Assembly: GCF_006345805.1 (NCBI RefSeq)
Contig: NC_043004.1
Span: forward strand, 76,012,001-76,076,000
Direction: 5' to 3'
Length of the DNA: 64,000 nt
Origin: Octopus sinensis
Lineage: Eukaryota
Position 1 is the stretch's first letter. Each line of letters opens with the position of its first letter. Under the pieces are notes generated by a model, which worked only from the letters and a program-made list of their open reading frames with translations, made no database searches and had not been told where the DNA came from. Shown piece by piece: positions 1-64,000 of this stretch. The translations under genes were made by a program, and so were the position numbers.

Positions 1-601
1 CGGAATGGGTGCCAGTTACGAAACACCAGCATTGGCCATGACTACGATCTTCTCATGCACTGTATATCGCCAAAGGTCTTGGTCACTTGTCCCTGCTTCC
101 GTGAGGCAGTGACATTCTGTGTTCAAATTCAGCTGTGGTCATTTTTGCCTTTCCTCCTTTTGGGGTCAGTAAAATAAGTACCAGTCACATACTGGTGTTG
201 ATGTAATTGACTTGTCTCCTCCTCCCAGAATTGTGGAGGCGCATGGCTTGGTGGTTAGGGTGTTGGACTTATGATCATAAGATTGTGGTTTCGATTCCTG
301 GACTGGGCAATGTGTTGTTCTTGAGCAAAACACTTCATTTTACATTGTTTCAGTCCACTCAGCTGGAAAAAAAAATGAGTAATCCTGTAAGTGACTGGCA
401 TCACATCCAGGTGGAGAATTTCTCTGCCACTAAAACCAGGAAACTGGCCCTTATGAGCCTGACATGGCTCGAGAAGGAAAGATTTCTTTATTTCTCCTCC
501 AAAAATTGCTGGTCTTGTGCCAAAACTTGAAACCAATATTTATTTATTTGTCTTCTACATCATCATCATCACCATTCTACGTTGTCCCTTTTTCTTTTCA
601 G

Positions 602-758
602 GTGGTGTATCTTATTCTCTCATCCTGCTGACTATACTCCTGTATGTACCACCGAACTGTCTCAGGCTTGCAAGCTCGTACCAGAATTTACCAAGAGAAA
701 CGTCAAACTTTGTGCTTTGTCTTGTGATGATGTTGAAAGCCACAATGGATGGATTAGG
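602..758 (+). CDS. PRDX6: PRDX6 exon (157 bp) with PVCTTE active site
   Basis: ttttcag acceptor, GTTGGT donor; encodes [15 protein letters not shown]. Confidence 0.96.
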
Positions 759-3700
759 GTTGGTTTAAAAAATTTTTTTGTTTAAGTTTTGACCTGCTAT
801 ATTCTATTTTAGAGCGTGTAAAATTCCCAAGACCCATGGACAACTTCTCTCCAGCGGTCTTTGTCCCTCATCATCGCTGCCATGTCCTGTGTCTCCCAGA
901 GACCAGTGTCTGTCGTTAGGCCATCAACTTATGTCATAATCGGTCTCCCTCTTCTAGTGTGTCTGTGTAGGGGCTCCCGCAGGAGTACTGAGTGCAGTAT
1001 CAAACTCTGAATGACAATGAGCATATCCAGCTAACCTCAGTCTCCTCTGTTATTTTAAAGCTAACTTTTGGGAGGATCTCGTACAGCTCTGAGTTCTTCA
1101 TCCTAAGTCTATACTGATTAACCCTTTCGTTACCGTATATATTTTGAGATGCTCTGTGTTTCTTTCAATTATTTTAAACATAACAAAGAATTTTGTAAAA
1201 TAACTTAGTCATCATTAAGCTAGTGTTAAGAACATAAATTGTGACTAAGGTTTGGTGGAAGATTTTGATTCAGAACTTATGAAAACAAGACATTTGTACT
1301 ACAGAGCCGGAGGCGGTTTTGGACAGGTTGGTATCAAAAGGGTTAATGTTCCAAGCCATCCTAAGTATTCTTGTGTAGCACCCATCCACCATCTTAGTTT
1401 CTTGGCCAGTGTTCATGTCTCAAGACCTGTACAACAGCAGACGCCACTGCAGCAACGAAGAGGCTTGCCATATTTAGCCTCTTAATTTCGAAACTGCCCA
1501 TATCCAGCCTAAATATTACCTAACTTGTACTTATGGTAGCATCCACCTGGAGTGTGTTGAGTTGTCTCTGACCAAGTTCACCACGTCTCTCATTAATGCT
1601 GACTACATCCAGTGGTCTTCTGCAAGGCAGTGCTGGGAAGTTCCTGGCTTTCGGTAAAAGATAATGCAGGAGGATCAGTTGATTATGATTTTATTCAACA
1701 TACTTACCTGACAGAGGTAAGCCCTGTGAAAGAACTCAGATGGTTGGGCCTTCTACCCTTAAAGCCAGGAACGTTTCGACAACCCCTTGTAATTTAAGAG
1801 AAAGTTTTATTTATCTGATAAAACACAGATACTGTAAATGCATTGTATTCATCTTTTAATGACCATTGTCCATGCTGGCATGGGTTGGACGGTTTGACCA
1901 GAGCTGGTAAGCGAGAACTGCATCTGGTCCCAATCTGATTTGGCAGGGTTTTCCATGCTGGTATGGTTTCTGCAGCTGGATGTTCTTCCTAATGCTAACC
2001 ATTTAATAAGTGCTGGGCACTTTTATGTGGAACTGCATGGGGGTCTCTTACGCGGCACCGCATGGGGGTCTCTTACGCGGCACCGCACGGGGGTCTCTTA
2101 CGCGGCACCGCACGGGGGTCTCTTACGCGGCTCCGCACGGGGGTGCTCTTACGCGGCTCCGCACGGGGGTGCTCTTACGCGGCACCGCACGGGGGTGCTC
2201 TTACGCGGCACCGCACGGGGGTGCTCTTACGCGGCACCGCACGGGGGTGCTCTTACGCGGCACCGCACGGGGGTGCTCTTACGCGGCACCGCACGGGGGT
2301 GCTCTTACGCGGCACCGCACGGGGGTGCTCTTACGCGGAACCGCACGGGGGCGCTTTTATGTGACACTGTCAAGAGCTCTTAGGACTGGTCCTAACTTCT
2401 GCAGAGTACGGGTTTTCTTGTACTCTACAGCAGAAGTGTTGAGGACCGGTCACGCTGGTGATGTAAAGCACTTGTTGCAGTTCCATGTAAAACGAAACAC
2501 TGCTACCGTAAATCCATCGTCATCGTCATTGTCCTTGTTTAACGTCCGCTTTCCATGCTGGCATGGGTTGGACGGTTTGACTGAGGGCTGCTGGCAAGCC
2601 AGATGGCTGCACCAGACTCCACTCTGATCTGTCAGAGTTTCTACAGCTGGATGCCTTTCCTAATGCCAACCACTCTGAGCATGTAGTGGGTGCTTTTTAC
2701 CTGCAACCAGCATGGGAGCCAGCCAGGCAGCACTGGCATAAAATTATGTACTTTACTTTGAGAAGCATACTACAACAGCAAAAAGCTTTTTATTTTGTTT
2801 TAATGACCACACAAATTAGCAAGACTAATAAACATTTGGTTTTTGGATTTGGTTTGCAAGATTCTTGATGAGTTCGTGTGTTGAAGCATATTCTGTTGTC
2901 TGGGGAGAGTAATTTTCTTTTTGCGCCTTATAATTTAACACACTCACTGGTAAAATCTCCACTTATTTCTTATTTTTATTTTCCTAAAATTTTCGTTGAG
3001 TCTTGCAACCTTTTCAATAGTCTTGAAACCTTTTCAAGAGTCGACTATTGAAAAGGTTGCAAGACGCAATGAAAATTTTAGGAAAATAAAAATAAGAAAA
3101 ACGGTGAGTGTGTTACATAAGGCACAAAAAGAAAATGACTCTCCCCAGACACAACATAATAAACAACACATTTTCTTTTACTTCTCTAGGTGCTGGATGT
3201 TTGAGAGTTCTGGTTATTTGAGAACCAAATAAGAGGGAGTTTACTGCATGTACACGTTAATTTACCATGAATATGACAAAATTGTTTTAGGTGCAATCTA
3301 AAGTTTTACAAGCTTCTCCCTTTATCTTTTTAATCCAATTTTGTATCCTCTTTTATTTAAATTTCAAAGGATATCAAAAGCTATGCGAAGCTGTCTGAGT
3401 TTCCCTATCCTATCATTTCGGACAAAACCCGGACCCTTGCCACCAAGTTAAAAATGATCGACCCTGATGAAAAGGATGTTGCTGGAATGCCATTAACTGC
3501 TCGAGCTGTGAGTATTTTCTGTTATTCTTTGTCTTTAATTATAACTTTCTTACTATAGGCACAAGGCCTGAAATTTAGGAGAAGGGGATAGCCGATTACA
3601 TTGACCCCAGTGCGTAACTGCTACTTAATTTACCGACTTGGAAAGGATGAAAGGTGAAGCCGACCTCGGCGGAATTTGAACTCAGAAATACCTATTTCTT

Positions 3701-6700
3701 CACTACCCACAAGGGTCTAAACAGAGAGGACAAACAAGGACAGACAAACGGATTAAGTCGATTAGATCGACCCCAGTGCGTAACTGGTACTTAATTTATC
3801 GACCCCGAAAGGATGAAAGGCAAAGTCGACCTCGGCGGAATTTGAACTCAGAACGTAACGGCAGACGAAGTACCGCTAAGCATTTCGCCCGGCATGCTAA
3901 CGTTTCTGCCAGCTCGCTGTCTTGGTTTGTCATTTGTGTGTATCGTTCAATGAAACTAGTCGCAATTCAAGGGGGAGTAATCCACCCGATTAACTGCGCA
4001 TTTTCTATTGGAATTAAAAAAAAAAAAAAACTTTACACGGTTGAATATGTAAGGGAGAGAACTCGTAGACTTCGAGGCTCGCCGATGGTTTTTACATTTA
4101 AGTTTTTTCTTTAATTAAATTGTACGTTTCATAATTAAATATGCTTTAAAATCTTGTAGGTTTTCGTCGTTGGTCCTGATAAGAAATTGAAACTCTCTAT
4201 ACTGTATCCAGCCACAACTGGAAGAAATTTTGAGTAAGTAAATTGCGTTTTCCTTTTTATCTGTTACTCACATAAGATTCAGTGTCACTTAACGTTTTGT
4301 TTTCCATGCTGGCATGGGTTGGACTGTTCAGCAGGAGTCGCGAGCCAGAGGACTGCTCGAATGTCTGCTTCAGCATGGTGTCTACAGCTTGATGCCCTTC
4401 CCGACACCAACCACTTTGCACAGTGTACTGGGTGGTTTTTATGTGACATCAGCTCCACTTGTCACCAAGTAATTCACTGATTCCCCCCCCCATCATTTCA
4501 ACTGACGGAATGTAGTATTAAGGGAAGTGGCTGTTTAACAATAACTACCTTGTCATATGGAGTAGTGGTTAAGAGCACGAGCTACTAACCCCAAGATTCC
4601 GAGTTCGATTCCAGGCAGTGACCTGAATAATAATAATAATATTGAAAAATACCTTAGGAATGAGAGTCCAGGTTCAAAATTTCCCCAAGACACCTAATGA
4701 AGGCTGGAGGGTATATCGGTCAAAACGTTGTGTTAACAACAAACAAGACGAGGACAAATATCTGTCAAATGTAAATACTGTACCTTGTCTGGTGTCATTA
4801 AATCCAGTTTTGAATCTTTTTCATTGAAGTTTTAATAAGCTTTTAGTATTGCAAATTTGTAACAAATATCACTAATATAAGTAGACTATAAGAGCATTTG
4901 TTTCACAATTAATTTTTTGTTCCCCATCAAATAACCAATATTTGACAAATGCTATTTTCATAAAATTTAAAATATTTGAAACGTTTTGGTTTTCTTTTCC
5001 CAGTGAAATCCTTCGTGTGGTGGATTCTCTCCAACTGACTGCTCAGCACAAAGTTGCTACACCTGTGAACTGGAAAGTAAGTATAGATATTAGGTTTTTT
5101 TTTTTTTTTTTGCTATCCTATCATCATCTAATGTCCATTTTCGATGCTGGCATGGGTTGGATGGTTTGACAGGGGCTGGCAAGCCGAAGAGCTGTACCTG
5201 GCTCTAATTGTCTGTTTTGGCATGGTTTCTACTGCTGGATACCCTTAATGTGGCAGACTATTAAATATTCTTAAAGTAAATGGATATGAAATGTTAGGGC
5301 ATGGCTGTTCTGGTGCTGCCTATTTGACATTCGATGTTTTAATGTTCCTCTCTATCTCTCTCTCTCTCTCTCTGATGATGTGTGTGAGCATATTTTTCTT
5401 TCCTATATAAGGAGGGCAAAAGTGTTTGTCAATCGTGTTCAATCAACTCTACCTCTCACTTTCCCCGTCTGTCATCATCATTGTTTAATGTCTGCTTTCC
5501 ATGCTAGCATGGGTTGGATGATTTTGACTGAGGGCTAGCAAACCAGATGGCTGCACCAGGCTCCAATCTTGATCTGGCAGAGTTTCTACAGCTGGATGCC
5601 CTTCCTAACACCAACTACCCCGAGAGTGTAGGGTGCTTGGGTGCTTAAATGTGCCACCGGCATGGGCGCCATTCAGGCGGTACTGGCAATGACCTCGCTC
5701 GAATCTTTTTACATATGCCACTGGCACAGGTGCCAGTAAGGCGATGTTGGTAACAATCACACTTGAATGGTGCCCTTTTTTGTGCCACTGGCACGGAAGC
5801 CAGTTAGCTGCTCTGGCAATGATCACACTCGTATGGTGCTCTGTATGTAGATATTTGTGTGTGTGTGTGTGTGGTGTGTGTCTGGTGCCAAAAAGTACTG
5901 TCGTTAAAACCAATTCAGTGTCCATCTCTCTTCTCCCTCTCTATCCCTCTCACCCCCCACTTTCTCCCACGGTGGTAGCCAAGTATTTGCTCAATAGTAA
6001 GGGGGCTGCCTCTGTCTCTTTATCATACTCTAATCTTTTGTTTCCACTCCCTCTCTCAGCCAAGAGGTCTGTCTTGTGAGTTCATGGGTGCCAGTGCCAC
6101 ATAAAGAGCACCCTGAGCTGGTGCCATTTAAAAAGCACTGATGCCAGTGCAACACCCTAAACACTGGGCCATGTGCCTTCACTTTCATTCTTTCCGGGTA
6201 AATAAATTACCTATCTAAGATGTCCCTCTCTCAACTAAAAGGTCTTTGTCTTGCAAGTTACTTGGCAGCCTCACTGGTGTTGGTGCCACTTTAAAAGCAC
6301 CTGTGTTAGTGCCATGTAAAAAGCACTCGGTACACTCCTTAAAGTGGTTGGCGTTCCTGTTGATGTTGGTGCCACATAAAAAGCACCCAGTACACTCTGT
6401 AATGTGGTCAGCATTAGGAAGGGCATCCAGCCATAGAAACCATGTCAAAACAGACAAATGGAACCTGGTGCAGTTTTCCAGCTTTTTAGTTCTGGTCAAA
6501 CCATCAAATCAGCATGGAAAACGGATGTTAAATGATGATCCTTGGCAGAATTTAATCTCAGAATAAAGAGGCAGATGACTAACTATTCCAATGCATTCAC
6601 ATTATCCCATCAAATGTGTTGCTTCACATTCTTTTGAATTAATCATGCATTTTTTGGAGCATTGAAATTTTGATGTCATTTATTTTTGAACTAGCACTAT

Positions 6701-7447
6701 GACCCGACAATGCCGGATCATATTGCTAGTGCATGCATATACAGCTGCGTGCGTGCGCACATACACGCGAGTACTGTCCAAATTTCTGATCAATCTCGTA
6801 CAGCTAGCTGGCATTCAATTGATTGGGTTTTGGATAGAAAATTTACAAAAAAGTCACTTCTGTTGATTTTTTTTTTTAATGGCTTTGCGGGGTGACTGGG
6901 GAAATGTAAAGATGTGCACGACCACCCTTGGACGGTTTTGAACGACTATAGAAAGTGCGAGCCTTCTAGCTGAAAAATTGTGGAGTTGTATAAAGGACAC
7001 ATGCACACACACACACAGACATTTTGATGTTTATATATATATATATAGAGATGACATTGTTAGGTAGGTGTGACAGATCAGATCTGACCAGTTTGAACAT
7101 AAAACAAATGAAATATTTTGCCCAGATGCAGCTGGTTTGAATGCCAAAGAATCAAAACTTTCTCTAGTTTCCTTCTGTTAATGTTTGGGAGTTTGATTTG
7201 TTGCAATTCTTATTATTTTAACATTTTGGCATTGATTAGAAGGGTCTGCTAAGTTTGAGTAGGGCTAAGAGAAAAATAAAATGGTTTTTAATATATTCCT
7301 TTTCTCTGCTTTTAGCCTGGTGACAAGTGCATGGTTGTACCTTCTGTGCGTGAAGATGAAGAAGCAAAGTTGTTCCCGTCCGGTGTGGAGAAGATTTCAG
7401 TCCCATCCGAGAAATGTTATTTGCGAATGACAGCTTGTCCAAAGTAG
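602..7447 (+). CDS. PRDX6: Peroxiredoxin-6 (1-Cys Prx), 5'-partial gene; coding exons 602-758, 3370-3507, 4160-4233, 5004-5076, 7316-7447
   Basis: Spliced translation [190 protein letters not shown]. It has the peroxidatic PVCTTE motif, GT-AG introns and compatible phases. The first exon lies upstream of the window. Confidence 0.97.
1118..1346. mobile_element. piggyBac-type MITE
   Basis: TTAA TSD, TIRs CCCTTTCGTTACC / GGTATCAAAAGGG; related copies at 27979-28203 and 28229-28331. Confidence 0.82.
2039..2346. repeat. 25/26-bp CpG-rich minisatellite, 12 copies
   Basis: Unit GGGGGT(G)CTCTTACGCGGCACCGCAC; 4 units of 25 bp followed by 8 of 26 bp. Confidence 0.95.
2889..3158. repeat. Fold-back element, family copy 1
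   Basis: TCTGGGGAGAGT...AATAGTC / GACTATT...ACTCTCCCCAGA arms of ~120 bp; same family as 55323-55578. Confidence 0.8.
3370..3507 (+). CDS. PRDX6: PRDX6 exon (138 bp)
   Basis: tttcaaag acceptor, GTGAGT donor; encodes FPYPIISD...GMPLTARA. Confidence 0.95.
4160..4233 (+). CDS. PRDX6: PRDX6 exon (74 bp)
   Basis: ttgtag acceptor, GTAAGT donor; encodes [24 protein letters not shown]. Confidence 0.95.
4554..4790 (+). mobile_element. tRNA-headed element with (AAT)n and a hammerhead-like Penelope-type tail (further copies 19120-19730 and 24745-25192 on -)
   Basis: A-box TGGAGTAGTGG, B-box AGTTCGATTCC, then a GACAC-CTAATGA-A-GGCTG...-ACGT-T-GTGTT fold. The other two copies have intact CTGATGA and GAAA. 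Confidence 0.65.
5004..5076 (+). CDS. PRDX6: PRDX6 exon (73 bp)
   Basis: ttcccag acceptor, GTAAGT donor; encodes [24 protein letters not shown]. Confidence 0.95.
7316..7447 (+). CDS. PRDX6: PRDX6 last coding exon (132 bp, TAG stop)
   Basis: ttttag acceptor; encodes PGDKCMVVP...YLRMTACPK*. Confidence 0.95.
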   Translation, partial: PGDKCMVVPSVREDEEAKLFPSGVEKISVPSEKCYLRMTACPK

Positions 7448-9689
7448 AACCAGATGTGTTTTTATGACTCCAAAACAATCACATGACATTTTTAATTTTG
7501 TCTAACAAAAATATAAACTTTGTTCCTTTTTGTAAAGTAATTTCAAAAAAGTTGAAATAAAAACCATGGGGAAAACACCCCAAAATACATTCTTTTTGTT
7601 TGATCTTTGGTCATCATTGACTGAAAGTGTCCCAGCCATGATTGACAGTTTTTCTCTTGAGCTTTGCATTTATAGGACTATATTAACGCTTTTGGTACCA
7701 ACCTGTCCAAAACTGCCTTTGATATCGTCATCGTTTAACATCCGTTTTCCATGCTGGCATGTGTTGGATGGTTTAATGATGTCTGGAGAGCTAGTGACTG
7801 TACCAGGCTCCAATCTGATCTGGCAATATTTCTACAGCTGGATGCCCTTCCTAACACCAACCACCCCGAGAGTGTAGTGGGTGCTTTTTATGTTCCTCCC
7901 AGCGCAGGAGCCAGTCAGGGATGATATTAAACCCCATCATGCAGTGTTCTTGCTATACTGGGAATAGTTTAAATATCTCTGCTGGATTTCCACTGAAACA
8001 GTAATGAAAAACATCTGCAGAAAAAGAGAAAATATATAAAACACACAACTGATCACCTCTCAGTGACCAAGGCCTTTGGCGATAAGCTGTACTTGAGAAG
8101 ACCTGTTAAGTGAAATCGTGGTTGTAGCAGATACTAGTGTCACACAAATGGCACCTGTGCCAGTGGCACGTAAAAGCGCCCATTACCCTCATGGAGCGGT
8201 TGACGTTAGGAAGGACATCCAGCTGTAGAAACCATACCAAATCAGACTGGAGTCTGGTGCAGCCTTCCAGCTTGCCAGCCCTGGTCAAACTGTCCAACCC
8301 ATACCCGCAAGGACAGCAGACATTAAATGATGTTTATGACTCATTGTTAATGGTGTCTCCCAAAACTGTTGTTTACTCTCGTTTTTAATTGATAAAAAAA
8401 AAAAGAAAAACGATTTTGTGATGAAATGAGTGTATGATGAACCTAGCACTGCCTTGACTGGCTTCTGTACCGGTGGCACGTAAAAAGCACCCACTACACT
8501 TTCAAAGTGGTTGGCTTTAGGAAGGGCATCCAGCTGTAGAAACACTGCCAGATCAGATTGGAGCCTGGTGCAGCCTCCTGGCTTCCCAGACCATGGTCGA
8601 ACCGTCCAACCCGTGCTAGCACGGAAAACGATGATGATGAGCAAGGCCTAGACTCTTTACAGATGAGGAAATTATTGATGATATTCTTTGGATGAAGAAT
8701 TTACACTTATTTAAATAATGAAATTTATTTGAACAATTAAACTGGTAGCAACTGGGGTGAACAAATATGGTGGTTGAGAGACAGGCCTGTTAATATCCTC
8801 CTGAATTTGTGATTCTGTCCATTATTTGGCCTTACTCTTGAGCTGTCTTGGCAACTATTTATTTTTTTTGCTCTGGAGCCCTGGTGGAAATTTAAGGGGC
8901 CCAGGTCATAGAGGTTAAAGGTGAACTAAATTAACACCTTTCATCAAAATTAGTTTATCTACCAGACAATAGGATAATTATGAGTTATCTTATTAAATTG
9001 TTCATTATTTTCAAAACTAATTAGAAACGAATATGGTGTATTTGAATAGGAATATAGTAACAAAAGGGTTAAAAGTTTCTTCTTGAAGTCTGGTAAAATT
9101 TCAGGGTCACTCATCTGTTATTTCTTGTAGTTTAAACAATGTCAATATTCCCTCATCATTTTTATGTATGACAAATGTAGTTTCAAATGTTTCCTGGCTA
9201 AGTATACATACCTGATATCTATATACTCCTTATATATACAGACAAGGTTTTCTTTTCTCTCCCATGTGAATATAAAAGCTACGAATGTATATAGTGTTTG
9301 ATGGCATAAGACATTTTTCTCTTCACAAGATGCCTCAAAAAAAAAAATCACCCTAAAATTGGGTGTATATTACATACTTTAATGCTCCAAAAACTTATTT
9401 CCTGAACGATCAGGCATGGCTGTGTGATAAGAAGTTTGTATCCCACCAACGTTTCCAGGTTCAATCCTGCTACGTGGCACCTTGGACCAGAGTCCTCTAC
9501 TAGTGTCTGGCTGACCACAGCCTTGTGAGTGGATTTGATAGATGAGTGGTTGGCGTTAGGAAGGGCATCCAGCTGTAGAAACTCTGCTAGATCAGATTGG
9601 AGCCTGGTGCAGCCATCTGGTTCGCCAGTCCTCTCTCAAATCGTCCAACCCATGCTAGCATGGAAAGCGGACGTTAAACGATAATGATG

Positions 9690-10140
9690 TTTATTTATAA
9701 ATAATGCGGTTTTTTTATACTTTTTATTTTTCAAAATTAAGATAAACAAAATTCTTTTTTAATCTAAAATATACTCTTCATCTTCTTCAATGCTCTTCCA
9801 TATCTGGTAGACTTGCAAGGCCCTTCCTCCAAAATTCACTTGTCTTTGACAAAAAATACTCCTCCAGTACTGTTCTGATCTCGTCTACAGAATTCCTCTT
9901 TTTTCCATCCAAATGATTTTGAAGACTGCAGAATAAATGAATATAGTGAAGAGGGCATCGTTTCCCATTCAAACTGCTCCAGCCTTTGGAATGTCATCCT
10001 TGCTGTATGTGGCCAAGCATTATCCTGATGGAAGAACACCTTTCATCTTGAAACCAAAGATGGTTGTTTTTCTTCTACCGCTGACTATGCCGAATATGCT
10101 CCTTTGTCACTTCCGTTATTGCTTTGAAAAAAAAACAACT
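9690..10140 (-). mobile_element. Degenerate, internally deleted mariner
   Basis: Frames give EVTKEHIRH (N-terminus), FFHQDNAWPHTA..T...LEQFEWE and LQNHLDGK...FWRKGLASLP. Confidence 0.85.
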
Positions 10141-10994
10141 TAAAATCGAACTGCACTCTTCAAAACTTGCATTAAGAATAAAATTACTACCTGCTTTATT
10201 TGCAAGTTGATACAGGTAGTTAATCTAAATCCTGTCCCCAAAAGAGGCTGAGAGAATAAGTACTGGACTTTAAAAAAAACATATTGGGGTTGATTCACTT
10301 GACTAAAATTCTTGAAGGCTGGAGCAACATTCGAGCGTGGTTGATGCCAGTGCCACCGGACTGGCACCTGTACAAGTGGCACGTAAAAAGCACCATTTGA
10401 GCGTGGCTGATGCCAGTACCGCTTGACTGGCCCTTGTACTGGTGGCACGCAAAAGCACCCACTACACTCTCGGAGTGGTTGGCATTAGGAAAGGCATCCA
10501 GCTGTAGAAACTTTGCCAGATCAGATTGGAGCCTGGTGCAGTCTTCTGGCTTGCCAGTCCCCAGTCAAACCGTCTAACCTATGCCAGCATGGAAAGCGGA
10601 TGTTAAACGATGACGACGATGATGACGAATGTTGAGAACCACTAGTGTAGGGGTGGAAACAAGGTGGAGGGTGGGTGGAACAAATGAATGGAGTAGAAGT
10701 GACATAAGATCAGCTGGTTCTGAAGAAAAGCCACTGAAGTAGCAGCTGAGGGAGAAGACAGCAGTAACCCAGGAGGGGATGGGGGACAAGAAATAGGGGG
10801 GTGTTGGCAAGTAATTTCATCAGCAAGTTTTCTTTTCTTTTTTTTTTTTTTTTTTTTTTTTTTTTAGTTCTCAATCTTGTATGTTTGCATATGTGGTACT
10901 AGTACCATCCAAAATGTGAGAAGAAAAAAAAAAACCATGGGTTTCATCTGGTTTTTTAAAAAATTTTTTTTATTTTTTTTTAAGGTCAAATGTT

Positions 10995-11450
10995 AAGGGA
11001 CAAAGCTAGCTCTGAAGAGGAAAAATTTTAATGTCTAAAAGCATATATCCGGTGTTGAAGTGCTCTACCCTTTAAGTCAAACTGCCGTTGTATACTTAAA
11101 ATTAGATGGCCCAAACACATAAGCAATATGGAGCTATGGCAAAGAACAAATCAAGTTTCGATTAGGGAGCAAATATTTAAGAAAAACTGGAAGTGGATTA
11201 GTAGCACAATTAGAAAAGACACACCAAATGTAGCGAAAAGTGCTTTAAAGTGGAAACCAGATGGATATAGAAAGACAGGTAGGCCTAAGAACTCGTGGCG
11301 GGGATCAACACAAAAAGAACTAGAGAAAGAGGGACTTTCATGGCAGATTATAAGTACAGAAATTATGTGACATGGAATTCAACTATAAGTGGCCTATACT
11401 CCATGTTGGATGGTTAAAGGCGTAAAGAAAGAAGAAAAGCATATAACGGA
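10995..11450 (+). mobile_element. RTE-type LINE 3' fragment
   Basis: ELWQRTNQ.SI..QI.K..WKWI..T.RK....AK.AL.W.P.G.RK.GRPKNSW. Confidence 0.8.
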
Positions 11451-13419
11451 ATAAATGAAAGATTATAAAAAAGAAAATTAAAAGAATTTCTAAAAATATT
11501 TTATAAATATTTTATTAAAGAAACAACATGCATTTATAAAGATTTTCAATTTTTTTCGTATTTTTACTAATATTTCATTCAAGTATCAAATTGTATCATT
11601 ATGCAAAAGGCAGAGGTTTATAAATTACACTGTGATAACAATAACAACAACAGTCCCTGGGGCGGGGGGCTGTTCCCCAGTTTTAAATAATGCTAGAATG
11701 GGATTCAGAGGAAAGAAGATTCAGCAACTATGATTGGTTATTTATTGAATTTCTTCTTACACAGGCATTAAAGCCTCATATTCACAGGGGAAGAGAGATG
11801 AGATTGCGTGATGTTTATGTCTTTCAGAGAAGCATTGAAAGAACAAAAATGAAATAAAAGTTGAATATCAAAACCAGGTTTTAGGTTAGAATTCAGCTCT
11901 CCAGGAGCTGGCTTTCATGCTAAATTTTACCCAACTACATTCTTTAACTTATACTAAAATATTAAATAAAGAAATTGATAAAAAGAAAGATGAGTATCAT
12001 CTTTAGGTTTTGAGGGATTAAGATTAAATATAACCTTGCTCCTTTTCACACATATACTCTAGTTTTATATATATATACACACACACACATGCCTATATAT
12101 AATTGGTTAGTTGTCCATAAGCCAGAAAAAAAGAAGCATACTTCAGCATGAAGGAGACAATGTGCTTCTAACAGCATCTCTGAAGAGTAGAAGTGACACA
12201 AGTATTGCTAAGTGCAATAGTCTGTGTGAAACTGATGGCAACGTTCTAACCTGTTATATACCATAATCAGTAATATACTGCTCAATGATATATATGTATA
12301 TATAATGTGTATAAACTTATGTATAATACATAAAATTATGTTGTATATGTATGATTTTATTTATATATATACATATACAAAGAAATTAATTTACAAAAAT
12401 GTATGTACAAAAATGATACTTATACAAACATAGAACTGGGAAAATAAGACACTCAGAACGGTTCTAGCGCTGGCGCCCTTGTGTCAACTATTCTGCATAC
12501 TGTTGTTAAGTTACCTTTTATGTTAAGAAATACAAAAGAAGAAATAAGAAGAGAGAAAAAAACTGCTCAAAGAATGCTAGGATAGTCAGACCTGAAATTA
12601 GTTATATATAAAACATTATGGAATTAATTTGTGGAGATTTGTTAGGCTCGCAGCCACGAGGTTGGAGTGACCTTCGTTTGAAACTTTCATTATAAGCTGT
12701 GTCAAGATTATGCTGGATGACAAAAACTGGTGGAAGTAATCTTAATATACCAAGATACATTATAGTTCTAACAGTTCACGAAGAGTTATCTTTCTTGAGA
12801 AATATCACATAAATTTTCAGCTTTTATTGTCTTCACTTTAACTTTAAGAAATTCAATTTGTTGAATACATACATACATATATATATATATATATTATATA
12901 TATATATATATGTCTTTTGATACTCTACAGAAACATAATGATCTAAAGAATTACGGAATGAGCACCACATCCATAAAATATCACCAACAAAATTCCCTGT
13001 GCAATCCATTCCTCTCAATGTCATGCAGTTATTTGTTGTTAGATCAGTTTTTTTTTTTTTTCCTTTTCTTGCAGGAATAAGTAAAAGACACACAAATTTA
13101 TTACTGCCCAGAAGGTCACATACCAACATAATCTTTAAAAAAACAAAATAATTGAGTGTATTGGGGTTTTGTAGAATCGTATTTTGTAGAATCGCATAAA
13201 GACCCTCCTGAGATACAACAACACATACATACATATATATATATATATATCATACATATTAATTATAAACACAAACACACACCACTAGGATTCTACAGTG
13301 TCATATATATACTCACAGATGCATAGTTACATACATTCATATACACACACACACACATATATATATATACATACATACATATATATATATATATACATAC
13401 ATATACATACATATATATG

Positions 13420-13467
<48 letters not shown>

Positions 13468-13484
13468 TACATACATATATATGC

Positions 13485-13515
<31 letters not shown>

Positions 13516-13784
13516 AAGTATTGCTTTTGTTTATTCTATTGTACAAAAACCTAAAAGTACTCAAACCACTTTCATATTAGAATCGTATTGTGTCAAGTCT
13601 CATTGTCTGTCTTCTGATGCACACAGTCAACCAGGAGGCTGATTGCAACTAACCTTATATATATATATATATATATATATTGATAGAAATGGTAAGACAA
13701 CAAAAGAATGAAAGAGACTTCGATATTATGTGAATAGAGGAATTTATCTGTAAATGTAATATGTGACAATTATTCACTTGCCAT

Positions 13785-13845
13785 GATAAAACTCCGAGTT
13801 TCGGATGTCAGATTGGAAATCCACGCCGCCATCTCTTCAGTTATC
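13785..13845 (-). ncRNA. Near-canonical type I hammerhead motif
   Basis: Stem I GATAA/TTATC, core CTGAAGA, stem II GATG/CATC (one extra C before GAAA), stem III ACTC-G-GAGT, triplet GTT. Confidence 0.6.
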
Positions 13846-15048
13846 CGGCCATCGGAAAAACGCTCTGAAAATGACCGTTATACATGCAAACATACACATA
13901 CTGTATATATATTCATACATTTATGTATACACAAACATATGTGTGTGAATGTGTCCAGTAGCATAGTAATTCGGGTCCAGTGCTTGTAAGAAGCTGCCCA
14001 ACATCTAGCAACCGAGTATTTCAAAGATAACAAGGCTAGTCTTCTGGGCATATATAGAGAGCAACCATCTTTATGGAGCCCAAACCTGGACAATGAAGAA
14101 GGAATTTCAAAATCTCCTTGATTGTTGTGGACCAGGTTTCTCTTAAGGGCATGAAACATTTCATAGCACGAGCACAAGATCAATGAAGAGATTCATAGAC
14201 ACATTCTATCCATTTTTGCTGGCCACTACTGATGGGCCATACCATATATAACATTTTGATGATTTCTGTACTCTAAAATAGGACAAACACTACTCAACTA
14301 CATTGTTACTATTGGGAAAGACACACAACATGAAATTATGGATCTATTATAGCTAAGGTGCAGCAGTCAGAGATTACTGGCACAGCATTGTGAAACACAC
14401 CTGGGTTGTGACTACTTTAGAAAGTATAAACACAAGATTTACATGTGAGCTACTATAAGTTTCATGCTATGAAAATTTAGTAATTGGATGGACTTCTATA
14501 GCATACTGTATACTATCCTGCAATCATTCAAAATCCACAGGATACTACACAGCATGCTATACAAGCCTGTCCAATTACAGTATTATTCGAACATGAAACT
14601 TACAGTAGTTCATGTATAAATTTAATTTTATTAAACCATTTTTATCTTTTGCTGGATGTAGGATTTTTCTTGTTGATACCACCACCAAGGGAACAGTAAA
14701 CATAGACACACACACACATGTATGTATGTATGTGTATATATAAATATATATATATGAATATTTATGTATGTATTGTATAGAAAGCAAGCAGTTTTATTGA
14801 CAATCAAATTATCAAGGAAGATGAAGAATATTCCAAAGCTTCATTTCACACCAACTCACGTATATATAAATGCATGAGGACATGCACACACACACTCACG
14901 CACATACACACACACACACCTATCGGTAAAAGGCAGTGCTAGTGACAACAGCAGTTGCAGTGGTAGCAAAACCAAGAGCAGCAGGGTTTTATAGAGATCA
15001 ATTATTTTATATTATATTATATTTTATTTGTGTGTGTGTATACGCATA

Positions 15049-15081
<33 letters not shown>

Positions 15082-15586
15082 GTATCTGTGGAAGCGCAAT
15101 GGCCCAGTGGTTAGGGCAGCGGACTTGTGGTTGTAGGATCGTGGTTTCAATTCCCAGACCGGGCGTTGTGAGTGTTTATTGAGTGCAAACACCTAAATCT
15201 CCACGAGGCTCCGGCAGGGGGTGGTGGCGATCCCTGCTGTAATTTTTCGCCACAACTTTCTCTTACTCTTTCTTCTGTTGGCCTGCTCACTTAGCCAGCG
15301 GGGTGGCGTCATTTGAAGGCTAAAACAATGCGAAGCGCATTGTGACCAGTGATGTGTACCAACATCTGATAGCCTGGGCGGTCACGGTGATATATATATA
15401 TATATCTATACATACACACATACTATTGTGAACCTCTGGTTTGATATTAAAAAGAAAGAAAAAAAACAAACAATATAAAGAAGAAATAATAAAAATAATG
15501 ATAATAATAATAAATAAATAAAACTTATTGCTGTCACCCCTTCCCAATTTTTGTTTATTTATAGAAAGCAGTAATTGACCTGAAAT

Positions 15587-15835
15587 TTAGGCCAGCACAT
15601 GTTTGCGTACTTTGGAACGTACCACTTGTAACATAATTAGTTTTCTAGCCCCGAACTTATCACCTAACGCCACAATAGTGCTGTTGTCTTTACTCATTGT
15701 TACAAAGAACACATCCATGTTTGTATTGAAAGCACAGATCTGCGATCCTGTCTGTGTGCGCCAGAGACGTATTGTACCATCTTGGGAACCAGATGCAATC
15801 ATCTCGTTATCAGATGAGATAGCAACACAAGACAC
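15587..15835 (-). CDS. Last coding exon: WD40 repeats and TAA stop
   Basis: [30 protein letters not shown]...[10 protein letters not shown]; an AATAAA lies 28 nt downstream (15554-15559). Confidence 0.92.
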   Translation of the reverse strand: MSCVAISSDNEMIASGSQDGTIRLWRTQTGSQICAFNTNMDVFFVTMSKDNSTIVALGDKFGARKLIMLQVVRSKVRKHVLA

Positions 15836-16394
15836 CTGGAAAGACACAAGAGGGAAAGAAAAAGAAAAAAAAAAATGTTATTAAATTACTGGTTAGAAGA
15901 AGAAAAAAAATATACACACATATATATATTTCTTTACTACCCACAAGGGGCAAAACACAGAAGAGACAAACAAGGACAGACAAACAGATTAAGTCGATTA
16001 CATCGACCCCAGTGTGAAACTGGTACTTAATTTATTGACCCTGAAATGATGAAAGGCAAAGTCAACCTCGGCGGAATTTGAACTCAGAACATAACGGCAG
16101 ACGAAATACGGCTCTCTTGCACATGGCATCACATAAGATGCCTCTTATGCCCAGTTTTTCCCTCAAGATGCTTACACTCTATCATACATGCAGACTGACA
16201 TTACACATCCAGTGGGGCATACTAGCTTCATTTCTTACAAGCCTACGCATGCCCTCTGCAGCCACAGCTCATGTTTCAATGTTGTGTAGCATGGTTGTTC
16301 ACACACAGGCATCATACAATCTGCTTTTCACTCTGAGGGACAGGCACTTTGTTGTCAACAAAAGTAAAAACTCTCTGAACTTTGCCCAGCTTAT

Positions 16395-16425
<31 letters not shown>

Positions 16426-19400
16426 ATATGTAGAACAAAAAGACAAATTATATATATATAATATATAGATGAGAAATTTTATATATATCATCATCATCAT
16501 CGTTTAACGTCTACTTTCCATGCTAGCATGGGTTGGACGATTTTGACTGAGGGTTGGCGAGCCAGATGGTTGCACCAGGATCCATCTTGATCTGGCAGAG
16601 TTTTTAAAGCTGGATGCCCTTCCTAACGCCAACTGTAGAAACTCTACAGTTGGCGTTATATATATATAGATATAGATATAGATATAAAATATGTTGAAAA
16701 ATATTTAAAACTGGGACCTACCTCTCGTGTATGACCAACCAAAGAGCTGCCCAAAACTTCATTCTTCATGTCCCAAACTTTGACAGTTCCATCAGCTGAA
16801 GCAGACACCAAAACACTAGAATCTTCAGACAGAGCTATTGCAGAGACCTCTGATGTATGCGCATGCAAACCAGAGGAAGAAAGCAGCTGGCGACTTGGCT
16901 GACCATTACGCAGGTTCCAAATGACAAGGTCTCCATTCCTTAAGCCAGTAACAGCTTCGTCTTGGGGTAAAACTGCTGTGCATTCTGGATTAGCATCCAT
17001 TTTCAAGATGCTTGGTTCCACGACGTTGTAGCTGGTTAATGTCATGTCAAAGACAACAAATTCGGCGCTGTTGTCAAATGTGTTGTTGAAACCGGCGACA
17101 GCATATCTGTTGTTCTGCGATAAGCACAAGAAGCTGATGTAGTCGTTGTTGCCCACACTTGCCTCATAGCGCATCTCCTTGATGGGTTGGTTACCCAACA
17201 GATCCCATACAATGATGCTGGTGCTGTTTGCATATTTGTCGGTTCTTCCAAGGGCAACTTTATCACCGTCAGACAAAACTTGCAGAGCAGAACAATATTC
17301 CTGATCAGCCATAACCAATGGGCTTCCTGTCTTGAAATCCCAAATCTGGATGATTGAATAAAAACAAGTAAATAAATAAATAAAAAATAAAAGAGGATGA
17401 ATATAAAATATAACAAAATAAATATAAATAAACATCAGGCGTAGGAGTGGCTGTCTGGTAAGTAGCTTGTTTACCAACCGCAAGGTTCTGGGTTCAGTCC
17501 TACTGAGTGGCACCTTGGGCAAGTGTCTTCTACTATAGCCTCGGGTCGACCAAAGTCTTGTGAGTGGATTTGGTAGATGGAAACTGAAAGAAGCCCGTCG
17601 TATATATGTATATGTATATATATGTATGTGTGTCAGTGTTTGTCCCCCCCAACAGCGCTTGACAACCGATGCTGGTGTCTTTACGTTCCCGTAACCTAGT
17701 TGTTCGGCAAAAGACACTGATAGAATAAGTATTAGGCTTACAAAGAATAAATCCTGGGGTTGATTTGCTTGACTAAAGGCGGTGCTTCAGCATGGCCGCA
17801 GTCAAATGACTGAAACAAGTAAAAGAGTAAACATCAATTTTGTATTCTAACTCTTATGTTAGAAATCATTTCTTTTTACTGATTACACCCAAGCATTTTA
17901 ATGGAAATATGGTAAATTCCATGTTTCACTGGCGAAATCATAATTCTTTCTAATTTTTGGCATAATGTCAGTAATTTTGAAGGGAAGGGGTAAGACAACT
18001 ACATTGACACCAGTGCTCAACTGGTACTTATTTTCTGAACCCTGAGAGGACGAAAGACAAAGTTGACCCCAGAATGAAAAACTGTAAGAAATGCCATTAA
18101 GCATTTTGTCCTGTTTGCTAATGACTCTCCCAGATTGCTGCCCTCACTGATGAAATCATAATAAAACTGAAACATGTTCCAAGTTATCTCCCTTAATTGT
18201 AAGAAGTGAAATATTTCCTTTCCTTTCTTTGGTGGCTCAATCGGTCACTTAAATGTTTGGTCAAGTCTACCAAGTTCTATTAAGGTTATGACAATTGTTA
18301 CAATGGATTTGTAGAGGGCTTAAGTCCTGATGGTATTGTAGGGGCACTGACATGATATACTGTGTGTCTTGGGAATTTTTATAGCTGACAGAGGAATGGT
18401 ACCCTCTTTGAGTGTGAACATGGCTGATTTAAAGAGAGAGAGAGAGAGGGAGAGAGAGAAAGAGAAAGAGAGAGAGAGAAAAAGAGAGAGAGAGAAAGAG
18501 AGAGAGAGAGTGAATATATATAATGGTTAGGTTCCAGCCCAGGCTTCAGCAACAAAGTTCAGCCTCCATACTTCTCGGCCCAACATCGCTGAAAAGGAAA
18601 GTGAATGAGAATGGGGAGAGAGAGGGAGGGAGAGAGTGAAGAAGAGAGAGAGAGAGAGAGAGAGAGAGCAAGAATGAGAGAGGAAAGAAGGAATGAACAT
18701 AACACAGGAAGAGACTTGATTAGTCCAATCAGAAAAGATGTAGGCCAAAATTGAGCTTAGTCACATTTGAGTGCAATAAACCAACATGGTTGCTCAAAGT
18801 ATTTGATCTGATGCTCCAATGACAACTGATAAAGAATTACTGGAAATGGAATAAAAAAAAAAATAACAATGAAGAAAAACAAAAAAAAAACAAGTAAAAA
18901 ATGCCCTGACCTGTAGGTTCCTATTTGTCACTCCTTTCTTTGTGGAAAGTTCATTGACATCCAAGTTATCTGTATGTGCTGAACCAACAAGAAGTTGGCC
19001 ATTGCAAGCAAGATGAAGGTTTGAGGCACCAACAATGTTGCCTTCCATTGCTCGAATAAGTTCACCAGTCTGAAAGGAAGTAAAAAAAAACAATCAAAGA
19101 CTTATCAGAGTTCATCATTTACATTATTTACATTCGACGGATATCTGTCCTCATCTTGTTTGTTGTTAACATGTTTCGGCTGATAAACCCTCCAGCCTTC
19201 ATCAGGTGTCTTGGGAAAATTTCGAACCTGGGTTCTCATTCCTAAGGTATTTTTCAATGTTAAGGAACTTGGAGATGTATATCTGTTGATAAGAGGAACA
19301 TTAGCACAGGAAAAGAAGGATGAACTTGAAAAAAGATATGAAATAAAATTTAGGGACTTTGTGATTTTCACAGTGATATAGGAAAAAAAGGACAAGTAAG

Positions 19401-22400
19401 TGATGTTGACTGATGAGGCAGTTAACATCACTTTCACCTCTCATTTTCTACCCTTTTTCTCATCTTATCATACAATTATTTTTTTGATATTTTGTGTCCC
19501 CAATGTGTCCGCTCTGTGTAAAACCGTATGGTGAATAAACAATCATTATTATTATTATTATTGTTATTCAGGTCACTGCCTGGAATCGAACTCGGAATCT
19601 TGGGGTTAGTAACCCATGCTCTTAACCACTACGCTATATGCCCACGGACATATGGCGTAGTGGTTAAGTACAAATATCTGTCAAATGTAAATAATGTACA
19701 TAATTCCTCATCTCTTAAATATAGAACTGTACTTATCAGAGTTGTTTCCTTTTTACTTTGGATCAGTTTGATTCCCACATATATTAATGCCCATTTTTCT
19801 GTTTCAACATTAGATTATTTTCTATAGTCAGTATATGGTGAAAACTTAATTACATAGCTTAATGCTTTGAGATCTGGTACCAGTAGTAATATTTAAAAAA
19901 AATTTAAGATTCTTCATATTTTTAATATAGACTATTGTTCAATAATATCAACTTCATCTGAGTGTATCTGGTACACTTATTCTATCAGCTTTATGCAGAG
20001 GAAATGTTACATTTGTTCTTTGGTATACTGGCCCCCATCCACCAAGTATACAATTGCATATACCAGATTTTTATTCAGTTGGGCAGCTATTTGCAACATC
20101 AGTAAATGTTTTATTCATTGTTTCCCTTACCAGACAGAATCTCATACAAGCAGGTGGCTGCCTGTGAATACATGCCACTGAAAAGGCCCAAAAAAGCCAA
20201 AATGCATTTGGTGTTGTGGCTGGCTGCTGCTGGGACAAGTTTTTATCTCCCTTTGATATCCCTTGCATTCTTGACACAGCACATCAATTAGAGATGTTAT
20301 CTCTGGACAATTACGGCAGTAACTGGCCTATCAACTGTGTATATACATTAAGTATGATACACAGATGTTACGGTTAGACCATATTATCGTGTATGGAGTA
20401 CAGGGCTGGTTACTGGGTTTCTCTGGCATATACATTCCTTCCAGGATGGGACACCAAGTGGAGGGGAGTAACATTTCGCCCGGCATGCTAATGATTCTGC
20501 CAGCTCATCACCTTTCTTTATCCTATAATAAGGTTAAATGCTCTTTCATCTTTTGCTACTCTGAGTGTGGACTCTAGAAGTTGTAGGTGTTGCAGCCACC
20601 TTTCTCTTATACTTAACCATTGCACCTATCATTTTATATCTCACTTAGCCATGACGGTTGTGACAGGTCTCTGCCAATTTGAAAGGTCTTTTATTTGTTT
20701 CAGTCATCAGACTATGGCCATGCTGGGGCACCACCTAGAAGAGTTTTTAGTTGAATGAATTGACCCCATTACTAATTTTTTTTAGGCTTGGTTCTAGTCC
20801 TATTGTTTTTTTTGCCAAACCACTAAGTTATGGGGGACATAAACAAACCAACACCAACACTGACTGTCAAGTGGAAGTGGAGGACAAACAGACACACACG
20901 TGTGTGTGTGTGTGTGTGTGTATATATACTAGCAGAATTGCCCGGCGTTGCTCGGGGCTGAATTGCTTGAAAGTACTGTTAATGATTGCACTGAATTATG
21001 ATGATAATTCAGGCAAATATTGATATAAGTTTACGGTGGGAGATAAGGACTTAACGATAAAACGTGTGCCATTGCATTGTTTTGGGGGAACCAAATTCTG
21101 ATGAGCATTATAGGGGCACCAACTTAAAGTTTGAGAAAGTGTGGTGGTAGTCCGGGTGCTCAAAGGAATTGAGTACCTCTATTGGATAGTTGATGACGTC
21201 CTCTGGGTCAGGAGTTGTATCGATAGACTGATATACATAGACTTCCCCAGGAATGAGTTTTAGCATTTCATCATTAATATGGTGAACAGTTTTATTCCTC
21301 GGGGCCAGTATAGCCTTTTTGCCAATCCAATCCATATTCTGATAATTAGCTTGTAGATCTGGGAACACTGCATCTCTGAGATCAGAAGGCGTCTTAACAA
21401 TGGTACAAATGGAATCGATGGCAATATTACCATTTTCATCCCCTGGTATTTTGCCTTCGCCAAGTGCAAGGAGGGTGTGAGGAAATGCTGCTGATGTGAT
21501 ATTACGTCGCATATGAGCACGCATATTGGTGTGAAGTTTGAGAGTTACTTCCCTTTATTAAAAAAAATATGCATTAAAATGGAAAAAAATGATGGTAAAT
21601 TATTTGTAAAATCATAGACTCATCGTAGACGCGCGCTAATACCCAGAAGGGCTCGATATGAATCACGACTATAAGATACCCGGTTTTGGTTAAACTGCAT
21701 CGCGAAATGTGGGAGTAGTTAGGAATCTAAATCGGAGTAGACAGACACACAACCTTTCTTTTATATATAAAGATTTTCGTCCTAAAAAACATTGTATGGA
21801 TTGAATGGTTACCTCTATGAAAATATATACACGCCCATTATACATACATGTGTGTATAGATGAATATATAAATACATTTAAATATCTATATACACTTTTG
21901 GGCGATCTTTCTTTTTCTTAGAGATAACTTTAGATCTTATATTCGTCCTAAAAAACTTTGTATGGAGTGAAAGGTTACCTCTATGGAAATATATACACAC
22001 ACATTATACATACATGTGTGTATAGATGAATATATAAATACATTTAAATATCTATATACACTTTTGGGCGATCTTTCTTTTTCTTAGAGATAACTTTAGA
22101 TCTTATATTCGTCCTAAAAAACTTTGTATGGAGTGAAAGGTTACCTCTATGGAAATATATACACACACATTATACATACATCTGTGTATAGATGAATATA
22201 TAAATACATTTAAATATCTATATACACTTTTGGGCGATCTTTCTGCTACTTGTATATACTTTAGATCTTATATTCGTCCTAAAAAACTTTGTATGGAGTG
22301 AAAGGTTACCGCTATGGAAATATATACACACACATTATACATAGGTGCAGGAGTGGCTGTGTGGTAAGTAGCTTGCTAACCAACCACATGGTTCCGGGTT

Positions 22401-25017
22401 CAGTCCCACTGCGTGGCATCTTGGGCAAGTGTCTTCTGCTATAGCCCCGGGCCGACCAATGCCTTGTGAGTGGATTTGGTAGACGGAAACTGAAAGAAGC
22501 CTGTCGTATATATGTATATATATATATATAAGTGTGTGTGTATATGTTTGTGTGTTTGTGTTTGTCCCCCTAGCATTGCTTGACAACCGATGCTGGTGTG
22601 TTTACGTTCCCGTCACTTAGCGGTTCGGCAAAAAAACCCGATAGAATAAGTACTGGGCTTACAAAGAATAAGTCCCAGCATTGCTTGACAACCGATGCTG
22701 GTGTGTTTACATTCCCATCACTTAGCGGTTCGGCAAAAAAAACCAATAGAATAAGTACTGGGCTTACAAAGAATAAGTCCCGGGGTCGATTTGCTCGACT
22801 AAAGGCGGTGCTCCAGCATGGCCGCAGTCATATGACTGAGACAAGTAAAAGAATACATCTGTGTATAGATGAATATATAAATACATTTAAATATCTATAT
22901 ACACTTTAGGGCGATCTTTCTGCTACTTGGATATAGGTCTTATATTCGTCGTAAAAAACTTTCCTGTCACACACTCACTCACACACACACACGCATCCTC
23001 ACACACACACACACGCACACACACTCACACACACACGTTAGCTTACAATTTTATTTATATATTTGCGTGTCTATGTGTGTAAAGTGGAAGTGGGAATGTA
23101 GAGTGAAATAGTCACTCACTACAGAAAGTGAATTAGTTTCACTTTATTCGTTGCACACTGTGTGTGTGCGTTTGCGTGTGCTGTATCCCACACTAAGAGA
23201 AACATTTGACTCATACACCACAATGTGAGTTTTCTCTAAATTTTGCTTAATTGGGGTTGAAATTTTAAAAAGTAGACCTGTCACGACCCGATGCATTCTA
23301 CTCTTAAAAATGCTAGGTAAATTGTAATTGAAGAAATCCTATATTGTAGATTTCTATAAGATACAAAGGGAGGCAGATAAAATCTGCCTTTTATAATAAG
23401 AGATATATAAATTTATATAAATAAGGATAAGATCGTTAATTTAAAAATAAAAGAACGATTTTATCAAGTGGTCAGCATGGAAAAAATAACCTTCAAAGGT
23501 TATTATGTATATATATATATATATATATATATTCAAAGGTTATTATATATATATATACGAGCAAAAGCCCCCCCCCCATCCAATGGATGGTGCTGAGTTG
23601 TCAAACATTTAAACAAAATTTTCTCAAAACAACTTGTCTGACCGTCCCATAGGCCTCTCCTTTGAGAAACACTGATTTAACCTAAATTTGAGACACCGTG
23701 CATTTTGCTTGCAGCTGATGTACTTGTGCATACAAATGCACGTTCCCACGGCTTTATCAATTGCATTCTCACCTGGAATCGATTTTTGTAATTTTTTCAA
23801 GACTTATACATGCCCTGATACCATTGGTATCTACATATCAAATTTGAGCGCAATCGGATGGAGGATGCCTGAGATCTGAGAAGACACACACACAGACAGA
23901 CAGAATGGATTTTATATAATAGATATATACACACACACATATATACGATGAGCTTCCTTCAGTTTGTGTCAACTAAATCCACTCGCAAGGCTATGTTTTG
24001 CCTTCGGCTATAGTAGAAGACACTTGTCTAAGGTGCCACACAGTGGGACTGAACCCAGAACCATGTGGTTGGAAAGCAAACTTCTTACCACACAACCACG
24101 CTTGTGCCTATCTTAACCCTTTAGCATTCAACCCAGCCATATCGGGCTTTAATATTCACCCTGTTTTATGTTCAAACTCACCAGATCCTACCTGTCACAC
24201 TTACCCTACAATGTCATTCTAAAAATAAACTCTCAGGAGTGGCTGTGTGGTAAAATGCTTGCTTCTCAACCACGTGGTCCTGAGTTCAGTCCTATTGTGT
24301 GGTACCTTGGGCAAGTGTCTTCTACTATGGTCTTGGGCTGACCAAAGCCTTGTGAGTGGATTTGGTAGATGGAAATTGAAAGAAGCCCTTTGTATATATA
24401 TGTGTGTGTGTGTGTCTGTGTTTGTGCTCTCAGCATTGCTCGACAACCGATGTTGGTGTGTTTATGTCCCTGTAGCTTAGCGGTTTGGCAAAAGAGACTG
24501 TTGAAATAAGTGCTAGGATTACAAAGAATAAGCCCTGGGGTTGATTTGTTTGACTAAAGGCAGTGCTCCAGCATGGCCGCAGTCAAATGACTGAAACAAA
24601 TAATAGAAAAGAACATCTTCACGATCTTGAAGCTACAAGATAATACATGATTAATTCCAAACAGAGTGCATAACGAAGCATTACGGTTGAGAGAGGGATT
24701 TGGTAGCAAAAGGGTTAAGAAAGGGTTTATTTACATTATTTACACTATTTACATTTGATGGATATTTGTCCTCATCTTGTTTGTTGTTAACATTTTTCGG
24801 CTGATATACCCTCCAGCCTTCATCAGGTGTCTTGGGGAAATTTCAAACCTGGGTTCTCATTCCTAAGGTATTCTTCAATGTTATTATTATTATTATTATT
24901 ATTATCATTATTATTGTTATTGAGTGAGAGAGCAGTGCTTGCCATCAAAGTGACATTGGGGTAAAATATATAAAGCCCCCCCCCCAGTGTCACTTTGATG
25001 GCAAGCACTGCTCTCTC

Positions 25018-25057
<40 letters not shown>

Positions 25058-28000
25058 GTTAAGGTCACTGCTTGGAATCAAACTCGGAATCTTGGGGTTA
25101 GTAGCCCGCGCTCTTAACCACTACGCCATATCTGTCGAATGTAAATAATGTACATAATTCCTCATCTCTTAAATATAGAACTGTAAGAAAGGGTTTGTTT
25201 TTTACCTGCATATTCCAAATTTGAGGAGCACCTGTTGTGGAACCAGTGACAACAGTTTTGCCATCAGAAGTCATTAAACAGCAATCAACCCTGACTCCAT
25301 CTGCAATAACCACGGGTCCACCAATTGATGCCATGCTTCCACCGCCTGTATTGTAACCAGAGGCATGAGATTCGAAATTCGATGCGGAATATGACTTCAT
25401 TTGGTATTGGTAAGAAGATGACAGAGTGTTGCTTCCAGAGGCATAGCCGGAGGCATCGAGAGTGTTCTGAGAGAAGATATTGTCTTGCATTGTTCCTAAA
25501 CCTCGTGAACTTCCGCCACCACTCGACGCTCCTAATGTTGAATACATGGCATTGTTGTATTGCTGCTGTGAAAAACTGCCGCTTGTTGAGTGTGCCATGT
25601 TGCTTGTGTGAGTGTTAGATTCATAGTTGTAGTTTGCGACATTTTGGTCACCGCCGCCATAGCCAGCAGCGTTGTTTACATAAGCGAAATTTGAAGAACT
25701 TCCACCTCCTGCTCCAGCTGCTAAGTTGGTACTGCTGTCTGTATTCAAATTGACGGAACTCTGTTTAGCAGAGTAGTGAGCCGACGAAAACGATGTAGCA
25801 GCGCGGCCTTGTTGAGGGGTCCCGATCACGGTTCCTTTGTTTGAAAACGTGCCAGTGACGCGCAGGGTTGCCGAGTCACTGGAACCTGCGGCTGCATTAT
25901 TGATCTGAGTACTGGATCCACCGCCACTACCGATGTAAGTGAAACCGGACACGCTTGATCCACCGCCACCGCCGCCGCCGCCAGCCGATCCATTAATCAG
26001 GCCCTTACTTGATGCTGCTGCACCCACGTTACCAGACGACTGTTGTATGACTGGCCCAGACGTTGGTGGGGATATGGAAATTCCACCTCCATCTGTTGTC
26101 GATGAACCCATAGCAAATCCGCCCTGGCTTAATTTTATAAGACCAAAAGCGAAACCGGCTCCAAGGACAAGCAAACCTAAGAATGTTCCAGCAGCTGCTC
26201 CAGCTCGGTCGGCTGAACCAATTCCCTCGGCAATGCTGGCCCCAGTGCCAGCACCACTGAAAGCAGAAGGTGCCGCTTTGACAGGTTGAGCAACAATGGC
26301 GGCGTAGTGAGGCACATCAACAGCTACACCAACACCACCATTTCCAGCGTCAGCTATGAGAATTCCGTTAATCCCTGGTGGAGGGACAGAGACCGGTGGT
26401 ACAATCACACCACCTCCATCTCCACCACCACCACCACCACCACCACCACCATCTCCTCCTCCTCCTCCTCCTCCACCACCTGATATAGGAGGAGGAGTAG
26501 TTGTTACATGCGGAGGAATAACCACGTTTGTTCTCCTGAAATATAAAAGAAAATACAAGGAAAGTTTTAGAAATAATGCTAAAATAGATTTAAAAAAAAG
26601 TTCTGATAGAGGCATAGGTCCACATTTTAGGAGTTAAAAAACAGTTTATTAAATTAACTCCAGTAGTTAACTGGTACATGCTTCATCAATTTTTGGCGGA
26701 TGAAAAGCAAGAGTGACCTTGGTGAAGTTTGAACTGAGAAAAATCAACACATATATAACTCTTAAAGTGGTGAGCTGGCAGAAACGTTAGCACGCTGGCA
26801 GAAATGCTTAGCAGTATTTCGTCTGCCATTACATTCTGAGTTCAAATTCTGCTGAGGTCAACTTTGCCTTTCATCCTTTCAGGGTCGATAAATTAAGTAC
26901 TAGTTGCATATTGGGTCAATCTAATTGACTGGCTCCTTCCCGCAAAATTTTGGGCCTTGTGCCTAGAGTAGAAAATATATATATAACACTAGCTGAATTA
27001 CCTGGTAATACCTGAGTAAAATAAATTAGATAAATAGGTAGATTTACAAAGACATTGACAAATAGTCCACATATTGTAGCTGGCATTATCACATGTCATA
27101 GCTTATTGTAGCTGATTTATAAACATGTGCTACAGCACCCACCACCACCTAGGAGGCTCTTGTATAGATTTTTATTGAAATGCAATTAGCCTATCACTCA
27201 AATGGATGTTAGTTTAACATGTATGCAAAGTTTCATCAAGATTGGTTTACTGGTGTAGGCAGCACGATGGTAACAGACAGAAATTGTCATTTATGTATAA
27301 GATGCTCTATGTCTGTATATTTTTCATTTTTCATTGTCATCTAGTTTCAGCTCACGAGCTGTGGCCATGCTGGGGCACTGCCATTCGTTGGGGCACCGCC
27401 ATATATATATCCTTTTTTTTTTGTGAGTTACACTTTAGTATTTGAAGTTGTAGAATTTGTTCCGCTCTCTAAGATTAATATTTTCTAAAATCATGGGACA
27501 TGAAACGGAATCATTCGGTACAGTTTTTGGTATTAATTGTCTCATAATACTCTTTTATTTGTTTCAGTCATTTGACAGTGGCCATGCTGGAGCACTGCCT
27601 TAAAGGGTGTTAGTTGAAGAAATCGACCCCAGGTCTTATTCTTTGTAAGCCTAGTACTTATTCAATTCATCTCTTTTACTAAACTGTTAAGTTACAGGGA
27701 CATAAACACACCAGCATCGGTTATCAAGTGATGGCAGACACAAATATACACACACAAACATACATACACACACACACATATATATATATAAAATAAAAAA
27801 AATGGGACAAGAACGCAAAACATCCAGATAGACAATACAAAGAAAATAAGGATGAGTCATTCAGAGTTTTCTTTTCTCAGTCGAGTTCCAGATTATCTTT
27901 GCAATTTTGACTGGTTATACTCAAGATTGCTCCAATCTGGCCAGCCCCAAGGAAAAACTAAGCTAAGAGCATTAGATTCCTTTCGTTACTAGCCCAGCTG

Positions 28001-31000
28001 AAACTGGCTGTGGCTCTGAGTACAAATGTCTTGTTTTCATAAGTTTTGAATTTAAAATCTTCCACCAAACCTTAGTCATAATTTATGTTCCTAACACTAG
28101 CTTAATGATAACTAAGTTATTTTACTAAACTCTTTGTTATATTTAAAATAAACTGAAAGAAACACAGAGCATCTCAAAATAAATACAGTAACGAAAGGGT
28201 TAAAGTTGGAGAGAGAATAAGGTGGGCCTTAACCCTTTTGATACCAAACCGGCTGAAACTACCCCTGGCTTTGTAGTACAAATGTCTTGTTTTCATGAAT
28301 TTTGAATTAAAATCTTCCACCAACGGGTTAAGCACCAAATCCAGTATATCTGCAATAAACCTTTTAACTTACCCTGAAAGAGAATATGGTATATCTGCAA
28401 TGACGACATCACCTGATAAACTCTTTTTATTCAGTTTCTCAAACAGGAATAGATTATTGAAATTGTAACCTGGCCAAAAGAATAAAATAATAAAAGATAT
28501 TAAATTTAAAAAAAAGAGAATATGATTAGAACTCAATAGAATGCAACAGGACAAAAAAATCAGAGTATGGGGACTGCCAAATGTGGAAGATGAAAAGCCC
28601 AGCAATACTTGTTATGGGGGCATTTGGAGTAATAATGAAAGAAATGGAAAAATTTGTAAATATGGTACCAACAGGTACAGCACACATTTTATGAAGCGCT
28701 CTATTAGTTTGAGTTTTATAGCATTTTCTTTGAGTACCAAAGGGGAACACCGTTAAGCGAAAAGTTAACTTTGTTAACTATTAATCCGTTAACCAAAAAT
28801 TTAACTGTGCCAAGGGATGGAGAGGTTTAAGTATGATAAACGGACAGGAACTGGTGTCTTGCTGTAGAAATCTTACATGGCTATCCCAGGTGGAAGGTTG
28901 TACCCCTTGGGCAAAAGTCTTCTATTGCAAACATGAGCTGATGCAAGTCTTGTGACTGTAACTGAGTGTACAGAAACTGTACTGAAACCTGATAGAGGGA
29001 ATAAACTAGTTTATGGGTGCCAGGCTTAATCTACTGCTCAATTTAACATCACCACTAAAGGTACCTCGGATGCCTTTAGTAATAATAATAATGAAATTAT
29101 TGTATACAGTGCTCAGGTGCACCACAACTTGTCAAAAAGCATATACAGTAATGTACAAATGTCTGGAAAGTGAACAGTGTATGAGTCTGGTACATGCTTG
29201 CGTGTGTATGGAGGGAGAAAATCAGGTGTAGTGTTGGCGAATCTCAGGAAGCATGGAAATTTTGAAGGATGCAGTGCTCCGACAACTAACAACTGATGCC
29301 GGCAGTTTGTTCCATGCTTTAGCAACTCTTAGCGTGAAAAAATGTTTCCGAAAGTCATGGGAGCTGAGCTGTTTTCTGACTTTGTAAACATGTCCATGGG
29401 TGTTAGACAGGTGGAGTTTGAAAAGGTGCTCAGAGTTATTGTTTGTAAGATGATTAATAATTTTATGGGTGTCTGCGAAATCAGCTGCCAGACATCGGAG
29501 TTTCAATGTATCCATGCTCAGGGAAGTAAGGTGTTCAGAATATGGCAAATGCCTGATGGATGGTATTCTCTTGATTGCATGTCGCTGAACGGCTTCCAGA
29601 CGATTAATATCCTGGGCAAGAGAGGAGTTCCAGACAGGTGATGCAAATTCCAGGTGAGGCCGCACCATAGCTATATAAAGCTTCAGATAGGTAGCTGGAG
29701 AGATAGCTAGAGATATCCGCTGTGTTGCAGATTTGGTCTCAGGTCAGAAGAAAACTTGATATCTTGATCTGTTCACTTCCTCCAGTTTCAAGTTGTGGAA
29801 TTTGTTTCTTTCTGCTGCTTTTTATTCCCACCCGTCTGTTGCATTACCTCCCTTGGCAGCCTAACTGTTCTTTCTTCTCTCCCTTTGACAAAACCATATA
29901 AAACGGCATCAGATACAAATAGAAAAACATTTGCGACTCATAAGCTGGAGTAATCGAGCGCAATCGCTGCTGCTGCTGCTGCTTGTTTGTTTGTTTGTTT
30001 GTTAAGCGAAGGGGTCTTCGTCGCAGAGCTCGCAAGATCGCGCCTCTGGAGAAGTTCGAAATGTGGTCCTTTGCTATTCGTAAGACCCGCAGAAGAGAAA
30101 GCAGGTCAACCCCCGACACCGAGAGCATCGATGGATGGACGAATGCGCATCCAGGCTCAGCGGTTGTGTAGGAAGTCGGGGACAAGAAACAGGAAGAAAG
30201 AGTGAGAGAAAGTTGGAGCGAAAGAGTACAACGGGGGTCGCCACCACTCCCTGTTGGAGTCTCATGGAGCTTTAGGTGTTTTCACTCAATAAACACACAC
30301 AACGCCTGGTCTGGGAATCGAAACCGCGATCCTCCGACTGCAAGTCCGCTGCTGTTAACCGCTTGAAGTAAAAAAGAAAGAAAAGGTACTCACCTCCAAT
30401 GATACCATAAAACGGTTCTTTGTATTCACTAGCAGAGATCTTTTGAGCTGCACCCACGGTTATTGTAGTTAATTTATCAAAATAGCCAGCTGGGTAGGTA
30501 TCTGCAAGTAAAAAGATTGGGTTAAGGTTTTCTAACAATGTCATAATGAACAACTGAAAATAAATGGACAAACGAGTATGTAGTGACGCTATTTTGGAAG
30601 TTTTTAGCGTGCATGCGCAGAGTTGGATTACTTCCAGTAGGCCGCCGGAAGTTCCCTCATGCGCATGTGCAGAGAACTGCCAATAGAAAGTTTTCCCGCT
30701 AGATCGGCCTTTTTGAAGCTGCAGCCCTATCGAGTGGACACGACTCAACCTTCTCTCAAGGAAAACCCAACACGTAGAGAAGCCCCCTTCTATGCGGGAA
30801 TGGAGACAGCATTTTGGCTCACACAAGTTAACTATTGTGAATGGTTTTATGGACTTGGCTACCAGTTTCGCCCTGAAGAAAATATATGTGTATAGATTTT
30901 ATTTTTGAATCCAGACAAAATAAAGTATTATTTATTGCTGTTGAAGATAGTTTAAGTTTTGGTTTTCCCTTCGACACAATTGAATGCAAAAGGATAAGAC

Positions 31001-32541
31001 TGACACCCCTCAAGTGTTCCTGAGACCTTCATCCTGTTACAAGTATGATTGCTAATGCAAGTACCTCCAAAGGATCTTTGGAGTAATGTTACTTGACAGG
31101 ATGTGGGTCAGAGATCAGGGGATCTCCCCAGCAGGAGCTGCTCCTTTTTTGTACTGGGAGGTCACAGCTTTGGTATCATGGAGAGGAAAGAATCACAAGA
31201 TTGATTCTTCAAGCTGAGCTTTACCAGCAGGAAATCTAGCAGAAGACCAGGAATGAGACTGTTGGATAATAGACATAGTCTCAATTGGTTACGCTTGGGA
31301 ATTCAGTTGGAAAGTGTAACAAGGGTGGCTTCAAGGTGAAGAAAATAACGGAGGGATGGAATAATTTGTTTTTATGACATTTCAAAATAAATCAAACAGT
31401 TGAAATACCTTTAATAATATTAATCTTCTTGTTTAGTCCAAGCTCAACCTAAACTGAGCACACCTATAGCCAAAGATAATCCAGTCTTAGCCATCTTTTC
31501 TCCCAAATGTATGGCATCTAAAAACAGACATGAGCATAGCAGTGTGGCTAAGAAGCTAGGCTTGCAACCAAATTAGGGGTGCAATACCAGTGTGCAGCAC
31601 CTTGGGTAAGTGTTTTCTATAATAGACCCGAGCCAAATAACATCTTGTGAGTGAAAATGGGTGCTGGAAACTGTGTGGAAGCCCACTGAATATGACTAGT
31701 GACTGAGACCTTTGGAAATATGCTGTGCGTGAGAAGACGACCCAGCAGGACAAGTGAGACCATAACCCGTGGCCTTTACCTGGGATGTAGCCAGTCCACT
31801 TATGCATACCTTTCCTTCTTTGGACACAAAACTCTGCTTGTGAAGACCTGTTGAGGCAAATGAAATCGAAATCGATCAAAAAATCAATGGAAATTTTAGT
31901 TGCGATATCAGTGCCGGTGGCACGTAAAAGAACCATCCGAACGTGGCTGTTGCTAGCGCCGCCTTGACTGGCCTCTGTGCCGATGGCACATAAAAAGCAC
32001 CAACCGATCGTGGCCCTTGCCGGCCTCCCCTGGCCCCTGTGCCAGTGGAACATAAAAAGCACCCACTACACTCACGGAGTGGTTGGTGTTAGGAAGGGCA
32101 TCCAGCTGTAGAAACACTGCCAGATCAGACTGGAGCCTGGTGCAGCCTCCTGGCTTCCCAGACCCCGGTCAAACCGAACAACCCATGCTAGCATGGAAAA
32201 TGGACGTTAAACGATGATGATGATATATATATATGTATATATGACGGTGCATGGTCAAGTGGTTAAGGTGTGGCACTCATGGTTTAGATGTTTGTGGGTT
32301 CAATTCTCAGACAGATTGGCACATTGTGTTCTTGATTAAAACACTTCTTTTTGCATTGCTCCAGTCTGTCTACTCAGATTTAAAGAAGAAGCCCTGTGAT
32401 GGAATAGCCTTCTGGTGAGAGGCAATGTTGGTCTGCTTGCCTAGCCAGTGGGTTAGCATTGTTCAAAATGCAAAGTGCATTGTAATAAGTGATGTATAAC
32501 AACATCTGATAATCTGGTCAATCATGAAATACATACATATA

Positions 32542-32590
<49 letters not shown>

Positions 32591-33709
32591 GGCAGTTTGT
32601 CTGTCTGTGTGTCTGTCAGGTTGTACCCTCACCCTGACCACGGCTTTCAACCGATTCTGATGAAACTTGACACACACATAGCCCAATGTCATAATTCAAA
32701 ACTAACGCAGCGAAAATTTTGAAAAGTTCCCCCAGTTCTGAAAAAAATCGATAAATTCGACATGGGGTCGAGAATCTAAGCTTTTTATATGCAACACATT
32801 TTCTGTTGTAGTTTTCGCAACTTGCAATCGATTTTCACCAAACTCATGGTGAAGCTTAATGTTACCCTAAGAAGCTTAATTCTGACGTTAGTTTTCCATG
32901 CAATACCTTACCATCAGAAAAAATCGATAAAAATCATGCCATTTTGGGAAATCGTGTTCAAATTCAAGATGACATATTTTCGACAATATCTTTCACAAAT
33001 TGGCAGGAATTTAAAAAAAAATTCACAGTGAGTATCATGTCTGCTCCAAGGTGCTATATGGCCCTTTTTATAGGATACTTTATTACTGGAAAAAATCGGT
33101 TAATTAAATCATATGTGGCACACATAGCAAACCGATTTGTGTATTAAACACAAACCACAGACTGTCTAGGGGACGCAACTCGACCTTTTTAACTCTCGGA
33201 AGCGTGGGGTAAGTATCCCAAAATGTATAAAAATGTACAAAAATGGCGAAAAAGCGGGCAGCAATGTGAGTGACAACAATGAAAAAGTCAAGTGACCAAA
33301 CTGAACAAACGAATGGAAAAGGTTTTTTGGTGCACACGACAAAAGCGGTTTATAATAAACCAAGAGTTTGCAAGTAGCGTCCGAGTACCCTTAGGGTACG
33401 TCAAAAATTTATGGTAAAACGTTTGAGGTGGTAGTTATAAAGAAAGTTTAAACAAAAAAAGTATTCGAATAAATTGTGGCTGCAGCAGCTATTAGCAGAA
33501 GTGGGTAAAGTCTTGAATGTAATTTCTTCCTGGTAGGAATTGGTTGGGTTGAATTATCGATAGCTGTTTGATAGTTATTTGGGAGTGAAGAGAAGACATT
33601 GCAACCTACACATGCGCCTTCGTTCCCTAGAGGGAAAGGACTAGATTGGGATTAGTCGTTGCCTACTAGGGGCTCTTACATACCCGGGCAACGCTGGGCT
33701 ATGCTGCTA

Positions 33710-33755
<46 letters not shown>

Positions 33756-33793
33756 ATATATATATATATATAATATATATATGTGTATATATA

Positions 33794-33859
<66 letters not shown>

Positions 33860-33881
33860 ATATATGTATATTATATATGTA

Positions 33882-33929
<48 letters not shown>

Positions 33930-33937
33930 GTATATTA

Positions 33938-34013
<76 letters not shown>

Positions 34014-34296
34014 AAAAAAAATGGAGTTGAATGCAGATGCTATTCAAATTCTTTTACTTTCGACATATGTTTCGAAGACAACATTGGTTTTATTCCAAAG
34101 GAATAAACGGTGTAAAATGCAATCTTCTCATCAGGAAAGAAAGAGAACCTATCTCAACAACAAGACATTATAAGAATTTTGATGACTGCATAAATGATAA
34201 ACGGAACGCTACCCTGAACGTGTGAATTTTGCTACCCTGGTAACTGTTTATTGAATTTTCCGTGTTAACGGCAAACAAAGGATAATACATTCATCC

Positions 34297-34332
<36 letters not shown>

Positions 34333-34729
34333 GGTATTAGTACCTAGAAGACCCAAAGAGTGGCAGGTAACACTAAGTAAGTGCTATGGACAGACCCTAG
34401 TTAAACTCTTGGTTTGATAGCGACATGAGTAAGACTATATCTATATCTCTTTCCTTATAAATGTCCTGGAAACTCCTCACAGCCTTGGCTTTGATATATA
34501 TTTTTGTCTAATATATATAGGTAAATTTAAAATGAGGGTGAGAAATTAGATATTAATTTAATTAACATCAATTTCACACCAGTGGTCTAGCATATAAAAA
34601 AACTGAAGGTTCAGTAAAATTGCATTATATACATATTAGAGGGAAACCACTATGTGGACACTCTTATGCTACAAATAGATCCATTCTAGCATAAGGGTGT
34701 CCACATAGTGGTTTCCCTCTAATATGTAT

Positions 34730-34766
<37 letters not shown>

Positions 34767-34768
34767 GT

Positions 34769-34799
<31 letters not shown>

Positions 34800-35576
34800 T
34801 GTGTGTGTGTGTGTGGTGTGTGTGTGTGTGTATATGTATTGCCCATGCTGGCATGAAAGGCGGATGTTAAACGACGATAATGATGATATGTGTGTGTGTG
34901 CATGTGTCTTTGTGTTTCTCCCCACTCACTGTTTGACAACTGGTGTTGCTTTGTTTACACCCCTGTACTTTAGAAGTGTGGCAAAGGAGACTAAAAAGAG
35001 ACCAAGTATGAGACTTTAAGAAAATAAATTCTAGGGGGTCAATTTATTCAACTAAACCCTTCAAGATGCTGACCCAGCATGGCTGCAGTCCAATGACTGA
35101 AACAAGCAGAATAGCAGATACTTAAAATAACAAGAAAATAGCACAAAAAAAACAACAACAATGTCTGACCTTCGTTTTCACTGGTAATACTTTCAATATT
35201 ATCTATTATCAAGACAGAGTCTGTAAAATTTCTCCTGAAGTACAAAGTGTGATATTCTCCATCACTGTAGTTCCCATTGCTGCTTAAGATGTGTTTACTT
35301 CCAGCTGTATCATAGATGGCCTGGATTTTGCCATCAACCTGAAAAGATAAATAGGGTCTGATACAGCCATAGTCACTACACTTTGAAATATTACTGTTGG
35401 CTGAATATATTTTATTTTGAAAATAAAAATAAAAATGTTTATCTTGTCCTGCATTTTATGAGAAATGGTGTTTGTTGCTTGCAGGTTTTTAACAGTTCAG
35501 TCACAGGTTCATAGCAATTTTGAAGGAAGGATGAGGGACCATCTCGCAACTTGGCAAATATATGTACATACATGCA

Positions 35577-35614
<38 letters not shown>

Positions 35615-38600
35615 TATACACATGTATGCATGCATGTATAATATATATATATATACGTAGTGAAAGAATAAAAGTGAAACTATTATATCACATTACAATA
35701 GAGATGTTATTGTTTCACTTTTGAAATGTAATACTGAAACAGTCTAAGAGATTGCTCCGGGCTCGCATTAGGCAAGCAGTTGGAAATTTTTTTGGCCCAT
35801 GACACTCCATGAACCCTAAGTAAGGCATGTGTAAAATTTGAATGAAATCAATTGGGTAGTTCTCAAGTTTTAGTGATACATACAGACAGACACACATTCT
35901 CAGTTTTATATATATATAAAATATAAATTAGAGAACCACTATTATGCAACTCAAACAGTGACAGACATAGACCAATACATAGATAACAAATAATATATAT
36001 TTTTATAAAACATATAACTTATAACTAGATCTCAAAAAGTATAAAATGAACGATCAATATATAATATGAGTTGCATAATAGTGGTTTTATGTCTAATTTG
36101 TATTTTATATATTTATACTGTGAAATTTGATTTAATATTAAATTGAATTTTTCCCTGTAAGTTTGGAGTTATACTCCCTAATACTATTATATATATAATA
36201 TATATATATATATATTATATATATATATATATATAGTAGTGAGAGGGAGAGAGAGAAAGAAAGAAAGAGATAAGATGTGGAAACATGACTGGGTGGAGAT
36301 TGGATAGGATGAGTGGATGAGTAAGTCTGGAGGTTGTGAAAGTAGAGTGGGAGATGGAGGGGAGGGGAATGTAGTGAGTAGGCATGGTCAGGAGGATAGG
36401 TTGCTAGTAGGGGTGGGTACAGGGGTGAGAGAGAAAGATAAATGAAAATAAAGAATGTGGAAAAAGGAACAACAAACCATTCGTATTTCGATGAAGTCAT
36501 CGTTGACGCTACTGACGATACGAGTCAAGACGCCATTAGTGTCATGTGTCATAAAGCCTAAAGCAAGTTTCTCTTCTGAAGAGTCAATACGTTTATCCGG
36601 TGGGTAGGTATATACTATTATACCATGCAGTTTGTTCTTGCCAATGTAGTAACCAATGGGCTCTGAAGAGAGAAAAACAAAAAGGGACCAACAATGTTAG
36701 TTTATTACTTACATAAAGAAGGCAGCTAGGCAGTTGTACATTAAAAAAAAACACAATTGATATCTGAGGCTTCCACACAGTTTCCATTTATTAAATGAGT
36801 AGATGTGGCAGCATAATATGTTTGCTTCCCAACCACATGGTTCTAGGTTTGGTCCCACTGTGTGACACTCTGGGTAAGTATCTTCTACTATAGGCAGGAG
36901 CACTCTGTTGGTTACGATGATGAGGGTCCCAGCTAATACGATCAACGGAACAGCAGCTTGTTTGTGAAATTAACGTGCAAGTGGCTGAGCACTCCACAGA
37001 TACGTATACCCTTAACATATTTCTCAGGGAGATTCAGCATGACACAGAGTGTGACAAGGCTGGCCCTTTGAAATACAGATACAACTCATTTTTGCCAGCT
37101 GAATGGACTAGAGCAACTAAAATAAAGTGTCTTGCTCAGGGATACAACACGTTGCCAGGAATTGAACTCACGACCTTATGATCACGAGCCGATTGTCCTA
37201 ACCACTAAGCCATGTGCCTTCACAACTTCTACTATAACCCTAAGCTGACCAGAGTTTTGTGAATGGGTTCGGTGTATATATTTATATATCTATAAGCTAG
37301 GAAATTGGCCAAGTCAATAGAGTATCAGATAGACTGCCTGGTAGGCTTCATTCGGGCTCTTTGTAATCTGAATTTGAATACCACTGAAGTCAGTTATATC
37401 TTTTGTCCTTCTGAGATTAATAAAGTATCAGTTCTGTACTGGAATCAAGTCTTCTCTCTTTTTTTTCTCTCCCTCTTTGGGAGGAAATCAAGTATGGTTA
37501 AATTTGGAGAGAGATGGCCCTTTTCCAGGTCTAAAAATGCCTAAGGTTTGCTGCGTATCATGATAATGTCTTTATAACTTTATCAGGAATCGAAGGCCCA
37601 AGGCAAGAAAAGGCAATTCACAGACACAATGAAGAAGGGTGGATATATGTCATTACATTTATTCCATAATTTACAATTGTTTCAACAATGTACAGGTGAC
37701 CAATCAAATACCATGTCTATAGACATGGATGATGGCAGAGATTTAGTCATGCATATTATGTAATGTGTGGAGGCATGTGGCCTAGTGTTTAGGGTGTCAG
37801 CATCATGATCGTAAGTTTGTGGCTTCAATTCCTGGACCAGGCGTTGTGTTGTGTTCTTGAGCAAAACACTTCATTTCATGTTGCTCCAGTCCACTCAGCT
37901 GGTAAAAATGAGTAACGCTGCGATGGACTGGCGTCCCGTCCAGCTGAGGAACACATATGCCATTGAAACCAGGCCCATAAGCCTGGCTAGGTTTTAAAAG
38001 GGACCGTTTATTTATTATATTTATTATGTAATGTATATTGCACAATAGCTACCACAGTCATTTAATCATAACCAAGGAGAGATGGCTATAATACATAAAA
38101 GAAATTAGCTATTCCATTAAAATGGGAAGAACTTTGCTTTGGATTAAAGTGAGAGGCACTGAAATTCAGAATCACAACATGAAGGAAAAACAGGCAGGTC
38201 AGCTGTATTTTTTAGTATCATAATTAGGTAGGGATTATTTATCAATTAGTGGATATAAGTCTGTCTTTGGACATGACTGATATATACACACACATACACA
38301 TACATATATCCCAACTTCATGGAAAGATGTGGCTTTCAGATTGTAGCATTAGGAGGAATTGTGGACTCTACAGACTGCACTGACGGCAATTTACTTAAGA
38401 AACAAGTAATCCTGAACAGAAACTAATACAGACCCTTTAACCCAGGCAGAGAACCTTTCTATGTACAGACATACTTTCGTAAAATAAATAAACATACAAA
38501 TAGGAGCATACTCACGTTCGGTACATCTAGTACCTGTGTAACCAGTTTTGTCACAGTTACATAGATAACCAGTCGGCCCTTGATAGCATTGCCCATTATT

Positions 38601-41600
38601 GGCACAAGTTGTCTTTTGACAGATGGTAGATACAGCTTTAAGAAGGAAAATAAAGAATATATGATAAACAGCAACCTATCTATTTTTCTATATGAGCACA
38701 AGACTAGCGCTTATTATGATTTATAATGTTTATATTAAACATTTTAGTCAATGATTTATAATTACATACCAGTAGCATACGTATAACTTTTCAAAATCAG
38801 CTAAATTTTTGGAAAGAAAATGGATATTTACAAGAACCATAAAAAATTGAAACAAGTTAAAATTTAGTTTCCTTCATCCAACAAATCATTACCAAATTAA
38901 ATAAATAAAAATAAATTAAATATATAAAATGTATTAACGTACCAAGACAACCAGTTTTGATATTGGAACCTTTACCAACCAAGCTACCCATACCAACAGG
39001 TTTGTCATTCAGACGTATAGAAGCCAAGCAGCCTTTAAATCCATGAGTAGAACTTAATCGTTCAGCAATTTTCCCTTTCAGTAAAGATTTGGGCATCCCA
39101 CCTAGATAGAGAGGACCATCTAAATCAAGTTCGTCTGACTTTTGTTGGTTATAAATCACCTCAGAACCATCAACGTGCGCAATAAGTTGCTGGGGTGTGT
39201 CAAAGTTGATTTTCACCGAGTGCCATTTGTCATCGCTAACATCAAGGGAGTTCAAATGGATGGATGTTGGGTTTCCGCCTCTGTCGTAGACAAGCCACAG
39301 ATTGCGTTTGAAGATTTCTAGTGCGATGAATTCATCGTTCATACCATTGTTGAAGAGAAGGATTCCACTGGATTCTTTAGTTTTAAACATTAATTCAATA
39401 ATGTTTCCTAAAGAATTCAGTTTTGGTAAACGAACAAAGTTTTTGATGTTTGGGATAGTGATGGGGTTGTAGACAATAGAAGGCAGACGATTCGTATTGT
39501 TGACAAAGACAAGAGTGGTACGAGGTTCTCGCTGTTCCATAGAGAAAACGTCATGTCCATTGTAGAAAAGATTCTGCAAGAAACCAACAAAGTAGCCGCC
39601 ATCTGGACTTCCTCCTTTGGCTGAAGCAATGTCCAATCGCTTCATGATGAAATAAAATCCTTTACCATCAACCCGACCTGAAATTAAACAAAAACATTTG
39701 AGAAACAGGTGCTAAAAAAAATGGAGTTATCATGTAACCAATCAGAACTTAAAGCATCATTTTCATTGAGAGGTACCTGGATTTGCAAAGTAAATTATAG
39801 CAGTGTCTATGTTCACATATAAACTTACATGTAGTAGTGTTTACAATAACATGTAGTAAAGTAAAATTGGGTAAAGACTCCCTTCGGTCATGAATGAACA
39901 TAGGATTGCACCTAGAAAGTTCCCCTCGGAGGCATAAGTCCGGGCAAGGTTTTTTTGTGGAAGACCAGCAATTGCCCATGCATACCAGTTTCCCCTCTCC
40001 ACACCATTGATGATATCCAAGGGAAAGGCAAAGGGGCCGATACAGCTTGGCACCAGTGATGCTGCAACTCATTCCTACAGCTGAGTGAATTGGAGCACCA
40101 TGAAATAAAGTATCTTGCTCAAGAACACAACACTGAGCTTGGTCTGGGAGTTGAACTCACTACCTCATGATTGTGAGCCTGACACACTAATCACTGAGCC
40201 TACGGTATTGGTCAAGAATTCAATATATGAGAAAAAAATTATTAACTCAAATCAAATTTACCTTCACTTGCTTTGCCATTATCAACTTTAAGATATAATT
40301 GGTTCCCCTTCCTTTTCAGTTGCATGGTGTGCCATTTCTGGTCATTCAAATCAGAACCAGCCCGAAGAACCTAGAAATTGGAAAAAAAAAAAAAGAAAAA
40401 AGAAAAACAAATGAACAACACCGTGGTAGAAGTGTTATCTACAGAATGGAGGAAATGGATACTGGACACCTTTCCAGTCACAAACACTAAAGTACTTTTG
40501 TAGTTGTCAAGCTTTGGTTGTTGTTGAAATACTAAGATGGCATTCCCCTCATCCCTCCAGTCAATAAGCCTGTCGTTTGCCTTAATATTTTCTCCACTTC
40601 AGAGAAATTCTTCATTCTTGAGATTGTCTCCCCTTCTCATAAGGCGCCAGTCTTAACTGTCATTGTCTAAAGGCAGAGATAATTCTAATAAATCGATAAT
40701 TTATATTGTATGGTACGTGACATATTTGTATTTGCCTATGTTGTCCTAATATTTGCCACTGGCCACTTTGAGTTATTTCCCTTGGCTTGTTTGCGTTTAA
40801 ATTATGCAAACCACCTCAAACATAAATGCGTTCAACTCTTTTTCTAATATAAGTCAAAGTCCCCCTGGCTTTGTACATTTGGTGTGCTCATGCTGGCTAT
40901 TGAGCCAGAAACACATGCCCATGACTGTCCTCTTAACTCCAGCCAATAAGCCTGTCCTTTACCTTAAATGGCATGTTGACTTCGGAGAAATTTCAATTCT
41001 TGAGCTTATTTTCTCTTCCTCAAGTGGAGCTGGTTTTAATTGCTACTAGCAGTATCGCCCGGCGTTGCTCGGGTTTGTAAGGGAAATAACTATAAAGCAT
41101 TTTTAGAGAGTTATAGCCAAAAAATGGAAAAAAAATGATGGTAAATTTTTTTTTAGTTAAAAAGGTCGAGTTGCGTCCCCTAGACAGTCTGTGGTTTGTG
41201 TTTCTGATTCTCGACCCTATGTCGAATTTATCGATTTTTTTCAGAACTGGGGGAACTTTTCAAAATTTTCGCTGCGTTAGTTTTGAATTATGACATTGGG
41301 CTATGTGTGTGTCAAGTTTCATCAGAATCGGTTGAAAGCCGTGGTCAGGGTGAGGGTACAACCTGACAGACACACAGAAACACACACAGACAAACTGCCG
41401 TTTATATATAGAGAGATTTGGTTATTATGACATACAGACATAAATGAATTTATAAAGTAAACTTAGATGTAATATATATATATATATCATGAAATGCGTG
41501 TAGTCAATTTATTATTTTTTAATTTATTGATTTTTTGAATAATGTTTATTATAGTATAATTAAATTTTTTCTATATGATATAGATAATGTCTTTCACTAT

Positions 41601-44600
41601 TGAATTTTGTAACAGAGGTTATTTCTCTTAATCATATACATACATACATATATATATATATATTTTGCCATGAAGGATCGCTAGCCTCTAAACCCTTTTT
41701 TATTTTCTCTCTCTGCCTATTTCTGTGTTCCTTTCTGTTGAAGAGCGTAGGCTCAAAACGTAAAAGACTTTCTCACTTCCCAAGCATAAAACTAATACAT
41801 CTGTTTGTTGTTTACACACCTGTCTTCGTTTTTTCTTTTGTTTTTTTTTTGTAAATTCCAACTATACACACACACATGCACACACATATAGACACATATG
41901 TATATAATTTTAGTATTTTTTTTTTATTATGGCCTGGTTCCAAATTGGGTCGCAACAACTAAGTCTACCCATCGCACTTCTTGGTCCATCGTCACTGCCT
42001 TGAGGTCCAGGATACCATTCCAGGCCAGTGTCTGCAATTCAGTTGCCGACAACATTTTCCTCTTATAAATGAATTTATAATATAAATTTACAGTTAATGT
42101 AAAGAGCATTTCCAAAATATTCTTTAATACCATTAAAAAAACTATTTTTTTACCTTTCTTTGGCCGTTGACTGTTATAATAAGTTTCAAAATTCCATTTT
42201 CAAGTACAGCCATTGCGCTGTCTGTGGAATTTTCAGCTGTCGTATGGAACAGGGTAGTGTTACTGAGATGTGTCTTGAAGCGTAGGGAAATATCATTTGT
42301 ATGAGAGCGTATAGCATCAGCAAAGATAACCCAGGCCCCTTTGGTGCCATCAAACATGGTGACAGGAGCAGCTGTAAAAGAGATTCATTTATGGATCAAG
42401 TATTTATAAAGTCTTGCTATTGTGCTTTGCAATTAACTCCTATTTTAATTTATGAAGATTATGTCTGACAGGCATTAGATTTATTATTTGAGAAGACCTG
42501 TCAAGCCTGATGAAATCGTAGTTGTGGACGATGCTAGTGGTGGGTAGCTGGCACCACCACTGCCTGACAACTGCTGCTGGTGTGCTTATATCCCCATAAC
42601 TTAGTGGTTCGGCAAAAGAGACCGACAGAATTAATACTAGACTTTAAAAAAATTAAGTATCGGGGTCGATTCGTTTAACTAAAACAATTCTCCAGGGCAG
42701 TGCTCCAGCTTGGCAGCAGTCTAATGACTGAAACGAATAAAAGATAAAAATCTAGATGTCCCGTATTTGTGTAATGAAATGGAACACATTGAAGTTGATC
42801 AAATGAAATAAATTCTAAATACCTTGACCACAATTGGGGCCAGTGAAAGGCTCGTTGGTACAGTCACAACTATAACCATTCCAGTAGTCAATGCAGTTGC
42901 CATTTTTACATGTTGTGCTGTCACACTGGGGTACAATAGGGTAACAACGAGCATCGATAGCGCGACCGAGCTGGAATCTTCCCACATTACTGAGAAGGTT
43001 GGTTCTGATACGGTTCATCTAAAAGAGAGAAAAAGAAAAAGAAAATATTCATTAAATGTAAAAGAAAATGGTAATTAAGTGATGGAAGTGATGACGATAA
43101 TGAGGATGATGATGATGACAGTGATGAGGACAATGATGAATGATGACGATGATGATGATAATTGCAATAATGATGATAATATACGCTGATGATGATGATG
43201 ATGATATAGATGACAACGGAAATGATAAAGATGGTGATGATGGTGATGATGATGATGATGACAGTGATGTGGACAATGATGTTGATGATGATGATAAGGG
43301 GAAGGACAAGTTAACTCACCTGCACATTCAGCAAACAACCTTGGTATCCCTTCTTAGCCCAAAGGTCCCATGGCAGTCTGTTAGCATTTGGTACCCAACC
43401 AACATACATTGGACCTGCCAGTGGCCGATTCTGTCTTTCGTTGAGATTCAGACGAACACTCTTCTTCTTGTTATCCAATTCCAACTTCAGAAATGTCTTC
43501 AGGGGGTTAATCGTGACGGTGGCTTCGTGAGCTTGACGATCGTTAACAATGGTATCAAAGAAGCTGACTCGTTTGCTTCCATCACCAAAATTGTAGACAA
43601 AGTAGAGTTTCCCTTCAGATATTTCAACGGCCGCATAGTAGCGTGGGTCGCCATTGTAGAACATCAAACCTTCAGGGTCATTGGTGTAGAACTTGAACTT
43701 GAGTTGACCCCCTTGGGAGACGTCCCAAGCATCGGTCTCCACATAGCTCTGATGACGCACAAACGTTATTGGAGAGAACGTGTTGGGTGGCGTTTGTGAA
43801 GGAGTGATGAATATAGGGGTGTGGGTCGTTGTTGGATGGACCCCGTGGATAATCTGTGGGTTCATATTCAGAATGTCCAAAACATATCGGCCAGATGTGT
43901 AGATCAGCTGAAAGGAGGAATAAAAAAAAGGGTTGAATCAGTGATTGTTGCGGGGTTAGTAGTAGTAGTAGTAGTAGTAGTAGCAGCAGCAGCGGCTATA
44001 ATGATTATGATAGGCACAGGTATGGCTGTGTGGTTAAGAAGCTCACTTTGTCACAATGTGGTTTTGGGTTCAGTCCCACTGTACAACACCTTGGGAAATG
44101 CTGCCAAGCGTTTTGTCCAGCATGCTAACAATTCTTATTTCTTTATTGCCCACAAGGGGATAAACAAGGACAGTCAAAGGGATTAAGACGATTACATCGA
44201 CCCCAGTGCATAACTAGTACTTAATTTATCGACCCCGAAAGGATGAAAGGCAAAGTCGACCTTGGTAGAATTTGAACATGGAACGTAACGGCAGACGAAA
44301 TACCGCTAAGCATTTCGCCTGGCGTGCTAACGATTCCGCTAGCTTGCTGCTGCTTCTGATGACAGTGATGATGATTATTCCACAAGACCTGGAATTTGGG
44401 GGAGGGGATTAGTTGATTACATCGGCTTCCCCCAGTGCATCACTGGTACTTATTTCAATGACCCCCCAAAAGGACGAAAGGCAAAGCCGAATTCAGTGGA
44501 ATTTGAACTCAACAGAAGAAACGGTGCTGAACATTTTTGCCTAGCATGCTAAAGACCCTACCAGCTCACCACCTTAACAACAACAACAGCAGTGGAGGCA

Positions 44601-45330
44601 CAATGGCCCAGTGGTTAGGGCAGCGGACTCATGGTTGGAGGATCGCGGTTTCGGTTCCCAGACCGGGCGTTGTGTGTGTTTATTGAGCGAAAACACCTAA
44701 AGCTCCATGAGGCTCCGGCAGGGGGTGGTGGTGATCCCTGTTGTACTCTTTTGCTACAACTTTCTCTCACTCTTTCTTCCTGTTTCTTGTCCCCAACTTC
44801 CTACGCAACTGCTGAGCCTGAATTTGCATTCATCCATTAGTTGATGCTCTCGGTGACAGGGGTTGACCTGTTTTCTCTTCTGCGGGTCTTACGAATAGCA
44901 AAGGACCACGTTTCGGACTTCTCTCACTAATGGGACAAAGACCGCTTCACTCAAAAACAAACAAACAGCAACAACAACAACAACAACTGATGTGGCAGTA
45001 CCAAGATACCAACATGTTATATTGAACGAAAGAGAAAAAAGTTCGACAAATACGGAGATCTGAAGATTGGTAGTTGTGAGAGTCAAACATAAAGGTCGTT
45101 CTTGAAGAAACATCTGGACACAGGAGAAATACCCTACAATCTTGGTGTATTGCAAGAATCAGTTTTACTTGGAACTACATGCATAGAGCATAAAGTACTA
45201 TAAGTCTGTGATACTTGTTGTGACTTAACAGATGGCACAAATTGCTGGCACACACAATATATTCAAACTACAACATCACAACGCCCTCAATAACAATAAC
45301 AATAACAATAACAATAACAAAAACAATAAC

Positions 45331-45370
<40 letters not shown>

Positions 45371-47271
45371 GCCCTGATGCAGTACCAGGCAGTGGCTCTC
45401 GTGGCTTCTGATCTTAACAGACTGGAAGTGTTATCATGTACGTGTTTTGTCTTGGTATAAAAGATGGGCTACAGCAAATATTCTGCTCAGTACCTCAGAT
45501 TTGCTTGTCAGTTATTTGACCGTAACCAGTTGACCATGTCCCTTAGTGGCTGACGATATGTGCATCTTTGATCACGAGCAGAAGTATTCGGGGAGCATCA
45601 TGTGGCATGTGCTGAGATGGATTCTTTGGGGTTTGAATAATTCACTTCTGGAAACATGGGTGTTTCGTTCAACATCCTTAACCCTTTCGTTACTATATTT
45701 CTGACCAAAATACACCCCTTATGTGTTTCAATTAATTTCTAACATAATCATAAATTTAGTCTGGTTTCATTAAACAACTATAACTTTTTTATTTATCAAT
45801 ATATTAATGTGATTTTTGGAAGATAATTTAATGAAATGTTCTCAACCAATTCTATACTATAATTTTTGTCACAAAGTGACTCTAATTGCAGGTAGATACA
45901 GGTAAATTCAACAAAATATAAAATTATTAAAATTTTGTTCAAACATCGCTATAGAAAATGGGTTATTAGCTAATATTCAATTGGGTATACAACAAAATTT
46001 TACGATAGAATTTGTTATTCTGGGTAACTTTCTGATACCCATAATAATATTTATGGCAAAATAGTCTTAATTTCATTTAAGGTTTTGGGAAACCACTAAC
46101 TATCCTTTCTTTCGCTTTGTTTACATTTAGCGCAACGGTTCGTTTCTGCCGTAATGAGTTCAAATAGACTCATCGGAAAAAGTAAAAAGAAATAGTCTAT
46201 CACTTTACTCTCCTGGGAAAGTCTGTGGCTTGGTCCAGTTTCTTCAGAAAAATCACCAAAAGAAACAGTTTTTAAATTTTCACTCCATTCAGGTGCCAAT
46301 TCATTTTCTTTATCGCTGTCGGAGCTCTCGGATTCACTGTTTTCACTTTCGGAAAATGAAACATCAGATTCATTATCAAATACCACGTGCTTTTTTTTTT
46401 CAATCATAGAGTTAGATTTATCAAGGTCTTCAGTAGAAAATCCTTCGAATTCTGACTCGCTGCTTGATATAATGAAATTCGAATCCATTTTTTGTCAGAA
46501 TTACAAATTTTGAAAACACAATAGGAACAAATTTCGGAAAAAAATCTCCCAAAATTCACGGAATTAAAATTACACTTCGATCGTTGTACAAAACTGTAGA
46601 TGAACTGTTTACGAAGTATAATCAGGTGTTTTCACAAATGTACTAGAGATTTGCTCTGATATTCTCATTTAAATATGAATAGGTAAATATGGGCGGGTTT
46701 GGGCGGTTTGGTCACATTAACCAAAATTTTTTTCGGGCGGCTTTGGGCAGTTTGGTAACGAAAGGGTTAAACAACCCTTATTCAGGGACCTTTTGAGCGG
46801 GATGGGTTACTCGACGAGAAGGAAATTCTAACTGGGCCCCACCTGCAAGGTCATGCGCTGTTTATCTTGATATGAGATCACCGTGTTGCGCACATATGTT
46901 TGTGATGCATGTACCTAGTGTACCCTTATCAGACGGGTAGTCATGATGGGTATACTGGGCTTCGTATATTTTACCCGTGTCACTTTGATGGCATGCACTG
47001 CTCTCTCACTCAATAATTATAATAATGATGGTTTCAAATTTTGTGACAAAGGCAGTCATTTTGTGGGGAGGGAATGAGTCGATTACATCAACCCCAGTAT
47101 TTCACTGGTACCTACTTTTATTGACTCTGAAAGGATGAAAGGCAAAGTCAACCTTGGTGGAATTTGAACTCAGAGCAAAAAGACAGACAGAATACCGGTA
47201 AGCATTTTGCCCAGTATGCTAAGGAGCCTGCCAGCTCACTGCCTCCTCCTCCTACTACTACTACAACAACA

Positions 47272-47305
<34 letters not shown>

Positions 47306-48403
47306 ATAATAATAATAATAAACTTGCAGCTTACATTGCCTGCAATACCCTTGAAGTTTTTGTTAACCTCTGATGAGGTGTAGTCAATGTTATCAGGGGT
47401 TCCACCAATGAAGATGTAGTCTTTGGGTTGTAATAGACTGATGGAAATTGGCAGACTGAAAGCTTGTCTGTAGATGTCATCAACACTCCAGTAAACCTGT
47501 GAAGATAAAAAGATGAAGAAAAGTTTTAAAAATTAATGTTTTGAGGTGTATAAATAGATATGTATATATATATATATCTAGGGGGAAAACAAGAAGAAAA
47601 TGGAGAATAAGTAGTTGTAATTAATAATTTATTTGTATGTTAAAAAAGATGACATTAAAAAAAATAACAGTACAAATAAATTGATTAGAAATTGAGAGCT
47701 CAAAGAAAAATAAATTAAAATAAACGAAACCTACATATATGTTTCAGTTCTATCACCTAGTTGATGGGAATTTCGAAGCATTTGGTTTAATGCGAAGAAA
47801 AATTACCACATTCTAACTATATGGTGGTAGGACTTCTTCAGGGTAAATGATTACTTAGATAATCATTTTCTTTTGAGGGGAGTATAGAGTATGAGTTATA
47901 TCATCATCATCGTTTAACGTCCGCTTTCCATGCTAGCATGGGTTGGATGGTTCAACTGGGGTCTGGAAACCCCAAAGCTGCACCAGGCCAGTCAGATCTG
48001 GCAGTGTTTCTACAGCTGGATGCCCTTCCTAATGCCAACCACTCCGAGAGTGTAGTGGGTAATTTTATGTGCCACCGACACAGGTGCCAGACGAGGCTGG
48101 CGAACGGCCATGCTCGGATGGTGTTTTTTATGTGCCACCGACACAGGTGCCAGACGAGGCTGGCGAATGGCCATGCTCAGATGGTGTTTTTTTATGTGCC
48201 ACTGACACAGGTGCCAGACGAGGCTGGCGAACGGCCACGATCGGATGGTGTTTGTTACGTGCCCACAGCATGGAGGCCAGTCGATGCGGTACTGGCTACG
48301 GCCACGTTCGGATGGTTTTCTTATGTGCCACCGGCACTGGTACCACAAAGATACAAATTCCATTGATGTTCATCGATTTTGATTTGGTTTGATTTTGATT
48401 TTG

Positions 48404-48447
<44 letters not shown>

Positions 48448-48906
48448 GAAATATTAAAATTACTAAGTCTCTCTAAAAGAGAACAGCGGCAGCGTTCCCG
48501 GAAAATAATAGTTATCGCCATACTAATATGGCATTCTTATAAAAATAAGAAAAAAGCTGTCCGCTTATTAGCTCCATGAGGCCATCGCCTTAAGTTAGCT
48601 ATTTGATACACAAACTGTATCCATATAACATTCGAACAAGGGAGGTCAGTCGCTCCACACTACTTGACCGGCAGCTACAGACGCATTTCGGGGTATTGCC
48701 CCTTTTCAATGCAGCATAGCAATACCCCGAAACGCGTCTGTAGCTGCCGGTCAAGTAGTGTGGAGCGACTGACCTCCCTTGTTCGAAGGTTATATGGATA
48801 CAGTTTGTGTATCAAATAGCTAACTTAAGGCGATGGCCTCATGGAGCTAATAAGCGGACAGCTTTTTTCTTATTTTTATAAGAATGCCATATTAGTATGG
48901 CGATAA

Positions 48907-48949
<43 letters not shown>

Positions 48950-51900
48950 AGAATTCACAAAAGACGAAGACAGGTGGTGTAGACAACAAACAGATGTATT
49001 AGTATAATGCTCGGGAAGTGAAAAAGTCTTTAACGTTTCGAGCCTATGTTCTTCCACAGAAAGGAACAAGGAGAGAAAATAAAGAATGTGTAGTGGCTAG
49101 TGATGTATCATGATGAAAATATATATAATCAGAAAATGGAGAAAACTTTTGATTAACAAACAAACAAATTGGATCACATCTGTAGATTATTTTTTAATAG
49201 CCCATTATCGTTACGATAGTAACAAGGAATATTAGAAACTGATACAGAGACCACATCAAAGTTATTGAGTGTGTGTGCTTACGGTGGTGTGTTACTAAAC
49301 TCTCTACTCTGAGTTTGGGTGAGTGAGTGTCGTGTCAATAGCATCGAGGTACAATTATTTTCAGTTGGATTTTCAACCTTACTGCACCTTACTGGCACTT
49401 GTGCCACCAGCGTCGCCTTACTGGCACTTGTGCCACCAGTGTCGCTTTACTGGCACTTGTACCCGTGCTAGTAGGGTGCCAAGAGCACCATCCGATGTCG
49501 AAACAAAGAAAATGATATACTAACTTCAAAAATGGTCAGGGTGGCGCTTATGATACTCTTTTACTAAACACATCAATTGTAATATGTGTTTTACAAGTGT
49601 TTGTGTGTGTGTGTGGAGGGTAAATGTCATGATGTATGCATGTGAATACTTTCAAATGTGGTGTGAGTGTATGGAAGGAAAAATACATTTACTCTCATCA
49701 CATCCATTTTCTATGCTGGCATGGGTTGGACAGTTTGATAGGAGCTGACCAGCTGGGGAGCTGCACTAGACTGCAACTGTCTGTTTCAACATGATTTCTA
49801 TGGCTGTGTGCCCTTTCTAATGCCAATATCTTTACAGAGTACATTGGGTGCTTTTTATGTGGCACACCATGGGAGTTTTCTGTATGGTGGCACCATGTTA
49901 AAAACTTTGGCACTGGTGTAACATTTGTGTGTGTACATGCATATTTTTGTCAGTTTGGTATGAGTATTTATGTATATGTGTTCATGAGCGAATGCTAAAT
50001 GTGCCTGTGTGTGTGTGTGTGTGTGTTTCTGTATGTGTGTGTGTGTGTGCATGCGTTTGCATGTGTTCGGACTTGTATGTGTGTATATGCCTGTGTGTGT
50101 GTGTGTGTGTTTCTGTGTTTACATGTGTGTATGTGTGTGTGCATGTGTCTTTGTATGTGTGTATGTGCTTGTGTGTGTGTATGTGTTTGTGTACACATCT
50201 GTGTGTGTGTGTGTTTGTGTGTGCATGCGTTTGCATGTGTGTGTAAATGTTAAATCCATGCAAGTGTGAGCAGGAATATAGCAAAATGAAGGAAAAAAGG
50301 AGACAAGAAACAAAAGGAAACAAACTGCCTCACCTCGTGGCCATCTCTTCGCAAGAGGACATTGTGCATTTGGCCATCATTAAATGTGACATTACTTGGC
50401 TTCTTCATCTTCCATCTGTATTTCTGGCCATCAGGTCCAATGATAATCAGGAAAAGGTCACCATCCTACAAGAGACCCAAAGAGATTTTATCACAAAACA
50501 ATTGATAAAACACTGATGAAATTTGTTCATTTCTGTATTTTGTTTGCAGATTTCTTTTCCATTTATTTATGAATTTTTAAAAACAGATTATATATATAAG
50601 CCTCAATAGCTTCTTTTTCAGAAAAATTATTTTGCAGAGGGCAGCACTCAAATGATGGAGATGACAGTGGCCTGCATCCTTCTTACTGTCCTATTTCAGC
50701 TTCTATAGATTCAAATTGAAAACCCATCTGAGAAATACAAATAAATGTGCTCTGTACATTTCCTAAAATTCAAATAATGTAGTTTGAACTACAGTAATGT
50801 GAGGTTCCATAGAGAAAGAACTCACCATTGGGAGTCACTGGTGACTCTCATGGTATAATAAAAATGCAGTATGGGGTGTCACTGGTGACTCCCATGGTAT
50901 ACCAAAAACATAGTGTGGAGAGTCACTTATGATTCCTATGGTATATTAAGAATATAACACTGGTGAGTCTTATAGTTTATCAAAAATATAGTGTGGAAAG
51001 TCATTTATGACTCCCATGATATATTAAGTATATAATGGGAGGAGTCACTGGTGACTCCTGTGGTATATTAAAAATGTGGTGTGGAGAGTTACTGGTGACT
51101 CCCATCATATATTAAAAATATAGTGTGGTGAGTCACTGATGACTCTCATGGCATAAGAATGCAGCATGGGGTGTCACTGGCGACTCCCATGGTATATCAA
51201 AAACAAAGTGTGGAAAGTCACTTATGATTCATATGGTATATTAAGAATATAACACCGGTGACTCTTATAGTTTATCAAAAATATAGTGTGGAAAGTCATT
51301 TATGACTCCCAAGATATATTAAGAATATAATGTGAGTAGTCACTGGTGACTCATGTGGTATATTAAAAATGTGGTGTGGAGAGTCACTGGTGACTCCCAT
51401 GGTATATTAAGAATATAGTGTGGTGAGTCACTGATGACTCACATGGTATATTAAGAATATAGCATGGGGAGTCACTGGTGACTCCTATGGTAAGTTGAGT
51501 GTTAAAGTTATTTGTTTGAATTTTCTAGTAACACAACTTCAGAAAAAGTACTCACCTTGATGTACAAAAATATTTTACGTGAGCTGTCAAGGGCATACCA
51601 TAAAAGACCTTCCCTTTGAGAAAGATCATTCTTGAATTTTAATTTGAATTGTTCCTTATTCGGAGAAACATGGTGAGTATCATTCCGGATAGAAATGTTG
51701 AAACCATAGTAACTGTTTCCACTTAGAGTGATAGTCTGTTCAGCTGAAATGAAAAAACAAAAAATGATTTTAATATACACAGCTATATCTATGCATATTT
51801 ATATAACACATATATGATATATATTTTTGCACACATATGCATCTGTAAATATACAGATGTATATATAGTCACATATTTATATATATGGGGAGCAGTTTTT

Positions 51901-54715
51901 CTTTTACAGAATGTTTCATTAAATACACAACTACGTTCAAGTTATTTTTTATTCTATACTAGCAGTATCGCCTGGCGTTGCTCGGGTTAGTTTCAACCCT
52001 ATACTATTGGAATTTTGGAAAAGTAAAAATTTTGCATTATGTAGCTTGTTATTCTCTTTAAGTGAACATTTTTCTGGTTGAAATACACCGCAAAATGGTG
52101 ACGCGGCAGTAAAAAAATCGTAAAAAATAGGGATTTTCATAGAAAAAAAGCCCCTTTTTGATGTAAATAATTTTTGGTCTCAACATGGTCTGATTTGAAT
52201 TTTATCTTCTATGGAAGGAAGAGCAAGCCTTCTTTCATACTCTCAATTTTGGTCAACTTGTGCTGCAGGGTCTCGGATGAGATAATGTTAGTTGAAGGCT
52301 ACCAAACCTGCCACACACAGACAACTTCAGCTTTATATATATAGAGATTTTTCATTTTTTTCTTATTAGCATTTTACAGTTGGTTTAGAATAGTAGAGTT
52401 CCTAAATCCATATCTGAAGTTTCCAGAACTTCACAGTCTTATTACCAAGAATTGAATTTGAATATATTTGGTGTGTGGGTTATTTCTAATATACAGAATG
52501 AATTCATGTACTCTTTCCTAGACTGAATAAATAAATACTAGGTTTAAAAACTAGTACAAGGATTTATTTGTTCCATCAAGCCCTTCAAGGCAGTTCACCA
52601 ACATGGCTGCAGTCCAATGACTGAAACATGTAAATAATATGATCTATCTATATTTATATATATTAAGGTTACTGTTGGTTTCATGTTAAGAAAAGTAAGA
52701 AAATATTTTAGTGTCTAAACAATTTTTCAAGCCGATCACATGGAGAAAGGTGTTTACCTCCATTCTGGAAAACAGCCAAAATGGAGGCGAACACCTTTCC
52801 CCATATGTTCAGCTTGAAAAATTGTTTAGACACTGGGATATTTTCCTACTTTTCTTAAAGATGAAACCAATGGTAACCTCAATTCACAAATGCAGTGTTG
52901 AACATTAAACGATGATGATGATGATGTTAATTATAAAATAAAAACCGTTATGCAAATGATACAATCTTGAAATTCTACCATATCTTTAAATTTATCAATT
53001 CATTTTTCTTTCAGTCAGTGAAAAATAGTATTTTTCCAAGCTGTAACTAAAACATAACTATGTAACTTATATTATGTACTTACGCTTGGGTTTATGATAG
53101 TTTCGGTTTCTTCGCCAAAGTTCCATCTGTTTCACAAAACCATTGAAATAATAACTGTTAAGGCTATCTTTTAGAGAGCGACCAATGTATGTTTTTGATG
53201 AAGTAGACCGTTTCTGATGTAAGTAGGGTATAGTATCATGTGCAACCTCTCTCCGGTTCAAGAACAGTCTCAGACCAACATCTGGATACCAATCCAGTTC
53301 AATATATTGCCAAGTTCCAGCTTCAAACTCCGTAGTGTTTACATGCCAGGTCTGAGTAGATGTTCTCATTTCGGCATGGAGTTGGCCGTCTTTGTAGTAA
53401 ACCGATGTAGGGTAGCTGTCAAGGAAATATGTGTTGTCAATAAGTTTATCAGCTTTCAAAAACAATCGCATCACATGGCCATCAACGCAGTTTTCTAAGT
53501 CTCCACCGCAGGTCACATCTTTGCCCACATCGATATATTGGTCCTGGCCATTAAGTCGGATGACATTGCCCTCGTCACTGCTAACCAGATCAGGGTAACC
53601 AACCATGTTAACACGAGGGAGAAGTAGTCGATCAAAACGAAATACCATTTCAGGACTCTCAGTAGCAACTGCAAAATAAAATGCATGAGAGAAAAGCTGA
53701 AGAACTGACAACATAATTTCACTTCATTTTTTTTTGTTTTGCTTTTCTTTTTTTCTTTTTTTAAAAAAATTTTTATACATTTTCATTTTTAATATGAATG
53801 AAATCAACCTCAATATTGGTTTGAAATTTTGGTACAAGGCCAGTAAGTTCTGCAGAAGGGGTAAGTTGATTACATCGACCCCAGAGCTCAACTAGTACTT
53901 ATTTTATCGACCCTGAAAAGATGAAAGGCAAAATTGACCCTGGCAAGATTTGAACTTAGAATGTACAGACAAATGAAATGCTGCAAAGCATTTTGCCCGG
54001 CATGTTAATGATTCTGCCAGCTCATCAATCTCAATATAACTATGACTTACTGACAAATAGAATCAAAAGCTTTTCAAATGGAATAACCACCCATCCAAAA
54101 AAAAAAAAAAATTAAAAAAGGGTGAGTAATGAGGTGAATAATATATGCTTTATACTTTTCCACTTCTGTTTTTGTTAATTAGTTTATTAAGCAATTAAGA
54201 GCATACTATAGTCTTTAGCAAAAGACTATATTATAAGTTAGAATACATTAAGTCAAGCACCAGACAAGATTAGAGATAGAGTTAAAAAGAAAGAGTTTGA
54301 AGAATCTGAAATAAGCTCTGAAGAGAACTTCTAGCTTCAAGGAAGCAACAGGACAACATGGCAACAGGTGCAAGTTCTTGGTTAAAGACATTTCTGACAA
54401 TGCTGTAGCAGACTAAGGTTGTCTCAGAAAAGGCTCATGCCCCAAGAGCAAAGCTTTTATTACTACATACATACATATATATATTAATCAAGGCACATAA
54501 TATTATAGATCCATTTCAGCCGATCTTACCAATTGGTTTTGTACAGGATATAAGGTAGCCAGATATTTGATAATAGTGCAGTTGAGTAACACCACTTGCT
54601 CTTCAGAGATGGTATCCAGTTATCTAATACCCAGTGTGAAACTGATAGTTTGTGATCAGCTGGAATGGGTCTATAATACTGTACAAATTATTCCAACTTA
54701 TGCATTCTTAGATGA

Positions 54716-54750
<35 letters not shown>

Positions 54751-54986
54751 TATATATATATATATAATGTATATTAGAAGGTTTAGAGATGATGTACAGG
54801 TATTATATATTAGAGGAAATGAGGTACTCAGAAATCTGGATGGTTTTATATATGTATATGATTTATAGAAACATGTAACATACTAATAAATATCTGTAAA
54901 TATAAAACCATCCAGATTTCTGAGTACCTCATTTCTTCTAATATATAATGTATATATATACATTATATATATATATATTATATATA

Positions 54987-55019
<33 letters not shown>

Positions 55020-55228
55020 GAATTGATCTGTAAGCAGACTGAAAGCAGTAGATTCCAGATGAAGTAGTCATTCAGGCAACAGAAAGCATATAATGTTGAT
55101 GATATTGAAATAGTATGTATATGATAGACTTAATAATATATATATATATATATATATATGATACATGTAGTAATAACACATACAATACACTTAATAATGC
55201 ATATGATACACTTCATAGTATGATACAC

Positions 55229-55277
<49 letters not shown>

Positions 55278-55288
55278 TAATAACAATA

Positions 55289-55323
<35 letters not shown>

Positions 55324-56602
55324 CTGTTATGTCTGGGGAGAGTCATTTTCTTTTTGTGCCTTATAATGTAACACACTCACCAGTAAAATTTCCATTAACT
55401 ATTTTTATTTTCCTAAAATTTTCATTGCGTCTTGCAACCTTTTCAATAGTCTTGACTATTGAAAAGATGCAACAAAAATTTTAGGAAAATAAAAATAAGA
55501 AATAAGTGGAAGTTTTACCGGTGAGTGTGTTACATTATAAGGCACAAAAAGAAAATGACTCTCCCCAGACATAACAGAAAATGCTTCAACATACGAACTC
55601 ATATAAAGAATGTTGCAAACCAAATCCAAAAACGAAAAAGTAATAATAATGATATGTATGATGCACTTAATAATATATGATGCACTTAATAATATATGCA
55701 TGACAATAATATGCAAGATAGACTTAATAAAATACACGTAATAGTGTATAATACGATACACTTAAGTTACATTGTGACACAGGCAAATCATTATAGAACT
55801 ATCTTATTTCTTTACTGCCCACAACAGGCTACACACAGAGGGGACAAACAAGGACAGACAAACGGATTAAGTCGATTATATTGACCCCAGTGCATAACTG
55901 GTACTTATTTAATCAACCCCGAAAGGATGAAAGGCAAAGTCGGCCTCGGTGGAATTTGAACTCAGAACATAGCGGCCGACGAAATACCACTAGGGATTTC
56001 GCCCGGCGTGCAAACGATTCTGCCAGCTCACCGCCCTAACTATTATAGATCTATCTTGGCAACCTCACTGATGCTGGTGCCGTAGAAAAAGCAACCATTA
56101 CATTTGTTAAAGTGGCTGGTGTTAGCCAATGTTTGACTAAAACTTTTCAAAGTGGTGCCCCAGCATGGCCACAGTCCAATGACTGAACCAAGTAAAAGAC
56201 GAAAGAAGAGCAGAACATTGCTGATGAACTGCTCAAACTGAGGAGTTAATTGGCAACTGGAATCGGTTCATGGATGGAAACTAAAGGCTGTGAGTCTTGT
56301 GATGAAGAAAGAAGTTTAACTCTTTCGCATTCAGATTACTCTGTCAAATATAATCCTTATTTATTCACATCATTTTGAGTTAATCAGGTAATCATAGCTT
56401 TGAGATTTTGATAGCATAGGGGTGGTGGGGCTGAGTCGATTGCATCAACCCCAGTGTTCAACTGGTACTTATTTTATCGATCCCGAATGGATGAAAGGGA
56501 AAGTTGACCTCAGCGGAATTTTAACTCAGAACGTTGCGGCAGATGAAATACCGCTAAGCCTATTGCCTGGCGTGCTAACGATTCTGCCAGCTCGCTGCCT
56601 TC

Positions 56603-56644
<42 letters not shown>

Positions 56645-57437
56645 CAATATGATAATTATTGCTGTGGTAATTGGTGCACTTGGCACAACACTCAAATTGC
56701 TTCCTAAGAGACTGAACCATTTTGGAATTGAGACTCACAGAGTTGAACTGTAGAAGAGTGTAATCCTATGGTCTGCGAGAATGTTAAGAAAGATTCTTGA
56801 GATTTGAAGAGACTAGTCATCACCAAACCTCAAGACAACATTGCTGCAAACTAATACAGCATGTAATAGTTTTAATAATAACAACAACAATAATAATAAT
56901 AATGGTTTCAAATTTTGCCACAAAGGCAGCAATTTTGGGGGAGGGGACTAGTTGATTACATAGACCCCAGTGTCTCACTGGTACTTAATTTATTGATCCC
57001 GAATGGATGAAAGGCAAAGTCGAACTCGGTGACATGCCGTTAAGCACTTTGCTCGACTTCTAAACGTTTTTATCACCTTGCCGTCTTGCTTGCTTGGAAT
57101 ATTAAAGATTCCTTTTTCTATCAATGGAGGCACTTACAATTTAGATGCACATATGTATTTGTTGACCCCAAAAGGATGAAAGGAAAAGTTGAACTTGGTG
57201 GAATTTGAACTCAGAACGTGAAGACAACAAAATACCGCTAAGCATTTTGCCTGGCGTGTTAACGATTCTGCCAGCTTGCCACCTACAAGTGAACTAAGGT
57301 AACGCCCTTTATTTTTCGAGCACGGCTACTCTGGAAGGTGCTCGAAAAATAAGGGTTGTTACCTTAGTTCACTGGTAGTGAACAGCTGAGACACCATAGT
57401 ACATCTCCAGCGATAGAAGCTGTGCAAAGACAATAAA

Positions 57438-57469
<32 letters not shown>

Positions 57470-60018
57470 AAAAAGCCAGGATTTCTGCACATGCACTGTT
57501 GCAAGTATTCTGCTGTGTACCTATAAAGAAATACAAACTTTCAGATTTTTACTTAAACAGAAATAAAAAGGACATCACTGAAGCGTTGGACTAAATGGAA
57601 ACAAAAATGAAGCCTGTTGGTTTACATTCTGGGATGGATTTCTTTATGCAGCAGATGGAGCACCTAGGAACCCTCATGTAGAAACAGTGACATGGATTTT
57701 CAGTACTTATTGAAGCTAGTGCATAAATTAGCGAAAGCATGTGTAGCTGAGAAGCTGAGAATAGTAGAATATTTGACATCCGGCGAAGAGATTAGTGCAA
57801 AAATAAATATCTATTTCACAGGAGAGTGTTAGTTTTTTTTTATCATGGAAGACTCGTAGAAGTATGATGTTTTGTGTAGGGCCTTTCCTAGAATTGATTA
57901 ATTATGAATTAATAGATGCTAATGAATTAATCTTATGTTATAGACATGAGAATATTATAAGAAAGAATCCGTTTGGTGGCACGTAATAACTACCAACCGA
58001 TTGTGGCCGTTGCCAGCCTCTCCTGGCACCTGTGCCGGTGGCATGTAAAAAGCACCATCCGTACGTGGTCAATGCCAGCACCACCTTGACTGGCTTTCAT
58101 GCTGGTGGCATGTAAAAAGCACCAACCGATCATGCTCGTTGCCAGTCTCGCCTGACACCTGTGCTGGTGGCACGTAAAAAGCACCCACTACACTCATGAA
58201 GTGGTTGGTGTTAGGAAGGGCATCTAGCTGTAGAAACACTGCCAGATCAGACTGGAGCCTGGTGTAGCCTCCTGGCTTCCCAGACCCCAGTCAAACCGTC
58301 CAACCCATGCTAGCATGGAAAATGGACGTTAAACGATGATGATGATGATGATGATGATGGTGAATCTTAAGATGAATTTTTCAAGCTGAGCCAACCAGCA
58401 GGAGACTTAAGAGTTGACCAGGAAGGAGATGGCTGGATAATGTCTATAGACACAGTTGGTCATTTTACAGAATTCAGAAGGAAATTGTAATGATGGTTGC
58501 TTCTGATGGGATCCTATGGAGGAAATGCCTGAGGGCTCTATCCCTACAATGCTTCAAGGGGTAGTGGGTGGAGAAAATGGATGGAGGAATAAATAATTAA
58601 CCAGCAATGTGATTAAAAGGAATCCAAAAGGGAGTGGCTGCGTGGTAAGTAGCTTGCTTACGAACCACATAGTTCCGGGTTCAGTCCCACTGCGTGGAAC
58701 CTTGGGCAAGTGTCTTCTTCTATAGCCTCGGGCCAACTAAAGCCTTGTGAGTGGATTAGGTAGACGGAAACTGAAAGAAGCCTATCATATATATATATGT
58801 GTATGTGTGTGTATATGTTTGTGTTTGTCTCCCCAACATTGCTTGACAACCGATGCCGGTGTGTTTACGTCCTTGTAACTTAGCGGTTTGGCAAAAGAGA
58901 CTGCTAGAATAAGTACTAGGCTTACTAAGAATAAGTCCTAGGGTTAATTTGCTTGACTAAAGGCGGTGCTCCAGCATGGCCACAATCAAATGACTGAAAC
59001 AAGAAAAAGAGTAAAAGAGAGAGTATTCAGCAACAGTACTTAGTAGTAAAGACTGTTTGCCAACATAACATGGCAGTCCTGGTTTAGGACAAATGTTGCT
59101 GTAATTTAGTCCCAGGAGACATCATCTCCAGGTGGCTATACTATACAATCTGTGTCCTTATATTTTCAAACTTATTTTGTCAACCCAGAAAGGACAAAAG
59201 GCAAAGCTCCACCTCAACAGCATTTAAACTCAGAAAGGAAAGCTAGAAGTGATGTCACAAAGCATTTCTTCCACCATGCAAACCAATCTGCCAGCTGACA
59301 GCCCAGTCGATGACAGTGATATTACATATAGGATCCTAATCAAACTGTTATTCATGTTTGCTGAATATCTACAAGACATACTAACATGTTTGTTTAGCAG
59401 CATTTTTAGTTTTTTAATATTATTTAACAAGCTCTTTCAGAGAAGCAATACAAACAAAACTCGGCACTTGACAACTAACAACTGGGCATTAATTATACTA
59501 ATTGAGCTGTTGTGTGAAGACTGCAACTAACGAGGATGAATAGACTAACTGAAAATGCGTCAAGTATTTTCTTAATTTTTATAATATTAGTGTGACCTGC
59601 ACTGCTTGGTAGCAGCATGACACCTTTTTATATGTGGTGCATGTAAACACGACATATAGATGCAGGCATTACTTTGCAATCAAATGGTTTTAGGTTCAGT
59701 CTTGATGCACACCTTGGACAAGTGTCTTCTGCTATACCCCAGGTGAATTTCATAAATGGAAACTGTGTGGAAGCCCATCATGTGTATGTGTGTGTGTGTG
59801 TGTGTATGTATATATATTCTTTTTTCTTTTTCTTGTTTCAGTCATTTGATTGTGGCCATGTTGGAGCACCACTTTTAGTCAAAGAAATTGACCCCGGGAC
59901 TTATTCTTTGTAAGCCCAGTACTTATTCTATCGGACTCTTTTGTTGAACCGCTAAGTTACGGGGGATGTAAACTCACCAACATTAGTTGTCAAGTGATGG
60001 TAGGGAGGACAAACACAA

Positions 60019-60054
<36 letters not shown>

Positions 60055-60251
60055 GTATATACATACATGGTAGGCTTCTGTTAGTTTCTGTCTACCAAAT
60101 CGACTCACAAGGCTTTGGTTGACCCGAAACTATAGTAGAAGACGTTTGCCCAAGATGCCACACAGTGGGACTGAACCTGGAAGCATGTGACTGGGAAGCA
60201 AGCTTTGCTGCTTACCACATAGCCATATATATATATATACATATACACACC

Positions 60252-60299
<48 letters not shown>

Positions 60300-61555
60300 T
60301 ATATATATACATACATACATATATATACACACATACATGTACACACATGTAATATGTGTGTGTCTTTGTGTTTGTCCCCCACCACCGTTTGATAGGCAGT
60401 GTTGGTTTGTTTGTGTTCCCATTACTTAGTAGTTTAGCAAAAGAGACTACTAGAATAAATACAAGACTGAAAAATAAGTACTAGGCGTGGTTAATCCAAT
60501 TTAACCCCTCGAGGCAGTGCTCCAGCATGACCACAGTCCAATGGCTGAAATAAGTAAAATATAAAAGATCTCAGGGAATATTTAAGAAATTTTATCAGTC
60601 ATATTCTTCATGGAATAATACCATTGAGTGTTATTGCCAAAGTAATGGTTAACTTGTTGCTCAAGATGGAAAGTGTTGAGATTGTTCTTGCTTGAATGGT
60701 CTCAGAGTTAAAGGAGCTCATTTAAGTACCATACATTTGGAATAATCAGGGTTAAAAAACCCCTAAAAGTATCTCATCAGTGATTTCCTTATAGTTTCAT
60801 GGTTGATGGACAAAATGATAGTTTCCCTTCATTAACATTCCACCAATGTAAAAGTAAAAAAAAAATTGCTAAAATAAAAAAAACAAAACAAGAGATAAAT
60901 AAACAATATATTATTAGAACTAAATTGATTTACTTACCATAAGATGGTCCAAATCCATCAAGGATTCCATTGACGCTTGTTCTGTAGTATTGCACTTCAT
61001 CAACATCAAAATCAGGTGTGAACCGTCCAACATTATTTCCAGTGGTACCGATGTATATACCTTCAGCAGGTGTGTCACCTTGCATGAAAGGTTTTGCAGT
61101 TGTTGCTTGTGCAACCTTCTCAGGGTTTATATACAACTTGGCACCCCTTGCTGGGTCCCAACTCATAATCACCTGTTGCCAGACATTTCCCTTAAATTTA
61201 GGGGTGGACATTTCCCAAGAATGGGTTGCATTTTGGAATTTAGCATGGAGAATATTATCCTTCGAATACAGCGAGTAAGCTGGACTTGAAATATAATATT
61301 TCTTGCCTTCAAGATCATATGGTTTTAGCCATAGACCAAGCGTCAATCCAGTCTTACAATAGTTGAGATTGTAAATACAATCCTCCATATTACCGTCGAT
61401 ACGTACATACTGACCTTTTCCATTCATTGTTACACCGTTGCCGAGCCGTCCTTCGACCACACTAGCACCATTGACTAAATTGATAATAAAGTGAGAGTTT
61501 TCAACAATGTCATTTTTTTCAGACTCCATAGAGAAAGGCTCCGGCCCACTGCCAT
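15587..61555 (-). CDS. Neurexin-like single-pass membrane protein with cytoplasmic WD40 propeller (5'-partial; 19 exons traced, 6572 nt, ~2190 codons)
   Basis: Exons 61555-60938, 53668-53084, 51743-51556, 50465-50334, 47496-47335, 43907-43320, 43018-42823, 42371-42154, 40370-40262, 39677-38943, 38635-38516, 36662-36478, 35338-35170, 30501-30394, 28469-28373, 26535-25206, 19069-18911, 17345-16722, 15835-15587. All introns are GT-AG, the phases chain without a frameshift or stop, and the domains continue across the junctions. Confidence 0.88.
16722..17345 (-). CDS. Exon: WD40 repeats
   Basis: IWDFKTG...IVWDLL...VIWNLRNG...[33 protein letters not shown]...LVGHTRE. Confidence 0.93.
18911..19069 (-). 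CDS. Exon: WD40 blade
   Basis: [32 protein letters not shown]...RNLQ; joins IWNMQ/TGELIR and RNLQ/IWDFK in phase 0. Confidence 0.88.
20929..21773 (-). mobile_element. Non-autonomous Helitron carrying a Pif1-helicase fragment
   Basis: 5' TC(TTTATATAT), 3' CCCGAGCAACGCCGGG hairpin plus CTAG; ORF 21108-21524 contains AILAPRN..V.HIN..L..IPGE..VY.SID...YP.E.LNS. Confidence 0.88.
21776..22960. repeat. ~166-bp tandem repeat (~4 units) interrupted by a SINE
   Basis: Unit starts TTCGTCCTAAAAAAC at 21776, 21942, 22108, 22273 and resumes at ~22852. Confidence 0.85.
22341..22851 (+). mobile_element. tRNA-derived SINE with an internal ~105-bp duplication and ATACAT TSD (family copies ~17440, 24236, 58630)
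   Basis: GGAGTGGCTGTGTGGTAAG A-box, CCGGGTTCAGTCCC B-box, TTGGGCAAGTG core; flanked by ATACAT. Confidence 0.82.
25206..26535 (-). CDS. Exon (1330 bp): Pro/Gly stalk, TM helix (~26137-26200), low-complexity tail, first WD40 blade
   Basis: Single open frame: poly-Gly stalk, [21 protein letters not shown], a G/S/N/Y-rich region, then [28 protein letters not shown]. Confidence 0.9.
27979..28331. mobile_element. Two adjacent copies of the piggyBac-type MITE
   Basis: Reverse-complement match to 1118-1346; ends AAGGGTTAA and TTAACCCTTTTGATACC. Confidence 0.78.
28373..28469 (-). CDS. Exon: LamG-5 end
   Basis: [31 protein letters not shown]; ends in phase 2, matching the next exon. Confidence 0.8.
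29080..29800 (-). mobile_element. CR1-type LINE 3' fragment (RT C-terminus)
   Basis: [17 protein letters not shown]...LEAVQR.A...Y.E.L..L...L..R...D...[15 protein letters not shown]. Confidence 0.88.
30394..30501 (-). CDS. Exon: LamG-5 late part
   Basis: [35 protein letters not shown]; tacttgcag acceptor, GTGAGT donor, phase 1-1. Confidence 0.82.
30583..30690. promoter_or_regulatory. Promoter-like motif cluster (NRF1-like x2, ETS, CCAAT)
   Basis: GCGTGCATGCGCA 30607-30619, CCGGAAGT 30645-30652, ATGCGCATGTGCA 30659-30671, CCAAT 30680-30684. Confidence 0.35.
31540..32225 (+). mobile_element. Composite SINE with (GAT)n tail; abundant family (other copies/fragments near 1860, 2517, 5478, 6270, 7728, 8140, 8450, 9545, 10320, 16490, 47901, 49690, 57970)
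   Basis: Recurrent ...GTTAGGAAGGGCATCCAGCTGTAGAAAC...CCAACCCATGCTAGCATGGAAAGCGGACGTTAAACGATGATGAT. Confidence 0.8.
32581..33710 (+). mobile_element. Non-autonomous Helitron (DINE/HINE-like)
   Basis: TATAAACGGCAG-(TGTC)n head, 3' CCCGGGCAACGCTGGG plus CTAG; shares blocks with 41046-41416. Confidence 0.82.
33711..34012. repeat. ~300-bp interrupted (AT)n microsatellite (others at ~13200-13520, 49980-50250, 43080-43300, 55220-55320)
   Basis: Direct inspection; these tracts produce the poly-IY, poly-CV and poly-HT ORFs. Confidence 0.95.
34057..34139 (-). ncRNA. Type I hammerhead ribozyme motif (Penelope-like fragment), sense to the neurexin-WD40 pre-mRNA
   Basis: Minus strand: stem I CTTTC/GAAAG, core CTGATGA, stem II GAAGA/TCTTC with an inner TATTCC-TTT-GGAATA hairpin, GAAA, palindromic stem III ACATATGT, cleavage triplet GTC. 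Confidence 0.78.
35170..35338 (-). CDS. Exon: LamG-5 middle
   Basis: [13 protein letters not shown]...[24 protein letters not shown]. Confidence 0.9.
36478..36662 (-). CDS. Exon: LamG-5 N-terminal part (LNS6/beta-neurexin-like)
   Basis: [48 protein letters not shown], resembling neurexin [22 protein letters not shown]...LVRVDS...DYLELHI. Confidence 0.9.
38516..38635 (-). CDS. Exon: EGF-like domain 2
   Basis: [33 protein letters not shown] (a different frame from the ORF track). Confidence 0.92.
38943..39677 (-). CDS. Exon: end of LamG-3 plus LamG-4 (LNS5-like)
   Basis: [12 protein letters not shown]...[24 protein letters not shown]...DDKWHSV...[11 protein letters not shown]...[12 protein letters not shown]. 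Confidence 0.93.
40262..40370 (-). CDS. Exon: LamG-3 middle
   Basis: [36 protein letters not shown], close to neurexin LNS4 AGYNLNDNEWHTVRVVRRG. Confidence 0.9.
41046..41416 (-). mobile_element. Short Helitron deletion derivative, same family as 32581-33710
   Basis: TC start, hairpin plus CTAG end, near-identical head sequence. Confidence 0.85.
42154..42371 (-). CDS. Exon: LamG-3 N-terminal part (LNS4-like)
   Basis: VTMFDGTKG...[11 protein letters not shown]...[17 protein letters not shown]. Confidence 0.9.
42823..43018 (-). CDS. Exon: EGF-like domain 1
   Basis: [32 protein letters not shown], with the neurexin-type EGF spacing (W/Y-x-C-D-C). Confidence 0.92.
43320..43907 (-). CDS. Exon: Thr/Pro linker plus LamG-2 (neurexin LNS3-like)
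   Basis: [11 protein letters not shown]...[18 protein letters not shown]...[18 protein letters not shown]...VND...MYVGW...GYQGCL. Confidence 0.92.
44598..44950 (+). mobile_element. tRNA-derived SINE (copies 15097-15390 on +, ~29950-30362 on -)
   Basis: TGGCCCAGTGGTTAGGGCAGCGGACT...GGTTTCGGTTCCC head with a shared body. Confidence 0.78.
45678..46770 (-). mobile_element. piggyBac internal-deletion derivative with TTAA TSD
   Basis: TTAA-CCCTTTCGTTAC ... GTAACGAAAGGG-TTAA; ORF 46096-46488 has an acidic N-terminus then [22 protein letters not shown] (PGBD-like). Confidence 0.88.
47335..47496 (-). CDS. Exon: LamG-1 C-terminal part
   Basis: [54 protein letters not shown]; not in the ORF track. 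Confidence 0.85.
48509..48909. repeat. 401-bp fold-back with 191-bp arms and a 19-nt loop; probable inverted Penelope pLTR
   Basis: Arms 48509-48699 and 48719-48909 are reverse complements with 2 mismatches. Confidence 0.9.
50334..50465 (-). CDS. Exon: LamG-1 middle
   Basis: [44 protein letters not shown] (LamG ND..H.V..R motif); not in the ORF track. Confidence 0.85.
50831..51490. repeat. ~43-bp degenerate minisatellite with a ~295-bp higher-order period
   Basis: Recurrent GAGTCACTGGTGACTC-CCATGGTATATTAAGAATATAGTGTGG; the block from 50864 recurs at 51159. Confidence 0.85.
51556..51743 (-). CDS. Exon: LamG-1 N-terminal part
   Basis: [14 protein letters not shown]...FKLKFK...EGLLWY...FLYIK; catttcag acceptor, GTGAGT donor. 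Confidence 0.85.
51959..52347 (-). mobile_element. Short Helitron derivative
   Basis: TCTCTATATATATAAAG start; CCCGAGCAACGCCAGG...CTAG end. Confidence 0.8.
53084..53668 (-). CDS. Exon: pentraxin/LamG_3 module 2, phase 1-1
   Basis: [16 protein letters not shown]...CGGDLENC...[19 protein letters not shown]...TYIG...VKQMELW; a clear paralogue of the previous exon. Confidence 0.9.
55323..55578. repeat. Fold-back element, family copy 2
   Basis: ~125-bp imperfect inverted arms with the same sequence as 2889-3158. Confidence 0.8.
60938..61555 (-). CDS. Exon: pentraxin/LamG_3 (ConA-like) module 1, phase 1-1
   Basis: [20 protein letters not shown]...[12 protein letters not shown]...[19 protein letters not shown]...IYIG...VDEVQYY; tttgcacag acceptor, GTAAGT donor. 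Confidence 0.9.
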
Positions 61556-61832
61556 CTGTGCAAAGTCAAAAGAGATGCAAGCTACACTATGATGGAGGAT
61601 GCAAACAAAACAAATGCAAAAATGCAAACAAAACAAACAAAAACATTATCATAAACAACAGTCAAAAAACATGCAACAAAACATTCATTGTCAGTAAATT
61701 GTTTAAATAAACAAAAACAACACAAAACAAAACTAAAATTTAAAAGACAAACAAAAATAACAACACAACGTCAACACAATATTGAAGTCCCTCGCGACAT
61801 ATCACGGCACACACACAACTGATCCACATAAC

Positions 61833-62220
61833 CTATTTCTTTATCACCCACAAGGGGCTAAACATAGAGGGGACAAACAAGGACAGACAAACGGATTAAG
61901 TCGATTATATCGACCCCAGTGCGTAACTGGTTCTTAATTTATCGACCCAGAAAGGATGAAAGGCAAAGTCGACCTCAGCAGAATTTGAACTCAGAACGTA
62001 GCGGCAGATAAAATACCTATTTCTATTTCTTTACTACCCACAAGGGGCTAAACATAGAGAGGACAAACAAATGGATTAAGTCAATTATATCAACCCCAGT
62101 GTGTAACTGGTACTTAATTTATCGACCCCGTAAGGATGAAAGGCAAAGTCGACCTTGGCAGAATTTGAACTCAGAACGCAATGGCAGACGAAATACGGCT
62201 ATGCATTTCGCCCGGCATAA
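61833..62220 (-). mobile_element. Tandem copies of a tRNA-derived SINE (other copies ~3575-3920, 15930, 26768 on +, 44150, 47040, 53820, 55800, 56420, 56900)
   Basis: GTTCTGAGTTCAAATTCC B-box and a GCCTTTCATCCTTTCGGGGTCGATAAATTAAGTACC central block (reminiscent of MetaSINE-type cores; inference). Confidence 0.78.
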
Positions 62221-64000
62221 CCACTGTGCAACATGCCCTACCTAAATTATCATGGTAATCTTTCTCTAAAACCCATTTAACCCTTTAGCATTCAGGTTCT
62301 TCTCTCAAATGTGATGTTTATTCATTCACATTGTTTTAAATGAATCCTGGCATTATTTTGTAGTTCTGAGATTTCAGTGATGTGGTTGTATATCTTTGGA
62401 ATAACACTGCATGATAGGTGTGAGAGGCCAGTTCTAACTAGTTTGAACATAAAACAGGTCAGATAATATTTTGGCCAGATTTGGCTGGATTAAATGCTAA
62501 ATGTGAAATCCTTTTTAATGACCATCTTATGATCCAACAGTAAGCTAATGAAAAAATACCATAATGGTTTCCAATTTTGGCACAAGGCCAGCAATTTAGT
62601 TTGGTGGAGAGGGTTAGTTGATTACCTCAATCTCAGCTCAACTACTAACTTATTTTATCAGTTCTGAAAGCATGAAAGGTGAAGCTGACCCCAGTGGAAT
62701 TTGAACTCAGAATGTAAAGAGCTACCACTAAGCATTTTATCCAGCATGCTAATGATTCAGACAATACAATAAATAATAATGTTTTACTTCAAATCTTATC
62801 TGATTGATTATTGGGAGGAGAAAATGTATCAATTAATTGTTCTTCCACACTGAAGTGTCTTATGTGGTACTTCCACAGTGTATTATGTTGTATGGTACTT
62901 CCACAACATCCTACAGTATTGTCATACTAAATCCTGATTTGCTGTCATACTTCATAATAAACAGTAATACTATCCCACTGGTGCAGTGTTTCTCACACAG
63001 GGACCAAGCATCTCAGAGGATGGTGTAAGGTCTGTGAAGATTGAAAAGAGAGACAGGCAAATTGCTGTGTTTAATGGAATTCACATGGTTTTTAAACTTA
63101 ACACCATGACGGAGAAAGAAGAATTTCATCGATCCAAACTCTGTTCTGTGTCCTCATTATTAATTTACAGTTTAAGAACCATTAACCAGGAGTGAAATGT
63201 GGTCCTGACAGATTTTAGAGGGAACTAAGTCTACCTGCACCTGAAAGTGTTCACAGATGCTGCTTACGTAATGTCAGTCGTACTATTAATATACAACAAA
63301 CTGTAAGCAAACTTTTCTTCACTTATTTATTCTTTTAGTTCCTGCATTGCCATGTTTCACAAACCATACTTATATAATCGTAAAACACTGCCCAGAAGCT
63401 CTGATGAAGCACTGTTGCAATACTTTATAACATAGACATTAACCTCTTTGATACCAACTTGTCTAAGACCACTCCTGGTTCCATGAAACAAACTTCCTCT
63501 TTTAAAGTGCTTTAAATTAAAAGCTCTAATCTAGGTCATCTCATAGGACTCCCCCAAACCGTTTCCACACGTTTCCCCCACTCATCTAGATCTTCCGTGA
63601 TGGTCCTCAGCTCCTCTACCTCTTCCATACCAGTATCCTCCAGCAAGTTATTCAACAATAATTTCTACAAACACACACACATACATATATAGCACATAAC
63701 TATATAGAGACACATACAAGATACATGCATGCACACGCACACACACGGATGTGCGCTAATATGAAACAATAAGAATAAGTGTTCAACACAGTATTGGTAT
63801 ATAAATATTCTTCATTTGCTGGTTAACAAGGCAACCAGTGGTTTTTGGTAAAACGTTTCTTTACAATTGTTCAAGTGTACCACATGGGAATGTTGCTACT
63901 CATCTCCATTTTGGATGAGAATGCATGTGTATATACATGTGCATGTGTGTGTGTATGTGCATACACACACACAACTTTCCATCGCCAAGAGGTGAAGAGT

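What the first reader, a model, noticed from the sequence alone, without database searches (positions are those of the whole stretch)
34057..34139. Fully canonical hammerhead ribozyme in the sense strand of the SS4-equivalent intron
Seen on the minus strand: CUUUC-CUGAUGA-GAAGA[...]UCUUC-GAAA-CAUAU-GUC-GAAAG. All core nucleotides are intact, stems I and II are perfect 5-bp helices, the triplet is GUC (cut between 34062 and 34061) and stem III is the minimal palindrome ACAUAUGU. Known: Penelope-like elements carry such minimal type I hammerheads, which typically work as dimers through the palindrome. Inference: possible co-transcriptional cleavage of the pre-mRNA, affecting splicing or releasing a secreted-ectodomain or truncated RNA.
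Basis: partly seen in the sequence, partly recalled or inferred. Interest (0 to 1): 0.7.

Follow-up and report, generated by a model that had tools for sequence, protein, structure and literature searches.

The report
Lone hammerhead ribozyme motif in neurexin-like intron
A complete, non-random hammerhead self-cleaving RNA motif sits in the sense strand of an intron of a neurexin-like gene, but it is a single stray copy of a kind that mobile elements scatter through animal genomes, and nothing here shows that it cuts the pre-mRNA or regulates the gene.

Summary
On the minus strand, 34139-34057 reads CUUUC-CUGAUGA-[54-nt helix II]-GAA-ACAUAUGU-C|GAAAG. Every hammerhead core nucleotide is present, and the cut site lies between 34062 and 34061. 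It is the only such motif in the window. It is not chance: 3.72 Gb of random sequence gave one hit with stems this good and none with the palindromic helix III.

Rfam's Hammerhead_1 is the best-matching family but falls below threshold (18.7 vs 34 bits), mainly because of the long helix II.

The host context also holds. The motif lies 1,030 nt into a 4,668-nt GT-AG intron of a neurexin-like gene, a few codons from the vertebrate SS4 position, in sense orientation.

The functional inference is not supported. There is no second copy in 64 kb. Trans-dimerisation through the palindrome needs roughly 28 µM RNA. In native context the active fold is 1e-3 to 1e-4 of the predicted ensemble. A cut intron fragment would have no poly(A) tail.

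The best reading is a solo relic of a hammerhead-carrying mobile element. Its 282-bp carrier has short terminal inverted repeats and sits between (TA)n tracts. It is an ordinary new member of a known kind. Cross-species conservation and genomic copy number could not be tested with these tools.

The parts
34057..34139 (-). Complete type-I hammerhead motif (83 nt)
   Evidence: Sequence read. Only descriptor hit in the window. Best Rfam family is RF00163, full length, 18.7 bits, E = 0.02.
34128..34134 (-). Core box C3-A9 (CUGAUGA)
34074..34127 (-). Helix II: a 54-nt irregular rod. It has 6 bp (including U.G), a U.U mismatch, 5 bp, an internal loop, and an 8-bp tip hairpin UUUAUUCC-UUU-GGAAUAAA (34107-34089). 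G10.1-C11.1 closes the helix.
   Evidence: MFE equals centroid, -13.1 kcal/mol, z = -3.73. Only 1% of inner-44-nt shuffles are as stable. Pairing probability is 0.97-1.0 in local context.
34071..34073 (-). Core G12 A13 A14
34063..34070 (-). Helix III, ACAUAUGU. As a monomer it is A15.1-U16.1 and C15.2-G16.2 with an AUAU loop. It is a perfect 8-nt palindrome that could pair between two copies.
   Evidence: Monomer pairing probability about 0.015. Self-duplex -7.0 kcal/mol; the predicted dimer MFE is the double hammerhead.
34061..34062 (-). Predicted scissile bond: C17 (34062) | G1.1 (34061)
   Evidence: Position follows from the motif. Cleavage itself was not tested.
34050..34061 (-). Helix I 3' strand GAAAG (34061-34057), UA bulge (34056-34055), then optional extension AAAGA (34054-34050)
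34135..34144 (-). Helix I 5' strand CUUUC (34139-34135) plus extension UCUUU (34144-34140)
34019..34300 (.). 282-bp unique carrier segment that holds the hammerhead, lying between (TA)n tracts
   Evidence: No other copy in the window. Not unusually structured as RNA, z = +0.17.
34019..34033 (+). Left terminal inverted repeat, AAATGGAGTTGAATG
   Evidence: Matches the reverse complement of 34288-34300 (AAATGGA--TGAATG). p is about 0.004-0.007 against random segments or shuffled ends.
34288..34300 (+). Right terminal inverted repeat, CATTCATCCATTT
33711..34012 (.). Long imperfect (TA)n microsatellite, followed by an A9/T9 run at 34013-34021, flanking the carrier on the 3' side of the minus strand
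34300..34329 (.). (TA)15 flanking the carrier on the other side. CCATTT(TA)15AAATGG is itself a palindrome.
30502..35169 (-). Host intron: 4,668 nt, GT...AG, polypyrimidine tract before the AG. The hammerhead starts 1,030 nt after the 5' splice site. The cut site is 3,560 nt before the intron's last base.
35170..35338 (-). Upstream exon ([10 protein letters not shown]...ITSENE), the middle of a Laminin-G/LNS domain
   Evidence: Pfam Laminin_G_2, E = 9.7e-6, profile positions 27-80. Splice sites.
30394..30501 (-). Downstream exon ((D)[36 protein letters not shown]), continuing the same LNS domain
   Evidence: Weak tblastn hits (E = 14) to the YPAG...IIIGG...F.G part of neurexin, backed by the in-frame GT-AG splice junction and the conserved YPAG motif. 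ag| acceptor and |gtgagt donor, with an in-frame junction.

Best explanation
This is a genuine hammerhead-family motif that arrived with a small mobile element and now sits as a solitary copy in an intron of a neurexin-like gene.

It is transcribed as part of the pre-mRNA because it is on the sense strand. Helices I and II can form locally. Helix III is only 2 bp plus a tetraloop, and no second copy is available to build the double-hammerhead that such palindromic helix III motifs use. Upstream intron sequence competes for the helix I and II strands.

I therefore expect no self-cleavage at C34062|G34061, or only slow cleavage, with the intron spliced out normally and no host function.

Shown: the motif, its non-randomness, its single-copy state in 64 kb, the intron and strand, and the predicted energetics.

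Inferred: the mobile-element origin (from the literature and from the terminal repeats and TA flanks), the low activity, and the neutrality.
For: - Motif and non-randomness.
- Family: Rfam Hammerhead_1 is the top family over its full length.
- Single copy: blastn self-search, descriptor, and a covariance model of the motif, where the next hits score 14.8 and 14.6 bits at E about 0.6 with broken cores.
- Dimer route closed: binding free energy from partition functions is about -6.5 kcal/mol, a Kd of about 28 uM.
- Folding in context: the active-fold fraction is about 7e-3 for the bare motif and 3e-4 to 6e-5 with 50-200 nt flanks. Helix I pairing probability falls from 0.8-0.94 to 0.01-0.04.
- Carrier: a 282-bp unit with terminal inverted repeats between (TA)n tracts.
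- Literature: most metazoan minimal hammerheads are dispersed single motifs ascribed to truncated PLEs, and a single motif gave no detectable cleavage (PMC4209133). PLEs show an insertion bias for microsatellites (PMC8557442). Retrozyme monomers are spread evenly along chromosomes, and about 43% overlap introns in Xenopus (bioRxiv 10.64898/2026.07.22.740005). A giant squid genome annotation reported 235 Hammerhead_1 hits (PMC6962438).
Against: - No other copy of the carrier could be retrieved, so the mobile-element origin rests on one locus. The protein database has no close orthologue of the host gene (best 41% identity), and no eukaryotic genome collection was available.
- No RT or GIY-YIG ORF is adjacent.
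- The carrier's terminal inverted repeats fit a DNA transposon better than a PLE or retrozyme.
- (TA)n tracts are common here (27 blocks in 64 kb, often 100-400 bp apart), so the TA flanks discriminate little.
- Invertebrate retrozyme hammerheads with the same 2-bp-plus-tetraloop helix III do cleave as monomers, at 0.1-0.8 per min (PMC7229834).
- Nearest-neighbour folding cannot score tertiary contacts or co-transcriptional folding, so low activity is a prediction and not a result.
- A core with no mutation at all is somewhat unexpected for an old neutral relic.
Confidence: 0.6

Rival explanations
1. Exapted intronic ribozyme. The hammerhead cleaves a fraction of nascent pre-mRNA as a monomer, racing against splicing of the 4.7-kb intron. 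In this way it would tune the output of full-length neurexin-like mRNA or influence splice choice at the SS4-like position. Precedents are the CPEB3 HDV-like ribozyme and the amniote intronic hammerheads.
For: - Sense orientation in the intron, with a fully intact core and perfect stems.
- The cut site is 3,560 nt upstream of the 3' splice site, so a ribozyme with a half-life of a minute or two could compete with splicing. This is the race model described for Cpeb3 and for engineered intronic ribozymes (PMC10919898, citing Fong et al. 2009).
- Helix II is significantly structured and helix I has a bulge 5 bp from the core, which could supply non-canonical tertiary contacts.
- Invertebrate hammerheads with 2 bp plus a tetraloop in helix III are active as monomers (PMC7229834).
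Against: - No conservation data.
- Helix II is 54 nt, not the 4 bp plus loop that makes the known loop1-loop2 contacts.
- The active fold is disfavoured once native flanks are included.
- A single minimal hammerhead was inactive in vitro (PMC4209133).
- In a PLE studied with RNA-seq, no reads ended at the hammerhead site (PMC11167929).
- The motif sits inside a unit that looks like an insertion.
- The cleavage product lacks poly(A) and would encode a truncated LNS domain.
Confidence: 0.08
2. The motif belongs to a still-functional mobile element family (non-LTR retrozyme, PLE-derived, or a TIR-bounded MITE-like element). The hammerhead serves the element, processing multimeric or tandem transcripts elsewhere in the genome. 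This copy is a recent insertion, which would explain why its core is unmutated.
For: - Intact core and stems.
- The unit length of 282 bp is within the 170-400 bp range of retrozyme monomers, and GC is low (PMC7229834).
- Terminal inverted repeats.
- The predicted dimer MFE of two copies is exactly the double hammerhead.
- Retrozyme monomers are dispersed, many of them in introns (bioRxiv 10.64898/2026.07.22.740005).
Against: - No tandem or second copy in 64 kb.
- The unit is not a highly self-paired rod as retrozyme circRNAs are (z = +0.17).
- No family members could be retrieved.
- The hammerhead is internal and intact, not split at the unit ends as expected for insertion of a self-cleaved monomer.
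Confidence: 0.12
3. Chance look-alike. AT-rich, purine/pyrimidine-biased intron sequence happens to match the hammerhead consensus and was never a ribozyme.
For: - The stems are low-complexity (CUUUC/GAAAG and GAAGA/UCUUC).
- Rfam scores it below threshold.
- A relaxed descriptor does give tens of random hits per Gb.
- The finding was picked post hoc from a scan.
Against: - Only 1 all-Watson-Crick 5/5 hit, and 0 that also had a palindromic helix III, in 3.72 Gb of random sequence.
- The independent extra structure in helix II has p of about 0.01 or less.
- Helix I extends further.
- Real-sequence matches to the two core boxes lack stems.
Confidence: 0.04

Closest known systems
Canonical type-I hammerheads of metazoan non-LTR retrozymes and satellite repeats (coral, mussel, Schistosoma, newt/axolotl; PMC7229834)
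   Same: Type-I topology and identical core. [quoted passage not shown] The carrier is low-GC and a few hundred bp long.
   Different: Retrozymes occur as tandem repeats and give highly self-paired circRNAs. This is one copy, and its unit is not unusually structured. Helix II is 54 nt, not about 4 bp plus a loop, so the canonical loop1-loop2 contacts are absent. The carrier has terminal inverted repeats.
Minimal hammerheads of Penelope-like elements (PMC4209133; Rfam RF00163 covers part of them)
   Same: Short helix I (4-5 bp), longer-than-usual helix II, G10.1-C11.1, and a palindromic 15.x-16.x region that implies dimer action. Most genomic copies are solitary. PLEs prefer microsatellite targets (PMC8557442).
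   Different: There is no unpaired nucleotide between A9 and G10.1. Helix III has a real 2-bp stem and loop. No pLTR, RT or GIY-YIG ORF is nearby. Helix II is far longer than 6-8 bp.
[quoted passage not shown]
   Same: A hammerhead in the sense strand of an intron of a protein-coding gene.
   Different: Those are ultraconserved across species and have stable helices that allow monomer cleavage. Here conservation is untested, helix III is minimal, and Rfam prefers Hammerhead_1 within the clan.
CPEB3 intronic HDV-like ribozyme (PMC10919898)
   Same: A self-cleaving motif in an intron of a neuronal gene. The distance-to-next-exon race logic would apply, with 3.56 kb here against 9.9 kb there.
   Different: It is a different ribozyme class. 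The CPEB3 ribozyme is conserved in mammals and has been shown to cleave and to affect mRNA and protein levels. Nothing of that kind is shown here.

Membership tests
Hammerhead ribozyme, type I (Rfam RF00163, clan CL00010) | Conserved core: C3 U4 G5 A6 N7 G8 A9, G12 A13 A14, A15.1-U16.1, H17 (not G) | tested here: met
   All positions are present with U7 and C17. The Rfam alignment shows every core column matched.
Hammerhead ribozyme, type I (Rfam RF00163, clan CL00010) | Three helices around the core, helix I open (type I), G10.1-C11.1 closing helix II | tested here: met
   Helix I is 5 bp Watson-Crick (plus a 5-bp extension). Helix II is 5 bp Watson-Crick plus an extended rod. Helix III is only 2 bp plus a tetraloop.
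Hammerhead ribozyme, type I (Rfam RF00163, clan CL00010) | Score at or above Rfam's gathering threshold (34 bits) | tested here: not met
   No hit in the whole-window or 601-nt searches. In a 106-nt search it scores 18.7 bits, E = 0.02, with the full model aligned. The main penalty is a 50-nt insert where the model has 10.
Hammerhead ribozyme, type I (Rfam RF00163, clan CL00010) | Site-specific self-cleavage 3' of H17 giving 2',3'-cyclic phosphate and 5'-OH ends | not testable with these tools
   Needs in vitro transcription and RNA end mapping.
Hammerhead ribozyme, type I (Rfam RF00163, clan CL00010) | Tertiary contacts between helix I loop/bulge and helix II loop (needed for activity at physiological Mg2+) | tested here: inconclusive
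   A UA bulge lies 5 bp into helix I and a U.U mismatch lies 6 bp into helix II. There is no canonical short helix II with a capping loop.
Penelope-like element (PLE) minimal hammerhead | Lies in a pLTR flanking an RT plus GIY-YIG ORF (or is a truncated copy of one) | tested here: not met
   No long ORF in the intron. No RT/EN Pfam hit among the ORFs scanned. Truncated solo copies cannot be excluded without the family consensus.
Penelope-like element (PLE) minimal hammerhead | Architecture: helix I 4-5 bp, helix II 6-8 bp with an unpaired nucleotide between A9 and 10.1, helix III absent or a small palindrome | tested here: inconclusive
   The helix I length and the palindromic helix III fit. 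There is no extra nucleotide after A9, and helix II is much longer (PMC4209133).
Penelope-like element (PLE) minimal hammerhead | Many copies per genome that form consensus families with covariation | not testable with these tools
   No eukaryotic genome collection was available. Metagenome, viral and GTDB scans gave only unrelated box matches.
Metazoan non-LTR retrozyme | Head-to-tail tandem repeats of 170-400 bp, each with a type-I hammerhead | tested here: not met
   Single copy in 64 kb.
Metazoan non-LTR retrozyme | The monomer RNA folds into a highly self-paired structure | tested here: not met
   The 281-nt unit has an MFE of -49.7 against a shuffle mean of -50.5, z = +0.17.
Metazoan non-LTR retrozyme | Invertebrate-type helix III (2 bp plus a palindromic tetraloop) and low GC | tested here: met
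   A-U and C-G pairs plus an AUAU loop. Motif GC is 0.32 and intron GC is 0.37. Criteria from PMC7229834.
Conserved intronic hammerheads (HH9/HH10 type) | Sense orientation within an intron of a protein-coding gene | tested here: met
   Intron 35169-30502 on the minus strand with in-frame flanking exons.
Conserved intronic hammerheads (HH9/HH10 type) | Conservation at the orthologous position across species | not testable with these tools
   The best homologue of the neighbouring exon in the protein database is 41% identical, on a 1.2-kb contig. Exact look-ups found nothing.
MITE-like DNA transposon (as carrier) | Terminal inverted repeats at the ends of a short non-coding unit | tested here: met
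   A 13-nt match with a 2-nt gap exactly at the ends of the unit. p is 0.004-0.007.
MITE-like DNA transposon (as carrier) | Target-site duplication and multiple genomic copies | tested here: inconclusive
   The flanks are an A9 run plus (TA)n on one side and (TA)15 on the other. No clean duplication can be read. Copy number is not testable.

The most novel reading that the evidence does not exclude
The hammerhead is an exapted, conserved regulator. It would be kept in the sense strand of the intron next to the SS4-like splice position of a cephalopod neurexin. There, slow monomeric self-cleavage would compete with co-transcriptional splicing and set the yield or isoform balance of a key synaptic adhesion gene. 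This would be an invertebrate, hammerhead-class counterpart of the mammalian CPEB3 ribozyme.
Probability: 0.06. Interest if true: 0.75.

Novelty: new member of a known kind. Interest (0 to 1): 0.3.

Why it matters
If this is only a relic, it is one more of the thousands of dispersed type-I hammerhead motifs that retroelements leave in animal genomes. It is useful mainly as an annotation, and as an example that Rfam misses copies with a long helix II.

It would matter if the motif proved active and conserved. Intronic ribozymes with a demonstrated effect on a host neuronal gene are very few, with CPEB3 the clear case. Neurexin splicing near SS4 is central to synapse specification.

A secondary point concerns the carrier. 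A hammerhead inside a unit bounded by terminal inverted repeats, if confirmed as a family, would extend the kinds of mobile elements known to carry this ribozyme.

Tried and rejected
- Rfam at gathering threshold on the whole window, and at E up to 10 on 601 nt, gave no hammerhead hit. Only a 106-nt search exposed the sub-threshold RF00163 match.
- A simple gapped pattern (helix II up to 38 nt) missed the motif and found two random matches.
- Second copies in the window were sought by blastn self-search, by descriptor and by a single-sequence covariance model. None was found.
- Relatives elsewhere were sought by exact look-ups of the neighbouring exon ORF and of the ORF overlapping the motif. 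Neither is on record.
- A homology search with the LamG exon gave a best hit of 41% identity from a 1.2-kb contig. The source taxon therefore seems absent, and I did not spend further protein searches.
- Pattern scans of metagenome, viral and GTDB contigs returned 3, 0 and 5 loci. None has helices I/II.
- The rod-like retrozyme RNA idea is not supported.
- The tRNA-derived SINE idea for the carrier found no tRNA-like gene.
- The (TA)n flanks as evidence for PLE targeting are weak, because TA tracts are frequent and clustered here.
- A home-made LamG HMM and motif greps failed to find the downstream exon.
- The AAUAAA inside helix II, 27 nt before the cut site, was considered as a cryptic poly(A) signal. 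Six such hexamers occur in the intron, so it is about a 10% coincidence.
Full report
**Observation**

The minus strand from 34139 to 34057 reads CUUUC CUGAUGA GAAGA-[44 nt]-UCUUC GAA ACAUAUGU C GAAAG. In standard hammerhead numbering:
- C3-A9 is 34134-34128.
- G10.1 and C11.1 close helix II (34127-34074).
- G12-A14 is 34073-34071.
- A15.1...U16.1 is the 8-nt palindrome 34070-34063.
- C17 is 34062 and G1.1 is 34061.

A type-I descriptor that I wrote finds this as the only hit in the window on either strand. The descriptor asks for CUGANGA, helix II with up to 80 nt, GAAA, helix III of at least 2 bp, UH, and helix I.

**Is it chance?**

In 40 Mb of first-order Markov sequence modelled on the window there were 39 hits with stems of at least 3/3 bp, 6 with at least 4/4, and none with at least 5/5.

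In 3.72 Gb of i.i.d. sequence with the window's composition there were:

| Requirement | Hits |
|---|---|
| stems at least 4/4 bp, G-U allowed | 437 |
| stems at least 5/5 bp, G-U allowed | 65 |
| stems at least 5/5 bp, all Watson-Crick (as here) | 1 |
| the above plus a fully palindromic helix III | 0 |

For this window the expectation is far below 0.01. Even for a genome of a few Gb it is about 0.1 or less.

Two features that the descriptor does not demand strengthen the case.
- The 44-nt 'loop' of helix II continues the helix as an irregular rod ending in a perfect 8-bp hairpin. Its MFE is -13.1 kcal/mol with z = -3.73, and 0 of 200 dinucleotide shuffles are as stable. With the closing 5 bp fixed, only 1% of shuffles of the inner 44 nt are as stable.
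- Helix I can continue for 5 more bp beyond a UA bulge.

As a real-sequence control, eight loci from metagenomes and GTDB genomes match the two core boxes at the right spacing. They have 0-2 bp of helix I and 1-4 bp of helix II. The random models ignore local compositional heterogeneity, so these numbers are approximate. Even so, a chance origin is unlikely.

**Rfam**

There is no hammerhead hit at gathering score on the whole window, nor at E up to 10 on 601 nt. When only 106 nt are searched the filters relax. Hammerhead_1 (RF00163) is then the best of 4,227 families. The whole model (1-45) aligns to 34140-34056 on the minus strand, at 18.7 bits and E = 0.02, against a gathering score of 34. 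Every core column matches. The cost comes from 50 nt where the model expects 10 in helix II. Rfam's consensus helix III (ACGCGCGU) is the same palindromic design as ACAUAUGU.

**Host gene and intron**

ORFs on the minus strand encode Laminin-G domains (38857-39645 with E = 1.5e-25, and 43311-43880 with E = 5.9e-20). Two upstream ORFs (53067-53714 and 60930-61529) give weaker Laminin_G_3 matches, one of them below Pfam's cut-off. EGF-like segments lie after the first two.

The last of these hits is weak (E = 14).

Reading the DNA gives two exons:
- Exon 35338-35170: ttttcag|GTTGAT...GAAAACGAAG|gtcaga, encoding VDGKIQ...ITSENE plus one base.
- Exon 30501-30394: ttacttgcag|ATACCTACCCAGCTGGC...ATTGGAG|gtgagt.

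The split codon G+AT gives Asp and keeps the frame: ...[27 protein letters not shown].... The downstream exon's identity rests on this in-frame GT-AG junction and on the conserved YPAG motif, not on the tblastn score.

The intron is therefore 35169-30502, 4,668 nt, GT-AG. It lies about six residues before the conserved YPAG, after which vertebrate SS4 is inserted, so 'SS4-equivalent' is a fair approximation. The hammerhead is on the sense strand. It starts 1,030 nt after the 5' splice site, and its cut site is 3,560 nt before the end of the intron.

**The carrier**

The hammerhead lies in a unique 282-bp segment (34019-34300). On one side is a roughly 300-bp imperfect (TA)n tract plus an A9/T9 run (33711-34021). 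On the other is (TA)15 (34300-34329).

The two ends of the unit are inverted repeats: AAATGGAGTTGAATG (34019-34033) against the reverse complement of 34288-34300, AAATGGA--TGAATG. A match this good in the terminal 35 nt occurs in 0.7% of random window segments and 0.4% of shuffled ends.

A third AAATGG after the (TA)15 makes CCATTT(TA)15AAATGG a palindrome. It could alternatively be read as a 6-bp target duplication of a plus-strand retroposon with a (TA)n tail.

With one copy these readings cannot be separated. Other points on the carrier:
- TA flanks fit the microsatellite preference reported for PLEs (PMC8557442). However, TA tracts are frequent and clustered in this window (27 blocks), so this is weak evidence.
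- The unit is not a highly paired rod like retrozyme circRNAs (z = +0.17).
- It has no tRNA-like part.
- No RT or endonuclease ORF is nearby.
- No other copy, intact or decayed, is in the window by blastn or by a covariance model built from the motif. The next-best hits score 14.8 and 14.6 bits with broken cores.

**Can it cleave?**

*Local folding.* In isolation or with up to 25 nt of flank, helices I and II are predicted with probabilities of 0.77-0.94 and 0.97-1.0. Helix III is only about 0.015, and the fully hammerhead-compatible ensemble is about 0.7-0.9%.

*Native flanks.* With 50-200 nt flanks, upstream sequence (for example AUGCAGUC pairing with GAUUGCAU of helix II) takes over. Helix I falls to 0.01-0.04 and helix II to 0.05-0.34. 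The hammerhead-compatible fraction falls to 3e-4 to 6e-5.

*Dimer.* Two copies would form exactly the double hammerhead as their MFE, with an 8-bp intermolecular helix III and helix I in trans. The binding free energy from the partition functions is only about -6.5 kcal/mol, a Kd of about 28 uM. That is out of reach for a nuclear pre-mRNA, and no cis partner exists in 64 kb.

*Published experiments* point both ways.
- A single minimal PLE hammerhead showed no detectable cleavage, and dimers cleaved poorly (PMC4209133).
- Axolotl motifs cleave weakly as monomers and well as dimers. Coral and mussel retrozyme motifs, which share the 2-bp-plus-tetraloop helix III, cleave as monomers at about 0.8 and 0.1 per min (PMC7229834). 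Those have a short helix II; the coral motif also has loop-loop contacts, while the mussel motif lacks most of the conserved ones. Here helix II is a 54-nt rod.
- In a PLE examined with RNA-seq, no reads ended at the hammerhead site (PMC11167929).

Nearest-neighbour models do not capture tertiary contacts or co-transcriptional folding. Low activity is therefore my prediction, not a result.

**Consequences if it did cleave**

The race model applies. Fast intronic ribozymes abort splicing and slow ones are harmless (Fong et al. 2009, as summarised in PMC10919898). With 3.56 kb to the next exon, a half-life of a minute or two would be needed.

The 5' product would carry a 2',3'-cyclic phosphate and no poly(A) tail. 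Read-through from the exon stops after about 41 intron-encoded residues (...[14 protein letters not shown]...HLEGFS*), in the middle of an LNS domain. A stable mRNA for a 'secreted ectodomain' is therefore not a credible outcome.

An AAUAAA lies inside helix II, 27 nt before the cut, and a U9 run lies 40 nt after it. Six AATAAA hexamers occur in this intron, so this is about a 10% coincidence.

**Comparison with what is known**

The motif works like the type-I hammerheads of metazoan retroelements, and by its core and topology it is one of them. It fails Rfam's score threshold. It also fails the context criteria of both retrozymes (tandem repeats, rod-like RNA) and PLEs (pLTR with RT/EN ORF, bulged nucleotide after A9).

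Solitary copies are the rule for these motifs. Most minimal hammerheads are single and are ascribed to truncated PLEs (PMC4209133). Retrozyme monomers are dispersed, and about 43% overlap introns in Xenopus (bioRxiv 10.64898/2026.07.22.740005). A giant squid genome annotation reported 235 Hammerhead_1 hits (PMC6962438). I found no paper in the library that describes hammerheads in octopus genes.

**Verdict**

- Best explanation: a solo, probably inert or barely active hammerhead left by a small mobile element in a neurexin-like intron (confidence 0.6).
- Rival: the copy belongs to a still-active element family (0.12).
- Rival: an exapted intronic regulator (0.08).
- Rival: chance (0.04).

The novelty class is a new member of a known kind, and interest is about 0.3. 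The two things that would change this are conservation at the orthologous position and monomer cleavage at physiological Mg2+. Neither could be tested here.

Noticed in passing
window 34019-34033 and 34288-34300 (also 34329-34334): The 282-bp unit carrying the hammerhead ends in inverted repeats, AAATGGAGTTGAATG and AAATGGA--TGAATG (p about 0.004-0.007). A third AAATGG after the (TA)15 makes CCATTT(TA)15AAATGG a palindrome. This looks MITE-like, or like a 6-bp target duplication of a plus-strand retroposon with a (TA)n tail.
   Followed up: partly
window 34626-34732: A near-perfect 107-bp palindrome with arms of about 45 bp (TATATACATATTAGAGGGAAACCACTATGTGGACAC...). It abuts a (TA)n(CA)n microsatellite about 500 nt upstream of the hammerhead in the same intron. 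Nature unknown.
   Followed up: partly
window 34089-34094: An AAUAAA hexamer lies inside helix II, 27 nt before the predicted hammerhead cut, and a U9 run lies 40 nt after it. Six AATAAA hexamers occur in the 4,668-nt intron, so this is probably coincidence.
   Followed up: partly
window 25098-26615 and 16656-17717 (minus strand): A 505-aa ORF has poly-Gly and Ser/Gly/Asn-rich regions, one transmembrane-like stretch and no Pfam hit. It ends in the start of a WD40 repeat, and a WD40 beta-propeller exon follows. Both are on the same strand, downstream of the neurexin-like LamG exons. Whether this is a separate gene or an unusual C-terminal part of the same one was not resolved.
   Followed up: no
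window 1940-2383 (+), 8285-8644 (-), 31953-32117 (-), 47938-48366 (+): A dispersed repeat family is recognisable by the shared pseudo-ORF motif [15 protein letters not shown]. At least four copies are in the window, one of them inside the same intron. It is probably a SINE-like element.
   Followed up: no
window 29222-29668 (minus strand): A 148-aa ORF ([15 protein letters not shown]...) resembles, from my own knowledge, the C-terminal region of non-LTR retrotransposon reverse transcriptases. It has no Pfam hit. It lies in the next intron downstream.
   Followed up: no
window 38394-38675 and 42818-43018 (minus strand): EGF-like segments follow two of the LamG exons, giving LamG-EGF-LamG-EGF-LamG. 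Two further upstream exons (53067-53714 and 60930-61529) give weaker Laminin_G_3 / concanavalin-like matches, one of them below Pfam's cut-off. The domain order was not compared in detail with alpha-neurexin or Caspr-type proteins.
   Followed up: partly
L001-L003 (metagenome contigs Ga0209122_1021278, Ga0209339_1006674, Ga0209260_10005024): Three metagenome contigs share an identical ~100-nt stretch containing CTGATGAG...CGAAACATATGTC. It does not fold as a hammerhead, with 2 bp of helix I and 1 bp of helix II. It is presumably a conserved gene segment.
   Followed up: partly
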